Positions 1 to 64,000 of a stretch of DNA of 64,000 nt are shown here, piece after piece (position 1 is the first letter of the stretch; each line of letters begins with the position of its first letter). Below the pieces are notes generated by a model. The model saw only the letters and a list, made by a program, of their open reading frames with translations. It was not told the DNA's origin and did not search any database. The DNA is from an uncultured Halobacteriales archaeon (lineage in GTDB: Archaea; Halobacteriota; Halobacteria; Halobacteriales; SKSH01): contig CAZCYF010000002.1 of NCBI GenBank assembly GCA_964502835.1, positions 41,478 through 105,477 of the forward strand, read 5' to 3'. The translations under genes and the position numbers were made by a program.

Positions 1-87
1 TTCGGAGCTCGAACACGGCCGAAATCGGCAGTCTGAGGCCGCCTTTTGAGAAATCTTATAAAGGGGGCGGCGGTATACGCGGCCTGT

Positions 88-255
88 ATGGCAGACCTCA
101 TTGTCAAAGCCGCGGTCAAGGAAGCGCTCGGGGACCACAACGTCGCATCGGACTTCTACGATGCACTCGATGACGAAGTCGCGGAGCTGCTCGAGGATGC
201 CGCCAGTCGAGCAGAGGCCAACGACCGGAAAACCGTCCAGCCGCGCGACCTGTAG
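88..255 (+). CDS. small histone-fold-like protein (DUF1931-type)
   Basis: 55-aa acidic ORF MADLIVKAAVKEALGDHN...; uses the inner ATG of track ORF 46..255. TATA-like CTTATAAA (55-62) lies ~27 nt upstream of ATG 88, which fits a leaderless transcript. Family call is from memory. Confidence 0.55.
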   Translation: MADLIVKAAVKEALGDHNVASDFYDALDDEVAELLEDAASRAEANDRKTVQPRDL

Positions 256-265
256 TGCCACCGTT

Positions 266-937
266 TTACGGCCGATAGACGGTCACGTCGTCGGCCGTTC
301 CGACCGCGATCGTATCGGCCAGTCCGACGAACAGCCCGTGGTCGACAACGCCGGGGATGGTATCCAGCCGTCGCGCCAGGCTCGCCGGGTCGTCGATCGG
401 CCCGAACGAGGCGTCGAGCAACAGGTTGCCGCGCTCGGAGTGCACCGGCCCGTCGACGGCATCACAGCTCCGTTCGGTCACCGCGGCGTCGCGTTCCCTG
501 AGGGCGGCTTCCACCGGCCGGCGCGCCGTCGGGAGCACCTCGAGCGCGACCGGTTTCGTCAGCTCATCGACCCGTTTGCGCTCGTCGACGACCACGATGA
601 ACTCCCGTGCTGTCGCGTCGACGACGCGTTCGGTGACGTGGGCGCCGCCGCCACCCTTGAGCAGGTCGCCGCCGGCCACCTGATCCGCCCCGTCGATCGC
701 GAGATCGACCCGGTCGACGGCCCCCAGGTCGACGACGTCGATACCGGCTTCATGCGCGCGTGCCCTCGCCGCCGACGAGGTCGGGACGCCCTTGACGTCG
801 ACGGCGGCCTCGCCGATGGCGGCGATGGCATGGGCGGCCGTCGACCCGGATCCGAGGCCGACGACCATGCCGTCGGTGACCTGATCGACGGCCCACCGAG
901 CCGCCCGACGTTTCATCGGCGCGTACGCGTCCGACAT
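266..937 (-). CDS. rpiA: ribose-5-phosphate isomerase A
   Basis: Track ORF 266..964. Motif GMVVGLGSGSTAAHAIAAIGE and DGADQV...LKGGGGAH are typical of RpiA. Start is uncertain (964, 937 or 919). Confidence 0.85.
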   Translation of the reverse strand: MSDAYAPMKRRAARWAVDQVTDGMVVGLGSGSTAAHAIAAIGEAAVDVKGVPTSSAARARAHEAGIDVVDLGAVDRVDLAIDGADQVAGGDLLKGGGGAHVTERVVDATAREFIVVVDERKRVDELTKPVALEVLPTARRPVEAALRERDAAVTERSCDAVDGPVHSERGNLLLDASFGPIDDPASLARRLDTIPGVVDHGLFVGLADTIAVGTADDVTVYRP

Positions 938-978
938 GGCTGGCGGCTCTCGCCGTTTACACAAAAGCGTTCGCCGCG

Positions 979-2109
979 CTACCCCTCGAGGCGGTCCATC
1001 ACGGCCTCGGTGTCGTACGCGAGTTCGAGCTGCCGTGAGCGGCCACGGCCCTCGAGGTCGGCGTACTCCGCGCGCAACACGCCCAGGTTGTCGAGCTTGT
1101 TGATGATCTCCGAGTAGCGGGTATAGCCGAGGCCGGTCTCCTCGTGGAAGGCGTCGTAGACGGGGCCGGCCTGTTGCCCCTCGTGGTCGGCGACCACCCG
1201 GAGCAACGCCCGCTCGTGTTCGCCCAGGGTTCGGAGGCTTCGCGAGAGATGGACGTACTTCGAGGTCTCGTAGGCCGTCTCCACGTCCTCGACGGCGAGT
1301 TCGCGGCTCGCGCGCATCTCCGCGTTCAACCCGGCCCGGTGCAGGAGGTCGATGCCCACCCGGAGGTCGCCGGTCTCGGCGGTCAGCGTCGCCACCCGGT
1401 CGAGCACGGCCTCGGGAACGGCCCCCTCGTAGAAGCCGCTGCGCACCCGTTCTTCGAGGATGTCGGCGATCTCGGGCTTGTCGTAGACCGGGAAGTAGAT
1501 CTCCTCCGGATGGAACACGCTTTGGACCCGGTTGTCGAGCTCGCCGATGACGTCGAGGTCGGGATCGGAGGAGACGACCATCACGCCGATCTTCGCGCCG
1601 CGAAACTCCTCATGTGCGCGAAGGAGGGAGTACAGCGCGTCGGAGGCCTCGTTGTCGTAATACAGGTAGTTCACGTCGTCGAGCGCGACCACCAACACCC
1701 GCTCGGTGTCGATGAGGTGGTCGGCCACCTGCCCGAACAGCTCCTTGAACGCCTTGCCGCTGGAGGGTGGTACGAGGTCGAGAATCTGCTCGTAGATCTT
1801 CGCGAACACGGTGTACCGGGTGGCGTTGACCTGGCAGTTGACGCGGACGGCGTAGACGTCGCGCTGGTCCTCGAGCTCCTCGAAGAGCTTGAGGATGGCC
1901 GTCGTCTTGCCGGTCCCGGGCGGACCACGGATGATGGCGTTGACGGGGCGCGAGCCGCGCACCGCGGGGCGCAGGCAGTACTGCAGGTTCGTCATCTGGG
2001 TGTCGCGGTGTTTGAACGTCTCCGGCACGTAGTCCGCGTCGAGGACGCGTTCGTCGCGAAACACCGACTCATCCCAGCCGAGCATGTCGTCCTCGGGGGA
2101 ATCCCGCAT
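979..2109 (-). CDS. orc1: Orc1/Cdc6 replication initiator
   Basis: Walker A GPPGTGKT and a C-terminal winged-helix region. The N-terminal 112 codons of track ORF 979..2445 are Ser/Ala/Arg-rich junk. Inner ATG at 2109 gives MRDSPEDDMLGWDESVF... Confidence 0.9.
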   Translation of the reverse strand: MRDSPEDDMLGWDESVFRDERVLDADYVPETFKHRDTQMTNLQYCLRPAVRGSRPVNAIIRGPPGTGKTTAILKLFEELEDQRDVYAVRVNCQVNATRYTVFAKIYEQILDLVPPSSGKAFKELFGQVADHLIDTERVLVVALDDVNYLYYDNEASDALYSLLRAHEEFRGAKIGVMVVSSDPDLDVIGELDNRVQSVFHPEEIYFPVYDKPEIADILEERVRSGFYEGAVPEAVLDRVATLTAETGDLRVGIDLLHRAGLNAEMRASRELAVEDVETAYETSKYVHLSRSLRTLGEHERALLRVVADHEGQQAGPVYDAFHEETGLGYTRYSEIINKLDNLGVLRAEYADLEGRGRSRQLELAYDTEAVMDRLEG

Positions 2110-2209
2110 TACTTTCACCAAGCTCGGGTGGACACTTAGACCTTCGGACGGCCACCGGGTGCCACCCCGAAGGGCGTGGCTTAACCGCACGGACCCCGGT
2201 GAGGCGACC

Positions 2210-3025
2210 ATGCCATCGCTGGCCGACAAACGGGCCGCCGTCACGGCGGACCTCGCCGACCGCGACGGCGTGTTGGTCGCCTTCTCCGGCGGCGTCGACT
2301 CGAGCGTCGTCGCCGCGCTCGCCCACGAGGCCCTCGGGGAGGCCGCCGTGGCCTGTACGGCCATCAGCGAGACGTTGCCCGATGCCGAACTCGCGGGAGC
2401 CAAACGCGTCGCCGAGGAGATCGGCATCCGCCACGACACGCTCACGTTCTCCGAGCTCGACAGCGAGGCGTTCGTCGCGAACGACGAGCGCCGGTGTTAC
2501 CATTGTCGCTCGATGCGGTTGGGTCGCCTCATCGATCGGGCGACCGAGCTCGGGCTGGCCACGGTCTGTGACGGGACGAACGCCTCCGACCCGGGCGGCG
2601 GCCACCGGCCGGGGTTGCAAGCCGTCGACGAGCTCGAGGCGTACTCGCCGCTGCTCGAACACGACGTGACGAAGGCCGAGGTGCGCGAGCTCGCCGACGA
2701 GCTCGGGTTGTCGGTCGCCGACAAGCCCTCGATGGCTTGCCTGTCCTCCCGGATTCCCACGGGGCTGGCGGTGACGGAGCCCCGGTTGACGCGGATCGAA
2801 CGGGCCGAAGCGCTGTTGCGAACCTGGGGGTTCGACCAGTTCCGGGTGCGCGATCACGACGGTCTGGCCCGGATCGAGGTGGGTGCCGACGAGCTCGAGG
2901 GGGCGCTCGATCCGTCCTTTGCGCAGGCAGCTACCCGCCATCTCACCGACCTCGGGTTCGACCACGTCACCCTCGACCTGACCGGCTATCGATCCGGGAG
3001 CGTCAGCCCCGGGGCGTCGGAGTGA
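2210..3025 (+). CDS. larE: PP-loop ATPase, LarE-like sulfur transferase family
   Basis: PP-loop SGGVDS and conserved PSMACLSSRIP cysteine motif. Inner ATG of track ORF 2084..3025 gives MPSLADKRAAV... Confidence 0.7.
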   Translation: MPSLADKRAAVTADLADRDGVLVAFSGGVDSSVVAALAHEALGEAAVACTAISETLPDAELAGAKRVAEEIGIRHDTLTFSELDSEAFVANDERRCYHCRSMRLGRLIDRATELGLATVCDGTNASDPGGGHRPGLQAVDELEAYSPLLEHDVTKAEVRELADELGLSVADKPSMACLSSRIPTGLAVTEPRLTRIERAEALLRTWGFDQFRVRDHDGLARIEVGADELEGALDPSFAQAATRHLTDLGFDHVTLDLTGYRSGSVSPGASE

Positions 3026-3034
3026 CCGCGTCGG

Positions 3035-4420
3035 CTACGACTCCGGCTCCATCGACGGGTCCGGCCGCACCCACCGCCAGCCGGCGAGGACCAATTCATA
3101 GGTGAGGCCGATCGCGAGGCCGAGGGCGACGGCGGCGAGCGGCTCGAGCAGAACCACCTCGAGCTCGTCGAGCAAGACCGGCTCGGGCGTCGTCAGGTAG
3201 CCGAGTGCGATGGCCGTCGCCCAGACGGGAACTCGCAACTGCCGGAGCACCACCCGCAGGCGCGGTGCCACCGACCACCGGCGCAGGAGGTACCGACCGC
3301 CCTCGAAGGACGCGATGGCGGCCACCATCACGGCGACGGCCGCGAGCACCTCCACGCCCGCGTCGGCGAGCGCGTCGGTGACCGCCGGGGGTAACTGCCC
3401 GTACAGGCCCTCGGGGAGTGGTGCCGGACTCGCCAGGTAGCCGACCAGGGCGGCGACCAGCCAGGCGATCGGTCGAACCCTCGCGAGTTGCCGCGGCGAG
3501 GGCGAGAACACGCCCTCGGCGCTCCAGCGCAACATCGCCAGCGTCCCCTCGAAGAGGGCGATCATCGTGACGGCGACCACGAACGGCGCCATCCCCGTCG
3601 GGTCGGGGCTGAACACGAAGGCCACGCCCGAAAACCCGATCCAGAAGTAGATGCGGCGCGACTCGAGCCACTCCCTGGTGGTCACGCCCATCATGATCGC
3701 CAGCATCAGGAACAGGGGAATCTGAAAGACCAGCGCGAGGGTCGTCAGCATCATCAACAACAGGTCGAACGTCTCACGCAACGCGAAGGCCACCTCCGCC
3801 GACCCCTCCGAGTAGTGCAAGAAGACGGTGAACAGGATCGGCAGGATGACGAAGTAGGCGAAGGCCATGCCGACGAGGGCTAACACGAGGCTCATCGGGA
3901 CGGACGCAAGGTAATACCGCCGCTCGTGGGGGTACAGCCCGGGGCGCATGAACTGGTAGGTCTGATAGACCAGCGCGGGGAGCGCCACCAGGATCCCGGC
4001 CAGCGCGGCCACCTTGATCTCCGTGAGGACGAGATCGAGGGGGCCATAGACGTGCGGTGGGGCACACGGTTGCGCCTGCGGATCCGCCACGCACTCCGCG
4101 ACCGTCCCGGGATGGATGTCGTACCACATCGTCGTCACGATGTCGCCGGCGAAGGGGTACGCGATGACCGTCGCCAGCCCCCCGAGGACGGCGACGATCG
4201 TGAGCCGGCTGAGCATCTCCTCGATGTGGTCGGTGAGCGGCATCTCGACGTCGTCGGGCGGCTGGCTGATGGCGCCCGTTGGCCGCTCCGCGGGCGGGGT
4301 GGCAGGCGCCTCGGCCCCGGCGGCCTCCGCGGGGCTGGCGGTCGGCTGGCCGCCGTCGGCATTGGCCGGCGGGGTCGCCGAGGCCTCGTCATCGCGGCGA
4401 TCGCCACCCTCGGCGTCCAT
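3035..4420 (-). CDS. tatC: Sec-independent translocase TatC (TatCo-like, extended)
   Basis: TatC core with multiple TM helices after an acidic/Pro-rich N-terminus. The last ~160 residues carry about four additional hydrophobic helices. Divergent from the second tatC gene. Confidence 0.8.
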   Translation of the reverse strand: MDAEGGDRRDDEASATPPANADGGQPTASPAEAAGAEAPATPPAERPTGAISQPPDDVEMPLTDHIEEMLSRLTIVAVLGGLATVIAYPFAGDIVTTMWYDIHPGTVAECVADPQAQPCAPPHVYGPLDLVLTEIKVAALAGILVALPALVYQTYQFMRPGLYPHERRYYLASVPMSLVLALVGMAFAYFVILPILFTVFLHYSEGSAEVAFALRETFDLLLMMLTTLALVFQIPLFLMLAIMMGVTTREWLESRRIYFWIGFSGVAFVFSPDPTGMAPFVVAVTMIALFEGTLAMLRWSAEGVFSPSPRQLARVRPIAWLVAALVGYLASPAPLPEGLYGQLPPAVTDALADAGVEVLAAVAVMVAAIASFEGGRYLLRRWSVAPRLRVVLRQLRVPVWATAIALGYLTTPEPVLLDELEVVLLEPLAAVALGLAIGLTYELVLAGWRWVRPDPSMEPES

Positions 4421-4519
4421 GCGGCCCGAGGTTAGTGGAGGGACCGCTTATAGGCCTTCGTTTGCGTGGCCGGGAAGGGAGAACCCTTTAACGGTCGATA
4501 TCCGACCTAGGCCCAGCCC

Positions 4520-6703
4520 ATGGGAGTCTCCGAGGCGGCCGAAGCCGGCGAGACCGCCCTCGCCGTCGTCGATGCGGCGCGGTACCGGCTCCAGCGGGTG
4601 TTCTTCGTCTTCCTGATCGGCCTCGTCGGGACGATCTGGTCGCTGCGGGCGTTCATCTGGGACTTCCTGAAAGAGACGACGGAGTCCCGGATGGAGGCGG
4701 CCGTGGCGGCCGATCTCGACATCATCGTCCGGACCCCCTTCGACGTGATCCTCCTGCAGGCGAAAATTGGCATCATCGTGGGGGCCCTGTTGGCCGTACC
4801 GATGATCATCTACTACGGCCGCGATGCCCTGTTCCGCCGGGGGCTCACCCCGCGGTTGCCCCTGACCCGGCGTCGCCGGTTCGCCTTCCTGTTCGTGTCG
4901 ACGGTGCTCGGGATTGCCGGCGTGTTGTACGCCTATCTCGTCTTCTTTCCCTTCATGTTCGAGTTCCTCGCTTCGAACGCGATCAACTCGGCCATCTTCC
5001 CCGAGTACGACATCGTCTACTGGACGGAGTTCATCATCCTCCTGACCATCTCGTTCGGTCTCGCCGCACAGGTGCCGCTGGTGATGACCGTGTCCTCCTA
5101 TTACGAGATTATCAGCTACGAGTTCTTCCGGGACAGGTGGAAGTACGCGATCCTGGGGATCTTCCTGTTCGGCGCCCTGTTCTCGCCGCCCGATCCGTTC
5201 ACCCAGGTCATGTGGGGACTGCCGCTGGTCGGTTTATACTTCTTCAGCCTCGCGTTGGCCAAGCTCGCGGCCAACCTGAGCCGCGCCGGGTCGGCGTCCG
5301 ACCCGTCGGTCCGACGCGGTCTCAGACGCAAGACCCTCCTCGCCGTCGCCGTGGGCGGGGTGGGGGCACTCGCTGGTGGTGTCGTTGCCCGCTTCGACCT
5401 CACCACCGACCTCGGCGACGTCATCGGACCGCTCTTGCCCGGTGCGGTCCGACCAGCGAGCTGGTCCGTCGAGCCGTGGTTGCCCGCCGGGGGGCTGGCC
5501 GGCGAGATGGCGTTCGCGATCGCCATCGGCGCGGTCACGATGCTCCTGGTCGGGACGGTCTACGCCATCCAGGTCCTGCGCCGGCCGATCCCGCCGTCGG
5601 CCAGCGCCATGATGACCGGCGACCCCGAGGCGTTGAGCCTGCGCCCCCTCGACGCCGAGGGGTTGCGCGCGGCACCGATCGAGGCCTTCGCGACGCTCAC
5701 CGAGGACGAGGCGGTGTCGATCGCCCAGGAGGCCATCGACGAGGGCGATGTCGACCGCGCCGAGGTCATGTTGAACCGCTTCGACGAGGCCCAAGAGCTC
5801 GCGGAAACGGGCGAGCTCGAGACATCCGAGGAGGAGGCCGAGGAGGGTGGACGGATGGAACGCGCCGCGGCCAGCATGCTCGATCCCTTCACCGAGGACG
5901 AGACGACCGAGGAGGACGTCGGGGGCTACATGTACGACCTGGTGTTCATCTACGAGAGTCTCACCTCACGGATGTTTCGCATCCTGATGGTCTTCCTCGT
6001 GGCCATGTTCGCCACCTTTTACTGGCTATACTCGGGCGGCCTCGGCCAGCTCCAGGAGAACTTCCTCTCGCGCGTGCCCGAGGAGGTGGTCGAGACGAGC
6101 GAACTCGGCTTCCCGGTCGCGTTGCACCCGGTCGAGCACTTGCTCTTCGAGGTGAAGATCAGCCTCATCGTGGGGATCATCATGGCGCTGCCGCTGTTGT
6201 TGTACTACGCCTGGCCCGCCGCCAAGGAACGCGGCCTCGTCTCGGGCGACCGCCGGGTCTTCCTCGTCTGGGGCAGCCTCATCATCGGCATCCTCGCCGT
6301 GGGGAGCTACCTCGGCTTCGTCTTCGTCGCGCCGACGCTGATCTCCGGACTGGTCCTTCACTCCCTCGAGGCCGGCATGGTGGTGTCCTACCGGCTGCAA
6401 AGTTTCGCCTGGCTCATCGTGTTCACGACCGTCGGTATCGGCCTCTTGTTCGGGCTCCTGTGCTCGATGGTCCTCTTTCACCTGACCGGCATCATCAGCT
6501 ACGACACCATGCGCGGGCGCTGGAAGGGGGTCGTCGTGTGGACGATGATCATCGGCGCGCTCGTCACGCCGGGCAGCGTGCTCACGATGTTGATCGTCAC
6601 CGTCCCGACGCTGCTGACCTTCCTGGTGGGCCTGGCCATCCTGGGCCTGCTGACCGGACCATGGCGGCTGCGGGGCCGTGGCGGCTCGTCGACGAGCGGG
6701 TGA
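4520..6703 (+). CDS. tatC: tandem-domain TatC translocase (TatCt-like)
   Basis: 727 aa with two TatC-like membrane domains (N-terminal ~250 aa and C-terminal ~250 aa). They are joined by extra TM helices and a very acidic cytoplasmic linker (EEEAEEGG..TEDETTEED). Confidence 0.8.
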   Translation: MGVSEAAEAGETALAVVDAARYRLQRVFFVFLIGLVGTIWSLRAFIWDFLKETTESRMEAAVAADLDIIVRTPFDVILLQAKIGIIVGALLAVPMIIYYGRDALFRRGLTPRLPLTRRRRFAFLFVSTVLGIAGVLYAYLVFFPFMFEFLASNAINSAIFPEYDIVYWTEFIILLTISFGLAAQVPLVMTVSSYYEIISYEFFRDRWKYAILGIFLFGALFSPPDPFTQVMWGLPLVGLYFFSLALAKLAANLSRAGSASDPSVRRGLRRKTLLAVAVGGVGALAGGVVARFDLTTDLGDVIGPLLPGAVRPASWSVEPWLPAGGLAGEMAFAIAIGAVTMLLVGTVYAIQVLRRPIPPSASAMMTGDPEALSLRPLDAEGLRAAPIEAFATLTEDEAVSIAQEAIDEGDVDRAEVMLNRFDEAQELAETGELETSEEEAEEGGRMERAAASMLDPFTEDETTEEDVGGYMYDLVFIYESLTSRMFRILMVFLVAMFATFYWLYSGGLGQLQENFLSRVPEEVVETSELGFPVALHPVEHLLFEVKISLIVGIIMALPLLLYYAWPAAKERGLVSGDRRVFLVWGSLIIGILAVGSYLGFVFVAPTLISGLVLHSLEAGMVVSYRLQSFAWLIVFTTVGIGLLFGLLCSMVLFHLTGIISYDTMRGRWKGVVVWTMIIGALVTPGSVLTMLIVTVPTLLTFLVGLAILGLLTGPWRLRGRGGSSTSG

Positions 6704-6754
6704 CGGCCCGGCCGAGCCGGTCAGCCTATTAACCTAGCCCGCGCAAGGCACCCC

Positions 6755-7789
6755 ATGGCAGACGATGGTGACCTCGAGTCGCTTCCCGGCGTCGGTCCGG
6801 CCACGGCGGACAAGCTGCTCGATGCGGGATTCGATTCCTACGAAGGGCTCGCCGTGGCGAGTCCGGGCGAGCTCTCAAATTCGGCCGACATCGGCGAGTC
6901 GACCGCGGCGGACATCATCCGGGCCGCCCGCTCGGAGGCCGACGTCGGCGGCTTCGAGTCGGGGACCCAGGTGCTCGAGCGTCGGGAGGAGATCGGCAAG
7001 CTCAGCTGGCTCATCGACGAGGTGGACGAGCTCCTCGGCGGGGGCATCGAGACCCAGTCGATCACCGAGGTCTACGGCGAGTTCGGGTCGGGGAAGTCCC
7101 AGGTGACCCACCAGTTCTGCGTGAACGTGCAGTTGCCCCTCGAGGTTGGCGGCCTCGAGGGGAGTGCGATCTTCATCGACTCCGAGGACACCTTCCGGCC
7201 CGAGCGGATCGACGACATGGTGCGCGGTCTCGACGAGGAGGTGCTGGCGGCGGCGATCGACCACCGGGGCCTCGAGGGCGAGCCCGACGACGAGGAGACG
7301 CTCGACGCCCTGGTCGAGACGTTCCTCGAACAGATCCACGTGGCCAAGGCCTACAACAGCAACCACCAGATGCTGCTTGCCGAGCAGGCCCAGGAGCTCA
7401 CCTCGGAGAGCCAGGACGACGAATTCCCGGTCCGCCTCGTCTGTGTGGACTCACTGACGGCCCATTTTCGCGCCGAGTACGTCGGCCGGGGCGAGCTCGC
7501 CGACCGCCAGCAGAAGCTCAACAAGCACCTGCACGACCTGATGCGCATCGGCACCCTGTACAACACGTCCGTGCTCGTGACGAACCAGGTGAGCGCGAAC
7601 CCGGATGCCTTCTTCGGCGACCCGACCCAACCCATCGGCGGCAACATCCTCGGCCACACCTCCACGTTCCGGATGTACCTGCGCAAGTCAAAGGGGGACA
7701 AGCGGATCGTCCGGCTGGTCGACGCGCCGAACCTCCCCGACGGCGAGGCCGTCATGCGCGTGGTGAACGACGGACTGAAGCCGGAGTGA
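6755..7789 (+). CDS. radA: DNA repair and recombination protein RadA
   Basis: N-terminal HhH ([12 protein letters not shown]), Walker [10 protein letters not shown], Walker B LVCVDS. TATA-like CTATTAAC lies ~30 nt upstream. Confidence 0.95.
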
Positions 7790-7936
7790 CGAGACGCCAC
7801 CGAACCCACCACGAAACGGCCGTCGTCGCCCGTTGCATCCGGGAGAGACGGTTCCCGTCGAGGCCGTGGTGCCCCGCTCGACGGTTGTCCGTCGGTTGGG
7901 CCTCGACATCTGCCGGACCGCGCAGAGTTGCCCGAT

Positions 7937-8350
7937 TCACTCCGTCACCGTCCGCTCCTCGTCGCGATCGCCGCGGTAGATGGCCGCGCCGTCCTGGGCG
8001 ACCTTCTCGGCGAGGACCGCACACTTGATCCGCATCGGACTCACGTCGACGCCCAACAGGTCGAGCATGTCGTCTCGGTCGAGGGTATCGACCGCCTCAA
8101 GGTCCATCCCGATGAGCTCCTCGGTCAACAGGCTGGCGCTGGCCTGGCTGATCGCACAGCCCTCGCCGCGGAAGGCGACCGCCTCGATCACCCCCTCGTC
8201 GTCCAGACGCACGTCGAGGGTGACCTCGTCGCCACACATCGTGTTCTCGCCGATGTGGCTGAACGTCCGGTCGTCAAGCTCACCGTAGTTCCGGGGGTTG
8301 CGGTAGTGATCGAGGATCTGCTGACGGTAAATGTCCGACCCGAGGTCCAT
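7937..8350 (-). CDS. sufU: SufU/IscU-type Fe-S cluster scaffold
   Basis: YRQQILDHYRNPRNYG plus conserved Cys residues (MCGDE, GEGCAIS, KCAVLA). ATG 8350 is preferred over GTG 8401, which overlaps the sufS stop. Confidence 0.8.
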   Translation of the reverse strand: MDLGSDIYRQQILDHYRNPRNYGELDDRTFSHIGENTMCGDEVTLDVRLDDEGVIEAVAFRGEGCAISQASASLLTEELIGMDLEAVDTLDRDDMLDLLGVDVSPMRIKCAVLAEKVAQDGAAIYRGDRDEERTVTE

Positions 8351-8397
8351 CCTGCTACGCCCTATGCCAGTGCGTTCCAAAAACGTTCCGTCGGTCC

Positions 8398-9648
8398 TCA
8401 CCGGGCCAAGAGCTCACGAGCCCGGTCGAGCCCCTCGATGAGGACGTCGACGTCCGTGGGCTCGTTGTAGACGTAAAAGGAGGCCCTGGCGGAGGCTGGC
8501 GCCTGCAGCCGGTCGTGCAGCGGTTGCGTGCAGTGATCGCCCGCCCGGATCGCCACGGCGACGTCGTTCATCACGGACGCGACGTCGTGGGCGTGGACCG
8601 TGTCGAGGTTGAACGAGACGAGGCCACCCCGGTCGGCCGCGGTCGTGGGGCCATAGACGGTGACGTCGTCGATGGCGGTCAGCCGGTCGAGTGCGTGGGC
8701 CGTCACGGCCTCCTCGTGGCGCCTGACCCGGTCCATGCCGATGGATTCGAGATACTCGACGGCGCGGCCGAGGCCGATCCCCTCCGCGATGGGAGGCGTC
8801 CCCGCTTCGAACTTCCACGGGAGCTCGTTCCACCGGGAGGTCTCGAAGGTCACCTTCTCGATCATCCCGCCGCCGTAGAGGAACGGATCCATCGCCTCGA
8901 GCAGGTCGGCCTTGCCGTACAGCACGCCGACCCCGGTGGGGCCGAGCATCTTGTGGCCGGAAAAGGCGTAGAAATCGGCATCGATCGCCTGCACGTCCAC
9001 GGGGCGTGTCGGGACCGCCTGCGCCCCGTCGACGACGATCCGCGCGCCGTGGTCGTGGGCCAGGTCAGCCAGGCGCTCCACGGGGTTGACCGTCCCCAGC
9101 GTGTTCGAGACGTGGGCGACCCCCACCACCGCGGTCTTGGGGCCGATGATCGATTCCGCCTCGGCCATGTCCAGGTGGCCGTCCGCCGTGAGACCGACGT
9201 ACCTGAGCGTGGCGCCGGTGCGTCGGGCGACCTGTTGCCAGGTGACCAGCGAAGAGTGGTGTTCCAGTTCCGTAATCACCACCTCGTCGTCGGGGCCGAG
9301 CGCGTTCAGACCCCACGACTGGGCGACGAGGTTGAGGCTCTCGGTCGTGTTCTTCGTGAAGACGATTTCCTCGCGGCCGTTCGCGTTGATGAACGACGCG
9401 ACGGCCTCGTGGGCATCCTCGTACGCCACCGAGGCCTCCTGGCTCAGCTGGTGGAGGCCGCGGTGGACGTTCGCGTTCTGGTGTCGGTAGTAGCCCGCCA
9501 TCGCCTCGACGACCGGCTCGGGGGTGAGCGACGTGGCCGCGTTGTCGAGATAGACCAGCGGGCGATCGTCGCCGAGGGTGCGCTCGAGCACGGGGAAGTC
9601 CCCCCGGAGCCGATCCACCTCGAGCAACGCCGATTCCTTGACGCCCAT
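8398..9648 (-). CDS. sufS: cysteine desulfurase, SufS type
   Basis: YLDNAATS, SGHKMLGPTG (PLP lysine) and RAGDHCTQP (active Cys). Start is either ATG 9648 or GTG 9699, the latter in a GTGA overlap with the upstream gene. Confidence 0.85.
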   Translation of the reverse strand: MGVKESALLEVDRLRGDFPVLERTLGDDRPLVYLDNAATSLTPEPVVEAMAGYYRHQNANVHRGLHQLSQEASVAYEDAHEAVASFINANGREEIVFTKNTTESLNLVAQSWGLNALGPDDEVVITELEHHSSLVTWQQVARRTGATLRYVGLTADGHLDMAEAESIIGPKTAVVGVAHVSNTLGTVNPVERLADLAHDHGARIVVDGAQAVPTRPVDVQAIDADFYAFSGHKMLGPTGVGVLYGKADLLEAMDPFLYGGGMIEKVTFETSRWNELPWKFEAGTPPIAEGIGLGRAVEYLESIGMDRVRRHEEAVTAHALDRLTAIDDVTVYGPTTAADRGGLVSFNLDTVHAHDVASVMNDVAVAIRAGDHCTQPLHDRLQAPASARASFYVYNEPTDVDVLIEGLDRARELLAR

Positions 9649-9695
9649 CGCGTCATGCCACGTTCTCCCGACCCAACTTTCCTTCGGTCGGTGGC

Positions 9696-9998
9696 TCACC
9701 CCATCCGTGCCAGGTTCAACACCTGCGCGTGGACGGTCGAACCCACCTCGAGCACGTTCGCCTCGTCGACGAAGCCGGCGTCGATGGCCACGTCGACCGA
9801 GCGCTCACCGACGAGATTCGCGACGGCTGCCTGCTCGAGGGCGCGCACGACCGCCGCCTCGTCGCAGCGTTCGCCGGCGTAGAACTCCTCGGTCACGGTC
9901 AACGAGACGTCGCCGTCCTCAAACGACTTCCCCAGGACGGCGCGATCGCAGACGCTGACCAACAGCCCCTGGGGCGTCTCGCGCTCGTTGAGGATCAT
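9696..9998 (-). CDS. DUF424-like small protein
   Basis: 100-aa acidic ORF MILNERETPQGLLVSVCDRAVLGK... with strong G/C at third codon positions. Family name is from memory. Confidence 0.55.
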   Translation of the reverse strand: MILNERETPQGLLVSVCDRAVLGKSFEDGDVSLTVTEEFYAGERCDEAAVVRALEQAAVANLVGERSVDVAIDAGFVDEANVLEVGSTVHAQVLNLARMG

Positions 9999-10720
9999 TC
10001 GACGAGATCGCGTTCCTGGCGCTCGCGCTGCTCGGTTGCCCGTTCGAGGGCGCGCTCGGCCGCCTCGTGCTCGCCGAGCTCCTCGAGGACCTCCACCTTC
10101 AACTCAAGGACCTGTCGTTCGCGCATCCCGAGGCGCTCCGCGTTCTCGAGGGCGAGTTGGGCGTCCTCGTAGAGCCCACGTTCGGCGGCCAGAAACGCGC
10201 GGTTGTACCATGCCTGCGGGAGGTGGGCGTCGCGCTCGACCGCCCGCTCGGCGTGGTTAAGGGCCTCCTCGTCGTGGCCGGCCTCCCACAGTGCATACGC
10301 CAGGTTCGTCTCTGCAGTGGCGGCGTGTTCGCTTGTGGCGTCGATGGCGAGCGCCTCACGGTAGGCGCCGATCGCGGCATCGAACTCCTCGAGCTGGCCG
10401 TGGGCGACGCCCTTGTTCGTCCAGGCCTCCTGCTCGATCGATGGGTCCTCGGCGAACCGCGCGGCCCGCTCGAACGCGTCCGCCGCCTGTTCGAACCGGT
10501 TGATCTGCATGTAGCCAATGCCCACCTCGATCAGCGTCTCGGCGTCGATCTCCTCGTCTGGGAGGGTCGAGTCGTCGAGGAGGTCCGGGATGACACGCGA
10601 GTCGACCGGGTCGATCCGCTCGGTGTCGACATCGAGCACCGGAGGGTCGATGTCGAACGCCTCGTACGGGGAGTCGAACCCCTCGCCGGTTGAGAACTCG
10701 TGGCGCTCCCGGTCGTCCAT
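9995..10720 (-). CDS. TPR repeat protein
   Basis: Repeated A-x-x-x-Y/F...A 34-residue units (FEQAADAFERAARF, AIGAYREALAID, ALNHAERAVERD) after an acidic N-terminus. Inner ATG 10720; the upstream 197 codons of the track ORF are junk. Confidence 0.75.
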   Translation of the reverse strand: MDDRERHEFSTGEGFDSPYEAFDIDPPVLDVDTERIDPVDSRVIPDLLDDSTLPDEEIDAETLIEVGIGYMQINRFEQAADAFERAARFAEDPSIEQEAWTNKGVAHGQLEEFDAAIGAYREALAIDATSEHAATAETNLAYALWEAGHDEEALNHAERAVERDAHLPQAWYNRAFLAAERGLYEDAQLALENAERLGMRERQVLELKVEVLEELGEHEAAERALERATEQRERQERDLVE

Positions 10721-10802
10721 GCCCTGTGATTGGTCATGGGTCGTCAAAAGGACTCCGCACGCCACCGAAGCACTTTCCGCGAGCGCGGCCCCTGGCCGTC
10801 TT

Positions 10803-11366
10803 ATGCGACTGTTCGTGAGCGTGGACCTGCCCGACGGTCTCGCCTCCGCCGTTTCGGAGGTCCAGTCCCTGTTCGCGGATGCCGATGGGGTCAGACCCGT
10901 CGATCCCGAGCAGGCCCACGTCACGCTGAAGTTCCTCGGCGAGGTCGACGGCGATCGCGTCGACGACATCCTCGAGGGGCTTGACACGGCCGTCGATCGT
11001 GCCGCGGTCGAGCCATTCGAGGTGCACCTGAACGGACTCGGCGTCTTTCCCGACCTCGAGTACATCAGTGTGATCTGGGTCGGGACGGATCGCGGCGGCA
11101 ATGAGTTGACGACCCTGCACGAGGCCGTCGAGGCCGAACTCGTCGACCGTGGCTTCGACCCCGAGGAGCACAGCTTCACGCCACACGTAACGATCGCCCG
11201 GATGGACCATGCCGGGGGGAAGTCGCTCGTGCAACGCGTCGTTCGCGAGCACTCGCCTGCGGTCGGCCGCTTCGATGTCGAGGCGATCAGCCTGACCGAG
11301 AGCACTCTCACCCCCTCGGGACCGGCCTACGAGCCGGTCGAAACCGTCTCGTTGCCCACCCAGTGA
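10803..11366 (+). CDS. thpR: RNA 2',3'-cyclic phosphodiesterase (2H phosphoesterase, ThpR/LigT type)
   Basis: Two H-x-T/S motifs (AHVTLKFLG and PHVTIAR). Inner ATG of track ORF 10518..11366. Confidence 0.8.
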   Translation: MRLFVSVDLPDGLASAVSEVQSLFADADGVRPVDPEQAHVTLKFLGEVDGDRVDDILEGLDTAVDRAAVEPFEVHLNGLGVFPDLEYISVIWVGTDRGGNELTTLHEAVEAELVDRGFDPEEHSFTPHVTIARMDHAGGKSLVQRVVREHSPAVGRFDVEAISLTESTLTPSGPAYEPVETVSLPTQ

Positions 11367-11448
11367 CGGTGGTGTCCCGGCTCCACGCAGCGGTGTGCGC
11401 GTCGAAGGGACAGGATTTTACCCCGGCAGCCGGTAGCGCCGTCCAGTT

Positions 11449-11601
11449 ATGGGTAAGTCCTCGAAGGCGCAAAAGAAGCGCCTCGCCAAACGGACTCGAC
11501 AGAACACACGCGTCCCGGCGTGGGTCATCATGAAGACCGGGCGGGAGGTCCAGCGCAATCCGAAACGCCGCAGCTGGCGGCGCCATGACCTCGACGAGTG
11601 A
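11449..11601 (+). CDS. rpl39e: 50S ribosomal protein L39e
   Basis: 50-aa ORF, not in the track because it is under 60 aa: [50 protein letters not shown]. Closely resembles Haloarcula L39e. Confidence 0.9.
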
Positions 11602-11604
11602 CCG

Positions 11605-11886
11605 ATGAGCGCGAGTGACTTCGAGGAGCGGATCGTGACCGTCCCACTCAGAGACGCCCACGCGGCCCCGAGCGACGAACGCGCCGACCGCGCCATGCGC
11701 ATCATTCGGACGCATCTCGCCAGGCACTTCTCCGTCGAGGAGTCGCAGGTGCGCCTCGACCCGTCGATCAACGAAGCAGTGTGGGAACAAGGCCGCTCGA
11801 ACCCACCTCGTCGATTGCGGGTTCGTGCAGCCAGGTTCCAGGAGGCGGGGGAAGGGATCGTCGAGGCGGAATACGCCGCCACGTGA
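11605..11886 (+). CDS. rpl31e: 50S ribosomal protein L31e
   Basis: Track ORF: MSASDFEERIVTVPLRDA...INEAVWEQGRSNPPRRLRVRA. Conserved position after rpl39e. Confidence 0.9.
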   Translation: MSASDFEERIVTVPLRDAHAAPSDERADRAMRIIRTHLARHFSVEESQVRLDPSINEAVWEQGRSNPPRRLRVRAARFQEAGEGIVEAEYAAT

Positions 11887-11887
11887 C

Positions 11888-12553
11888 GTGCTTCGGACGA
11901 CCCTGCAGGGCTCCCAATACGTCGGCGTCTACGCCCATGCCGCCGACCACGGCTGCCTCGTCGGAGGGCCCGTCGATGACGCCACCGTGGAGGCCATCGG
12001 TTCGGAGGTCGGGACCGCGGTCCATCCCTGCACCGTCGGTGGGGCGGCCACCGTCGGCGCCCTCGTCGCCTCGAACGCATCGGGCATCGTCGTCAGCGGT
12101 CGGCTCACCACCGGAGAGCGTGAGACGGTGGCCGCCGCGACCGAGGGACCTCTCGGCGAGCTGCCGGGGCGAATCAACGCGGCCGGCAACTGCCTCCTCG
12201 TGAACGACAGCGGGGCGATCGCGCATCCCGACTTGCGCGATTCGGCGGTGGCCGTCGTCGAGGAGACCCTCGACGTCGCCGTGGAGCGGATGTCCATCGG
12301 TGGCGTCAAGACCGTGGGCACGGCGGCGGTCGCGACCGAGCGGGGCGTATTGTGTCACCCGAAGGTTACCGACGAGGAGCTCGACCGCATCGAGGCTGCC
12401 CTCGAGGTTCGGGCCGACGTGGGGACGGTCAACTACGGGTCGCCGCTGGTGGGATCGGGCCTCGTCGCCAACGAGACCGGGTTCGTCGTGGGCCAGGATA
12501 CGACCGGCCCGGAGCTCGGTCGGATCGAGGAGGCGCTCGGGTTTCTCGCGTAG
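11888..12553 (+). CDS. eif6: translation initiation factor 6 (aIF6)
   Basis: (V)LRTTLQGSQYVGVYAHA...GTVNYGSPLVGSGLVAN. GTG start at 11888, directly after the rpl31e stop. The track start at 11825 would overlap rpl31e. Confidence 0.85.
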   Translation: MLRTTLQGSQYVGVYAHAADHGCLVGGPVDDATVEAIGSEVGTAVHPCTVGGAATVGALVASNASGIVVSGRLTTGERETVAAATEGPLGELPGRINAAGNCLLVNDSGAIAHPDLRDSAVAVVEETLDVAVERMSIGGVKTVGTAAVATERGVLCHPKVTDEELDRIEAALEVRADVGTVNYGSPLVGSGLVANETGFVVGQDTTGPELGRIEEALGFLA

Positions 12554-12648
12554 ACTCCCCGTTTAGGAAGATACTTCCATCGGCCGACCCGAGCCGCGCC
12601 CATGCAAGACGCCGGATGTGCAACCGTCCGAACGACGAGGTGGGTTCG

Positions 12649-13083
12649 ATGAGCGGAGCCGAGCGCGATGCCAGAGAGATGAGCCAGGAGCTGCAGGCCA
12701 TCCAGGCCGAGATCCAAGAGCTCACCCGGGAGCGCGAGAGCCTTCGCGCCACCCTCGAGAACCTCGAGGGAGCGGTCGACGCCCTCGAGCGGCTCGAAAG
12801 TGACTCGACGGTCCAGGTGCCACTCGGTGGGTCTGCGTACGTGCGCGCTTCGATCGAGGACATCGACGAGGTCATCGTCGATATCGGGGGCGGGTTTTCA
12901 GCACAACGCGACCGGGATGGGGCCATCTCGACGCTACGCGAGCGACAGGATACCGTCGAGCAACAGATCGAGGAGATGACCGAACGACTCGGCGAGCTCC
13001 AGTCGGAAAGCGGTGACCTCGAACAGCAGCTCCAACAGGTGGCCGCTGCCCAGCAGCGACAGTTCGAGGGTCAACAGGGCTGA
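12649..13083 (+). CDS. pfdA: prefoldin subunit alpha
   Basis: Coiled coil - beta hairpins (VQVPLGGSAYVRASI..VIVDIGGGF) - coiled coil. Inner ATG of track ORF 12352..13083. Confidence 0.85.
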   Translation: MSGAERDAREMSQELQAIQAEIQELTRERESLRATLENLEGAVDALERLESDSTVQVPLGGSAYVRASIEDIDEVIVDIGGGFSAQRDRDGAISTLRERQDTVEQQIEEMTERLGELQSESGDLEQQLQQVAAAQQRQFEGQQG

Positions 13084-13090
13084 GCGGACC

Positions 13091-14071
13091 ATGTTCGACC
13101 GCCTGTCGAATGCGCTGTCGTCGTTCCGAGAGGGGGTCGACGAGTCCGTCGCGGATGAGGCACCGGAGGCGGCCGACGATGAGGGTGCCCCGGGCCTCGG
13201 CGAACGGGCGAAGTCCTTCGCTCGTGGCCGGGTCATCCTCGACGAGGACGACGTCGCGGGTGCCCTCGACGAGCTCGAGCGGGCCCTGCTCGCCGGAGAC
13301 GTCGCCGTGGATGCGGCCGAGGAGATCGTTGCGTCGGTCAAGGCCGACCTGGTCGGCGAGTCACTGGCCATCACCAAAAGCCCCGGAACCGTCGCCGCCG
13401 ACGCCGTGCGCGAATCCCTCGTCGAGGTAATGGCGGTCGGCCAGTTCGACATCGACGAGCGCCTTGCGTCGATGGATCGACCCGGGACGATCCTGTTCAC
13501 CGGCGTAAACGGGGTGGGCAAGACGACGACCATCGCCAAGGTCGCCAGGTATCTCCGCGAGCGGGACTACAGCGTGGTGCTCGCCAACGGGGACACCTAC
13601 CGTGCGGGTGCGACCGAGCAGCTCGCCGAGCACGCCGAGGCGCTGGGTCTCCGGGTGATCGAACACGAGCGTGGCGGCGATCCGGCGGCCGTAATCTACG
13701 ACGCCAAGGAGTATGCGAGCGCGAACGACGTCGATTTCGTCCTGGCGGACACGGCCGGTCGCCTGCATACGAGCGACGACCTCATGTCCCAGTTGGACAA
13801 GATCGACCGGGTGGTCGACCCCGCGTTGACCCTGTTCGTCGACGAGGCCGTCGCCGGCCAGGACGCCATTCGCCGGGCGAAGGAGTTCAACGAGGCGGCC
13901 CAGATCGACGGGATCGTCCTGACGAAGGCCGACGCGGATACGAGCGGTGGGGCCGCCATTTCGGTGGCGAAGGTGACGGGCAAACCGGTTCTCTTTCTCG
14001 GAACGGGCCAGGGATACGACGACCTCGAGCGGTTCAATCCGGACACCATCGCCGAGCGGCTGCTCGGATGA
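13091..14071 (+). CDS. ftsY: signal recognition particle receptor FtsY
   Basis: Acidic N-terminal domain, then NG domain with GVNGVGKTTT, DTAGR and TKADAD motifs. Confidence 0.9.
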   Translation: MFDRLSNALSSFREGVDESVADEAPEAADDEGAPGLGERAKSFARGRVILDEDDVAGALDELERALLAGDVAVDAAEEIVASVKADLVGESLAITKSPGTVAADAVRESLVEVMAVGQFDIDERLASMDRPGTILFTGVNGVGKTTTIAKVARYLRERDYSVVLANGDTYRAGATEQLAEHAEALGLRVIEHERGGDPAAVIYDAKEYASANDVDFVLADTAGRLHTSDDLMSQLDKIDRVVDPALTLFVDEAVAGQDAIRRAKEFNEAAQIDGIVLTKADADTSGGAAISVAKVTGKPVLFLGTGQGYDDLERFNPDTIAERLLG

Positions 14072-14117
14072 GCCCGTCGACAAGCCTTTAATCGGCGCCA
14101 CCTCCTAGCCGCCATCG

Positions 14118-15494
14118 ATGGTCCTCGACGAACTCGGCGGGTCGTTACGCGAGACGCTCCGATCGATCCGTGGACAGGGCCGACTCGACGAGGAGGACGT
14201 CGAGGCGATCGTGAAGGACATCCAGCGGTCACTGCTGCAGGCGGACGTCGACGTGGACCTGGTGATGGACCTCTCCGAGTCCATCCGGTCGCGAAGCCTT
14301 GAGGAGGAGCCGCCGGCGGGGACGCCCGTTCACGACCACGTCCTTCGGATCGTCTACGAGGAGCTCGTCGACATCGTCGGCGAGAGCACGTCGTTGCCGC
14401 TCGAACCGCAGGTCATCATGCTCGCCGGGTTGCAGGGTTCGGGCAAGACCACCACCGCCGCCAAGGTGGCGTGGTGGTTCGACCGCAAAGGCCTGACCAG
14501 TGCCGTCGTGCAGACCGACACGTTCCGGCCGGGCGCCTACGAGCAGGCGGAGGAGATGGCCGAACAGGCGGACGTCGCCTTTTACGGCGATCCGGACGCG
14601 GACGACCCGGTCGAAATCGCGCGCGACGGCCTCGATGCGGTCGGCGACGCCGAGGTGGTCGTGGTCGACACCGCCGGGCGTCACGGGCTCGAGGACGAAC
14701 TTATCGCCGAGATGACGGAAATCGAGGCGACCGTCGAGCCGGACGCCAACTTGCTCGTGCTCGACGCGGCGATCGGCCAGGGCGCCCGCGAGCAGGCCCG
14801 ACAGTTCGAGGATGCCGTCGGGATCGACGGCGTGGTAATCACGAAGCTCGACGGGACCGCCAAAGGGGGAGGGGCGCTGACGGCCGTCGCCGAAACCGAC
14901 TCGACGATCGCCTTCCTCGGCACCGGCGAGACGGTGCGCGACATCGAGCGCTTCGAGCCCGGTGGCTTCATTTCACGGCTGCTCGGGATGGGCGACCTGG
15001 AGCAACTCGCCGAGCGCGTCGAGCGGGCGATGGCCGAGTCCGACACCGACGAGGAGGACTGGGATCCGGAGTCCATCCTCGAGGGGGAGTTCACCCTGAT
15101 CGACATGCGCAATCAGCTGGAGGCGATGCAGAACATGGGCCCGCTCGATCAGGTGATGGACATGATCCCGGGGTTGGGCTCGAATCTCCGCGATCAGCTG
15201 CCAGACGAGGCGATGGACGTGACCTCCGAGCGCCTTTGGGAGTTTCGCGTCGCCATGGACTCGATGACCGACGCGGAACTGCGCGATCCGTCGATGATCG
15301 GCCAGAGCCGACTGGAACGGATCGCCCGCGGCAGCGGCGTCAGCAAAGGCGTCATCCGCGAGCTGTTGGAGCAACACCGGATGATGGACCGCACGCTCAA
15401 CCAGTTTCAGGGCATGGGCGAAGCCGACATGCAACGCATGATGAAGCGCCTGCAACAACAGGGTGGCGGGGGCGGTCTCGGTCCCTTTGGTTAA
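14118..15494 (+). CDS. srp54: signal recognition particle protein SRP54
   Basis: [29 protein letters not shown] and a Met-rich M domain at the C-terminus. Confidence 0.95.
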
Positions 15495-15898
15495 TCCTCG
15501 CGTGCCTCCCCGTCGGCCGCGGCGCCGGTCAGCCAGTCGACGAGGCGGACCGGATCGGGCTGTTCGACCCGGATCGCGACCGACAGCGGGCCGAGCTCCC
15601 CAGGGTGATCGAGGCCGAAGTTGGCGACTCCAGCCGCGGCCGCTTGCTTGTCCAACGTGAAGGTGATCGTGTCACCCTCGAGCCCATTGAGCAGGTGGCT
15701 CCGGGCGGCCTCCTGGATGCGCTGTCTCGCGAACGCCTCCGCCAGCTGGTCGAGGGAGTGTGAGGTGGCGATGAGCTCACCCTCACCGTGTTCGACCGCC
15801 GCCGCGGGAAAGAGCTGGTGCACGGCCGCGGCGACACGATCGGCCTCCTCGGTCGGACGGACGGGGGCGACGACCTCGACGTCGACGCGGTAGATCAC
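15491..15898 (-). CDS. conserved archaeal RNA-binding-fold protein (UPF0201-like)
   Basis: 135-aa [20 protein letters not shown].... Its 4-nt start/stop overlap with the upstream P-loop gene matches a pairing I recall from other archaea. Confidence 0.55.
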
Positions 15899-16449
15899 GC
15901 CGAGGACCCTCCGGTGAGAATCGACTCGACCGTCCGATGAAACGTGGTGAGATCGTCGTTGTTGTCCACGTGCACGTCGGCGCGCTCGATCGCTTCATCC
16001 ATACCATACCCGCGTTCCCGCCGGTCGCGCTCACGGAGGTCGGCGGCCTCGGTCGCCGTGCGGTCGCGCCCGCGTGCACGGACGCGCTCCAGTCGGACCT
16101 CGAAGGGCGCCTCGATGGCGATGAGCTCGAACGCATCGCCGAGCTCGGCCCGGAACCGGTTCACCTCGGCGAGGTTGCGAATGCCATCAATCAGGACGGC
16201 CCCGTAGGCGCCATGCGTGGCGCGGACCAACGGGAGACAGCGGTGGGCGATCGCATCCGGACCGGTGCGGTCGCGAAGGGCCGAGGCAACCTGGCCGAGG
16301 TTCGACTCGGTGAGTGGCAATCCACGGCCGCGACAGGCGCGACGGACCGCGTCTCCCATGGTGACCACCGGAACACCGGTTGATCGCGCTACGGTGGCGA
16401 CCTCCCCCTTGCCGCTGGCGGGGTAGCCGACCGTCGCAAAGACCGTCAT
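15895..16449 (-). CDS. P-loop kinase-like protein (UPF0200 / dephospho-CoA-kinase-like)
   Basis: P-loop GYPASGKG. Inner ATG 16449; the track ORF extension to 16545 would run into the tRNA gene. Confidence 0.6.
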   Translation of the reverse strand: MTVFATVGYPASGKGEVATVARSTGVPVVTMGDAVRRACRGRGLPLTESNLGQVASALRDRTGPDAIAHRCLPLVRATHGAYGAVLIDGIRNLAEVNRFRAELGDAFELIAIEAPFEVRLERVRARGRDRTATEAADLRERDRRERGYGMDEAIERADVHVDNNDDLTTFHRTVESILTGGSSA

Positions 16450-16539
16450 TACTCGTCGAGACCGGCTCGGCGCGCATAAACGGTGCCAAATGCGACGACC
16501 GGACTGCTTTTGGTCTACCCTACCCAGGATGCTCGCCAA

Positions 16540-16644
16540 GGGCACGTAGCTCAGCCCGGATAGAGCGTCGGACTTCTAATTCGGTGGCCGAGTGGCACCG
16601 GAGGAGACATCCGATGGTCGTGGGTTCGAATCCCATCGTGCCCG
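16540..16644 (+). tRNA. tRNA-Arg(UCU) with a 30-nt intron in the anticodon loop
   Basis: Hand fold: acceptor GGGCACG/CGTGCCC, D stem GCTC/GAGC, anticodon stem TCGGA/TCCGA, loop CTTCTAA (anticodon TCT at 16575-16577), T arm GTGGG-TTCGAAT-CCCAT, discriminator G. The intron (~16580-16609) interrupts after the loop and folds into its own hairpin. CCA is not encoded. Confidence 0.75.
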
Positions 16645-16768
16645 TCCCGATTCGGGCGAGCCGTCGGGTGCTCGAGACGTGTTGGTGCCCCTCTTCGGCC
16701 ATCCATGGAGGGCATGCGGGGTGCGGACCGGACCGAGCGACGCCGGCCGGCGGCAGGTGACCTCTGCG

Positions 16769-16777
16769 TTTTTTTAT
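16769..16777 (+). promoter_or_regulatory. TATA-like element for small ORF 16800
   Basis: TTTTTTTAT is centred ~26 nt upstream of ATG 16800, the typical haloarchaeal leaderless geometry. Confidence 0.4.
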
Positions 16778-16799
16778 CTCGAGTCACGGAACTGCCCCC

Positions 16800-17027
16800 A
16801 TGTCCCCGCGAAATCGTGCCCGCGTCACCCGACGCGATGTCCTCGTCGGTATCACCATTTCGCTCCTCGTGATGTCGGTGCTCTGGCTACAAACAGATGG
16901 TTACCCCGAACTATCGACTCCACAGCGGCTGAGCGTGTTCGCGACGGGTGCAGCCGCGACGGTACTCAGTGCGATCGGGGTGGCCATTGTGGCCAGACGG
17001 CTCGGTTACCCCGTTTGGGGTGGGTAA
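16800..17027 (+). CDS. small membrane protein (2 TM), hypothetical
   Basis: 75 aa with two hydrophobic helices (VLVGITISLLVMSVLWL; VFATGAAATVLSAIGVAIVA). A canonical TATA sits ~26 nt upstream. Confidence 0.4.
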   Translation: MSPRNRARVTRRDVLVGITISLLVMSVLWLQTDGYPELSTPQRLSVFATGAAATVLSAIGVAIVARRLGYPVWGG

Positions 17028-17182
17028 GCACCGCCCGACTCCCATTGGAGTACCTCGTCGATTTCGCTGAGCCGGCGGAACCATGAACCTCGTCCCGGTG
17101 GTGAGGGGTGGTGGATTCGTCACCGTCTCCTGACAGGCTCGGTTCCGACGGCATTTTGGCGGACGCTCGCCCCGTATGAACC

Positions 17183-18211
17183 ATGATCGACCTCCGAAGT
17201 GACACCGTCACCCGCCCCGATCCCACGATGCGCGACGCCATCGCCGAGGCCGAGGTGGGCGACGACGTCTACGGGGAGGATCCGACCGTCAACGAGCTCG
17301 AAACCCGTGCGGCCGACATCCTTGGCACCGACGCCGCGCTCTATTGCCCCTCGGGGACGATGGCGAACCAAGTGGCCATCGACGTCTGGACCGAGCCGGG
17401 TCAGGAGCTCCTGCTCGAGGCGGCGTCCCACATTTATCGGTACGAACTGGGTGGTGCCGCCCGGCACGCGGGGGTCCAGACCCGTCCCGTCGACGGGCGG
17501 CCACGCGGCGTACTCCCGCCTGCACGGATCGAGGAACACCTCACCGAACAGGCGTTGCACGTGGCGGGAACGGGATTGGTCGCCCTCGAGAACACCCACA
17601 ACAACTACGGCGGTCGTGCCATCGAGCCGGCAGCGATCGCCGGCGCGGCCGAGGTGGCCCACGAGGCTGGCGTCCCGGTCCATCTCGACGGGGCCAGACT
17701 CTGGAACGCGGCGGCCGCCCAGCACATCGCGCCCGCAACGTTCGTCGATCACGTCGACTCGGTGATGGTGTCTCTCTCGAAAGGACTTGGCGCGCCGGTG
17801 GGATCCATCCTCGCTGGACCACGCGGGTTCATCGACGAGGCAAGACGCTCGCGAAAGGGCTTCGGTGGCGGCATGCGTCAGGCCGGCGTGCTGGCAGCCG
17901 CCGGCCTCGTCGGGCTCGATCGCCGCCAGTCGGTCCGCGCGGACCACGAACGGGCGTCACGGTTGGCCGAGGGAATGACGGCGATCGACGGTCTCGACGT
18001 CGTGCACCCGGAGACCAACATCGTCGTAGCCGACCTCGATCCGGTGGTCGCCGACGCCGAGGCATGGTTGGCCACCGGCGAGGACATCGGCATCCTCGGC
18101 ACCGACGTCGGTCCCCAAACGCTACGGTACGTGACCCACCGTGACGTGGACGACGACGCCATCGAGACGGCGGTCGAACGACTCAACGAGGTTCGCGGGC
18201 GGTTCGACTAG
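17183..18211 (+). CDS. ltaE: low-specificity L-threonine aldolase
   Basis: IDLRSDTVTRP, EVGDDVYGEDPT, SGTMANQ and SLSKGLGAP (PLP lysine). Confidence 0.85.
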   Translation: MIDLRSDTVTRPDPTMRDAIAEAEVGDDVYGEDPTVNELETRAADILGTDAALYCPSGTMANQVAIDVWTEPGQELLLEAASHIYRYELGGAARHAGVQTRPVDGRPRGVLPPARIEEHLTEQALHVAGTGLVALENTHNNYGGRAIEPAAIAGAAEVAHEAGVPVHLDGARLWNAAAAQHIAPATFVDHVDSVMVSLSKGLGAPVGSILAGPRGFIDEARRSRKGFGGGMRQAGVLAAAGLVGLDRRQSVRADHERASRLAEGMTAIDGLDVVHPETNIVVADLDPVVADAEAWLATGEDIGILGTDVGPQTLRYVTHRDVDDDAIETAVERLNEVRGRFD

Positions 18212-18333
18212 CGGTCCTCCTCGAACCCCTCACGGAAGCCGAGGATCGTCCGCCGGAGCAAGAAGAACAGGAACAAAATGACGAGCAACAGGACCAGCAG
18301 GATACCGACCACGACGAGGTCCACTGACGCCAT
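18208..18333 (-). CDS. 41-aa single-TM micro-protein, hypothetical
   Basis: Not in the track. MASVDLVVVGILLVLLLVILFLFFLLRRTILGFREGFEEDR. Strong TATA (TTTTTATTT, plus coords 18357-18366) lies ~28 nt upstream of the ATG. Its stop overlaps the ltaE stop codon. Confidence 0.4.
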   Translation of the reverse strand: MASVDLVVVGILLVLLLVILFLFFLLRRTILGFREGFEEDR

Positions 18334-18356
18334 ACACACTGGTGATCTTGGGGGTG

Positions 18357-18366
18357 AAATAAAAAT
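18357..18366 (-). promoter_or_regulatory. TATA box for micro-protein 18333
   Basis: AT-rich block in otherwise GC-rich DNA, at the correct spacing to the ATG. Confidence 0.45.
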
Positions 18367-18386
18367 GTGAGCCTGCGATCCTGCCG

Positions 18387-18404
18387 GTAAAATCGAGGTT
18401 TTAC
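18387..18404. promoter_or_regulatory. perfect inverted repeat GTAAAA-N6-TTTTAC
   Basis: GTAAAATCGAGGTTTTAC, immediately upstream (minus-strand sense) of the TATA box. Possible regulator site. Confidence 0.25.
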
Positions 18405-18507
18405 TTAACGCTGGTTTAACTTACCAACCCGACTAACGGACTACCGGGAGCCGAAATCGGTTCCCAGCTGCCCTCCGTGGTCACCGACCACCCCAACCGC
18501 CCGAACA

Positions 18508-18535
18508 CCCCTCGGCCGGCCCACCCCACCCCCCC
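18508..18535 (-). other. G-quadruplex-type G-run cluster (minus strand)
   Basis: Plus strand CCCC-N8-CCC-A-CCCC-A-CCCCCCC. It lies in the 3' flank of the 2H phosphoesterase gene. Confidence 0.3.
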
Positions 18536-18613
18536 TGGCCGGTCGTCGCACTCCCCGCTGCCCCCGAGATCGGCCCAGCAACCCCCTCCCAGTTTTTCCT
18601 TGTGTTGTCCGAC

Positions 18614-19156
18614 TCACCGGCGCGGTGGAAGCGAGAATCGTGTAACCGACTGATTCGCGTTCGCATCGTACAGCACCAGCGATTCGACCGTCCAGTCGAC
18701 GCGGTTGACGTCCACCCCTGTCATCCGGGTTGCCGCCCGGCGGTTCCCGCCGCGGGCGAGGGTCACGTGCGGCACATAGTTGGCTCCCTCCACCGCCTCG
18801 TCGACGATACCGAACGCGTGGGCGAACTCCACATGGAGCACCTCTAGCCCGGGGCTCTCGACGGCGAGATAGACGACCGGCGCCGGTCCAGCGGGGGGAT
18901 CGGCGAACACGTCGATCCCGTCCACCCGTGCGGCGATCGGTCCCCACCCGTCGAGTACGGTCTCGATGCGGTCGGAAACGGCGGCGAGGTCGGACCGCGT
19001 GGACCGTCCCAGCCGCTTGACCACCAGCGTGTGATCCTCGATGACGCGGTCGAAGGGCGCGAGGTCCTCGTCGAGCTCGGTGGCAATGGCGGTGATTTGT
19101 GCCGGCACGGGGACGTTCACGCTGTACACGCTGGCCTCAAGGACGGGCGGGTCCAT
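18614..19156 (-). CDS. 2H phosphoesterase superfamily protein (2'-5' RNA ligase-like)
   Basis: Two H-x-T motifs (DHTLVVKRL and PHVTLAR). Second member of this superfamily in the window. Confidence 0.7.
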   Translation of the reverse strand: MDPPVLEASVYSVNVPVPAQITAIATELDEDLAPFDRVIEDHTLVVKRLGRSTRSDLAAVSDRIETVLDGWGPIAARVDGIDVFADPPAGPAPVVYLAVESPGLEVLHVEFAHAFGIVDEAVEGANYVPHVTLARGGNRRAATRMTGVDVNRVDWTVESLVLYDANANQSVTRFSLPPRR

Positions 19157-19177
19157 TAACCTGTGCGGGCTCCGGTC

Positions 19178-21079
19178 TCAGACGCCCCAGATGGCCGCGA
19201 TCCCGAGGGGAGTCACCACGGTCAACAGTAACTGGAGCGGGATCCCTACCCTGGCAAAGTCCGTGAATCGGTAGCCACCGGGACCATACACCATGAGATT
19301 GGTCTGGTAGCCCACTGGTGTCATAAACGCGGTCGACGCGGCGAACGTGACGGCCAGCACGAACGCGAACGGGTCGGCTCCGAGCGAGAGGGCCGCATCG
19401 ACTGCCACCGGGACCATCAACACGATGCTGGCGTTGTTGCTCACGAGCTCGGTCAACATGGCGGTGAACAGGTAGAACACCCCGAGCATGGCGATCGGTG
19501 GGAGGAGCTCACCGAGGCTGACGATGGCGTCAGCGACGAAGTTTGCCGTCCCGGAGGCCTCCATCGCGATCCCGAGGGGGATGACCCCCGCGAGTAGGAA
19601 GATCACGTTCCAGTTGATGGCGTCATAGGCCTCCTCGGGCCGCAAACACCCGGTGGCGACCATCGCGACGATGCCGCCGAGGGCGGCAACCATGATCGAC
19701 ACCACCTCGAACGCGGCGAGCCCGACCACGGTGGCGACGATCCCCAGCGCCAGAGGGAGTTTCGTGCGGTCAAAGGCCTCCAACCGTCGTTCGCCGGAGA
19801 CGACGACGCTGGGGTCGTCCCTGAGCTGGTCGACCGCCTCCGCCGAGCCCTGCACCAACAGCGTGTCGCCGACCTCCAGACCGATCGTGCCGAGGCGCTC
19901 GCGGATGACCGAACCGCCCCGTCGAAGCGCGAGCACCGTGACGTCGTACCGCCGTTGGAAGGCCTCGATCCCGGTCGGTCGGCCCCCCAGTCGAGGTCCC
20001 GGGAGGATGACGACCTCGGTGAGCGTGCGGGGCTGGGAATCCGCCTCGTTGGCGTCGGCGTCCGTCTGGAACGATTCGATACCCGCGAAGGGGCCCTCCG
20101 AGTCACCCTCAAGCACCTCCGGAAGCAAGTCGAGGTCGGCGTCATCAAGGAGTTGCTGGATGGTACCGTCCTCGGCCCTGACCACGAGCACGTCGCGTTC
20201 GCGAAGGCGTCGGCCCGAAAGCCCCGAGCGGATCGTTCGCCCGCCACGGACCAGCTGGAGCACCTCCATGTCGCCCTCCGTGGACTCGATGACCTCGGCG
20301 ATGGTCGCGTCGATGTAGCCCGATTCGGCCGGGACGACCAGTTCGGTCAGATATTCGGCCACCCCGTAGGCTTCGCGTTGATCGGCGGAGATCCGAGCGG
20401 GCGTGAGATACCGGCCGATGGTGAGGAGATAGGCGCTGCCGACGGCCAACACGATCACCCCGAGGGCGGTGAATTCGAACAGTCCGAACGGTGCGGCGCC
20501 GGGAACGTCCTGGCGTGACCAGATATCACTGGCCAGGAGGTTGCTCGAGGTGCCGATCAGGGTGAGGGTGCCGCCCATCATGGCGGCGTAGGAGAGCGGG
20601 ATCAGCAGTTTCGACGGTGAGGTGTTCGCTCGGTCGGCCAGGTCACGGACCGCCGGGATGAGGATGGCGACGATCGGGGTGTTGTTGACGAGCGCCGCGC
20701 TCGGACCGGCGAGACCGACGATCGCCGCCAGTTGACGGGTTTCGCTGTCGCCGGTGTATCGGGAAACGAGACGTGTCAGCATCTGGATCGCCCCGGTCTT
20801 TCGAACCCCCTCGCTCAGGACGAACATGGCGAGGACGGTGATCGTCGCCGGGTTCGAGAATCCGGAGACACCCTCGGCCGGCGACACGCCCGTCCAGGGT
20901 TCGAGGACGATGACGAGCACCATGATCCCGATCGCGCTGATGTCGATCGGGACCGGCTGGGAGACGAACAGGAGGAGGGCCAGGCCGATAATCCCCACGA
21001 CGACGAGAATCTCCTCGGTTAGACCCAACGGGAGGTCCAGCTGCAAGAGCCACATGGCCGGCTCGGTCGAATGAGGCAT
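19178..21079 (-). CDS. SLC13/DASS-family permease with two central TrkA-C domains
   Basis: N- and C-terminal multi-TM halves flank two soluble repeats (VVPAESGYIDATIAEV...; VILPGPRLGGRPTGIE...). Start is 21079 or 21055. Confidence 0.85.
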   Translation of the reverse strand: MPHSTEPAMWLLQLDLPLGLTEEILVVVGIIGLALLLFVSQPVPIDISAIGIMVLVIVLEPWTGVSPAEGVSGFSNPATITVLAMFVLSEGVRKTGAIQMLTRLVSRYTGDSETRQLAAIVGLAGPSAALVNNTPIVAILIPAVRDLADRANTSPSKLLIPLSYAAMMGGTLTLIGTSSNLLASDIWSRQDVPGAAPFGLFEFTALGVIVLAVGSAYLLTIGRYLTPARISADQREAYGVAEYLTELVVPAESGYIDATIAEVIESTEGDMEVLQLVRGGRTIRSGLSGRRLRERDVLVVRAEDGTIQQLLDDADLDLLPEVLEGDSEGPFAGIESFQTDADANEADSQPRTLTEVVILPGPRLGGRPTGIEAFQRRYDVTVLALRRGGSVIRERLGTIGLEVGDTLLVQGSAEAVDQLRDDPSVVVSGERRLEAFDRTKLPLALGIVATVVGLAAFEVVSIMVAALGGIVAMVATGCLRPEEAYDAINWNVIFLLAGVIPLGIAMEASGTANFVADAIVSLGELLPPIAMLGVFYLFTAMLTELVSNNASIVLMVPVAVDAALSLGADPFAFVLAVTFAASTAFMTPVGYQTNLMVYGPGGYRFTDFARVGIPLQLLLTVVTPLGIAAIWGV

Positions 21080-21292
21080 CGGCTCGATGGGTGTCGTTCA
21101 TCGGTGGTGGGCAAAAACTACGGGGATGTCTGGAGCTGGGAAATACCGGACGCAATGCGGCAATCCGCGCCGATGGTGCCGGGTCGCACCGAGCAGATCC
21201 CACGTTGGCATCGGTGCACCCGGCACCGATTCTCCGGTGTGCGTCTGGCCCCGCGAGACCAACCGACGTCGGGTCGACACCGAGAAAGTGGG

Positions 21293-22477
21293 CTACTCGA
21301 CGATCGGTTCGAGGGCCTCCTGGAGCGCGTCCATGCCCACCTCGAGGTCGACGTCGGCATCGGCCGCCTCGAACGCGGTGCCAATTGCCGCAAGTCCGCG
21401 CTCCATGTCACCGGGCGACAGATCGCCCATCGTGCCAAGTCGGAAGATCTCCCCGGAGAGATGGCCGTGCCCGCCGCCAACGAAGACGTTTTGCGCTCGC
21501 AAGGTCCCGAAGAACGGCTCCGGATCCGAACGGACCGCATCGGGGAGTTCGATCGCGGTGACCGTGTTGGCGAAGTCACTCGGCCCCGCGGGATTGGCGA
21601 AGAGGTCGAGACCCATCGCCGTCGCCGCCTGCTCCCAGGCGCGCGCTCGCCGGGCGTGCCCCTCGAGGTAGGGGTCCATCCCGGTCTCGCGGATGCCGTC
21701 GAGGGCCGCCTGCAATCCGTAAAAGAGGGTGACCGCGCTCGTGAACGGGGTCTGGCTCCGTTCGCTCCGTTCGAGCGTCCGGTGCAGGTCCGCATAAAAC
21801 GCGGTCTGGTCCGCATCGAGGGCGTCGACCGCATCGGTGGACAGGAACACGGCACACACACCCGGCGAGGCGGCCACGGCCTTCTGGGCGTCGACCACCG
21901 AGACGTCGATGCCCCACTCGGCGGGGTGGACGTGCTCACCGCCGATCGCCGATACCCCGTCGACGACGAACAACGCGTCCGTGTCGGCGACCGCGGTGCC
22001 GATTGCGCCGATGGGATTTCGCAGCCCCGAGCTCGTCTCGGTGTGCACCACGGTGACCATGTCGTACGCCCCCGATTCGACCGCCTCGGTCACGACATCG
22101 ATGTCGAAGGACTCCCCCCACGGGATCTCGAGTTCGTCGACCTGACAGTGACGGTCAGCGATCTGCGCGAAGCGGTGGCCGAAATTGCCGTTTTTCAGGG
22201 CCAACACGGTGTCATCCGGCGAGACGAAGTTGGCAACGGCCGCCTCCATCCCGAGCGTGGCCGTGGCGTTCAACAAGACGACCCGGCCGTCCCAGTCGGC
22301 GGGACGGCCGTCCGCCCGTGAATGGGTGTACACGTGTCGAAAACCGGCGCGTACGTCATCGTACACGGATTCGAATGCGCTCGACCGGTGTGAGATCATC
22401 GGCTGTGACAGCGCCTCCTGAACCTCTCGGCGCATCATCACCGGTCCGGGGTTCAACAGCAGCGTCTCCTCAACCAT
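21293..22477 (-). CDS. class V aminotransferase (serine-pyruvate / alanine-glyoxylate type)
   Basis: LLNPGPV start motif, TETSSG, and DAQKAV (PLP lysine). Inner ATG 22477. Confidence 0.8.
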   Translation of the reverse strand: MVEETLLLNPGPVMMRREVQEALSQPMISHRSSAFESVYDDVRAGFRHVYTHSRADGRPADWDGRVVLLNATATLGMEAAVANFVSPDDTVLALKNGNFGHRFAQIADRHCQVDELEIPWGESFDIDVVTEAVESGAYDMVTVVHTETSSGLRNPIGAIGTAVADTDALFVVDGVSAIGGEHVHPAEWGIDVSVVDAQKAVAASPGVCAVFLSTDAVDALDADQTAFYADLHRTLERSERSQTPFTSAVTLFYGLQAALDGIRETGMDPYLEGHARRARAWEQAATAMGLDLFANPAGPSDFANTVTAIELPDAVRSDPEPFFGTLRAQNVFVGGGHGHLSGEIFRLGTMGDLSPGDMERGLAAIGTAFEAADADVDLEVGMDALQEALEPIVE

Positions 22478-22557
22478 ACCCCAACGGTCGCCCAAGGAGA
22501 TGAAAAACGCCTCGACCTGACCGAGCGTTTTAGCCCACCGGGACCGCATCCGCCACC

Positions 22558-24651
22558 ATGGCGGTCGAGGCGCCCGCGGACAACCCCTATATTCGGGACC
22601 CACCCACCGGGTTCGCTCCCGTCGAGGAGCTGTCCGAGGACGAGGCACACGACCAGATCGCTGACCTCCGCGAAGCGATCCGGTATCACGACCACCGCTA
22701 TTACGTCGCGAACGATCCGGTGATCGCCGATCGGGCCTATGATCGGCTGTTCGACCGCCTCGAGACGCTCGAACACGCGTTCGACGCGGTCGACCCGACG
22801 AGTCCGACCCAGCGGGTGGCCCCGTCGCCGGTCGACGAGTTCGACGAGGTCGAACACGTCGCGTTGATGCTGTCGCTCGACGCGAGCGATGACGCGGACG
22901 CGGTGCGAGAGTTCGACCGACGCGTCCGCGAGGAGGTCGGACCCGTCTCCTACGTTCTCGAGCCGAAGTTCGATGGGGTGGCGATCGAACTGGTGTACGA
23001 GAACGGTCACCTGCAACGGGCCGTAACCAGGGGGGACGGCGAGGCCGGTGACGACGTGACCGAAAACGTCAGAACGATACGCTCGATACCGGACCGGCTG
23101 TTCGACGAGCCGCCTGCCTTCCTCGCCGTCCGTGGCGAGATTTACATGCCGAAGGATGGCTTCCAGGATCACAACGAACACCGGATCCAGGAGGGCCTCG
23201 AGCCGTTCGCAAACCCGCGCAACGCGGCTGCCGGAACGTTGCGCCAGCTTGATCCGGGCGTGGTCGCAAATCGCCCGCTCGACTGTTTCGTCTTTGACGT
23301 CCTCGATGCGAGCGATCCCTGGGAGAGTCGGTGGCGCGAACACGAGGCCCTCGAAACCTTCGGCCTGCGGGTCCCCGATCGGGTCGAGCGGGTCGACGAC
23401 ATCGAAGACGCGATCGCGTACCGCGATCGGCTGATGGCCGCGCGTGATGCGCTCAATTACGAGATTGACGGCGTGGTGATCAAGGTCAACGACCGCGACC
23501 AGCGCGAGACGCTCGGCCACACCGCCCGCGCCACCCGGGGGGCGTTCGCGTACAAGTTCCCCGCCCGAACGACGGAGACCACGGTCTCGCGGATCACCGT
23601 CCAGGTCGGTCGAACCGGTCGGGTGACCCCCCTCGCCCTGTTGGAACCCGTCGATGTTGGGGGTGTCACCGTCTCCCGGGCCAGCCTCCACAACTTCGAG
23701 GAGGTGCGAAAGAAGAACGTCAACGAGGGTGACGTGGTCCACATCCAACGGGCTGGCGACGTGATCCCCTACGTGGCCGAGGTCGTCGAGAAACGGTCAG
23801 ATGGGCCCTTCGAGGCGCCCGATCGGTGTCCGATTTGTGACGCGGCGATCGCGTTCGACGGCCCCCTCGCGTACTGTACCGGAGGACGTGACTGCCCCGC
23901 ACAGCTGAGGGAATCGGTGATCTACTTCGCCGGCGACAACGGCCTCGACATCGAGGGGATCGGTGACGAATCCGTGAGACAGTTCATGGACGCCGGACTC
24001 ATCGAGGATGACATCGCCGACCTGTTCGCCATCAGCGAACGCGATCTTCGGTCGTTGGAGGGATGGGGTCGCCGAAGTGCCCGGAAGGTGATCGACGAGA
24101 TCGAGCGGGCCAAGGAACCCGACCTCGACACGTTCATTGCTGCCTTGGGCATTCCGGAGGTCGGCCCGACGATCGCCCGACAGGTGGCGCGCGCCTTGGG
24201 CACGCTCGAGGAGGTGGCGAGCGCTGACCGTGATACGCTCGAGACCGTGGATGAGGTCGGTCCCTCCGTGGCCGCCTCCATCGTGGAGTGGTTTGCTGAC
24301 GAGCGAAACGAGGCCCTGCTCGACGACCTTGCCAGCCACGGCGTCGAACCACAGCCGTTCACAGCGGCCACCGGCGACCGCCTTGAGGGCGTGACCATCG
24401 TGATCACCGGATCGCTCCCGACGCTCACCCGCGACCGTGCCAGGGAGCTGGTCGAGCGAGACGGCGGTCGGGTCACCGCCAGTGTCTCCGGAAACACGGA
24501 TTATCTGGTCGTCGGCGACAATCCGGGCGAGCGGAAGGTCAGCGACGCCGAACGACACGGTGTCGAGTCGATTTCCGGCGATGCGTTCGAGGACTGGTTG
24601 GCCGGCGACGCGGACCGACCGCGACAGGCAACCCTCGGCGAGGAGTTTTAG
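22558..24651 (+). CDS. ligA: NAD-dependent DNA ligase LigA
   Basis: Adenylation motif EPKFDGVA, four-Cys zinc finger (CPICDA...CTGGRDCPAQ), HhH region and C-terminal BRCT (ITGSLP..RD). Confidence 0.9.
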   Translation: MAVEAPADNPYIRDPPTGFAPVEELSEDEAHDQIADLREAIRYHDHRYYVANDPVIADRAYDRLFDRLETLEHAFDAVDPTSPTQRVAPSPVDEFDEVEHVALMLSLDASDDADAVREFDRRVREEVGPVSYVLEPKFDGVAIELVYENGHLQRAVTRGDGEAGDDVTENVRTIRSIPDRLFDEPPAFLAVRGEIYMPKDGFQDHNEHRIQEGLEPFANPRNAAAGTLRQLDPGVVANRPLDCFVFDVLDASDPWESRWREHEALETFGLRVPDRVERVDDIEDAIAYRDRLMAARDALNYEIDGVVIKVNDRDQRETLGHTARATRGAFAYKFPARTTETTVSRITVQVGRTGRVTPLALLEPVDVGGVTVSRASLHNFEEVRKKNVNEGDVVHIQRAGDVIPYVAEVVEKRSDGPFEAPDRCPICDAAIAFDGPLAYCTGGRDCPAQLRESVIYFAGDNGLDIEGIGDESVRQFMDAGLIEDDIADLFAISERDLRSLEGWGRRSARKVIDEIERAKEPDLDTFIAALGIPEVGPTIARQVARALGTLEEVASADRDTLETVDEVGPSVAASIVEWFADERNEALLDDLASHGVEPQPFTAATGDRLEGVTIVITGSLPTLTRDRARELVERDGGRVTASVSGNTDYLVVGDNPGERKVSDAERHGVESISGDAFEDWLAGDADRPRQATLGEEF

Positions 24652-25490
24652 AGATCGGCGTTGCGAAAGCGGAGATAGCCGAGTCCGAACGGCACGACGA
24701 GCCAGGCGAGCAAGACGAGCAGGGCCGCCCATTCGCTGAGGTAGATCGGGACGTCACTCGGGAAGGTGTCAGAATAGAGATCGACGCCGGGGAGGAGCCC
24801 CTGTGCGGCGACACTATAGGCACCATCCGGAGCCAGCATGTCGACGAAGAGGTACCACTCGGGGAAGCCCTCGGTGAACGTGAAGAAGATGTCTCCCTCG
24901 ATCAGATAGTTCAGTCCCATCAGGATGATGTCCCAGATCAGGAAGAAGGTCGCGAACACGCCGAACATGGCCGCGCCGGCGACCGTCGAGCTCCCGACGG
25001 CACCTGAGATAGCGATCGCGATCGAGACGAAGGCCACCGCGAAGAAGATCGACAGGACGAACAGGATCAGGAACTGGTCGATCGCCACGAGTTCGACGAA
25101 GATCGAGATGATGACCCCCATCACGAGGAACGCAATCGCGACCGGAATGGCCATCACGATGGACCGTCCCACCAGCTTGCCGAACATCACGTCCCAGCGA
25201 TTGTGTGGTAACGCGAGGAGGACCTTCAGACTGCCCGACTCCCGCTCGCCCACGATCGCCTTATAGCCCACCAGCAAGGCGATGATCGGGGCGAACAGCG
25301 ACACGGGGCTGATGATGAACACCATGGCGTCGAGGGCGGTCGCCGAATCGGAGCCATTGAGGTCTGAGATCAACACGAAGGCTCCGGCAACGAGCACGGC
25401 AAAGAGCAAGAACAGGGCCGAGATGACCCACAGGACCAGTGACCGGGAGGCATCGCTGACCTCCTTTCGCATGATCGCCTGCCAGCTCAT
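24648..25490 (-). CDS. ABC-2 type transporter permease
   Basis: 280 aa with about six TM helices. 4-nt overlap with the upstream ATPase gene. Confidence 0.75.
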   Translation of the reverse strand: MSWQAIMRKEVSDASRSLVLWVISALFLLFAVLVAGAFVLISDLNGSDSATALDAMVFIISPVSLFAPIIALLVGYKAIVGERESGSLKVLLALPHNRWDVMFGKLVGRSIVMAIPVAIAFLVMGVIISIFVELVAIDQFLILFVLSIFFAVAFVSIAIAISGAVGSSTVAGAAMFGVFATFFLIWDIILMGLNYLIEGDIFFTFTEGFPEWYLFVDMLAPDGAYSVAAQGLLPGVDLYSDTFPSDVPIYLSEWAALLVLLAWLVVPFGLGYLRFRNADL

Positions 25491-26395
25491 GGTGTGGCCC
25501 CCTCGGTGTAGGTCCGGAACAGTTCATCCAGTGCCACTTCCTCGGTCCGAAAGTCCAAGACGTCGACCCCGCCGTTTTCGATCGCCTCCAGAATCTCGAC
25601 CTTGCCGGCCTCGCCGATGGCGACGCGGAGCTGGTCGGTCTCGACGTCGACGCGGCCGACGCCATCGACCGACTCCAGCAACGTGGCCGCCTCGGGCGGG
25701 TCGTCGACCGTGATGACGAGCGTCCCGCCGTCGCCGACGGCCTCACGAAGGCCATCGATCGTGTCCTCGGCCACGAGCTGGCCGTTCCGGAGGATGCCAA
25801 CGCGGTCACAGATCGCCTCGACCTGTTCGAGGATGTGACTCGAGAAGAACACCGTCGCACCCCGGTCACGCTCCTCGCGGATGACCGACCGCATCTCCCG
25901 GGCTCCGTTCGGGTCCAATCCGGTGGACGGCTCGTCGAGGACCAGCAAGTCGGGGTCGCCCACGAGGGCCATGGCCAATCCCAGACGCTGGCGCATGCCC
26001 GTGGAATAGCCACCGGCCTTGCGATCGGCGGCATCCTCGATCCCGGTGCGTTCGAGAAAGGTCATCGGGTCGGCCTCGATACCCTTGGACTCGATGACGA
26101 ACTCGAGGTGGCGCCGTCCCGTCAGCCGGTCGTAGACGCCGAACCCCTCTGGAAGGACACCCATGCGCTGGCGAACGGCCTTTGCCTCGGTGCGCGGATC
26201 ACGACCGAACACCCGGACCGTGCCGGTGGTCGGTCGGACGAAATCGAGCATCAGGTCGATCGTGGTCGTCTTTCCGGCACCGTTCGGCCCGAGAAAGCCG
26301 TAAATCTCACCCTCGTTGACCGTGAGATCGAGGCCGTCAACGGCCGTGACGTCCCCGAATCGTTTGGTCAGATCCCGTAGTTCGATGGGCGGCAT
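25487..26395 (-). CDS. ABC transporter ATP-binding protein
   Basis: Walker A GPNGAGKTT, signature YSTGMRQR, Walker B LLVLDEP. Confidence 0.9.
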   Translation of the reverse strand: MPPIELRDLTKRFGDVTAVDGLDLTVNEGEIYGFLGPNGAGKTTTIDLMLDFVRPTTGTVRVFGRDPRTEAKAVRQRMGVLPEGFGVYDRLTGRRHLEFVIESKGIEADPMTFLERTGIEDAADRKAGGYSTGMRQRLGLAMALVGDPDLLVLDEPSTGLDPNGAREMRSVIREERDRGATVFFSSHILEQVEAICDRVGILRNGQLVAEDTIDGLREAVGDGGTLVITVDDPPEAATLLESVDGVGRVDVETDQLRVAIGEAGKVEILEAIENGGVDVLDFRTEEVALDELFRTYTEGATP

Positions 26396-26508
26396 TGCTA
26401 TTATCCTCCACGCTAAGAGCCATTAGTCCCACCGGTTCGTGGTTCACTTCGGGTGCCCGTCGGGGCGATCACGCCGTCGACTCCGTGGGGTGGTCGGTGG
26501 GGACATGG

Positions 26509-26697
26509 TCACCGGGTCGAACCGTCATCGAGGAAGCGCAGGAGAACGGCAAAGACCGCCAGGCTCGCCACGAAGGCCACCAGGAACGTCGCAAGTTCGA
26601 CGAAGACCAACTCACCGCGCGTGGCGAACGAGGTGAAGACGAATGCATTGAGTGCGGCGAGACCTCCCGCCACAACCAGTCGCGTGCGCTGGCGCAT
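26509..26697 (-). CDS. small 2-TM protein upstream of ABC exporter, hypothetical
   Basis: 62 aa: [21 protein letters not shown]...[19 protein letters not shown]. Weak TATA (GGTTATGG) lies ~25 nt upstream of the ATG. Confidence 0.35.
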
Positions 26698-26819
26698 ATC
26701 CGATCACGACGGGTGACGACCATAACCGTTCTGAGCGAGGGACCGAACCGTCGTCGGCCAACCTCGTTGGAGGCCCGGAAGCCGAGGTTTATTCGTGTTC
26801 ACGCCGGAGGGACCCCCCG

Positions 26820-28556
26820 ATGGACGCGGCCACGTTGACCGAGCAGATCGACGCCGTTCCGACCGATCCCGGCGTCTACCAGTTCTTTGACGGTGACGCC
26901 GCCCTCTACGTGGGCAAAGCGGTCGATCTCCGGTCACGACTCCGTTCCTATCGTGACCCGCGGAGCCCACGGATCGCGTCGATGGTCGACCAAGCCGACC
27001 GTCTCGAGTATGCGCTGACTGATACCGAGACGCAGGCGTTACTGCTCGAGGCCAACCTCATCAAGCGGTTGCAACCCCGGTACAACGTCCGCCTGACCGA
27101 CGACAAGTCCTATCCGCTGGTGCAACTCACCGACCACGAGGTTCCACGGATCGAGGTCACCAGAGACCCCGAGACCGAGGCCACGGTGTTCGGTCCGTTC
27201 ACCGACCGTGGACGTCTCGATGCCGTCGTGAAATCGATCCGCGAACAGTTCGGCCTTCGTGGCTGCTCGGACCACAAGTACGCCAACCGTGACCGGCCGT
27301 GTCTCGATTACGAACTCGGTCTCTGTGCTGCCCCGTGTACCGGCGAGATCGATCCCGAGACCTACCGTGACCGTGTTCGCTCGGCTGAACGGTACTTCGC
27401 CGGCGAGGTAGGCGTGCTCGCGACGCCGCTTGAGGCCGAGATGCACCAGGCTGCGGCGGATCACGCCTACGAACGAGCGGCGAACCTTCGGGACCGACTT
27501 GCGGCGGCGAACCGCCTTCACGGGTCCGGCGAACCCGCCATCGCCAGGCACGCCGAGGAGTCGAGTCTCGACGTGATCGGCGTCGCACTCAAGGGCGACG
27601 AGGCGGTCGTCGCACGCCTGCACAGCGAGGGCGGGCAGTTGGTCGATCGCACGCGACGGACCATGGCCGCCCCAGCCGTCTCGGAGGACCGCATCGCGGA
27701 GGTCGTCGGGGCGTTTGTGACGCAGTTTTACGCCGAACGGTTGCTCCCAGATGCGATCGTGGTGCAGGAGCGACCCGACGCCAGGGTACGCGACTGGCTC
27801 GAGCAGGAGGGGGTGAACCTTCGTCTCGGTGGCGGTGGTCGCGACGGGACGTTACTCGATCTCGCCCTCAAGAACGCGAACGCGGGTACCCCCGAGACGG
27901 GCGATCCAGTGACACTGCTCGGCGACCGCCTCGGAATCGCGCGCCCACGCCACCTCGAGGGGTTCGACGTGAGCCATGCCCAGGGGCGGGCCGTCGTGGG
28001 CGCGAACGTCCGGTTCGTCGACGGCCGCCCCGACAAGGCCGGCTACCGTCGCAAACGTCTGCCCGATGGCAACGACGACGTCGACCGCATGGCACGCCTC
28101 GCCGACTGGCGCGCCGAACGCGCGCTCGAGGGGCGAGATGACCGTCCGGATCCGGACCTCGTCCTCGTCGACGGCGGACGTGCGCAGTTGGACGCCGTCA
28201 TTGGCCGATTCGCGGACCTCGGCTGGGACGTGCCGGTGATCGCCCTGGCCAAGCGAGAAGAGACGGTCATCACGGCCGAGGGACCGGCGTCGTGGCCATC
28301 CGACGATCCCGCCTTACACCTCTGTCAGCGCGTGCGCGACGAGGCCCACCGCTTCGCCGTCAACTACCACCAGACCGTCCGGGATCGGGTCGAAACGGTG
28401 CTGGATGAGGTTCCCGGGATCGGCCCGACACGACGGCGACGATTGCTCCGTCGCTTCGGCAGCCTGGACGGCATTCGATCAGCCTCGCCAGCTGAATTGC
28501 GCACCGTCGACGGGATCGGGGAGGAGACGGTCCAGGAGTTGCGAGCCAGGCTTTAG
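26820..28556 (+). CDS. uvrC: excinuclease ABC subunit C
   Basis: GIY-YIG ([16 protein letters not shown]), UVR domain, endonuclease domain and C-terminal HhH ([13 protein letters not shown]). Inner ATG of track ORF 26652. Confidence 0.9.
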
Positions 28557-28885
28557 TCCTCGCGAGCCGCCCAGAGGCGCTGGGCAAACGCCAGCCCGGC
28601 GGCAATCCAGATGCCAAACGCCCCAAGCGTCAGCAGGCCCGCGATCTCCGGCAGCCCGTCGGTCAACAGGACGAACCCGAGGCCCGCTGCCACACCGAGG
28701 ATCAACTCCCCCTTGACGATGCCGATCGCACCGGCACCGGCGAGCGCGCCGATCGCGACGACGACGAGCAGCCGGCCGAGCGTAATCTCGGGGTCAACGA
28801 GTGCCCCCAGGCTCGCGCCGGTAACGCTCGCGGCGATCATGACGGCGAACAACCCGATCAGTCGGTGGGGACCGGCATCACTCAT
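28553..28885 (-). CDS. small multi-TM membrane protein, hypothetical
   Basis: 110 aa, Gly/Ala/Leu-rich, 3-4 TM helices. Lies downstream of uvrB on the same strand. Confidence 0.5.
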
Positions 28886-28932
28886 CGCGTCACCGGTCGT
28901 GGGAGACGGTCTAAAGGATGGCGAATCTGCCG

Positions 28933-30978
28933 TTACTCCGGTGCCGGCACGCCGTCATCGACCTCGCCGGCCAGGTCGTGTTCCTGGCGCAACGCTCGTA
29001 TCCGGTCGCGGATGTCCGCTGCCAGCTCGAACTCGAGGTCGGCGGCCGCCTCGTGCATCCGGTCGGTCAGCTCCTCGACGAGCGCCCGGGCAGCTTCGGC
29101 GTCGGCCGGATCGGTCGTGCTCACGCGTCCCTCGCCCGTATCGCTCCCCGGCAGGGCCGGCTCCTCGATCGGTTTGTCGATCGTGGTCGGTTCGGCGTCG
29201 TGGCGCTCGTTGTACGCCCGTTGGATCCGACGGCGGCGCTTGGTTTCGGCGATCGCCCGTTGCATCGCGTCGGACGGTTCGTCCGCGTAGAGGACAACCT
29301 CACCGCTCACGTTGCGGGCAGCCCGGCCCATCGTCTGCACCAGCATCGTCTCCGAGCGGAGAAAGCCCTCCTGGTCGGCATCCAGGATGGCCACGAGGCT
29401 CACCTCGGGGATGTCGAGTCCCTCGCGGAGCAGGTTGATGCCGACGAGCACGTCGATCTCGCCGAGACGGAGCGACCGGACCAGCTCGTGGCGCTCGAGG
29501 GTGTCGGTCTCGTCGTGCATGTAGGCCACGGCGTATCCAGCCTCATCCAGGAACTCGCTGAGATCCTCGGCCATGCGCTTGGTCAGCGTCGTCACGAGCA
29601 CCCGCTCGTCGCGCTCGACGCGCACGTCGATGCGGTCGACGAGGTCGTCGACCTGGCCATCCACGTCCGCGATGGTGATCTCCGGATCGACCAGATACGT
29701 GGGTCGGACGATCTGTTCGACGACCTGTCCGGAGCGGTCGCGTTCGTATTCGGCCGGCGTCGCCGAGACGTACAGCGCGCGGTCGACGCGCGCCTCGAAC
29801 TCCTCGAACGTCAGCGGGCGGTTGTCGTAGGCGGTGGGCAGCCGAAAGCCGTTGTCGACCAGCGACTCCTTGCGGGATCGATCGCCCTCGTACTGGCCCC
29901 GAATTTGCGGGAGCGTCTGGTGGGATTCATCCACCACGGTCAGGAACGCATCCGGGAAGTAATCCATGAGCGTGTATGGCGCCTCCCCCGGTTCGCGGTC
30001 GGAGAGGTAGACGCTGTAGTTCTCGACACCCTTGACCGTCCCCGTTTCACGGAGCATCTCGATGTCGAACGTGGTGCGCTCCTCGATGCGTTGGGCCGCG
30101 ATCATGTCGCCCTGGCGTTCGAAGTGTCTGATGCGGTCCTCGAGGTCAGCCTCGATCGCCTCGATGGCCCGTTCGATGCGCTCGCCGGGGCTGGCGTAGT
30201 GTTCCGCCGGGTGGAACAACACCGCCGGCTCCTCGCTTTTGAGCTCGCCCTCGAGGGGGTCCAGTTTGGCGAGGCGCTCGATCTCGTCACCCCAGAACTC
30301 GACGCGCACCGCATAGCGGCCGTACATCGGAAAAACCTCGACGGTGTCGCCGCGCACCCGAAAGGTCCCGTGGTGGAAGTCCACGTCGTTGCGCTCGTAG
30401 TTGAGATCGACGAGGGCCTCCAGCAGTTCGTCCCGGGGCCACCGGTCGCCGCGCTCGAGACGCAGCGCCATCTCCTCGTACGTGGTCGGGTCGCCCAGCC
30501 CGTAGATCGCCGAGACTGATGCCACAACGATCACGTCCTCGCGGGTCAGCAACGACCGCGTGGCCGAGTGGCGCAGCTTGTCGATTTCGTCGTTGATCGA
30601 GGCGTCCTTGTCGATGAACGTGTCCGTCTCCTCGACGTAGGCTTCGGGTTGGTAATAGTCGTAATACGAGACGAAGTACTCGACCGCGTTGTCCGGAAAC
30701 AGGTTCCGAAACTCCTCGTACAGCTGGGCAGCGAGCGTCTTGTTGTGCGCGAGGACCAGTGTCGGCAACTGGAGTTCCTCGATCACCCACGAGACGGTGT
30801 TCGTCTTCCCGGAGCCCGTCACGCCGAGCAGGGTCTGGTGGTCCATCTCCGACCGATACCCATCCACGAGGTGCTCGATCGCCGCCGGCTGGTCGCCCGC
30901 CGGTTCGAACGGCGCCTCCACCCGAAAGGGGCGCTGGTCACCGGGGCGGTCCTCAGCGAGCGGGCTCGCGTTGCTCAC
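28933..30978 (-). CDS. uvrB: excinuclease ABC subunit B
   Basis: [12 protein letters not shown] helicase motifs and a C-terminal UVR domain ([15 protein letters not shown]). GTG start at 30978 is inferred from alignment to haloarchaeal UvrB N-termini (..[17 protein letters not shown]). The upstream track extension is junk. Confidence 0.9.
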
Positions 30979-31157
30979 GTCATCGTCTACGTGCCGACGC
31001 ACTTCACCGTCGCGGTCGCCACCGACCGCTTCGGACCGGCGCACCACCGGTGGCCGCCGGGGATCCGGCTCGCGAGAGGGTGGTGTCTCGGCCGGATGAA
31101 TCGCCGCGACGGTCGAGGATGGAAAGCCGTGGCACCAGCGCACGGTCGGCCGATACC

Positions 31158-32960
31158 TCAGACGTGCTCGTCCAGGAAATCCGCGATCGCCGTGTACGCC
31201 TCGACCCGATTCTCGAGCTTGGTGAACCCATGGCCCTCGTCCTCGAAGAGCAGTTTTCGGACCGGCACACCTTGCGCCCTGGCCGCCGCGGCGATCTGGT
31301 CGGCCTCCCCCACGGGCACGCGAGGGTCGTTGGCGCCGTGAAGGACGAACAGCGGCGCTTCGATGGCCTCGATCGTGTTCGTGGGGCTGATCGATTCGAG
31401 AAACGCCCGATCGTCCTCCAGGCTGCCGTACTCCGCCTCGCGGAGGGATCGGCGCCACTCACCAGTGTTCTCGAGAAAGGTCACGAAGTTGGCGATACCG
31501 ACGATGTCGATCCCGGCGGCCCATCGATCCGGGTAGGCCGTCAACGCCGCGAGCACCATGAAGCCGCCGTAGGAGCCGCCCATCGCGGCGATCCGGTCGG
31601 CATCGATCGCGTCATGCGCGGCGAGCCAGTCGTGGCCCGCGGCCACGTCCGCAACCGCGTCCATTCGGTGCTCCACGTCATCCAAGTGCGTATACGCCCG
31701 ACCGTAGCCGGCCGACCCGCGCACGTTCGGCTCGAAGATCGCATAGCCACGCTCCAGAAGGTACTGCTGGACGGCCATGAAGGTGGGTCGGCGTTGGCTC
31801 TCGGGTCCACCGTGAACGTCGACGATCGCCGGTACCCCCTCGGCATTCTCGGCGTCGGGCACCGTGAACAGGGCCGGGATCTCACGGCCGTCGAAGGTCT
31901 CAAAGCGAATCAGGTCCGGCTCACGAAAGCTGTCCCGGGGAATACCCGCCGTCGATGCCGCCGTGTACCGGCGTGTCTCACCCGTCTCGACCTCGACCAC
32001 GTAGACGTTCGGGTTCATGGTGCGACTCTGTGCGGTGACCGCAAACCGCTCGCCGCCGGGGAAGAAGTCGACGCCACCAGCCACTCCGTTGGGAAGGTCC
32101 GGGCCCGGATGATCACGCAACGTGCCGTCATCACCGATGGTCGTCACGGTCAACTCGGTGTACCCCTCGACGTTTCGCGAGTAGACCAACCGGCGGTTGT
32201 CCTCGTCGACGGCGACCCCGTCCACGTTCCACTCGCCGCCGGCTCGCACCGTCTCCATCGTGTCGTCGTCCAGGTCCAGCCGAGCCAGCCACAGCGTGTC
32301 AGCACCCTCGTCCGTGACAAGGTAGAGACCGTCACCGGCTGGCGACCACTCCGGGCTCACATAGCGGGTTTCCTCCGGGTGATGGGTGACCCGTCGCAGC
32401 CCACCCGACGCGACGTCGAGGACGTGGAGCTCGTGGTCGAAGCTCGAGCCGGCCTCGTGAACGAGGAGTCGGTCGCCGTCGGGACTCCATCCCGCGACCG
32501 AGAGCCAGCCGTCACCGTCGTGAATCAGCTCGGCCGCCGACCCAGTCGCGTCACGTCCCTGGACGTACACGTCGAACACGGCCGTGTCACGGCGATTTGA
32601 CGTGAAGGCGAATCGGTTACCCTCGGGGCTCCACCCACCCCACCGATGCTTTGCGGATGGAGTTGCCGTCAGCGATACGATCCGTCCGGAATCGACGTCG
32701 AGGCGGAACAGCTGGACCCGCTCGTTGCCGCCCTCGTCCATCCCGAAGACGATCTCGGGCCGACGTGGCGACCACGAGGCGAAGGTGACCCGTTCGTCGA
32801 AGAAGGTTCGCTGGGTCGGCCACGCACCCGGGGCGTCGACCGTCCACAGCTGTGGGACCCCCGTCGTATCCATGAGGAACGCGAGCCGTTCTCCCTCGGG
32901 GCCGACGCTTGCGCCATACGCACGTCGGATGTTGAGGTAGCGTTCGATCGGATGGGCCAT
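31158..32960 (-). CDS. S9 family serine peptidase (prolyl oligopeptidase / acylaminoacyl-peptidase type)
   Basis: N-terminal beta-propeller repeats (WSPDG-like), then an alpha/beta hydrolase domain with GGSYGG nucleophile elbow and a later HG motif. Confidence 0.85.
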
Positions 32961-33135
32961 GGTCAGGCCATTCGCCACCACGCTAAATCGGTTCGGACTG
33001 TCGACGTCCGCACTCCCGGCTGCGGAGACCGGCGGGTCGTGCGCCTTGATCAATCTGGACGAGCCAACGGCGACGGGTATCCCACCGAGCGGCGACGAAC
33101 GACTCGATGACCGAGATCGAACGGAGAACGGGACG

Positions 33136-33210
33136 TGGGTTTGGGCAGATTTGAACTGCCGATCTCCTCCATGTCAAGGAGGTGTCCTAACCAGACTAGA
33201 CCACAAACCC
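33136..33210 (-). tRNA. tRNA-Val(GAC)
   Basis: Hand fold: acceptor GGGTTTG/CAAACCC, D stem GTCT/GGAC, anticodon stem CCTCC/GGAGG, loop TTGACAT, T arm GGCAG-TTCAAAT-CTGCC, discriminator A. Confidence 0.9.
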
Positions 33211-33223
33211 TGGTGCGGCACTC

Positions 33224-33556
33224 TCACGGTCGGTCCGGATCGGATTTGAACGTTTCGGGACCTGCCGGATCGGTCGTCGACAGCGAGTTGCCGGCCGCCA
33301 TGTCGGAGTGCAACCGGCTGTCGGTCCACCGCCGTTCGTGTGCCACGATGATTGGAGCGAGGTCGCCGAAGACGATGCCGAGGGCCAGATGCCCCACGAA
33401 GCGCATCCAGCACCGGGTGAGAACGGGACGATCGCCCCGAAGACGCGGTGCCGGCGATGATACCGACAGCGGTGCCAGCGGCCCACCGTCGCGGATCGAT
33501 TCCACGGTCGGCTCGCCCCAACGGTGAGTGGCCTCTGGGTGCACGCCAGAGTCCAC
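33224..33556 (-). CDS. hypothetical protein (weak call)
   Basis: Only frame in this gap without off-frame Arg/Pro bias, and mostly G/C at third positions. GTG at 33556 sits ~23 nt from a minus-strand TATA (TTATAC = plus 33576-33581). One hydrophobic helix (FVGHLALGIVFGDLAPIIVA). No recognisable family. Confidence 0.25.
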   Translation of the reverse strand: MDSGVHPEATHRWGEPTVESIRDGGPLAPLSVSSPAPRLRGDRPVLTRCWMRFVGHLALGIVFGDLAPIIVAHERRWTDSRLHSDMAAGNSLSTTDPAGPETFKSDPDRP

Positions 33557-33570
33557 CGACCGTGTCCCCG

Positions 33571-33600
33571 TGTTTGTATAAGAATGATGACTATAAGGGT
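33571..33600. promoter_or_regulatory. AT-rich divergent promoter block with two TATA-like elements
   Basis: TGTTTGTATAAGAATGATGACTATAAGGGT. TTATAC serves the minus strand and CTATAA the plus strand. It is the only AT-rich element upstream of nrdJ. Confidence 0.4.
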
Positions 33601-33922
33601 GGCCGAATGATGCTCCGGTCCCGTTTCCCCCTGCAGCTCGAATCACCATTACTTTCGGCGGGACCAGCCGGTGAAATCCTCGCCGTTCCCGTCCCGGTCC
33701 GACGGTGGCACCGCGTGACGGGCGACATCACTTTCACTGCGGATGATGTACCATTAAGCCCCTGCCAACCATTCGCCGTCTCAGCCACCGTCGGGGCCCT
33801 TTGGGGCATCGCGCGGGTATCGGACGCGACAACGCAACAGCCGTGAGGGCCGGGCTTTCGCGGTCCGATGGGGTGCGAGCCGAAGGTGCCGCCGACGCGC
33901 GACCAACCACGAGCATGCAACC

Positions 33923-36900
33923 ATGAGTGACGCCAACCCAACCGCCGACGACACCACCTTGCCGATCAAGCGCACGACGGGAGACACCCTCGAGGAGCGC
34001 CTGAGTGCCAACGCCTATCACAACATCCTGCCGGCCAGATACCTGCAAAAGGACGCCGATGGCACCCACGTCGAGGACCAGGAGGAGCTGTTCGACCGGG
34101 TGGCGAAGAACGTCGCGCTCGCCGAGGCCGTCTACGAGGCGCGTCGCCGCGGAATCGAGGTGACCGTGACGCCCGACCAGCTCAAGCCGAATCACCCGCG
34201 TCGCGACGAGCTGGCCGCCGAGGTCTTCGGACCGGGCACGAGCACTGATGACGACGTCGAGACGGCGCTGACGGAGGCCAACGTCAACAAGTTCGCCTAC
34301 GACACCGTCGTCCCGGAGCTGCCGACGGCGGTGCGTGACCACGTTACGTCGGTTGCAAACGAGTTCCAACAGCTGATGGAGGACCTTTCGTTTATCCCCA
34401 ATTCACCGACCCTTATGAACGCTGGTGGAGAATTACAGCAACTCAGTGCGTGTTTCGTTATGTCGCCTGACGATGATATCTCCGATATTCACGAAACCGC
34501 CAAGAAAGCGGCCGAAGTCTTTCAGAGTGGCGGCGGCGTCGGATATGGATTCTGGAAATTACGGCCATATGGTGATTCTGTCGGTTCGACAGGTGGGATC
34601 GCTTCCGGACCGATTACATTTATGCGCACCTATGATCAGCTCTGCGAAACGATCGCCCAAGGCGGCACCCGACGGGGCGCCCAGATGGCGATCATGCGTG
34701 TCTCCCACCCGGACGTCATCGAGTTCATCCACGCGAAGAACAAGGACGTCTCGCTGGCACACTCGCTGAAGCTCAACGACCCCGACGACCCGAAGTACAC
34801 GAGCTTCTCCGAGGCGCTCGACGAGGCGCGCGAGCTCATTGACGAGGAGGGTCGCGTCCCCGAGCACCTTCGCAACGCCGTCGAGGGCCACCTCTCGAAC
34901 TTCAACATCTCCGTCGGCGTCACCGACGGCTTCATGGAAGCACTCGAACGCGGCGAGAACTACACGTTCACGAACCCTCGAACCGGCGAGGCCCACGTCG
35001 CCACGCCAGAGACGAAGGAGATGTACTCCCGGTACGGCCTCGGCGAGCACGTCACCGTCGGCGAGGCGCTCTCCCTGCCCGCCGAGCTCATCTGGGAGCG
35101 CATCATCGAGGGCGCCCACGAGAACGGCGAACCCGGCGTAGTCTTTCTCGAGCGGGTCAACAAGGAGCACTCCTTCGACGTCGAGGAGCATCCGGATCAC
35201 CGGATTTTGGCGACGAATCCGTGCGTGACTGGGGACACGCTCATCAGTACCGATCGGGGCCTCATTCCTGCTGAAGACCTCTACAAACAGGGTGTTGCCA
35301 CTGACGTGGTCGTGGACGGACGGCTCAGCAATGACTCGATCAAAGAGGCTAGCAGCGTCTACAAAACCGGCGAGAAAGATGTCTACAAACTCAAGACGGA
35401 AGAAGGATACGAGCTTCGACTTACCGCGGACCATCGCGTCATGACCGACGACGGCTGGGTCGAGGCACAGGACCTTGAGGCCGACGACACCGTCCACATC
35501 CTCAACCGAAAAGGCGGATTCGGACAGCACGGAACTGCCGAAGAAGGTCGGGTACTCGGATGGCTCGTCGGCGACGGCCATCTCAAGCACGGCGAAGAAC
35601 GCGCCGTCTTGAACTTTTACGACGATGACGCCGAAATCTCCGAGGCACTCGCCGAAGACGTCAACGAGATCGTTCGCGAACCACTCGGTAACGGGAACTA
35701 CAAGATCGGCGTCAGCGAGATCGGTCGAGACGATGCCTACCGCGGTACACTGGCGATAGAACAACGAATTCGATCGACACGTCTGTACGAATACGCCGAA
35801 GAAGTCGGGCTCGCAGAGAACAAACTGCAGGTACCCAATGCGGTGATGCGGGGTAGTGAGGAAATAGCCCGGGGTTTCCTGCAGGCGCTGTTCACCGCTG
35901 ACGGATGCGTTCAAGGTAGCGTCGAAAAGGGCATTTCGGTCCGACTCTCGAGTTCCGAACTCTCCCTGATAAAAGACGTTCAGAAGTTGCTGCTCAACTT
36001 CGGTATTGCGAGCAAGATCTATCACAACCGCCGTGAGGCGGGGAAGCGAGAACTGCCGGACGGCAATGGTGGGACAAAATCGTACGAGACGAAACCCCAG
36101 CACGACCTCGCGGTTACGAGTAGCCACGTCGTCACTTTCGAGGAAGAAATCGGGTTTATTCTCGAACGCAAAAACGAAGAACTCGCGGCGAAGCTCGATG
36201 AATACAACCGTGGTCCGTATCTCGGCCGCTTCGAAGCGACCGTCGAGTCAGTCGAAGAAGACGGTCACGAGGACGTCTTCGACCTGACCGAACCGGACAC
36301 GCACTCGTTCATCGCGAACGGATTAGTCGTCCACAACTGCGGCGAGCAACCGTTAGAGGAGTACGAAGCCTGCAACCTCGGCCACATCAACCTCTCCACC
36401 ATCGCCGCCGAAGAGGCCCCCGACTGGCGCGTCTGGAGCGAACGTCACGGTGATGCGTATCCATCGCAGGAGGCGGCCATCGAGGCGTTCCTCGAGGAGT
36501 CGATCAACTGGGAGGACTTCGACGATCGCATCGAACTGTCCACGCGCTTCCTCGAGAACGTCGTCACGATGTCGGACTTCCCGGTCGAGGAGATCGAGGA
36601 GACCGTCCGCGAGATGCGCAAGATCGGCCTCGGCATCATGGGCCTCGCCCAGCTGTACATCCAGCTCGGGATGAAATACGGGAGCGACGCCTCCAACGAG
36701 GTCGCCCGTCAGCTGATGGTCCACATCAACCACGGATCGAAGTGGGCCTCCCACGAGCTCGCCGAGGAGCGCGGTACGTTCGACGACTGGGCCGACTCGA
36801 AGTACGCCGACCCCGTCCGGTACCGCGCGTGGTTCGAGCACCAGACGGGCCTCGACGCGGACGAGTGGGCCGACGGCTTTCCGATCAGGAACCACAATAC

Positions 36901-38143
36901 GACGACCATCGCGCCGACCGGGACGACCGGCATGGTCGGGAATACGACCGGTGGCTGCGAACCAATCTACAACGTCGCCTACTACAAGAACGTCTCCGAC
37001 GACGTCCAAGGCGAGGAGATGCTCGTGGAGTTCGACGACTACTTCCTGCGGGTGCTGGAGGCCAACGACATCGACGTCGAGGCCGTCCAGGCCGAGGCCG
37101 TCGAGCAGATGCAAGACAACGCGTTCGCCGGCATCGATGGGCTGGAGACGGTGCCCGATGCCATCGGCGAGTTGTTCGTGACGACCTCCGACCTGGGCGC
37201 GCTCGAGCACGCCGCGGTGCAGACCGCCTGTCAGGAGGGCGTCGACTCGGCCATTTCGAAGACCGTCAACGCCCCCAACGACGCGACGATCGACGACACT
37301 CGCGAGGCCTTCGAGTTCGTCTACGACCACGGCGGTAAGGGCGTCACCTACTACCGCGACGGCACCCGCTCGAAGCAGGTCCTGACCACGCGCGCGGACA
37401 ACGCCGACTTCGCGGCCATGGATGAGGAGGTCGCCGCCGAGACGCTCGTCGAGGCGATCGAGGACGTCTTCGGCGGCCTCGAGGGCTTCCTCGAGGAGGC
37501 GTCCGTCCGGGAGGCCCTCGGGGACGAGCTCGCGGCGATCGCCGGCCGTCCGCTGGGCGAACGCGGCTACGTCCAGAAGAAACCCCGCCCCGACCAGCTC
37601 ACCGGGGTCACACAGCGCATCGAGACCGGGTATGGCAAGCTCTACGTGACGATCAACGAGGACCCCGAGACGGGTGAGCCGTTCGAGCTGTTCGCCAACA
37701 CCGGCCACAGCGGCGGCTTCACGAACGCCTTCACCGACGCGCTCGCGAAGACGATCTCGATCGCGCTGCGCTCGCAGGTCGACCCCTACGAGATCGTCGA
37801 CAAGCTCCAGGGCATCCGCTCGCCGAAGGTCGCGTGGGACAAGGGCGAACAGATCAATTCGATCCCGGACGCCTTCGGGACGGCACTGCGGCGCTACCTC
37901 GACGACGAGATCGATCTGGCCTATCCCCAACAGCGCCAGCTCCACGAGCTCGAGCGCGTCGAGGAGGAGGCGATGGCCGGCGAAACGGAACCGGACGGCG
38001 GCACCGCGACGGTGACCCGCGATGACAGCGCCGAACTCATCGCTGCCGGGGAGAGCCCGGAGTGTCCCGAGTGTGGCTCGGCGACGCTGTATTACGCGGA
38101 GGGCTGCAAGACCTGTGACAGCTGTGGCTGGTCGGAGTGCTGA
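33923..38143 (+). CDS. nrdJ: class II (adenosylcobalamin-dependent) ribonucleotide reductase, intein-containing
   Basis: 1406-aa ORF. The catalytic TNP/CGEQPL motif is split by an intein. Other conserved extein blocks are present (NSPTLMNAG, SACFV, GGGVGYGF). C-terminal tail has CPECG...CKTCDSCG. Confidence 0.9.
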   Translation: MSDANPTADDTTLPIKRTTGDTLEERLSANAYHNILPARYLQKDADGTHVEDQEELFDRVAKNVALAEAVYEARRRGIEVTVTPDQLKPNHPRRDELAAEVFGPGTSTDDDVETALTEANVNKFAYDTVVPELPTAVRDHVTSVANEFQQLMEDLSFIPNSPTLMNAGGELQQLSACFVMSPDDDISDIHETAKKAAEVFQSGGGVGYGFWKLRPYGDSVGSTGGIASGPITFMRTYDQLCETIAQGGTRRGAQMAIMRVSHPDVIEFIHAKNKDVSLAHSLKLNDPDDPKYTSFSEALDEARELIDEEGRVPEHLRNAVEGHLSNFNISVGVTDGFMEALERGENYTFTNPRTGEAHVATPETKEMYSRYGLGEHVTVGEALSLPAELIWERIIEGAHENGEPGVVFLERVNKEHSFDVEEHPDHRILATNPCVTGDTLISTDRGLIPAEDLYKQGVATDVVVDGRLSNDSIKEASSVYKTGEKDVYKLKTEEGYELRLTADHRVMTDDGWVEAQDLEADDTVHILNRKGGFGQHGTAEEGRVLGWLVGDGHLKHGEERAVLNFYDDDAEISEALAEDVNEIVREPLGNGNYKIGVSEIGRDDAYRGTLAIEQRIRSTRLYEYAEEVGLAENKLQVPNAVMRGSEEIARGFLQALFTADGCVQGSVEKGISVRLSSSELSLIKDVQKLLLNFGIASKIYHNRREAGKRELPDGNGGTKSYETKPQHDLAVTSSHVVTFEEEIGFILERKNEELAAKLDEYNRGPYLGRFEATVESVEEDGHEDVFDLTEPDTHSFIANGLVVHNCGEQPLEEYEACNLGHINLSTIAAEEAPDWRVWSERHGDAYPSQEAAIEAFLEESINWEDFDDRIELSTRFLENVVTMSDFPVEEIEETVREMRKIGLGIMGLAQLYIQLGMKYGSDASNEVARQLMVHINHGSKWASHELAEERGTFDDWADSKYADPVRYRAWFEHQTGLDADEWADGFPIRNHNTTTIAPTGTTGMVGNTTGGCEPIYNVAYYKNVSDDVQGEEMLVEFDDYFLRVLEANDIDVEAVQAEAVEQMQDNAFAGIDGLETVPDAIGELFVTTSDLGALEHAAVQTACQEGVDSAISKTVNAPNDATIDDTREAFEFVYDHGGKGVTYYRDGTRSKQVLTTRADNADFAAMDEEVAAETLVEAIEDVFGGLEGFLEEASVREALGDELAAIAGRPLGERGYVQKKPRPDQLTGVTQRIETGYGKLYVTINEDPETGEPFELFANTGHSGGFTNAFTDALAKTISIALRSQVDPYEIVDKLQGIRSPKVAWDKGEQINSIPDAFGTALRRYLDDEIDLAYPQQRQLHELERVEEEAMAGETEPDGGTATVTRDDSAELIAAGESPECPECGSATLYYAEGCKTCDSCGWSEC
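35222..36337 (+). mobile_element. intein with LAGLIDADG homing endonuclease domain inside nrdJ
   Basis: 372 codons. Block A CVTGDTLIS, block B LTADHRVMT, LAGLIDADG motifs LGWLVGDGHL and FLQALFTADGCV, terminal VVHN followed by +1 Cys (CGEQPL). More A/T-ending codons than the host gene. Confidence 0.85.
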
Positions 38144-38252
38144 GCGGGGCCCGCGATGCCCGCGGTGTGAGCGACGGCTGTACGAGCGCCACTGCAAGTA
38201 TGTCTGTCCGGTGCATGGCGTCTGTTTCGACTGTTCGGACCCGTTTTGGTGA
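38124..38252 (+). CDS. possible small zinc-ribbon protein (weak call)
   Basis: This frame fills the whole nrdJ-to-next-gene spacer and ends 6 nt before ATG 38259. It encodes ..CPRCERRLYERHCKYVCPVHGVCFDCSDPFW (CxxC...CxxC plus extra C/H). The only candidate start after the in-frame ATG at 38022 (deep inside nrdJ) is GTG 38124, which overlaps the nrdJ end. Confidence 0.3.
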   Translation: MAGRSAERGPRCPRCERRLYERHCKYVCPVHGVCFDCSDPFW

Positions 38253-38258
38253 CCGACG

Positions 38259-38618
38259 ATGGACGAAGACGCCCTCGAGGAGGCTCTTGCCGTCCTCGAG
38301 GCGATCGCGCCCCACGAGCCAAGCGTCGCCGACGCCGTCGACGCCCTCGAGGCCGTCGTCGACGAGCCGGCCGCCATCCGAACGGCGCTTGAACACGCCG
38401 AGGACGAGGGGATCATCGAACGCGAGAACCGTCGTCTTCAGGCACCCCGCGGGGCCGTGAACCGAGACCGGCGGGGGGCCATCGTGACGAAGGACGGTGA
38501 GTTTTCCTGTCGGCGGTGTGGTCGCTCCCTGTCGACGGGGTTTTTCCTGCGGATCGACGGTACGGAGGTGGGTCCGTACGGTTCCACGTGTATCGAGAAG
38601 GTGACCGGGCGGGCGTGA
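38259..38618 (+). CDS. conserved hypothetical acidic protein with C-terminal Cys cluster
   Basis: 119 aa, MDEDALEEALAVLEAI...FSCRRCGRSL...GSTCIEKV. Good third-position G/C bias. Confidence 0.6.
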   Translation: MDEDALEEALAVLEAIAPHEPSVADAVDALEAVVDEPAAIRTALEHAEDEGIIERENRRLQAPRGAVNRDRRGAIVTKDGEFSCRRCGRSLSTGFFLRIDGTEVGPYGSTCIEKVTGRA

Positions 38619-38756
38619 CCATGCCATCGGACGTACCTGCATGGCCGATCCCGCCAGGCCGGCTGTTCCCGGTGGGCGGCCGTGCAGGTCGTCCTCGCCC
38701 GGCGGGGGATGGGTAAGTATATTCGAAGTCGGGAGCGAGGTTAGCTATCTCTCAGT

Positions 38757-39869
38757 ATGAGTTCCGTTCGGGAAAATCGCTTCGTCAATCGCTTCCGTCG
38801 GATGTCGTTGTTGCCGCGGACAGTCTTTAGTGCGGGGATCGGGCTGCTGGTCATCTCGACGACTCGGGCAGGGCTTTCCTTCCTTGAGGGGACAGCACCC
38901 GAGGTGATCCTGCTGGATTTCGTGCTCGTGGGTACCCCCGGGGTCGCCCTCATGTACACGGGCCTGTGGATGCCCGAATCGGAGATCACCCGCCACCACT
39001 ATCCCCGAATCATCGCCTGGGTGATCGGTGGGGTCGTCGTCATGTACAGCTTCATCGTCTTACGCGACTTGCATCCGGGTGTGAGCGCCGAATGGGCGAT
39101 CGGCACCCAAGCGTTGGCCCTGACGATCGGATCGATCGGCGGGCTCGTGATTGGCATCCAGGAGACGAAAGCGGCGGTCCGTTCGGATCAACTCGAAGCA
39201 CGAACCCAGGAGCTGGAAGTTCGGGAGATCGAATTGCAGCGCCAAAACGACCAGCTCGAGCAGTTCGCGAGCGTAGTCTCCCATGATCTCCGCAACCCGT
39301 TGAGTGTCGCCCAAGGCTACGTCGAGTTGCTGGAAGAAGAGGTCGATAGCGACCATCTCGACCACGTCGAATCGGCCCATAATCGGATGGCGTCCCTCAT
39401 CGATGAACTGCTCACCCTCGCCCGGACGGGCCAGACCATCGATGAGACGGAACCGGTGGATCTCAACGAAATTGTGGAGACATGTTGGGCCAACGTGGCT
39501 ACCGGGGATGCCACCCTCAAAGTCGGTGAAACCGCGTCGTTATCGGCGGACCGTCACCGGCTCCAGCAGGCGCTCGAAAACCTCATTCGCAACGCGCTCG
39601 AGCATGGCGGAACCCGTGTTGAATGCGGGCTCCTCGATAACGGGAGCGGATTTTACGTCGAGGATGACGGACCCGGAATCCCGGAGACGGACTGGGAGGA
39701 CATCTTCGAGATCGGCTTCACGACGGACGAATCGGGTACGGGATTCGGGCTGGCGATCGTTCGAGAGATCGTCGAGGCCCATGGCTGGTCGATCACGGTG
39801 ACCCACGGGTCGGCCGGTGGCGCGCGGTTTGAAGTGCATGGAATCGAGTTAACTCAAAGCGCCGAATAG
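38757..39869 (+). CDS. membrane-bound sensor histidine kinase
   Basis: Four N-terminal TM helices, coiled-coil linker, H-box SHDLRNPL, and N/G boxes (NLIRNALEH, DDGPGI, GTGFGLAIV). Visibly lower GC than the flanks. Confidence 0.85.
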   Translation: MSSVRENRFVNRFRRMSLLPRTVFSAGIGLLVISTTRAGLSFLEGTAPEVILLDFVLVGTPGVALMYTGLWMPESEITRHHYPRIIAWVIGGVVVMYSFIVLRDLHPGVSAEWAIGTQALALTIGSIGGLVIGIQETKAAVRSDQLEARTQELEVREIELQRQNDQLEQFASVVSHDLRNPLSVAQGYVELLEEEVDSDHLDHVESAHNRMASLIDELLTLARTGQTIDETEPVDLNEIVETCWANVATGDATLKVGETASLSADRHRLQQALENLIRNALEHGGTRVECGLLDNGSGFYVEDDGPGIPETDWEDIFEIGFTTDESGTGFGLAIVREIVEAHGWSITVTHGSAGGARFEVHGIELTQSAE

Positions 39870-40009
39870 TCTTCGCGAGATGAGTCGGTACGTCGGCCGT
39901 TGAAGGAAAGCTTCCCCGGACGCGACTTTGCGGACGAATTCGACGACGGTTGTCTGTACCGTACGCAAACCCCAATGGACATGCCGGTAGCGCGTTTACA
40001 TCGACCCGT

Positions 40010-40023
40010 CAGGACGTGTCCTG
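40010..40023. promoter_or_regulatory. perfect palindrome CAGGAC-GT-GTCCTG between TATA-like element and ATG 40038
   Basis: Lies between TTTACA (39995-40000) and the start codon of the nucleotidyltransferase gene, an operator-like position. Confidence 0.25.
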
Positions 40024-40037
40024 GCGGGTGATTCCCG

Positions 40038-40520
40038 ATGACGTCATCGCTATCCGAAGCCCACCGTACGGTCCTCAAACGACTGGTTGCGGACCTCGAC
40101 GACCGCGACCTCGACTGGGCCCTCACCGGGAGCACGAGCATCGCCCTGCAAGGTGTCCCGCTTGAGCCCAACGACATCGACGTTCAGACGACCGAATCGG
40201 GGGCATACGCGATCGAGGAGGCGTTTGCTGAGGAGGTGGTACAACCGGTTGACTTCCGGACGGCCGAGCGGATCCGGTCCCACTTCGGTGCCGTCGAACT
40301 CGAGGGAGTTCGCGTCGAGATCATTGGCGCCCTGGAGCGACGCCACCCCGACGGGACGTGGAAGGCGGCCAACGCCCTTTCCGACCATCGGACGACGGTG
40401 GAGGTGTGTGGTCAACCGGTACCCGTCCTCGAGTTGTCATACGAGGCGCGAGCCTACGAGCAACTGGGTCGAACGGGGCGGGCGGCACAGATACGCGCTC
40501 AGCTGGAGGAGGATGGCTGA
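40038..40520 (+). CDS. small nucleotidyltransferase-fold protein (ANT(2'')/Lnu-like minimal NTase)
   Basis: G-S...D-x-D signature LTGSTSIALQGVPLEPNDIDVQT. 160 aa. Confidence 0.6.
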   Translation: MTSSLSEAHRTVLKRLVADLDDRDLDWALTGSTSIALQGVPLEPNDIDVQTTESGAYAIEEAFAEEVVQPVDFRTAERIRSHFGAVELEGVRVEIIGALERRHPDGTWKAANALSDHRTTVEVCGQPVPVLELSYEARAYEQLGRTGRAAQIRAQLEEDG

Positions 40521-40583
40521 ACCATGACGAACAATGGGGACAATTCAGCCTAGATTTAGGTCCCTGGGGGACCCACGGGGTCC

Positions 40584-41177
40584 ATGGACCTCTCGGTCGT
40601 CCTCGTGGTCGTCGGGGGCATTCTCGCGTATGCTGGTCTGGTGGCCCTCGCGTGGTCGATGCGGCGAAACACGCACCAGCAGTCGGCAGGGGACGAGCCG
40701 GACCGGTATTTGAGACGGACCGACCTGATCGAGGGTGAGGCTACACCGTCGAACCCGCTCGAATGGCTCATCACGGTCGCAACGCGTTCGGCCGTCCAGT
40801 TGGGCCTCCTCGGTATGACCCTCGGCCTCACCGTGATTCTCGCGATCACCGGGTATCGGGGGGCGGCCGCCGTCGGTGCCTTCGTGACCCTGCTCGTCTT
40901 TCTCATGCTCATGTTGTTTTTCGGGTGGGAGTCGCTCGAATCCTTCTTCGCCACACCGGAACGTCCGGAGGACAAATCCGAAGAGGGCATTCACGCGGGC
41001 TCGTTGCCCGCATCCACCCGAACCTCGCTCCAAGTACAGGGTGGGACGCCGGTCCACACGTCCGACGGCCTGTTCGATGCCGCGTCGGTGACCGACCTGA
41101 AGGTGGGGGTGACCCTCGGCGTCATCGTGGTCGTCGTGATGAGCCTGTTCGTCCTCGGTATCGAGTTGATCATCTGA
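40584..41177 (+). CDS. membrane protein, hypothetical
   Basis: 197 aa with about four TM helices separated by charged loops. No recognisable family. Confidence 0.55.
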   Translation: MDLSVVLVVVGGILAYAGLVALAWSMRRNTHQQSAGDEPDRYLRRTDLIEGEATPSNPLEWLITVATRSAVQLGLLGMTLGLTVILAITGYRGAAAVGAFVTLLVFLMLMLFFGWESLESFFATPERPEDKSEEGIHAGSLPASTRTSLQVQGGTPVHTSDGLFDAASVTDLKVGVTLGVIVVVVMSLFVLGIELII

Positions 41178-41204
41178 GTGTCGAGGCGTCCGGACGGCGG
41201 CGAG

Positions 41205-41744
41205 TCACCGATCGGTCGATTCGAGCGCCCGGTAGGCTCGGGTTCGGAGGTCGAGGTAGTGCTCGACGTCAGTCTCATCGAACTGATCGAGCGTGGTGAG
41301 CGCATTGGGGTGCCACAATCGGGCCCGGTCGGCGTCACTACCGGCGGCGATCGTCCCGTCGGTGTCGTCGAGGCGCACCGCATAGATGATCGAAACGATG
41401 TGGTGGTCCGCAGGTGCCTCGGCGGCCCGAGCGTGGAATAACGCCAGCGCGGCAGGATCCACTCGAAGGTTGGTCTCCTCTTCGAGTTCGATCGCCGCGT
41501 GTTCTGCCGGGGTGTGGCCGATTTCAATCTTGCCACCGGGGGTCAGCCATTTGCCCCTGACCGCACCCGTCCCCTGTCGAACCAGCAACAGTCGATCGCC
41601 GTCGAGGACCAACACCCGCGCACTCGGCGTCGGATTGTGGAAGACCCACCGATCCTCGGCGTCACACCGATAGACGGTGGGGGGATCGACGCGAACGAGT
41701 TCCTCGCCACAATACGGGCAATAATCGGGCGGGAAATTGACCAT
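41205..41744 (-). CDS. NUDIX hydrolase with N-terminal zinc ribbon
   Basis: CPYCG...YRCD, then Nudix box GGKIEIGHTPAEHAAIELEEETNL. TATA (TCTATAGG) ~25 nt upstream indicates a leaderless transcript. Confidence 0.85.
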   Translation of the reverse strand: MVNFPPDYCPYCGEELVRVDPPTVYRCDAEDRWVFHNPTPSARVLVLDGDRLLLVRQGTGAVRGKWLTPGGKIEIGHTPAEHAAIELEEETNLRVDPAALALFHARAAEAPADHHIVSIIYAVRLDDTDGTIAAGSDADRARLWHPNALTTLDQFDETDVEHYLDLRTRAYRALESTDR

Positions 41745-42068
41745 GGTGGCCGGTAGATTCGCCGGGCCTATAGACGGCTTCGACAGTGGGCCGTGGATGT
41801 CGGTCCACCAGCCCGATCGATGCTGACCAGTGCGTCGGTGGCGGTCATGATTGGCGGGCTGGGTAGGGCTATCCGTCGTCGGTTGGTGGGCGTGGCTGGG
41901 CGGTCGATTTCGTCAGTTCGACCGTGAATGCGTCCACCGTCGTGGGTGAACGCGGGAGAGGGCATTGGTGTGGGCAGTACGTCAGGGAAGGACGTGCGTG
42001 CCACCACCCGGTCGCGGTCCGACACGATCAGGGGCATGCTTTTTTCGCATGGCCTCGTGCATCGGGCC

Positions 42069-42503
42069 ATGGACGCCGACGATGGGAGCGCGATGGACGA
42101 GACGGAGATCGAGTCCGTTCTCGGTACTGGTGGCACGGGGGTACTTGCGGTGGCAATGGACGACGTGCCGTATGCCACGCCCGTTTCCTACGGATATCAC
42201 CACGAGAGCAAGTCGTTCTATTTTCGCCTCGGCTTCGGCGAGTCAAGCCGAAAGAGCCGGTTCGTGGAGGCGGGCTCGCCAGCGACGTTCGTGGTGTATG
42301 ATCGTCTGCAAGAACGGTGGTATAGCGTCGTTGCACGGGGAACGCTGGAACCGATCACCGCCGACGAAATCACCACGGACATTGCCAACCACCTGCGTCG
42401 GGGAGAGCTCCCGCTCGTCGAGGTCTGGGACGAACCCGCAGCGAACCTCGATTTCGAGCTCTACCGAATGGCGATCGACGACCTCTCCGGTCGAACGGCC
42501 TAG
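42069..42503 (+). CDS. pyridoxamine 5'-phosphate oxidase family (FMN-binding split barrel) protein
   Basis: ..ETEIESVLGTGGTGVLAVAMDDVPYATPVSYGY... T-rich TATA-like GCTTTTTTCGC (~42040-42050) favours ATG 42069 over 42036 or 42093. Confidence 0.65.
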   Translation: MDADDGSAMDETEIESVLGTGGTGVLAVAMDDVPYATPVSYGYHHESKSFYFRLGFGESSRKSRFVEAGSPATFVVYDRLQERWYSVVARGTLEPITADEITTDIANHLRRGELPLVEVWDEPAANLDFELYRMAIDDLSGRTA

Positions 42504-42563
42504 CGTTGCTGACGGTGCCTGCCCACCGCGCGCGTACTGGTGACCGAGCGGGACCCACCGTGA

Positions 42564-43052
42564 TTACTGAACATATCTGCGTTGTTCGGCGGGGACCCCT
42601 TGCTCGGACTCCTCGCGTTCGATCGACTGCATGCGCGCGATGAGCACCGGTAGCTCCGCCTGGCGAATGACCTCCTCGGCGACGCTCCCCACGGCTCGTT
42701 GTTCCTCGCCGGTCCGCCCATGGGTCCCCATGACGATCAGGTCGACCTCCTGATCGTCCGCATACGTGAGGATGGCCTGATGGGGCACCCCCGTGACGAC
42801 CTCCCCCGTACACTCGATACCCCGGTCGTCGGCGTGCTCTTGGACCGCGCCGATGGCTTCCGATCCCTCCTGTTTCAACACGGTAATGACCTCCTGGGCG
42901 GTCTCCTCTGGTAACGTCATAAACGAGCGGACGTCGATGACGTACAGGGCGTGAATCGTGGCGTCGTTTTGTTCCGCCTGGTGAAGCGCCTGCTCGATGA
43001 TGCCGCCCATGCCAGGGCTCCCGTCGGTCGGCAACAGGATGTCGTCGAACAT
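42564..43052 (-). CDS. universal stress protein
   Basis: ILLPTDGS...DLIVMGTHGRTG...GSVAEEV Usp signature. Confidence 0.85.
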   Translation of the reverse strand: MFDDILLPTDGSPGMGGIIEQALHQAEQNDATIHALYVIDVRSFMTLPEETAQEVITVLKQEGSEAIGAVQEHADDRGIECTGEVVTGVPHQAILTYADDQEVDLIVMGTHGRTGEEQRAVGSVAEEVIRQAELPVLIARMQSIEREESEQGVPAEQRRYVQ

Positions 43053-43159
43053 GTAATGTATTCACGTGAAGGGCTCGTTACAAAAGTTATCCGGCACCGA
43101 TTCGGCCACGTCGAATAGTCACCTTCAGGTAACCAACGCGGACGAGAGCATACCACGAG

Positions 43160-44005
43160 GTGAAGTCAGTGGACGATCACCAACGGTACATCGAGGAGAA
43201 CCGTGCCCACTGGGACGAGCTCGCCGAACACCATCCCGATACCGACCACTACGATGTCGAGGCGTTTCTCACGGGGGAATCGACCCTTCGGAGCCTCGAG
43301 ACCGAGGAGCTGGACCCCGCGGGCAAGCGGATGCTTCACCTCCAGTGTCACTTCGGTCTCGACACTCTCTCGTGGGTGCGAAACGAGGGGGTCGACCACG
43401 CCACCGGCGTCGATTTCTCCGCGACGGCGATCGAAACCGCGAGGGAGCTCCGTGAGCAGGTCGGTATCGATCGATCGCGGGCGCGATTCGTGGCGTGTGA
43501 TCTCTACGAGCTCCCGGAGCACCTGGAGGGCTGCTTCGAGTGCATCTTCACGTCGTATGGGACGATATACTGGCTTCCTGACCTCAAGGGGTGGGCGGAG
43601 GTCATCGCCACGTACCTCGAGGAGGGCGGGACGTTCTACATCGTCGACGGCCACCCGTTTGCCGAGCCCTTCGGGTACGGCAGTACGGCCGAGGCGTTGG
43701 ATCTCGCCCACCCGTATTTCGGTGACGAACCGATCACGGACGAATTCGATGGCAGTTACGCGGGGTGGGACTTCGGCCTCGAGCACCGGCAATCGCATGG
43801 CTTCGTCCATCCGATGGGTGACATCGTCTCCGCGTTGGTCACGGCTGGATTGCGCATCGAATTCGTCCACGAGTTCCCGTGGTCCTTCTTCCAGCGCTTT
43901 CAGGCGATGGAGCTCGGTGATGACGGCCGATGGTGGCTCCCGGATGCCGAGGAGGCCTTGCCCCTGACCTTCTCGCTGCGCGCCACGAACCCGCCGGCCC
44001 GGTGA
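43160..44005 (+). CDS. class I SAM-dependent methyltransferase
   Basis: Rossmann motif I-like LHLQCHFGLD, post-I acidic GVDFS, and FTSYG. GTG start as in the track. Confidence 0.75.
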   Translation: MKSVDDHQRYIEENRAHWDELAEHHPDTDHYDVEAFLTGESTLRSLETEELDPAGKRMLHLQCHFGLDTLSWVRNEGVDHATGVDFSATAIETARELREQVGIDRSRARFVACDLYELPEHLEGCFECIFTSYGTIYWLPDLKGWAEVIATYLEEGGTFYIVDGHPFAEPFGYGSTAEALDLAHPYFGDEPITDEFDGSYAGWDFGLEHRQSHGFVHPMGDIVSALVTAGLRIEFVHEFPWSFFQRFQAMELGDDGRWWLPDAEEALPLTFSLRATNPPAR

Positions 44006-44043
44006 GGGCGGGTCCGCCGTATTTCAAGGGTCGCCACCTCCTA

Positions 44044-44526
44044 ATGCGACCGATGGAGCTCGTCGAAGACACCCTCGAGGTCGACATCGAAGACGTCCTG
44101 GACCGTCGCCTCATCGCCCACCTGGCGACGAACTCCCCCGACGGCGGCCGCCACGCGCCCGTCTGGTTCCTGTGGGAGGACGAAGCGATCTGGATCATCG
44201 CGGACGGGTCGAAGCGAAGCTTTCCGGACCGGATCGAACGCGAGCCGCGGTGTGCCATCGGCATCGTCGACTTCGATCCAACGACCGGACGCCTCGTCCA
44301 CCTCGGCTTTCGGGGGCGGGCAACGATCGAGCCCCACGACCCCGAGCGGGCTGAGCGGCTCATGGAGCGCTATTTCCGCGCGCCGAAGTCCGAGTGGGAT
44401 GCCGACCGGTTCGGCGATCCCGAACGGTGGGGTGACGACTTCGTGTTCGTCCGGTTCGAACCAACGACCGTGGTGGCACGCGACCAGTCCTACGAGCCAC
44501 CCGGGCAACCGACCGATGACACATGA
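44044..44526 (+). CDS. pyridoxamine 5'-phosphate oxidase family protein
   Basis: LDRRLIAHLATNSPDGGRHAPVWFLWEDEAIWI.. is a typical PNPOx-like N-terminus. Inner ATG of track ORF 43930. Confidence 0.7.
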   Translation: MRPMELVEDTLEVDIEDVLDRRLIAHLATNSPDGGRHAPVWFLWEDEAIWIIADGSKRSFPDRIEREPRCAIGIVDFDPTTGRLVHLGFRGRATIEPHDPERAERLMERYFRAPKSEWDADRFGDPERWGDDFVFVRFEPTTVVARDQSYEPPGQPTDDT

Positions 44527-44592
44527 AGGAAAGCCACGTCGCCGATCGCGAAGATGACCGGTATGGCCGAACGCGCGTGGCCTGGCGAAGGC

Positions 44593-45381
44593 TCAGAAGG
44601 GAAATAACGATTCGGCGTCTGGTTCGCGCGCGAGCAACTCGACTTCGTGGCCGTCCGGCGTCTTGGTGAACGCGTATCGGTCATCGCACGACGCCGGATC
44701 GCGATACGCCGGCGCCTCACGGGTGCGCAGTCGCTCCCAAGCTGCTTGCAACTCGTCGACGCGCACACAAAGGTGCCCCCAGGCGTCGCCGTGCTCGTAC
44801 GACCGGCCGTCGTAATTGTAGGTGAGTTCGAGAGCCATCGCGGCAGGACCGGCCGACGGGGGGCGCACGAAGTAGTTAGCGAACGTGTCAGCCTCCCAGC
44901 GGCCGACCGGCTCGTACTCGAACTTTCGCACCCAGTAGCCGAGGGCTCGGTCGACGTCCTCGACCCGGATCATCGTGTGATCGAGCCGCCAAGAGTCATC
45001 GACCTCGCGCTGGACGAGTTCCACCTCGTGGCCGTCCGGGTCGCGAACGAACGCGTAGTTGCCCCCACAGGACGCCGGGTCGCGATAGTCTTCGACGCCG
45101 GCATCGATCAGGGTATCATAGGCCTCGCCCAGCTCCCCCTCGGGCACCCGAAGGGCGATGTGTCCCCAGGCATCGCCGATGTGTGGGGATTCGCCCTCGT
45201 TGTGGGTGAGTTCGAGCATCGCCGCCTGCTCGGGCTGGTCCGGTTGGGCGAGGTATACGATGGTGAACCCGTCGCCGTCGTATCGGTCTCGTTCCTCGTA
45301 GCCGAAGTGGGTGCGATACCAATCGATCGAGTCGCCAAGTGATTCGACGCGCAACATCACGTGATCGATCGTTCCGTCCAT
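44593..45381 (-). CDS. two-domain VOC family protein (glyoxalase I-like)
   Basis: Duplicated module: HVMLRV..LELTHN..GDAWGHIALRV..DPDGHEVELV and HTMIRV..LELTYN..GDAWGHLCVRV..TPDGHEVELL. Confidence 0.8.
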   Translation of the reverse strand: MDGTIDHVMLRVESLGDSIDWYRTHFGYEERDRYDGDGFTIVYLAQPDQPEQAAMLELTHNEGESPHIGDAWGHIALRVPEGELGEAYDTLIDAGVEDYRDPASCGGNYAFVRDPDGHEVELVQREVDDSWRLDHTMIRVEDVDRALGYWVRKFEYEPVGRWEADTFANYFVRPPSAGPAAMALELTYNYDGRSYEHGDAWGHLCVRVDELQAAWERLRTREAPAYRDPASCDDRYAFTKTPDGHEVELLAREPDAESLFPF

Positions 45382-45523
45382 GGACGGCTGCTTCGGGGGT
45401 GGCCATCAAAAGCCGACGGTCTCGCCTCCCCTGTGCGAAACGACTTAGGCCAGGCCGGAAGATGCATACGGACATGCGGGGGTATCCTATTGGAACAACG
45501 ACGGTGGCAGGAACCGGACGATC

Positions 45524-45958
45524 ATGGTAGCACCCCTCCTGCGACGGCCACTCGTCCCGGTCGCCAACCCGGACGACGCCAGTGCGACCTACGAGGCGAT
45601 TCGTGGCTATCTCCAATCCGGTGAGGGGACCCCGATCGTTGTCCATGTCATCGAAAAGGCCGGTGGTGCCCCGGACAAAGCAGGCGTTGCACAACGCAAG
45701 GAGGTCGCCGAGGAAGCATTTCACCGCTTCCAGAATCTGGCCGAGACTGACGGTCTCGAGATCGAGACGGACCTCAGATTTGGAACGGACGTCGCCGAGA
45801 CGATTCACGAGGCCGCCGAGGACCACGACGCGTCCGCGATCGTGTTTCGCTCGCGAGGAGGGAGCCGCTGGCTGGACCTCGTCAGCGGAAACGTCCGGGC
45901 GAAGCTGTTGAAGGGCCACGAGGTTCCGGTCGTGGTGTTGCCGGAGACACAAGGGTGA
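45524..45958 (+). CDS. universal stress protein family
   Basis: 144 aa, LVPVANPDD...ASAIVFRSRGG...VPVVVLP. Lies immediately upstream of the Usp-fused transporter. Confidence 0.7.
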   Translation: MVAPLLRRPLVPVANPDDASATYEAIRGYLQSGEGTPIVVHVIEKAGGAPDKAGVAQRKEVAEEAFHRFQNLAETDGLEIETDLRFGTDVAETIHEAAEDHDASAIVFRSRGGSRWLDLVSGNVRAKLLKGHEVPVVVLPETQG

Positions 45959-46099
45959 ACCGTCGGCTCCGTGGTAGTATAAAATCACGTTGCAGTCACC
46001 ACACCGTGACACACCCACGTGCGCACGACCGTTCGCCAACCATGATGAGTACCGCCGAACGACGATCCAGTGCCCGTTCGGCTCGATCACCATTCGACC

Positions 46100-48403
46100 A
46101 TGAGCGCGGATGAGGATTTAGCGAAGGACCTCGGCCCCCTCGCCGCGCTCACGATCGGTGTGGGTACGATGATCGGTGCCGGGATCTTCGTCCTTCCAGG
46201 TCCCGCGGTGGAACAGGCCGGACCACTCGCCGTCGTAGCATTCATTGTTGGCGGTGCCATCGCATTGCTGACGGCTCTGTCGGCCTCTGAACTTGGGACG
46301 GCGATGCCGGTCTCCGGCGGTGCCTATTATTACGTCAATCGAGGGCTCGGACCCCACCTGGGATCGATCGCCGGCTGGGGGAACTGGATCGGCCTGGCCT
46401 TCGCCTCAGCATTTTACATGTATGGTTTCGGTGAGTACGTGCACAGCTTCATCGACGTCCCAGGAGTGGCCGTCGGGATCGTCTCGATCGAGCCCGCACA
46501 GATCATCGGGCTGGTCGCGGCAACGTTCTTCATCGGAGTGAATTACATCGGTGCGAAGGAGACCGGACGGCTACAGAACCTCATCGTCCTCACGCTCGTC
46601 GGCATCCTCGTCGTCTTTACTGCCTTTGGCGTCATGAACGCCGATATTGACTCACTCCGCCCCATCACTCCCATGGGGTGGGAGCCGCTCCTGCCCGTCA
46701 CCGGGCTGATTTTCGTTTCATATCTCGGGTTCGTCCAGATTACCTCCGTGGCAGAGGAGATCAAGGAACCGGGGAAGAATCTCCCTCGGGCCGTCATCGG
46801 GAGCGTCGTCATCGTCACCGTCATCTACGTCTTCGTGTTGGTGGCCACGCTCGCGGCTGTAGAGACCGAACTCGTTGCCGGGAACGACACGGCCGTCGTC
46901 GACGTGGCGGAGCGACTGATCGGCCCGTTGGGAGCCGTGGCGCTCCTTCTGGGCGGACTACTCGCGACGGCGTCCTCGGCCAACGCCTCCATCCTTGCCT
47001 CTTCACGGATCAACTTCGCCATGGGCCGGGATAAGCTGGTGACACCGGCGATCAACGAGGTCCACCCCCGATATGCAACACCCTATCGAGCGATTTCGAT
47101 CACCGGCGCACTCATCATCGTGTTCCTCCTCGTCGGCAGTCTGGAGTTGCTCGCAAACGCCGGGAGCGTGCTCCACCTCGTGGTCTACGGCTTGCTCAAC
47201 CTGTCGTTAATCGTGTTTCGCGAGGCGAATCCACCGGACTATGAACCGGACTTCGAGGTCCCGTTGTATCCGCTCGTGCCGATTGGTGGCGCGCTGTGCT
47301 CGTTCGCTCTTATCTGGTTTTTCGCGCCCATGGTAATCTTGTTGACCGGGATGTTGCTCGGATTCGCGGTCCTTTGGTACTTCCTCTATGCCAGAGTTCG
47401 CATCGAGGAACCCGGCGTGCTGTCGCAGTACGTCCTCGAACGCTCCGAGCATCTCCCGTCCATCGCGGTGTCGGCCACCACAGCCGTTCGCCCCGAGGGT
47501 GGCGACTATCGAGTCATGGTGCCGTTGGCGAATCCCGCGCATGAGGAGGACCTCATCTCGTTAGCCTCAGCAATTGCCGACGAACGGGATGGGACGGTCG
47601 TGGCCGTCCACATCGTGCAGGTCCCAGACCAGACCTCTCTCGAGGTCGCACGCGAGCGACTGGACGTGCAAGCCGCCCATACACTGGTCGATAAGGCCAG
47701 ACGAGACGCCGAGACGTACGGCGTCGACGTCGAAACCCACGTGGTCGTCTCACACCGACGCTACGAGGAAATTTTTGACGCCGCGAAACGGTTCAAGGTG
47801 GACATGACGGTGATGGGTTGGGGCGAAGACACCCCCGGTGCACCAGGTCGTGCGGAGGGTGCGATGCACGAGTTGGCCCATTCGTTGCCGTGTGATTTCC
47901 TCGTGTTCCGCGATCGGGGATTCGATCCATCGACGATCCTCGTCCCGACGGCCGGAGGGCCGGATTCGGCGCTGGCAGCCGCGGTTGCGCGAACCTTCAG
48001 GTCCCAATTTGGGGCCGAAGTGACGCTCTTACACGTTGCCGAGGATCCGGATGCAGGCCGAGCATTTTTGCGGGCCTGGGCAGCCGAACACGATCTCGGG
48101 GATGCCACGCTGGCGGTCGAAACTGGTGACGTGGAATCCCGGATTGCCGATGCGGCGAAGTCGTCCAGTCTCCTCGTCATCGGGGCAACCGAACAAGGGC
48201 TGCTTTCTCGACTCGCACGGGGATCGCTCGTTCTCGACGTGGTCGACGACGTTGACTGTTCCGTGATATTAGCCGAAAAGCGCCACCGGCGGTCCATCCG
48301 CGAGCGACTCTTCGGGACGACACCCCGCGAATCCTCGTTCGCGGAGACCGGCATCACCCCTGATGCCACCACCCCTGAGATCGAGGAACATTCCGCCGAG
48401 TAG
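46100..48403 (+). CDS. APC-family amino acid permease fused to two C-terminal Usp domains
   Basis: About 12 TM helices (GVGTMIGAGIFVLPG signature), followed by two Usp modules (RVMVPLANPAHE...; ILVPTAGGPDS...LLVIGATEQG). Confidence 0.85.
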   Translation: MSADEDLAKDLGPLAALTIGVGTMIGAGIFVLPGPAVEQAGPLAVVAFIVGGAIALLTALSASELGTAMPVSGGAYYYVNRGLGPHLGSIAGWGNWIGLAFASAFYMYGFGEYVHSFIDVPGVAVGIVSIEPAQIIGLVAATFFIGVNYIGAKETGRLQNLIVLTLVGILVVFTAFGVMNADIDSLRPITPMGWEPLLPVTGLIFVSYLGFVQITSVAEEIKEPGKNLPRAVIGSVVIVTVIYVFVLVATLAAVETELVAGNDTAVVDVAERLIGPLGAVALLLGGLLATASSANASILASSRINFAMGRDKLVTPAINEVHPRYATPYRAISITGALIIVFLLVGSLELLANAGSVLHLVVYGLLNLSLIVFREANPPDYEPDFEVPLYPLVPIGGALCSFALIWFFAPMVILLTGMLLGFAVLWYFLYARVRIEEPGVLSQYVLERSEHLPSIAVSATTAVRPEGGDYRVMVPLANPAHEEDLISLASAIADERDGTVVAVHIVQVPDQTSLEVARERLDVQAAHTLVDKARRDAETYGVDVETHVVVSHRRYEEIFDAAKRFKVDMTVMGWGEDTPGAPGRAEGAMHELAHSLPCDFLVFRDRGFDPSTILVPTAGGPDSALAAAVARTFRSQFGAEVTLLHVAEDPDAGRAFLRAWAAEHDLGDATLAVETGDVESRIADAAKSSSLLVIGATEQGLLSRLARGSLVLDVVDDVDCSVILAEKRHRRSIRERLFGTTPRESSFAETGITPDATTPEIEEHSAE

Positions 48404-48442
48404 GGTGCTGACAGTCACGACCGGATCGCAGAGACTGATCGC

Positions 48443-49339
48443 CTACTCATCGGAGGACGTGGAGCCGAGGCGCTCTTCCAGCAACTCGATCAAGAGTTCG
48501 TGCCGGTCGAGGCGTTCCTCGTGGCGTTGAATCGTCGCGCGGAGATCGGCTAGATCGGCGTCATCCTCCGGCGACGAGCGTTCGACACGGCTCTCACCGG
48601 GTGCATCCGAGTCGGCGTGGCTGCCGGTCGTCGACGTCGGTCGGAGCGGCTCGAACCCCTCCATCAAGGTGCTCGTCGAGGCGTCCGAATCGGCAGCTGG
48701 TGCCGGGCTTGGTTGGCCGAGGTCATCGATCGAGTCAACCCCGTGATGACGACAGATCGTCCCCTCCAGGTCGTCAACGAGAGCGGTCGCTTCCGACCGT
48801 GGCACCTTGATGCGCTCGGTACCTTCGTTGGTTACGAGGACGACCTGGGTCGCGACGGCGCCTGACTCGGTCGTGAGGTCGTGGATGGCCGCTAACGGAA
48901 TGTCGTCGGCGTCCGGCCCCCACACGTCCGTTCCGACGTGTTTGAACAGGTGGCGGTCGGTGACGACCACGGTCAACTCGTCGAACCGATCCACCCGGAT
49001 GACGGCCTCATCCGGTTCGATACGCGCGTGATGGCGAAGGATCCGCTCGAGGACGGCCGCGAGCACCGGTCCGAGGTGTCCGGAAGGGATCGCCAGCGTC
49101 CGTCGATCGCCATCTCGGGGCTCGAAGACGAGGTGTACGCCCCGGCGACCCCGATCGACGGCCAGCGTTTCGACCCGATGGTCGACCGATTCCACGCGCT
49201 CATCCCGGATGAGTCGACCCGCTCGATGGACGATGGTGCGCGTTTCCGTCGTATACAGCGTCGCGTCCTCGCCGAGGGAGATCCGATCAATGACGGACTC
49301 GGTGCCGAGGATGGTCTCGACGCGCCTCGGGAGGCTCAT
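48443..49339 (-). CDS. hypothetical protein, tandem beta-rich modules plus acidic coiled-coil tail
   Basis: Inner ATG 49339, with TATA (GCTTTATGC) centred roughly 27-31 nt upstream. Two similar ~90-aa modules, a Ser/Asp-rich linker, and a C-terminal heptad region (LADLRATIQRHEERLDRHELLIELLEERL). Confidence 0.6.
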   Translation of the reverse strand: MSLPRRVETILGTESVIDRISLGEDATLYTTETRTIVHRAGRLIRDERVESVDHRVETLAVDRGRRGVHLVFEPRDGDRRTLAIPSGHLGPVLAAVLERILRHHARIEPDEAVIRVDRFDELTVVVTDRHLFKHVGTDVWGPDADDIPLAAIHDLTTESGAVATQVVLVTNEGTERIKVPRSEATALVDDLEGTICRHHGVDSIDDLGQPSPAPAADSDASTSTLMEGFEPLRPTSTTGSHADSDAPGESRVERSSPEDDADLADLRATIQRHEERLDRHELLIELLEERLGSTSSDE

Positions 49340-49705
49340 GCGCGGTGAGTTGATGAAGGCAGAGCATAAAGCCCGCGACCGGATGGAAGGCTTTTTGGCT
49401 GGATTCGGCCTACTCGCTCTCGCGCCCGGGTGGCTTAGCTGGACATAGCGCCGCACTCATAGGGTCACCAGACTCGGCGCGTCGGTCCAGGCCCTGCCGT
49501 CGGGGCTGTGACCTGGGCCATGCGGAGATCGAGGGTTCGGAGCCCTCCCCGGGCATAAGCCGCGTCGGTCAGGCGTGTTTATTGACGCTCGACCGGCCGA
49601 TGCCCTCGGGACGGTAGTCGACGTGGGGCTGGTAGAATCGATGGGGGAGAGCCAGGTCAAAATACAACACGGCCGAGAAGCGGTTCACCCCAGCGTCCAG
49701 ATTAG

Positions 49706-50488
49706 CTACACCTGAACTTGTGCTGATGCGAAGTCGTCGCCACGAACCTCGACCCGCGAGACCGACGAGGGGTCGCTCATCTCGACGGTAAGCTCATACT
49801 GGACCTCCCCCACGCACTCGACGCATACCTCGTTGCGGTCCGAGGTCGACGCAACGCCGACGTCGACCACGAGCGCGTCGCCATCGAGGAGAACGCTTCC
49901 GAGCACGGCCTCATGGCAGGGGTTGGGTGCGAAACGGCGTCCTTCGATGACGATCGCACCATCCTCGACGGACCACGAGAAGTCGACAGTCCCCCCACCG
50001 CAACTCGCGGATAGCGTCTCGATGGACGTCGATTCGACCTTCGGCTCACCGGGGGGGTCCGTCCCCAACACGTCGACGGTCTCGATCGAGCTCACGTCAC
50101 CGAGCTCGACCGTTGCCTCATAGGAGATTTCGCCGACACACTGCATGCAATCAACGCCCTCGTCGGTCGCTTGCGCGAGTCCGATCTCGAGTTCGAGGAC
50201 ACCGTCATCGACACGGACGTCCTCGAGGGTAGCCCGATGACACGGGTTCGGGGCCGTCCGGGAGCCAGTCACGACGATCGTGTTGTCCTCGACCGACCAC
50301 TCATAGCCCGTGGCCTCGGCTCCACAGCCGGCCTCAGTTGTCTCGAGGTGGGAGGAGACGACTTCGGGAGGTTCGGTTCCGTCATCGGGCGACCGATTCC
50401 CGGGGCTTTGGCCGCCGACGTTCAAACAGCCGGCGACGGCAGTCACGCTGACCGTTCCGATCGATGCGAGGAGGGCTCGTCGTTTCAT
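49706..50488 (-). CDS. Tat-signal lipoprotein with duplicated four-Cys domain
   Basis: MKRRALLASIG twin-Arg signal and lipobox VAGC. Two 108-aa repeats follow, each with C...APNPCH...CxxCVGE. Confidence 0.7.
   Translation of the reverse strand: MKRRALLASIGTVSVTAVAGCLNVGGQSPGNRSPDDGTEPPEVVSSHLETTEAGCGAEATGYEWSVEDNTIVVTGSRTAPNPCHRATLEDVRVDDGVLELEIGLAQATDEGVDCMQCVGEISYEATVELGDVSSIETVDVLGTDPPGEPKVESTSIETLSASCGGGTVDFSWSVEDGAIVIEGRRFAPNPCHEAVLGSVLLDGDALVVDVGVASTSDRNEVCVECVGEVQYELTVEMSDPSSVSRVEVRGDDFASAQVQV
49715..50362 (-). repeat. tandem 108-codon intragenic duplication
   Basis: Cys55/83/114/117 align with Cys163/191/222/225 at an exact 108-residue offset. Shared strings include WSVED, APNPCH and CVGE. 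Confidence 0.7.
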
Positions 50489-50610
50489 ACCTCAACCCAC
50501 AACCGCGACTCAAATAGGGATATCGTTGGCTGAAATCGGTGTTTGTTCAGTGTGTTTCGTCCCTATTGGTTCGTTATCGTGCGAAACTGACCCCGGTGGG
50601 GGTGGTTGGG

Positions 50611-51009
50611 TCAATCGTACACCTCCTCGGGGTCGAACCGGCGGTCGCCCTCGGTCACCAGCTCCCCATCGACGATGCGGCGATGGAAACAGCTGCGATG
50701 TCCGGTGTGACAGGCCGGCCCTGCCTCGACCTCGAGTAACAGTGCATCACCGTCACAATCCACCCACACCTCCTTGAGGTGCTGTTCGTGGCCCGAGGTC
50801 GCCCCCTTGCGCCAGAGCGCATCCCTGCTTCGACTCCAGTAATGGACGGTGCCGCTTTCGAGCGTGCGACGGACGGCGGTCTCGTTCATGAACGCGGTCA
50901 TCAAGATCGTGCCGTCATCGACATCGCGGGTAATCGCCGTGACGAGACCCCGGTCCGAAAAGTCGAGGGCGTCGAGAATCGTGTCGACGGCTGGCTCAGC
51001 CAGCTTCAT
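50611..51009 (-). CDS. hisI: phosphoribosyl-AMP cyclohydrolase
   Basis: WSRSR..LW.KG.TSGH and [20 protein letters not shown] motifs. Confidence 0.9.
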
Positions 51010-51298
51010 GCCGGCGCCTCCGTTGGAGTTCGGCCGTCACGTCCTCGAGGTCGAGGTCGTGGGCGGCCAGGAGGACGAGCACGTGAAACACCACGTCGGC
51101 CGCCTCATGAACGACCGCGTCGGCCGGCTCGTCCCGGCTTGCGTCGAGGAGCTCCTCGGATTCCTCGGCGACCTTGGCTCGGACCGCCGCCGGGCCCTCG
51201 GCAAGCAACCTCGAGACGTACGATTCCTCGAGTGGGTCGTCCCGGCGGGATTCGATCACGGCCATCAACTCCGCGAGATAGTCGAGGTCGTCAGTCAT
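50996..51298 (-). CDS. hisE: phosphoribosyl-ATP pyrophosphatase
   Basis: 100 aa: SYVSRLL..G...KV.EE.EEL...E.AD..FH.LVLL. Inner ATG of track ORF 50996..51535. Overlaps hisI by 14 nt. Confidence 0.85.
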
Positions 51299-52583
51299 CA
51301 CGACCCTCCCGGCGGACGCGAACCGCCGCCGCGTGACCCGGCAATCCCTCGAGGTCCGCCATCGTCTCGATCGTATCGGCGAGGTGCTCGAGGCCGGCGG
51401 TCGACACCCGCTGGACCGTGGGAGTGCGCACGAACTCGAAGACCGAGATGCCACTGCGTCGCCGAGCGGCCCCGGCGGTGGGGAGTACGTGGCTCGGGCC
51501 GATGGCGTAATCGCCGGCCGCGGCCGAGGTGGCATGCCCGAGAAACACGGTGCCGACGGCGTCGATCCGATCGAGATGGTCGTCGGCGTCGTCCACCATC
51601 ACCTGGAGATGCTCCGGCGCATACGCATTGACGTACTCGAACGCGGCCGCCAGCGAGGGGGCGACGAGAAAACCGCCGTGGCGGTCAAGCGCCGTCTCGA
51701 CGGTGTCGGTGCGCTCGAACGATTCGAGGGCGTGTTCGACCTCCCGACGGACGGCCTCGGCCAGGGACCGGTCGGGCGTCACGAGGATCGAGGCGCAATC
51801 GGGGTCGTGTTCGGACTGGGCGATGAGATCCCACGCCACGTGTGCGGGATCGGCGGTCGCATCAGCAACCACGATGAGCTCCGTCGGTCCGGCCAGCACG
51901 TCGATGTCGACGTCGGTCATCACGGCGCGCTTGGCGGCGGTCACGTAGACGTTTCCGGGGCCGACCACCTTGTCAACGGCGGGGATGCGTTCGGTGCCAT
52001 AGGCCATCGCGGCGACGGCCTGGGCCCCGCCGACGGTGAACAGGTCGTCGACGCCGGCCACCTCGGCGGCGAATCGAGTGGCGGGATCGACGGTCCCATC
52101 CACATCGGGCGGCGTACAGACGACGATCCGGTCGACGCCGGCAACGGCCGCCGGAATGGCGGTCATGAGGACGCTCGAGGGGTACCTGGCCGCTCCACCT
52201 GGCGCATAGCATCCGACGGTCGAGAGGGGGCGGATGAGGGTGCCCGCCTCGACCCCCGGTTCGAACGCCTGGATCCAGGAGTCGGGGCGTTGCCGTCGGT
52301 GGAATCGATCGATCGCCTCGGCGGCCGACCGGATCGCCCCCACAGCCTCGTCGGAGAGCGCCTCCTCGGCCGCCGCGCGCTGTGAGTCCGGCACCCGGAG
52401 GGCCTCGAGGTCCACCTCGTCGAATCGACGCGTGTACTCGAACACCGCGTCATCACCCCGCGACCTGACCGCGGTGACGATATCCTCGACGTCGTCTTGT
52501 ACCCGTTCCAGGTCCGTCCCTGAGCGCTCGATGAGTCCATCGCCGGCGGAATCCAGCGGCTCAACGGATGGGATCGTCGTCAT
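51291..52583 (-). CDS. hisD: histidinol dehydrogenase
   Basis: GCYAPGG.A.YPSSVLM, QSEHDP and GDY..GP.HVLPT motifs. Inner ATG 52583 (MTTIPSVEPL...). Confidence 0.9.
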   Translation of the reverse strand: MTTIPSVEPLDSAGDGLIERSGTDLERVQDDVEDIVTAVRSRGDDAVFEYTRRFDEVDLEALRVPDSQRAAAEEALSDEAVGAIRSAAEAIDRFHRRQRPDSWIQAFEPGVEAGTLIRPLSTVGCYAPGGAARYPSSVLMTAIPAAVAGVDRIVVCTPPDVDGTVDPATRFAAEVAGVDDLFTVGGAQAVAAMAYGTERIPAVDKVVGPGNVYVTAAKRAVMTDVDIDVLAGPTELIVVADATADPAHVAWDLIAQSEHDPDCASILVTPDRSLAEAVRREVEHALESFERTDTVETALDRHGGFLVAPSLAAAFEYVNAYAPEHLQVMVDDADDHLDRIDAVGTVFLGHATSAAAGDYAIGPSHVLPTAGAARRRSGISVFEFVRTPTVQRVSTAGLEHLADTIETMADLEGLPGHAAAVRVRREGRDD

Positions 52584-52608
52584 GGGCTCACCCCCTGGAC
52601 CGCGTCGG

Positions 52609-53361
52609 TCATAACCGGACCGGGACCCCCTGTTGATCCAGATATCGCTTGACCTCGCCGATCGAGAAGGTGTCGAAATGGAAGACGCTCGCCGCGAGGG
52701 CGGCGTCCGCCTCACCCGCGGTGAGCACCTCCGCGAAGTGCTCGAGCGACCCGGCGCCGCCCGAGGCGATGATGGGGACGTCGACGACGCCGGCCAGACG
52801 GCGCGTGCCCTCGACGTCGTACCCCGCCTTCGTCCCGTCGGTGTGAATGCCGGTATACAACACCTCGCCCGCTCCGTGGGCCACCGCCGTCTGGGCCCAC
52901 TCCAACAGGCGGTGGTCGGTGCGGTGGCGGCCGCCACCCGTGTAGACGATCCACTCATCGCCCTGACGATCGGCGTCGATCGCACAGACGACCGCCTGGC
53001 GCCCGTAACTCGCGGCGATATCCTCGAGGACCGTCGGATCCTCGACGGCGGCCGTGTTCACCGACACCTTGTCCGCCCCGGCCTCAAAGGCCGCCGTCGC
53101 GTCCTCGAGGCCGCGGATGCCGCCGCCGACGGTCAACGGAATCGAGATGCGCCTGGCGATCCGTTCGACGGTCGCAAGGAAGGTGTCACGGCCGGCCGGC
53201 GTGGCGGCGATGTCCAGGTAGACGAGTTCGTCCGCGCCCTCGCGGTCGTACCGTTCGGCGACCTCGACGGGATCGCCGACCTCGCGGAGATCCTCGAAGT
53301 TGACCCCCTTGACCAAGGTCCCCGTATCCGCATCCATGCAGGGGACGATCCGTTTGATCAC
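52609..53361 (-). CDS. hisF: imidazole glycerol phosphate synthase, cyclase subunit
   Basis: [25 protein letters not shown] and ASGGAG motifs. GTG start in a GTGA overlap with hisB. Confidence 0.9.
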
Positions 53362-53930
53362 TCCACGACCCCCTTCGAGCTCGGGACGTCCTCACCCACG
53401 ACCGCCACGGCCATCGCAAGGGCGGCACCGATCCCCTTGGCGGTCGCCTCGGCCTTGTGGTGATCGTTGGTCCCCCGCAGGACGTCCACGTGCAGGTTGC
53501 AGGTGGCGTTGCTGGCGAACGTCTCGAGCAAATGGGCGTACAAGTCGGTGCGCATGTCCTCGAGGTACTCCGTGTCGAAGGTGATGTCAACGTCGACGTA
53601 CGGCCGGCCGCTGAGGTCGATCGCGACCAACACGAGGGCATCGTCCATCGGGAAGATCGCGTGTCCAGCCCGTCTGATGCCACGCTTGTCGCCAAGCGCC
53701 TCGGTGAGGGCGCTCCCGAGGGCGATCATCGCATCCTCGGCGACGTGGTGATCGAAATCCCCACGGGCGGCCACCTCCACGTCGAACCGTGCGTGCGTGG
53801 CCATCGCCGCCAGCATGTGGTCGAAAAAGGCGATGCCGGTATCGACGTCGACGTGGCCATCGCCCTCGAGGTCGAGCGCCACGGTGACGGTCGTCTCACC
53901 CGTCGCTCGCTCGATGGTGGCAGATCTCAC
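53358..53930 (-). CDS. hisB: imidazoleglycerol-phosphate dehydratase (monofunctional)
   Basis: TGI.FFDHML, D.HH..ED and G.N.HH..EA..K motifs. No fused HAD phosphatase domain. GTG start overlaps the hisA stop. Confidence 0.9.
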   Translation of the reverse strand: MRSATIERATGETTVTVALDLEGDGHVDVDTGIAFFDHMLAAMATHARFDVEVAARGDFDHHVAEDAMIALGSALTEALGDKRGIRRAGHAIFPMDDALVLVAIDLSGRPYVDVDITFDTEYLEDMRTDLYAHLLETFASNATCNLHVDVLRGTNDHHKAEATAKGIGAALAMAVAVVGEDVPSSKGVVE

Positions 53931-54637
53931 GGTGTCAGCTCCATTGCTGCCCGAAGCGAGAACCTTCCCGCATATAAGGCCGTGCCGACGACGAGGCCGG
54001 CCGCGCCGGCGGCCTGCGCGGCGGTGACGTCGTCGAGGCTGGCGACCCCTCCACTGGCGTACACGGGCACCGAGACGGTCGAGGTGAGACGCTCGATTGG
54101 CATGGGGTCGATCCCGTCCAGTTGGCCCTCCCGCTCGACGTTCGTAAACAGGATGCCGCCGACGTCGTGGCGGTCGAAATGGTGTGCCACCTCGAGGAGG
54201 TCCGCGTCGACGCTCCCCGACCAGCCCTCGACCGCGAGGCCGCCGTCGACCGTTTCGAGCGCGACGAGCACGGACCGTCGGTCCACCGCATCGAGGATGC
54301 CACGTACGACCGCTGGTTCGGTGACCGCGGCCGTCCCGAGGATGACGCGATCGGCACCGGCGGCGAGCAGCGAACGGACGTCCTCGAGCGACCGGAGCCC
54401 GCCGCCGACCTGGATGGGCACCTCGGCTGCGGCGAGCAGCCGTTCGATGACCTGGCGGTTGTCACCCCGGTGCATGGCGGCATCGAGGTCGACCACGTGC
54501 ACCCGCGACGCGCCGGCGGACTGCCAGCGCTCGAGAGCATCGATCGGATCGCCGTAGTCCTGGGCGGTGTCCGGCCGGCCCGCGACCAGTTGCACACACC
54601 GCCCGTCACGGACGTCGATGGCGGGGATGACCTCCAT
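53927..54637 (-). CDS. hisA: ProFAR isomerase
   Basis: VIPAIDVRDGRCVQL, VVDLDAA, QVGGGLR and ASGGV motifs. Confidence 0.9.
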   Translation of the reverse strand: MEVIPAIDVRDGRCVQLVAGRPDTAQDYGDPIDALERWQSAGASRVHVVDLDAAMHRGDNRQVIERLLAAAEVPIQVGGGLRSLEDVRSLLAAGADRVILGTAAVTEPAVVRGILDAVDRRSVLVALETVDGGLAVEGWSGSVDADLLEVAHHFDRHDVGGILFTNVEREGQLDGIDPMPIERLTSTVSVPVYASGGVASLDDVTAAQAAGAAGLVVGTALYAGRFSLRAAMELTP

Positions 54638-54640
54638 CGG

Positions 54641-55501
54641 TCAATAGACCAGCCGTTCGATGGGCAAGACGAGGATGTCCTGCCCGCCCGCGTCCTTCGC
54701 CTCGGTGATCAGCTCATAGACCTCGTCTTCGTTCACGACCACCTGAATGGCGACCATGTCGGTCCCCTCGACTCGCGAGACGGTCGGGCCGGCCATGCCG
54801 GGCATCACGTCGCGAACCGCATCGAGGTGATCCTCCGGGACGTTCATGAGCAAGAGCTTGCGGGTCTTCGCCTGGATGACGCTCTCGATGGCGAGGCGGA
54901 GGGACTCGATGCGGTCGGGGTGGGCCTCGAGACTGTCCCGGTTGGCGACGAGGCGCACCGACGTCTCGAAGATCGATGCGATCACGTCGAGATTGTGCGT
55001 GCGCAGCGTCGTCCCGGTGGACCGGATGTCGACGATGAGGTCGGCTACGCCCAGGAGCGGCGTGATCTCCGTCGCGCCTGAAACCTCGACCAGGTTGACC
55101 TCGACTCCGCGATCGGCGAAGAACTCGTACGAAACGTTCGGGAATTCGGTGGCCACGGTCAGGCCGTCATCGACGTCACCGAGGTGGTCGATCGGGGAGT
55201 GTTCGGGCGTGGCCACCACCATCTCGGCGTTGCCGAAGCCGAGGTCGAGCAGCTCCTCGACGGTGGCACCAGATTCCCGAATCAGGTCGTAGCCGGTAAT
55301 CCCGAGGTCGATCGCGCCCATCTCGACCATGTTCGGGATGTCCGCCGTTCGAACGAACACCAGCTCCAGATCGTCCAGATCGGTCGGCGCGAACAGCTGT
55401 CGATCCCCCTCGTCGATGGGACCCGCTCCGGCGTCGTCGAGGAGTCCGATCGCCGGCTCATGGAGGCGGCCCTTGTTCGGTACCGCGAGGCGCAGCGTCA
55501 T
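54641..55501 (-). CDS. hisG: ATP phosphoribosyltransferase, long form
   Basis: LAVPNKGRL, DLGITG.D and STGTTL motifs, plus a C-terminal regulatory domain. No hisZ is needed. Confidence 0.9.
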   Translation of the reverse strand: MTLRLAVPNKGRLHEPAIGLLDDAGAGPIDEGDRQLFAPTDLDDLELVFVRTADIPNMVEMGAIDLGITGYDLIRESGATVEELLDLGFGNAEMVVATPEHSPIDHLGDVDDGLTVATEFPNVSYEFFADRGVEVNLVEVSGATEITPLLGVADLIVDIRSTGTTLRTHNLDVIASIFETSVRLVANRDSLEAHPDRIESLRLAIESVIQAKTRKLLLMNVPEDHLDAVRDVMPGMAGPTVSRVEGTDMVAIQVVVNEDEVYELITEAKDAGGQDILVLPIERLVY

Positions 55502-56574
55502 CGGTCGCTATCGAGCACGTGGGAGAGGGTGGTAATCAACCGACCGTTCTCCGACGGCGTGCCGACCGTGATCCGGACCCACGACCCATCGAGACCTCGA
55601 AATCCCGAGACGTCTCGGATCAGGACGTCCTCCCCGGCGAGCGCCGACACCAGGGCCGGTCCATCGAGATCATGGGTGGCTGTCGATGCCAACAGGAAGT
55701 TGGCCGACGAGGGGACCACCTCGAACCCGAGGTCATCCAACGCGGACCGGAGCCGCTCGCGCTCCGTGTCGATCATGCTCCGTGTCCGCTCGGCGAAGCC
55801 GTCGTCGTGGATGGCGGCGAGGGCGGCCGCCTGTGCCGGTCGGTTGACGCTGTAGGGTGACCGGACCACGCCGAGGGTGTCGATGCGGTCGGGCGACGCG
55901 ATCGCGTACCCGATCCGGAGGCCGGCGAGGCCGTAGAACTTCGAAAACGTGCGGGTAATGATGAGGTTGTCGTACGTGTCGACCCAGTTCACGAGCGAAT
56001 CTCCCTCGAACTCGACGTAGGCCTCGTCGAGGACCACCGTCGTCTCCGTCTCGAGGATGGCGTGCAGCTGATCGCGGTCGATGGCCCGCCCCGTCGGGTT
56101 ATTCGGCCGGCAGATGAACGCCCCCGACGCCTCGGAACATGCCGCCACGAGCTCCGGTTGTGGCGCCGCAAATCGCGGGGGCTCGAGATCGAAGAACAGC
56201 GGCGTCAGCCCGTTCAATCGGGCCGCGAGTTCGTAGACGCCGAACGTCGGCGTCGGGATGACCACCCGATCGCCGGGATCGAAGAAGGCGGTACCCACCA
56301 GATCGAGCAACTCATCGGAGCCATTGGCGAGACGGACCATCTCCGGCTCAAGGTCGAGGGTGGTGGCGATCGCCCGTCGCAGGGGATTGTCGACGGCCGG
56401 CGGATATCGTCCACACGACGGAGCCACCTCACGGATGGCCTCGACCGCCGAGTCCGGGGGGCCAAGCCGGTTTTCGTTGGCGTGCAGCCGGAGTGCATCC
56501 TGGGGTGTGGCCGTCTCCTCGAGCGGATACGCCGCCCCGGCTTCGAGGACGTCCTTGACTCGTTCGGAGATCAC
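55498..56574 (-). CDS. hisC: histidinol-phosphate aminotransferase
   Basis: L.ANEN..GPP, NPNNPTG-like (RPNNPTG), DEAY.EF and TFSK (PLP lysine). GTG start in a GTGA overlap with the PHP gene stop. Confidence 0.85.
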   Translation of the reverse strand: MISERVKDVLEAGAAYPLEETATPQDALRLHANENRLGPPDSAVEAIREVAPSCGRYPPAVDNPLRRAIATTLDLEPEMVRLANGSDELLDLVGTAFFDPGDRVVIPTPTFGVYELAARLNGLTPLFFDLEPPRFAAPQPELVAACSEASGAFICRPNNPTGRAIDRDQLHAILETETTVVLDEAYVEFEGDSLVNWVDTYDNLIITRTFSKFYGLAGLRIGYAIASPDRIDTLGVVRSPYSVNRPAQAAALAAIHDDGFAERTRSMIDTERERLRSALDDLGFEVVPSSANFLLASTATHDLDGPALVSALAGEDVLIRDVSGFRGLDGSWVRITVGTPSENGRLITTLSHVLDSDR

Positions 56575-57230
56575 GACACGGCCTCCACGAGCCGCTGGGG
56601 GGTCTCATCGAGCGCGGCGTCGACGCGGTCATCCGGCAAACCGGCCCCGGCAGCGATCGCCCGGGCCTCCGCATAGCCGATGAGATCCGACGGGTCGTGG
56701 GCGTCGGTGTTGACGACGAGCGCGGCATCGGCCCGCTCGGCCTCGCGTGCCACCCGGCCGTTGGTGAGGCAATGGCCACGCCGGGCGGTGAGTTCGAGGA
56801 CCGTCCCGGTCTCGGCGGCCCGGTCGGCCGCCGCCGGCGAGATCGGCCCGGGATGGGCGAGCAAGTCGACCGCGTCGGCCTCGATGGCAGCCCGGTTGGT
56901 GCCCGCCGCGACCGGTTCAACCAGCGTCTCGCCGTGGACGAGCACGAGGTCGGCCCCCTCGGCCTTGGCCCGGTCAGCCTCCGCCGCGATGAGCTCCGGG
57001 GGGAGATGCGTCAGCTCCACCCCAGGGACGATCCGGACCGGCTGTGCGCCGTTGAGCCGGGTCGCCGCGGCGACGCTTCGACCAACGACGTCAGCGACGT
57101 TCGATGGTCCGGCATGGTCGGCGATGCAGATCGCATCGATGCCCGCGTCGGCCGCCCGGCGAGCGAGTTCGGCCGGGAGCAACGCGCCGTCACTGGCGAA
57201 CGTGTGGGTGTGCAGGTCGATTCGGGTCAT
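56571..57230 (-). CDS. PHP-domain metal-dependent phosphoesterase; putative histidinol-phosphate phosphatase
   Basis: 219 aa. PHP ligand set DLHTHT, ADH, GVELTH, VHGE, LAHPG, NTDAHD. The functional call rests only on operon context, as the first gene of a translationally coupled his block. Confidence 0.7.
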   Translation of the reverse strand: MTRIDLHTHTFASDGALLPAELARRAADAGIDAICIADHAGPSNVADVVGRSVAAATRLNGAQPVRIVPGVELTHLPPELIAAEADRAKAEGADLVLVHGETLVEPVAAGTNRAAIEADAVDLLAHPGPISPAAADRAAETGTVLELTARRGHCLTNGRVAREAERADAALVVNTDAHDPSDLIGYAEARAIAAGAGLPDDRVDAALDETPQRLVEAVS

Positions 57231-57290
57231 GGCTGGCGACAGGTGAATCCGTATCTACCGCCACGCCGGGCGGCCATGTAAGCGCGCGGT

Positions 57291-57935
57291 TCACCCATTG
57301 TGGCGGTCCCGAGGGGTCGAAGCGCAAATCGAGACGAAATTGCGCAGGAGCTGTAATCCCACCTCGCCGCTCTTTTCGGGATGGAACTGGGTGCCGAACA
57401 CCGTGTCGTCCGTGGCAAGGACCGACCCGAAGGTGACGTCATACTCGGTCGTCGCGACGATCGTCGTCTCGTCGTCAGGGACGGGATAGTACGAGTGCAC
57501 GAAATAGGCGTGGCCGCGGTCGATGTCTGCCACCAGCGGGTGCTCGCGGACGACCTCGATCTCGTTCCATCCCATGTGGGGGACCTTCGCCTCCCCGTCG
57601 AACCGAACGCTCGTTCCGGGAATCAGGCCCAACCCCTCGGCATCGGGTGCCTCCTCGCTCGTCGAGAGGAGCAGTTGCAAGCCGAGACAGATCCCGAGGG
57701 TGGGCGTGCCCCCCTCGATCGCCGCCCGGAGCCCTGATCTGATCGGGGCGAGGTTGGCCACGCCCCGGCCGAACGCCCCGACGCCGGGCAGGACCAGGCC
57801 GTCGGCGGTCGCGAACGCCTCGGGAGAATCGCTCACCTCCGCGGCCGCTCCAGCCCGCTCAAGGGCACCCGTGACGCTCTTGAGGTTCCCGAGGCCGTAA
57901 TCCACCACGACGACCCGCGGGGTTGCATCCGTCAT
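57291..57935 (-). CDS. hisH: imidazole glycerol phosphate synthase, glutamine amidotransferase subunit
   Basis: VVVDYGLGNL.S, LPGVGAFG, GICLGLQLL (active Cys) and FHPEKS motifs. Inner ATG 57935. Confidence 0.9.
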   Translation of the reverse strand: MTDATPRVVVVDYGLGNLKSVTGALERAGAAAEVSDSPEAFATADGLVLPGVGAFGRGVANLAPIRSGLRAAIEGGTPTLGICLGLQLLLSTSEEAPDAEGLGLIPGTSVRFDGEAKVPHMGWNEIEVVREHPLVADIDRGHAYFVHSYYPVPDDETTIVATTEYDVTFGSVLATDDTVFGTQFHPEKSGEVGLQLLRNFVSICASTPRDRHNG

Positions 57936-58026
57936 CGGCCGTCGGTACGGGGGCCCCGCGAATGTGTATTCCGCTCCGCAGGACAACCACCCCGACCCTT
58001 AGGGTCCCCGGGCCGATGGGCGAGGT

Positions 58027-58461
58027 ATGCATCCGGATCCCGCGGATACCGTCGACGACCTCGTCCACCCGGAGACGCAGGTCCATGACGGGGCGGTTGA
58101 CCTGACGGTGGCGGCCGTCCACGTCATCGACGAACCGGCGCACATCGACTTTGGCGGCAGCGAGCTTCAGTTGCCGGCGACGACGGCCATCGAGCCAACG
58201 AAGCGCCACCCGGACGACGAGTACGGGTGGTGGTCGCTCGATCCGGGCTTGTACCTGCTCGAGTACAACGAATCGCTGGCGGAGCCACCCGCGTTTTTAC
58301 AGCCCCGCGAGGCACTCATCGCCGGTGGCGCGATCCACCCGGCCGGCTGGGTCGATCGCCTCCCCGCCGTGGGGCTATTCGTCGGTGGCGGCCTCGAGTG
58401 TAAGGAGAACGCACGCGTCTCGACGATCTGGCCCGGCTCCTCGACCGAGGCGGAGCGCTAG
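58027..58461 (+). CDS. dUTPase / dCTP deaminase superfamily-like protein (tentative)
   Basis: 144-aa acidic ORF with beta-rich pattern and ..GWWSLDPGLYLLEYNE..ENARVSTIW, resembling dut/dcd-fold proteins. Motif match is weak. Confidence 0.4.
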   Translation: MHPDPADTVDDLVHPETQVHDGAVDLTVAAVHVIDEPAHIDFGGSELQLPATTAIEPTKRHPDDEYGWWSLDPGLYLLEYNESLAEPPAFLQPREALIAGGAIHPAGWVDRLPAVGLFVGGGLECKENARVSTIWPGSSTEAER

Positions 58462-58525
58462 CCTTTTATAACTACATCCGAAAACATCGCCACAGTCTAC
58501 TGTCGGGGCGCGAAAGCGCCACGGC

Positions 58526-59395
58526 ATGTACACCAGCGTGCTCGTCCCGACCTCGCTCACGCGGGAGACGGACGATCGGCGCGAGGCGACCCGCAAGCTG
58601 GGCTGGATCGCCCGCGCCGCCGCCATCTTCGGGGTGGACGACCTCGTCGTCTTCCCCGACCCCGAGGGGGTCAGTTCCGAGGGGGAACGGTTCGTCGCGG
58701 CGGTGTTGCGCTACGCAACCACACCGCCCTACCTCCGAAAGGAGGCCTTCGGGCGGCGCGACGAACTGGCGCACGTCGGGGTGCTGCCGCCGCTTCGCCA
58801 CCCGACATGGACCGGCTCCGAATCGAACGGTTCGGGGTCGACGCGAGAAGGAATCGTGACCGAGGTCGGACCTGATGGCCGCGTTCGGGTCAATTGCGGA
58901 CTGCAACACCCGATCTCCCTCGTCGTCTCGGGCGACGATCCGCCCGAGGTGGGAGAGCGCGTCGCCGTCAGCATCTCTTCGCGAGATCCGGTCCGGGCGA
59001 AGCTCCTCGACGAGGAGCCACCCGGGCCCCGCGTACGCGAGCAATCCCTGAAAGCGGCCCTCTCGGGCCGACAGAGGTGCATTCGCGTCGCGACCTCACG
59101 CCACGGCCACCCCCTCACCGTGGGGGGATTGTCCGGGGCGTTGGCCGACCGGCACGAGCGCGGCTTGACGGTCGCCTTCGGTGCCCCCGAACGGGGGCTC
59201 GTGCCGATTTGCCGGTCGATCGGGCTGGACGACCGGCCGCCGGACCGGCCCGACGCCGCCCTGGGGGACCTCGGACGGTCCACCGACGGCGGGTTCGACC
59301 TCTGGTTGAACACGATTCCTGCCCAAGCAAGCGAGGTCGTACGCACGGAGGAGGCGGTCGTCGCCTCCCTCGCGTGTCTCGGCCTCGAGGAGTAA
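58526..59395 (+). CDS. SPOUT-superfamily putative RNA methyltransferase (DUF171-like)
   Basis: Conserved position directly upstream of rpl3 in archaeal genomes. MYTSVLVPTSL...AAIFGVDDLVVF...LNTIP.Q.SEVVRTEEA is the typical pattern. Confidence 0.6.
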   Translation: MYTSVLVPTSLTRETDDRREATRKLGWIARAAAIFGVDDLVVFPDPEGVSSEGERFVAAVLRYATTPPYLRKEAFGRRDELAHVGVLPPLRHPTWTGSESNGSGSTREGIVTEVGPDGRVRVNCGLQHPISLVVSGDDPPEVGERVAVSISSRDPVRAKLLDEEPPGPRVREQSLKAALSGRQRCIRVATSRHGHPLTVGGLSGALADRHERGLTVAFGAPERGLVPICRSIGLDDRPPDRPDAALGDLGRSTDGGFDLWLNTIPAQASEVVRTEEAVVASLACLGLEE

Positions 59396-59399
59396 CCGC

Positions 59400-60404
59400 A
59401 TGCCCGAGAAACACCGACCACGCAAAGGATCGATGGGATTCAGCCCCCGACGCCGAGCCGTCGGGGAGGTCCCCAGCTTCAGCTCCTGGCCCGAGGGGAC
59501 CGGCCAGCCGGCACTGCAGGCGTTCGCCGGCTACAAGGCCGGCATGACGAACGTCCTGTTGGTCAACGATGTCGCTGAATCGCCGCGGGAAGGAATGGAA
59601 GAGTCAGTCGCCGTGACCATCCTCGAGACGCCCCCGATGGACGTCGTCGCCGTGCGCGGGTACGAGGAAACCCCGTACGGCAAGCAGCCCGTGACCGAGG
59701 TCTGGGCCGACGCGTTCCACGACGACCTCGAGCGGGTGCTCGACGCCCCGGCCGGAGGTGGCGATGCCGATCGCCTCGAGGCCGCCGTCGAGGACGGTGA
59801 GATTGCCGAAGTGCGCGTCCTCACGCACACGCGCCCGTCCACTGTGTCTGGCATCCCACGAAAGAAACCCGAACTCATGGAGACCCGTGTCGGCGGTGTC
59901 GATGTCGCGGAGCGATACGAGTTCGCGATCGACCTGCTCGAGGAGGATGGCGTCACGGTCGACGAGCTGTTCCAGCCCGGGGAGTACCTCGACGTCGCCG
60001 CCGTGACCCAGGGCAAGGGAACGCAGGGACCGGTCAAGCGGTGGGGCGTGCAAAAACGGAAGGGCAAACACGCCCGACAGGGGTACCGACGTCGCATCGG
60101 CAACCTCGGACCGTGGAACCCCTCGCGGGTGCGATCGACGGTCCCCCAGCAGGGCCAGACCGGCTATCACCAACGCACCGAGCTGAACAAACGCCTGCTC
60201 GCCATCGAGGACGGCGACACGGCCAGCGTCGATGGTGGCTTCGTCAACTACGGCGAGATTGACGGGCCGCACGTGCTCGTCGAGGGGTCCGTCCCGGGGC
60301 CGTCGAAACGGCTCGTCCGGTTTCGACCGGCGATTCGACCCTCGAGTCAGACCCGGCTCGACCCGGAGATCCGCCACGTGGCGACGACGTCGAACCAGGG
60401 GTAA
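59400..60404 (+). CDS. rpl3: 50S ribosomal protein L3
   Basis: PRKGSMGFSPRRRA...FAGYKAGMT...GKGTQGPVKRWG. Confidence 0.95.
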   Translation: MPEKHRPRKGSMGFSPRRRAVGEVPSFSSWPEGTGQPALQAFAGYKAGMTNVLLVNDVAESPREGMEESVAVTILETPPMDVVAVRGYEETPYGKQPVTEVWADAFHDDLERVLDAPAGGGDADRLEAAVEDGEIAEVRVLTHTRPSTVSGIPRKKPELMETRVGGVDVAERYEFAIDLLEEDGVTVDELFQPGEYLDVAAVTQGKGTQGPVKRWGVQKRKGKHARQGYRRRIGNLGPWNPSRVRSTVPQQGQTGYHQRTELNKRLLAIEDGDTASVDGGFVNYGEIDGPHVLVEGSVPGPSKRLVRFRPAIRPSSQTRLDPEIRHVATTSNQG

Positions 60405-60410
60405 TCACAC

Positions 60411-61163
60411 ATGGACGTACCACGATACGACACCGACGGCGGGCAAGACGGACGCGTCGAGCTGCCGGACGTTTTCGAGACGCCGTACCGACCGGACCTG
60501 ATCGAACGAGCAGTCGCCGTGGCGATGGCCAACGCGAGCCAGCCCGCAGGGGCCGACGAGTTGGCCGGTCTCCGGACCTCCGCCGAATCGCCGGGTGCGG
60601 GCCGTGGGATCGCACGGGTGCCCCGATCGAACAACCAGGGCAAGCGCGTTCCCCAGGCGCTTGGTGGCCGTCGAGCCCATCCACCGAAGGCAGAGGCAGA
60701 CCGCACGAAAGGGCTCAATGACACCGAACGCCGACTCGCGGTCCGGAGCGCGATCGCCGCGACCGCCGACATCGACCGCGTGTCGGATCGCGGCCACCGC
60801 GTGCCTGATGACACCGCGTGCCCGGTGGTCGTGGACGACACCTTCGACTCACTCGTGAAGACGCGGGAAGTCGTCAGCTTCCTGGAGGCGATCAACCTGG
60901 CAGGTGACATCGAACGGGCCGACGACAGTCGCACCCGACGCGCCGGCCGCGGGACCACTCGCGGCCGCGGCCGCCGGACGCCCGCCTCGATCCTGTTCGT
61001 GACCGCCAGCGAGGCCGGACCGTCGAAGGCGGCACGCAACCTCCCAGGAGCGACCGTGGCGACCGGGCGCGAGGTCGACGTCACGGAGCTCGCACCGGGC
61101 GGGCACGCCGGGCGATTGACCGTGTTTACGGAGGCCGCCCTTGAGGAGGTGGCCCACCGATGA
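60411..61163 (+). CDS. rpl4: 50S ribosomal protein L4
   Basis: Operon position and ...ESPGAGRGIARVPR...GGRRAHPPK. Confidence 0.95.
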   Translation: MDVPRYDTDGGQDGRVELPDVFETPYRPDLIERAVAVAMANASQPAGADELAGLRTSAESPGAGRGIARVPRSNNQGKRVPQALGGRRAHPPKAEADRTKGLNDTERRLAVRSAIAATADIDRVSDRGHRVPDDTACPVVVDDTFDSLVKTREVVSFLEAINLAGDIERADDSRTRRAGRGTTRGRGRRTPASILFVTASEAGPSKAARNLPGATVATGREVDVTELAPGGHAGRLTVFTEAALEEVAHR

Positions 61164-61414
61164 ACGACGTCATCGTCCACCCCCTCGTCACGGAGAAGGC
61201 GATGAACCTGATGGACTTCGAGAACAAGCTCCAGTTCATCGTCAATGACAGGGCGACGAAGCCCGAGATCGCCGAGGCGGTCGAGACCCGCTTTGCGGTC
61301 GACGTGGCCGACGTGACCACCCAGATGACCATGGACGGAACGAAGAAAGCGACCGTGCGGTTGAGTGACGCCGACGATGCGAGCGAAGTCGCCTCACGAA
61401 TCGGGGTGTTCTAA
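61160..61414 (+). CDS. rpl23: 50S ribosomal protein L23
   Basis: VIVHPLVTEKAMNLMDFENKLQFIV... 4-nt overlap with rpl4. Confidence 0.95.
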   Translation: MNDVIVHPLVTEKAMNLMDFENKLQFIVNDRATKPEIAEAVETRFAVDVADVTTQMTMDGTKKATVRLSDADDASEVASRIGVF

Positions 61415-61416
61415 GC

Positions 61417-62154
61417 ATGGGACGACCGATCCAGGGACAACGACGCGGCAAGGGATCGCCCACCTTCCGGGCACCGTCGCACCGCTACAAGGCCAACCTC
61501 CGCCACCGGTCGGTGGACGACGGCGAGTTGCTCGCCGGCGAAGTGATCGGCATCGAGCACGACCCGGCGCGGGCGGCACCCGTCGCCGAGGTCGAGTTCG
61601 AGACCGACGCCGACCGGCCCGATCGCCGACTCGTGCTCGCCCCCGAGGGCGTCGGCGTCGGTGACCGGATCGAGATCGGCATTTCGGCTGCCATCGAGCC
61701 GGGCAACACGCTACCCCTCAGGGAGATCCCCGAAGGGGTCGCGGTCTGTAACGTCGAGAACCGCCCCGGTGACGGTGGCGCGTTCGCGCGCGCCGGGGGT
61801 ACCAACGCCACCCTGATCGCCCACGAGCGTGATGCGGCCGTGGTCAAGCTCCCCAGCGACGAGCTCAAACGGCTCCACCCGAAGTGTCGAGCGACCATCG
61901 GTGTCGTCGCTGGCGGTGGCCGACGCGAGAAGCCGTTCGTCAAGGCCGGCAACAAGTACCACAAACTGCGCTCGCGGGGGACGAAGTATCCGACCGTCCG
62001 CGGGGTCGCGATGAACGCCGTCGATCACCCCTTCGGCGGGGGCGGTCGACAACATCCGGGACGCCCCAAGAGCGTCTCGTCGAACGCATCGCCCGGCCGG
62101 AAGGTCGGGAGTATCGCTTCGCGTCGAACCGGGCGCGGAGGAGGGAAGTCATGA
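61417..62154 (+). CDS. rpl2: 50S ribosomal protein L2
   Basis: [25 protein letters not shown]...[13 protein letters not shown]. Confidence 0.95.
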
Positions 62155-62576
62155 GCCAAACGGATTATCACACCGGCCTCGAGGGAGAGTTCACCTACCG
62201 AGGCCACACGCTCGACGAGTTGCAGGCGATGTCGCTCGAGGAAGTCGCGGAACTGCTCCCCGCCCGTCAGCGGCGAACCATCCAGCGCGGCCTCGGCCGC
62301 GAACAGCGGGTGTTGCTCGAGAAGGCCACCGAGGCCGATCCCGAGGAGACCGCCAAGGAACCCATCCGGACCCACCTGCGGGACATGCCGATCCTTCCCG
62401 AGATGGTGGGAAAGACCTTTTCGGTGCACACCGGTGACGATTTCGAGCGGGTCGAGGTGGAGGCGGAGATGCTCGGCCACTACCTCGGCGAGTTCCAGAT
62501 CACCCGACAACAGGTCGAACACGGCCAGGCCGGCATCGGCGCCACGCGCTCGTCGAAGTTCGTGCCGCTGAAATGA
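62151..62576 (+). CDS. rps19: 30S ribosomal protein S19
   Basis: Inner ATG of track ORF 61884..62576. [12 protein letters not shown]...[11 protein letters not shown]....[10 protein letters not shown]. Confidence 0.95.
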
Positions 62577-62586
62577 GGTGACCAGA

Positions 62587-63057
62587 ATGGGAATTGATTA
62601 CAGCGTGGATGCGGACCCGGATCGAAGCGCCCGAGCGATGTTGCGCGAGCGCCACATGAGCCACAAACACAGCGTGGAACTGGCGCGAGAGCTTCGCGGC
62701 AAGTCCGTCGAGGAGGCGGTTGACTACCTCGAGGCCGTCCGCGACGGCGACCGGTCGGTCCCGTTTCGACGGTTCAACACGGGGACCGGCCACCGATCCG
62801 ACATCGACGGGTGGGATGCTGGCCGCTTCCCGGAGAAGGCGACGGCGGCCTTCCTCGACCTGTTCGAGAACGCGGTCAACAACGCCGAAAACCAGGGATT
62901 CGACGCCGACGGGATGGTCGTCGCCCATTGTGCCGCCCACAAGGTGGGCGAGGTCGAGGGCATCCAGCCCCGGGCGATGGGTCGCGCCACGGCACGGAAC
63001 ACGCCGGAGGTCGACGTCGAACTGGTGCTCGAGGAGGTGACCGAGGACGATGGCTGA
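62587..63057 (+). CDS. rpl22: 50S ribosomal protein L22
   Basis: MGIDYSVDADPDRSARAM.R..HMSHKHS.E.AR.L.G. ATG 62587 is preferred over GTG 62578. Confidence 0.9.
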   Translation: MGIDYSVDADPDRSARAMLRERHMSHKHSVELARELRGKSVEEAVDYLEAVRDGDRSVPFRRFNTGTGHRSDIDGWDAGRFPEKATAAFLDLFENAVNNAENQGFDADGMVVAHCAAHKVGEVEGIQPRAMGRATARNTPEVDVELVLEEVTEDDG

Positions 63058-63862
63058 CGAACAGCAGTTCATCCACGACGGGCTCCAGCGGTCACAGATC
63101 GACGAGTTCTTCGCGGACGAGCTGGGCCGGGCGGGCTATGGCGGTATGGAGGTCGCCAAGACCCCGATGGGGACCCAGATCGTCCTCAAAGCCGAAAAAC
63201 CGGGGATGGTGATCGGCAAGGGGGGCGAGAACATCCGCAAGGTGACGGCCGAGCTCGAGGACCGCTTCGACCTGGACGACCCGCAGATCGACGTCCAGGA
63301 GGTCGACGAGCCGGACCTCAACGCGAGGATCGTCGCCGACCGACTCGCCAACGCCCTCGAACGCGGCTGGTACTTCCGGAAGGCCGGCCACACCACGCTG
63401 GAGCGGATCATGGACGCCGGCGCCCTCGGGGCCCAGATCGTCATGGCCGGGACGGTCACCGGCTCGCGGTCGCGCGTCGAGAAGTTCACGGCCGGCTACA
63501 TCAAACACAACGGCGAACCCGCGGAGACGCTCGTCGACGAGGGCCAAGGGGTCGCGGTCATGAAGCTCGGAACCATCGGGGTGACGGTCAAGATCATCCC
63601 ACCCAACGCCGAGTTGCCCGACGATTTCCAGGTGCGCGAAGGGGCCGACCTCGAGGGGCTCGTCCCCGAGGAGGCACCGGAGCCGACACCGGACGACGAA
63701 GAGCCCGAGCCGGTTGAGACCACACCCGACGAGGAACCAACGCCCGAAGCCGAGGAGGTCGTCGACCCCGATGCGGTCGAGGACGACTCCGCGGCCGACA
63801 TCGAAGCCGAGGCTGCCCGTCTGGTGGCCGAGCTCGACGAAGAGGGAGGTGACGCGTCGTGA
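63050..63862 (+). CDS. rps3: 30S ribosomal protein S3
   Basis: KH domain (GMVIGKGGENIRK) and a long acidic C-terminal tail typical of haloarchaea. Confidence 0.95.
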   Translation: MADEQQFIHDGLQRSQIDEFFADELGRAGYGGMEVAKTPMGTQIVLKAEKPGMVIGKGGENIRKVTAELEDRFDLDDPQIDVQEVDEPDLNARIVADRLANALERGWYFRKAGHTTLERIMDAGALGAQIVMAGTVTGSRSRVEKFTAGYIKHNGEPAETLVDEGQGVAVMKLGTIGVTVKIIPPNAELPDDFQVREGADLEGLVPEEAPEPTPDDEEPEPVETTPDEEPTPEAEEVVDPDAVEDDSAADIEAEAARLVAELDEEGGDAS

Positions 63863-64000
63863 CGCTGCTTCATCCCGCGGAGATTCGCGACATGACGCCC
63901 GCCGAACGCGAGGACGAGCTCGCCGACATGCGGACCGAACTGCTCAACGAACGCGCCGTGATCGCCGCCGGTGGGGCGCCCGAAAATCCCGGGCGAATCC
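63859..64000 (+). CDS. rpl29: 50S ribosomal protein L29 (5' part, runs off window)
   Basis: GTG start overlaps the rps3 stop. (V)TLLHPAEIRDMTPAEREDELADMRTELLNERAV.AAGGAPENPGRI matches Haloarcula L29. Confidence 0.8.
   Translation, partial: MTLLHPAEIRDMTPAEREDELADMRTELLNERAVIAAGGAPENPGRI

Follow-up and report, generated by a model that had tools for sequence, protein, structure and literature searches.

A PHP-superfamily candidate for histidinol-phosphate phosphatase in an archaeal histidine operon

Which enzyme dephosphorylates histidinol phosphate (HolP) in an archaeal operon that encodes every other step of histidine biosynthesis? Histidinol-phosphate phosphatase (HolPase) is the one step of this pathway that has been reinvented repeatedly. 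An annotated HolPase is absent from two thirds of the histidine-producing archaea in KEGG (Kinateder et al. 2024, PMC10804674), and GapMind assigns low confidence to HisN more often than to any other step (42 of 148 organisms, 28% of the prototrophic test organisms; PMC7311316). The gap is therefore real, as a first, sequence-only reading of this DNA had assumed for archaea. Precedent exists for a non-homologous HAD HolPase within archaeal his clusters, with Nmar_1556 lying between hisB and hisC, and HAD-type candidates for Euryarchaeota have been grouped as 'cluster II' (PMC10804674). In cultured haloarchaea, disruption of the HAD candidate HVO_0431 results in histidine auxotrophy (PMC8305020).

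The his operon and its PHP gene

We observed a ten-gene operon in the order hisH-PHP-hisC-G-A-B-F-D-E-I within the 64-kb window, by which we mean the whole stretch of DNA analysed. It covers all histidine steps (HisG, E, I, A, H, F, B, C and D) bar the HolPase, and comprises the following features.

57291..57935, minus strand: hisH, the operon's first gene, 60 nt upstream of the PHP gene (TIGR01855, 212 bits against 105; 214-aa gene call in L001)
56571..57230, minus strand: PHP-superfamily phosphoesterase of family NF004981/PRK06361, candidate histidinol-phosphate phosphatase (219-aa ORF, HMM, AF2 model, ligands)
56571..56574, minus strand: GTGA overlap of the hisC GTG start and the PHP TGA stop, translational coupling (sequence)
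55498..56574, minus strand: hisC, histidinol-phosphate aminotransferase, which makes the proposed substrate (TIGR01141, 311 bits against a cutoff of 276.6)
54641..55501, minus strand: hisG, long form with C-terminal regulatory domain (TIGR00070 and TIGR03455)
53927..54637, minus strand: hisA (NF010112, 275 bits against 243)
53358..53930, minus strand: hisB, monofunctional imidazoleglycerol-phosphate dehydratase of 190 aa, without a phosphatase domain (IGPD models)
52609..53361, minus strand: hisF (TIGR00735, 318 bits against 294.6)
51291..52583, minus strand: hisD, histidinol dehydrogenase, which consumes the proposed product (TIGR00069, 512 bits; start as in the 430-aa L001 gene call)
50996..51298, minus strand: hisE (TIGR03188, 84 bits against 42.7; 100-aa gene call in L001)
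50611..51009, minus strand: hisI, the operon's last gene (NF000768, 158 bits against 126)

HisB (190 aa) aligns to the bifunctional HisB model at positions 167-355 only, in agreement with the earlier description of a dehydratase with no HAD phosphatase domain. The claim that the cluster holds no HisN-like gene was likewise borne out, since neither a HAD nor an IMPase gene came up in profile searches and gene calls of the operon. A motif scan of the 64-kb window detected no ORF with HAD motif I in a coding frame, and Pfam searches of the neighbouring genes in the window found no alternative HolPase. As these searches covered 64 kb of the genome, a second HolPase may lie elsewhere, beyond the window.

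The PHP ORF opens with an ATG codon, the protein begins MTRIDLHTHTFASDG, and all of the motifs read from it at the outset (DLHTHT, ADH, GVELTH, VHGE, LAHPG, NTDAHD) are present. It is not a chance ORF, given its match to NF004981 (E = 4e-78), the 1984 homologues returned by a protein search with the 219-aa protein, and a GC3 of 0.85 that is similar to that of the adjacent genes. Plus-strand positions 56571-56574 are tcac, or GTGA in the coding direction, so that the PHP gene's TGA stop and the GTG start of the 358-aa hisC ORF overlap. An independent gene caller placed the same 4-nt overlap on an identical contig (L001) and on a 67%-identical contig (L086), confirming the overlap noted before.

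Family, fold and predicted metal site

We assessed PHP-superfamily membership by domain, fold and ligand set. The Pfam PHP profile (PF02811) scores 31.7 bits, above its gathering threshold of 26.4. The AF2 model (pLDDT 96.1) predicts a distorted (beta/alpha)7 barrel of seven strand/helix units, and PHP barrels are its top Foldseek matches. All predicted ligands of a trinuclear metal site are present (H7, H9, D14, H39, E72, H99, H126, D176 and H178). In a profile alignment to T. thermophilus PolX they fall on Q342, H344, D349, H374, E413, H440, H468, D529 and H531, the nine PHP positions that were mutated in that enzyme (PMC2665239), and they are 100% conserved among 165 homologues. By these measures the protein belongs to the PHP superfamily, with a predicted metal site.

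The profile comparison suggested in the sequence-only reading gave scores below cutoff for HisJ/HisK, TrpH/YciV and YcdX alike. NF004981/PRK06361 passed with 261.6 bits against a cutoff of 117, residues 3-216 aligning on model positions 1-214 of 217. Judged by this match, the protein is a clear member of that NCBIfam family, with which it shares length (about 211-230 aa) and invariant residues and from which it has no structural difference. The family is named 'histidinol phosphate phosphatase domain-containing protein', which reflects the PHP domain and not a demonstrated function. A literature search for a characterised NF004981/PRK06361 member or an earlier prediction found nothing specific.

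By the HMM criterion the protein is not a member of HisJ/HisK: TIGR01856 scores 16.4 bits against 90.2 and NF005596 18.4 against 202, with the match limited to residues 3-41. It has the superfamily, the barrel, the trinuclear ligand pattern and the proposed reaction in common with these enzymes (B. subtilis HisJ, L. lactis HPP 4gc3, T. thermophilus 2yxo; TIGR01856, K04486), and the T. thermophilus HisJ HolPase 2yxo is matched by Foldseek with a TM of 0.65 at 18% identity (3dcp, 12% identity). HisJ-type chains measure 263-284 aa, which makes the 219-aa protein about 45-65 residues shorter and fits the initial estimate of about 50. Because the HisJ models fail and about 50 HisJ-type residues are missing, the known HolP-binding elements cannot be assumed here; Ghodge et al. 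in 2013 reportedly defined the HolP-recognition residues in L. lactis HPP structures. Relative to HisJ/HisK, the PHP protein would be a separate recruitment within the superfamily. The idea of a distinct PHP branch thus stands as a separation from HisJ/HisK by HMM, but not as a discovery, since the family is already catalogued as NF004981/PRK06361 and hence not unrecognised.

The N-terminus had been likened to the TrpH/YciV enzymes (RNase AM; bisphosphate phosphatase Cv1693; COG0613), and this holds for the first ~70 residues. Their motif is very similar (DLHxHTxxSDGxLxPxEL..RA...G...IAITDH), and their best sequence matches are RNase AM (7ug9, 9etk) and the pAp phosphatase Cv1693 (2yb1). The likeness ends after about residue 75, with a Foldseek TM of just 0.50-0.52, and the RNase AM (NF047791, 40.8 bits against 375) and 3',5'-bisphosphate nucleotidase (NF041577, 36.6 against 400) models cover residues 1-74 only. 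TrpH/YciV enzymes of 275-293 aa carry an inserted domain, which the PHP protein, shorter by 70 or more residues, lacks. Membership as an RNase AM or pAp phosphatase was therefore rejected on the failed HMM cutoffs and the N-terminal match. Over its full length the protein is nearest in sequence and fold to the PolX PHP domain and E. coli YcdX, at an identity of just 20-24%. T. thermophilus PolX aligns over residues 5-196 (TM 0.75-0.79) with all nine ligand positions, and YcdX over residues 4-202 (TM 0.72-0.74). Unlike PolX, the protein stands alone, without a polymerase domain. YcdX-family identity was rejected because the YcdX-like NF006702/PRK09248 score of 39.8 bits is below its cutoff of 264.

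Orthologues inside and outside his operons

We checked the neighbourhoods of 165 family members for his genes within 8-10 kb. Association with his genes is conserved at 15 loci, where the cluster has no other HolPase; these show at least four gene arrangements, all with a monofunctional hisB. They derive from Halobacteriales MAGs, Hadarchaeota, MSBL1, Hodarchaeales, Anaerolineae and unassigned metagenome contigs, and the arrangements are as follows.

[hisH]-PHP-hisC-G-A-B-(F)-D-E-I: Halobacteriales MAGs, Hadarchaeota, a Hodarchaeaceae MAG, MSBL1 and another archaeon (L004, L005, L015, L084, L085, L086, L131)
hisG-PHP-hisD-C-B-H-A-F-IE: Anaerolineae (L018, L029, L066; L028 more loosely)
hisG-A-B-F-D-E-H-I-PHP: L135, L142
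hisC-PHP with a 1-nt gap: L100

In these operons the neighbour of the PHP gene is usually hisC, whose product makes HolP, or hisD, whose product uses histidinol. The remaining members, ~150 of the 165 (about 90%), are unlinked to his genes and belong mostly to Desulfobacterota and Nitrospirota. They take in all Desulfobacterota, all Nitrospirota and both Methanobacteriaceae sampled, and carry the same conserved residues as the his-linked members. Orthologues located away from his genes, alongside a separate validated phosphatase, had been named at the outset as a sign against the proposed role; of this pair, we found the location part.

The family is compact and highly conserved, with 50-57% identity between archaea and bacteria and ~50 positions conserved at 95% or more across the 165 sequences. 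Only one residue, a conservative E/D at position 46, separates his-linked from unlinked members, and a 'specialised his subfamily' was rejected on this ground. The branching of the family's neighbour-joining tree mirrors taxonomy, which is what single-copy housekeeping orthologues should show. Taken together, the ~50 conserved positions, the lack of a discriminating residue bar E/D46 and the taxonomic tree suggest one function across the family. No fusions to His enzymes were found among the longer proteins of the 50%-identity representatives. Clp_N or 3-dehydroquinate synthase segments were seen in these longer proteins, or no added part at all; errors in gene calling probably explain some of them.

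A probable PHP-type HolPase and its alternatives

Probably, the PHP gene encodes a distinct minimal PHP-type HolPase (EC 3.1.3.15), a reading drawn from context and chemistry. The operon has all other steps, no other phosphatase and a HisB without a HAD domain, and orthologues are repeatedly and independently linked to his genes, usually beside hisC or hisD. The full nine-ligand PHP site, the pLDDT 96 model and the PHP-barrel matches that include T. thermophilus HisJ point to suitable chemistry. The gene is the best candidate for the one histidine-pathway enzyme for which many archaea and anaerobic bacteria have no assigned gene, and its earlier standing as a credible HolPase candidate is strengthened by the orthologues within his operons of several archaeal phyla and Anaerolineae in at least four gene orders. 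Against a HolPase weigh the large unlinked majority of members, the failing HisJ models, the MiaB/BFN context described below and the HAD protein HVO_0431 of cultured haloarchaea. HAD-type archaeal HolPases (T. onnurineus HisN, N. maritimus nmHisN/Nmar_1556 and the candidate HVO_0431 in Haloferax) have the same proposed pathway role and likewise sit within his clusters beside hisC or hisB (PMC10804674). Their fold and mechanism are unrelated, an aspartyl-phosphate enzyme as opposed to a PHP trinuclear metal centre.

We infer the substrate, the metal identity and the roles of the pocket residues as follows. The minimal (beta/alpha)7 PHP barrel would bind three divalent metal ions through its nine ligands, and a metal-bridging hydroxide would attack the phosphate monoester of L-histidinol phosphate, the HisC product, releasing L-histidinol for HisD. 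Further family-invariant residues (H75, E101, E105, T111, N112, R150, H153 and N157) may form the substrate pocket and could bind the ammonium and imidazole groups and the phosphate of the substrate. The PHP gene would be co-transcribed and translationally coupled with hisC, so that synthesis of the phosphatase would keep pace with that of HisC, the source of its substrate.

Alternatively, the protein could be a general or nucleotide-directed PHP phosphoesterase (a 3',5'-bisphosphate nucleotidase, a 3'-phosphatase or a small RNase AM-like exonuclease) whose presence in his operons reflects hitch-hiking or moonlighting. Its N-terminal likeness to RNase AM and Cv1693, its closest full-length folds (the PolX PHP nuclease/3'-phosphatase domain and YcdX) and the 90% of members without his linkage are consistent with this. 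Moreover, genes for a MiaB-type methylthiotransferase and for a BFN-domain 'bifunctional nuclease' are conserved next to the PHP gene in Desulfobacterota, which hints at an RNA or nucleotide role; the gene follows miaB in 27 of ~80 genome loci and a BFN nuclease-domain gene in 14, mainly in this phylum. However, we found no common functional theme in the bacterial neighbourhoods (MiaB, BFN, TPR, CpXC, M42 peptidase, PRTase, DapF, NAD), only lineage-specific synteny. Both the RNase RNM and bisphosphate phosphatase models fail badly, covering just the HxH/SDG N-terminus, and the inserted domain of the 275-293-aa enzymes is missing. Hitch-hiking also leaves four independent insertions beside hisC, hisD or hisI unexplained, and we regard a nucleotide-directed enzyme as unlikely.

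His-operon linkage by itself does not fix the substrate, and the protein might instead serve histidine metabolism in repair or overflow, acting on imidazole-glycerol phosphate, imidazole-acetol phosphate or AICAR/ZMP, with the true HolPase a HAD enzyme encoded elsewhere, as has been suggested for haloarchaea in culture; HAD-type candidates for Euryarchaeota exist in 'cluster II' (PMC10804674) and in HVO_0431 (PMC8305020). Yet of the known steps the operon lacks just one, the adjacency is specifically to hisC and hisD, which flank the HolPase step, and the 64-kb window contains no HAD gene. We know of no such repair or overflow phosphatase step in the histidine pathway, and this explanation is doubtful indeed. 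It is highly improbable that the protein is non-catalytic and has a structural, PHP/Rpp30-like role, for instance as a paralogue of an RNase P protein subunit: the Foldseek resemblance to archaeal Rpp30 (3wyz, 2czv, 1v77; TM 0.67-0.72) and the weak Pfam RNase_P_p30 and NF046111 matches are offset by scores below cutoff (PF01876, 19 bits against 35; NF046111, 27.8 against 200), for which Rpp30 identity was rejected as fold resemblance only, by predicted metal ligands that are invariant in 165 sequences and argue for catalysis, and by the abundance of the NF004981 family in bacteria, which to our knowledge have no Rpp30.

The uncultured haloarchaeal lineage is unusual in having all ten genes together in one intact his operon; in cultured haloarchaea, the his genes are described as dispersed. 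For the family the balance is even: the whole of NF004981/PRK06361 could be the long-missing HolPase of a large, mostly anaerobic set of prokaryotes, a further independent invention of the step and the second in the PHP superfamily. The set would include Hadarchaeota, MSBL1, Asgard Hodarchaeales, Methanobacteria, the uncultured haloarchaeal lineage, Anaerolineae, Desulfobacterota, Nitrospirota, Omnitrophota and others, and the enzyme would be a minimal barrel of 215-230 aa without the HisJ insertions. In automated pathway reconstruction, no gap is left unexplained more often than HolPase. If the family-wide reading is true, false 'histidine auxotroph' predictions would be corrected in metabolic models for numerous uncultured archaea and anaerobic bacteria, and a second, structurally minimal PHP solution would be at hand for studying the evolution of substrate specificity on this scaffold.

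A PHP-family gene in a ten-gene his operon

We observed a 219-aa ORF (MTRIDLHTHTFASDGALLPAELARRAADAG...) of the PHP family within a run of histidine biosynthesis genes. These were named by NCBIfam models, with starts adjusted using independent gene calls on L001, an orthologue-bearing contig identical to the window.

Genes of the his operon
57291-57935, minus strand: hisH
56571-57230, minus strand: PHP gene
55498-56574, minus strand: hisC
54641-55501, minus strand: hisG
53927-54637, minus strand: hisA
53358-53930, minus strand: hisB
52609-53361, minus strand: hisF
51291-52583, minus strand: hisD
50996-51298, minus strand: hisE
50611-51009, minus strand: hisI

The TGA stop of the PHP gene and the GTG start of hisC, the next ORF, have a GTGA tetranucleotide in common (tcac on the plus strand, 56571-56574). 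An independent gene caller gave the same 4-nt overlap on L001 and on the 67%-identical contig L086, which bears out the overlap reported by the sequence-only reading. That reading had also described HisB as monofunctional, and we confirmed this, as the 190-aa protein matched the bifunctional model in its dehydratase half only. Since HisB lacks the phosphatase half and the other his genes were found, all histidine steps are encoded except histidinol-phosphate phosphatase (HolPase). No ORF with HAD motif I in the coding frame was present across the 64-kb window, and the non-his neighbours (RNA methyltransferase, DUF7115, glyoxalase, Usp and others) are unrelated to his.

The window has a GC content of 66%, and its uL3 shares 82% identity with a Halobacteriales MAG but just 65-69% with each cultured haloarchaeal genus listed; we therefore assign the window to a deep haloarchaeal lineage without cultured members. 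ORFs at 48446-49456 (minus strand) and 38259-38615 (plus strand) match the uncharacterised families DUF7115 and DUF5830. The complete, compact operon (50611-57935, minus strand) has several 4-nt overlaps and lies immediately 5' of the uL3-uL4-uL23-uL2 ribosomal protein cluster, in divergent orientation. Its gene order agrees with that in Hadarchaeota, MSBL1 and Hodarchaeales, and suggests either that a deep haloarchaeal lineage has retained an ancestral operon or that the operon was acquired horizontally.

Other features of the window
16540-16644, plus strand: 105-nt tRNA by Rfam (59.9 bits), absent from ARAGORN output, probably an intron-containing archaeal tRNA
31458-33923: ~2.5 kb with no confident gene call, tRNA-Val aside
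33135-33210, minus strand: normal tRNA-Val(GAC)
33923-38143, plus strand: very long ORF, 1406 aa
58027-58461, plus strand: 144-aa ORF without Pfam match, divergent from hisH, kept at the equivalent position on L001 (144 aa) and L086 (140 aa)
58526-59395: 289-aa ORF, Pfam putative RNA methyltransferase (PF02598)
58872-58971, plus strand: Rfam L4-Archaeoglobi ribosomal-protein leader (RF03135, 72.9 bits versus 34.5), with the uL3 start (59400) ~430 nt further downstream

The leader match falls inside the PF02598 ORF; such overlap of a cis-regulatory leader with a coding region is unusual.

Family assignment and predicted active site

The PHP-gene protein scored above the Pfam PHP threshold and matched NF004981/PRK06361 (NCBIfam) at full length, with 261.6 bits versus a cutoff of 117. 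By sequence, it is unambiguously a full-length member of this family, whose name, 'histidinol phosphate phosphatase domain-containing protein', is a description of the domain only. It failed the models for HisJ (TIGR01856; score 16, cutoff 90), HisJ-type proteins (NF005596; 18, cutoff 202), RNase RNM/AM (41, cutoff 375), 3',5'-bisphosphate nucleotidase (37, cutoff 400), YcdX-like PRK09248 (40, cutoff 264) and Rpp30 (28, cutoff 200). PHP-type HolPases are already known in the HisJ/HisK family, and the protein resembles them in its proposed action. However, because the HisJ/HisK HMM tests failed, it lies outside that family, and the HisJ insertions are absent.

An AlphaFold model from a 13-sequence alignment was very confident (pLDDT 96.1, pTM 0.92) and has a seven-stranded beta/alpha barrel fold. 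Foldseek matched it to the PHP domain of Thermus thermophilus PolX (ttPolX; TM 0.75-0.79), YcdX (0.72-0.74), archaeal Rpp30 (~0.7), T. thermophilus HisJ HolPase (0.65) and RNase AM (~0.5). H7, H9, D14, H39, E72, H99, H126, D176 and H178 align with the nine positions in the active site of the ttPolX PHP domain that Nakane et al. mutated (PMC2665239), so the PHP ligand series picked out by the sequence-only reading was correct. Its impression of a TrpH/YciV-like protein held for the N-terminus and not beyond: in comparison with PDB sequences, likeness to RNase AM and Cv1693 was limited to the N-terminal ~70 residues, and full-length alignment was solely to the ttPolX PHP domain and YcdX.

Conservation and his linkage of orthologues

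When 1.84 billion representatives at 50% identity were searched exhaustively with a profile, only 205 clusters reached E <= 1e-30. Homologues are 211-230 aa long, and those from Desulfobacterota, Nitrospirota or Anaerolineae share 50-57% identity with the window protein. In 165 full-length sequences taken from the genome and metagenome loci, conservation reached at least 95% at about 50 positions, including all nine ligands, H75, E101, E105, T111, N112, R150, H153 and N157. Judged from these comparisons, this is a compact, remarkably conserved family that evolves slowly. A neighbour-joining tree followed taxonomy (one clade each for archaea and Anaerolineae, then the other bacteria), as single-copy orthologues would show.

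We sampled 80 genome loci, 80 metagenome loci and selected close relatives, and searched every locus with the window's His proteins. The his-embedded orthologues occur in at least four distinct arrangements.

Arrangements of his-embedded orthologues (L-numbers are loci)
[hisH]-PHP-hisC-hisG-hisA-hisB-(hisF)-hisD-hisE-hisI: window, Halobacteriales MAG L004, L086, Hadarchaeota L005, another archaeon L084, MSBL1 L085, Hodarchaeaceae L015, L131
hisG-PHP-hisD-hisC-hisB-hisH-hisA-hisF-hisI-hisE: Anaerolineae L018, L029, L066 and, more loosely, L028
hisG-A-B-F-D-E-H-I-PHP: L135, L142
hisC-PHP with a one-nucleotide gap: L100

All of these loci have a monofunctional hisB and operons without another phosphatase gene, and the direct neighbour of the PHP gene is mostly HisC, which makes histidinol phosphate, or HisD, which uses histidinol. 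Linkage was found at 6 of 8 named archaeal loci (the exceptions being two Methanobacteriaceae), 4 of 10 in Anaerolineae and none of about 65 other bacterial genome loci; ~90% of members are not his-linked. In the 165 sequences, no residue at a conserved position separates linked from unlinked members, except a conservative E/D46, and in the tree unlinked Anaerolineae copies nest beside linked ones. The family therefore looks isofunctional, its members seemingly all HolPases or none.

Neighbours of the unlinked bacterial copies vary by lineage. In Desulfobacterota, the PHP gene stands third in a conserved string, after a MiaB-type radical-SAM methylthiotransferase and a BFN ('bifunctional nuclease') domain protein of 165 aa (examples among L006-L083: L008 8000-10600, L010, L012, L019, L032, L068). 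Two Desulfobacterota loci (L079 10683-11735 and L031) carry a second, larger PHP-like ORF directly downstream (350-381 aa, starting ...HAHTRASDG...), so that two different PHP families stand in tandem. The gene's neighbours in Nitrospirota are a PRTase/ComF-like gene and a TPR protein; it is followed there by a TPR protein of ~250 aa and a large ORF in convergent orientation. Its neighbour is a CpXC protein in other Anaerolineae and an M42 peptidase in Geopsychrobacteraceae.

A candidate histidinol-phosphate phosphatase

The most economical reading, and in our judgement the probable one, is that the PHP gene encodes the operon's HolPase. Its product would then be a PHP phosphomonoesterase with a trinuclear metal site, and its substrate would be the compound made by HisC, to which it is translationally coupled. 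We favour this because the pathway is complete but for HolPase, because the gene has repeatedly and independently entered operons beside the flanking pathway enzymes, and because the chemistry fits, HisJ HolPases already lying within the PHP superfamily. Non-orthologous HolPases also have precedent inside archaeal his clusters, namely Nmar_1556 and Thermococcus onnurineus HisN (PMC10804674).

The many unlinked members and the missing HisJ insertions point against a HolPase. The Desulfobacterota MiaB/BFN neighbourhood also counts against it and would fit a phosphoesterase acting on nucleotides or RNA; a generic or nucleotide phosphoesterase is nevertheless unlikely given the operon setting. In cultured haloarchaea, the HAD candidate HVO_0431 is backed by a transposon auxotroph (PMC8305020), and a similar HAD gene could lie elsewhere in the genome, beyond the 64 kb, which again counts against a HolPase role. 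A different his-related phosphatase, compatible with the same linkage, is somewhat less likely still, HolPase being the step left without a gene. A non-catalytic Rpp30-like protein is highly improbable, as the structural match is accompanied by a failed Rpp30 model and a conserved ligand set.

We found no publication characterising or explicitly predicting NF004981 function in a literature search that covered few subscription journals. Specialists would hardly be astonished by a HolPase here, since a PHP gene placed among his genes obviously suggests one and the name used by NCBI already hints at it. The shortage of assigned HolPases is well documented. Annotated HolPase is absent in two thirds of His-producing archaea (PMC10804674), and HisN is the commonest low-confidence step in GapMind (PMC7311316). 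This long-standing gap is now directly testable by one enzyme assay and, if the HolPase reading is true family-wide, the step would be settled for several phyla.
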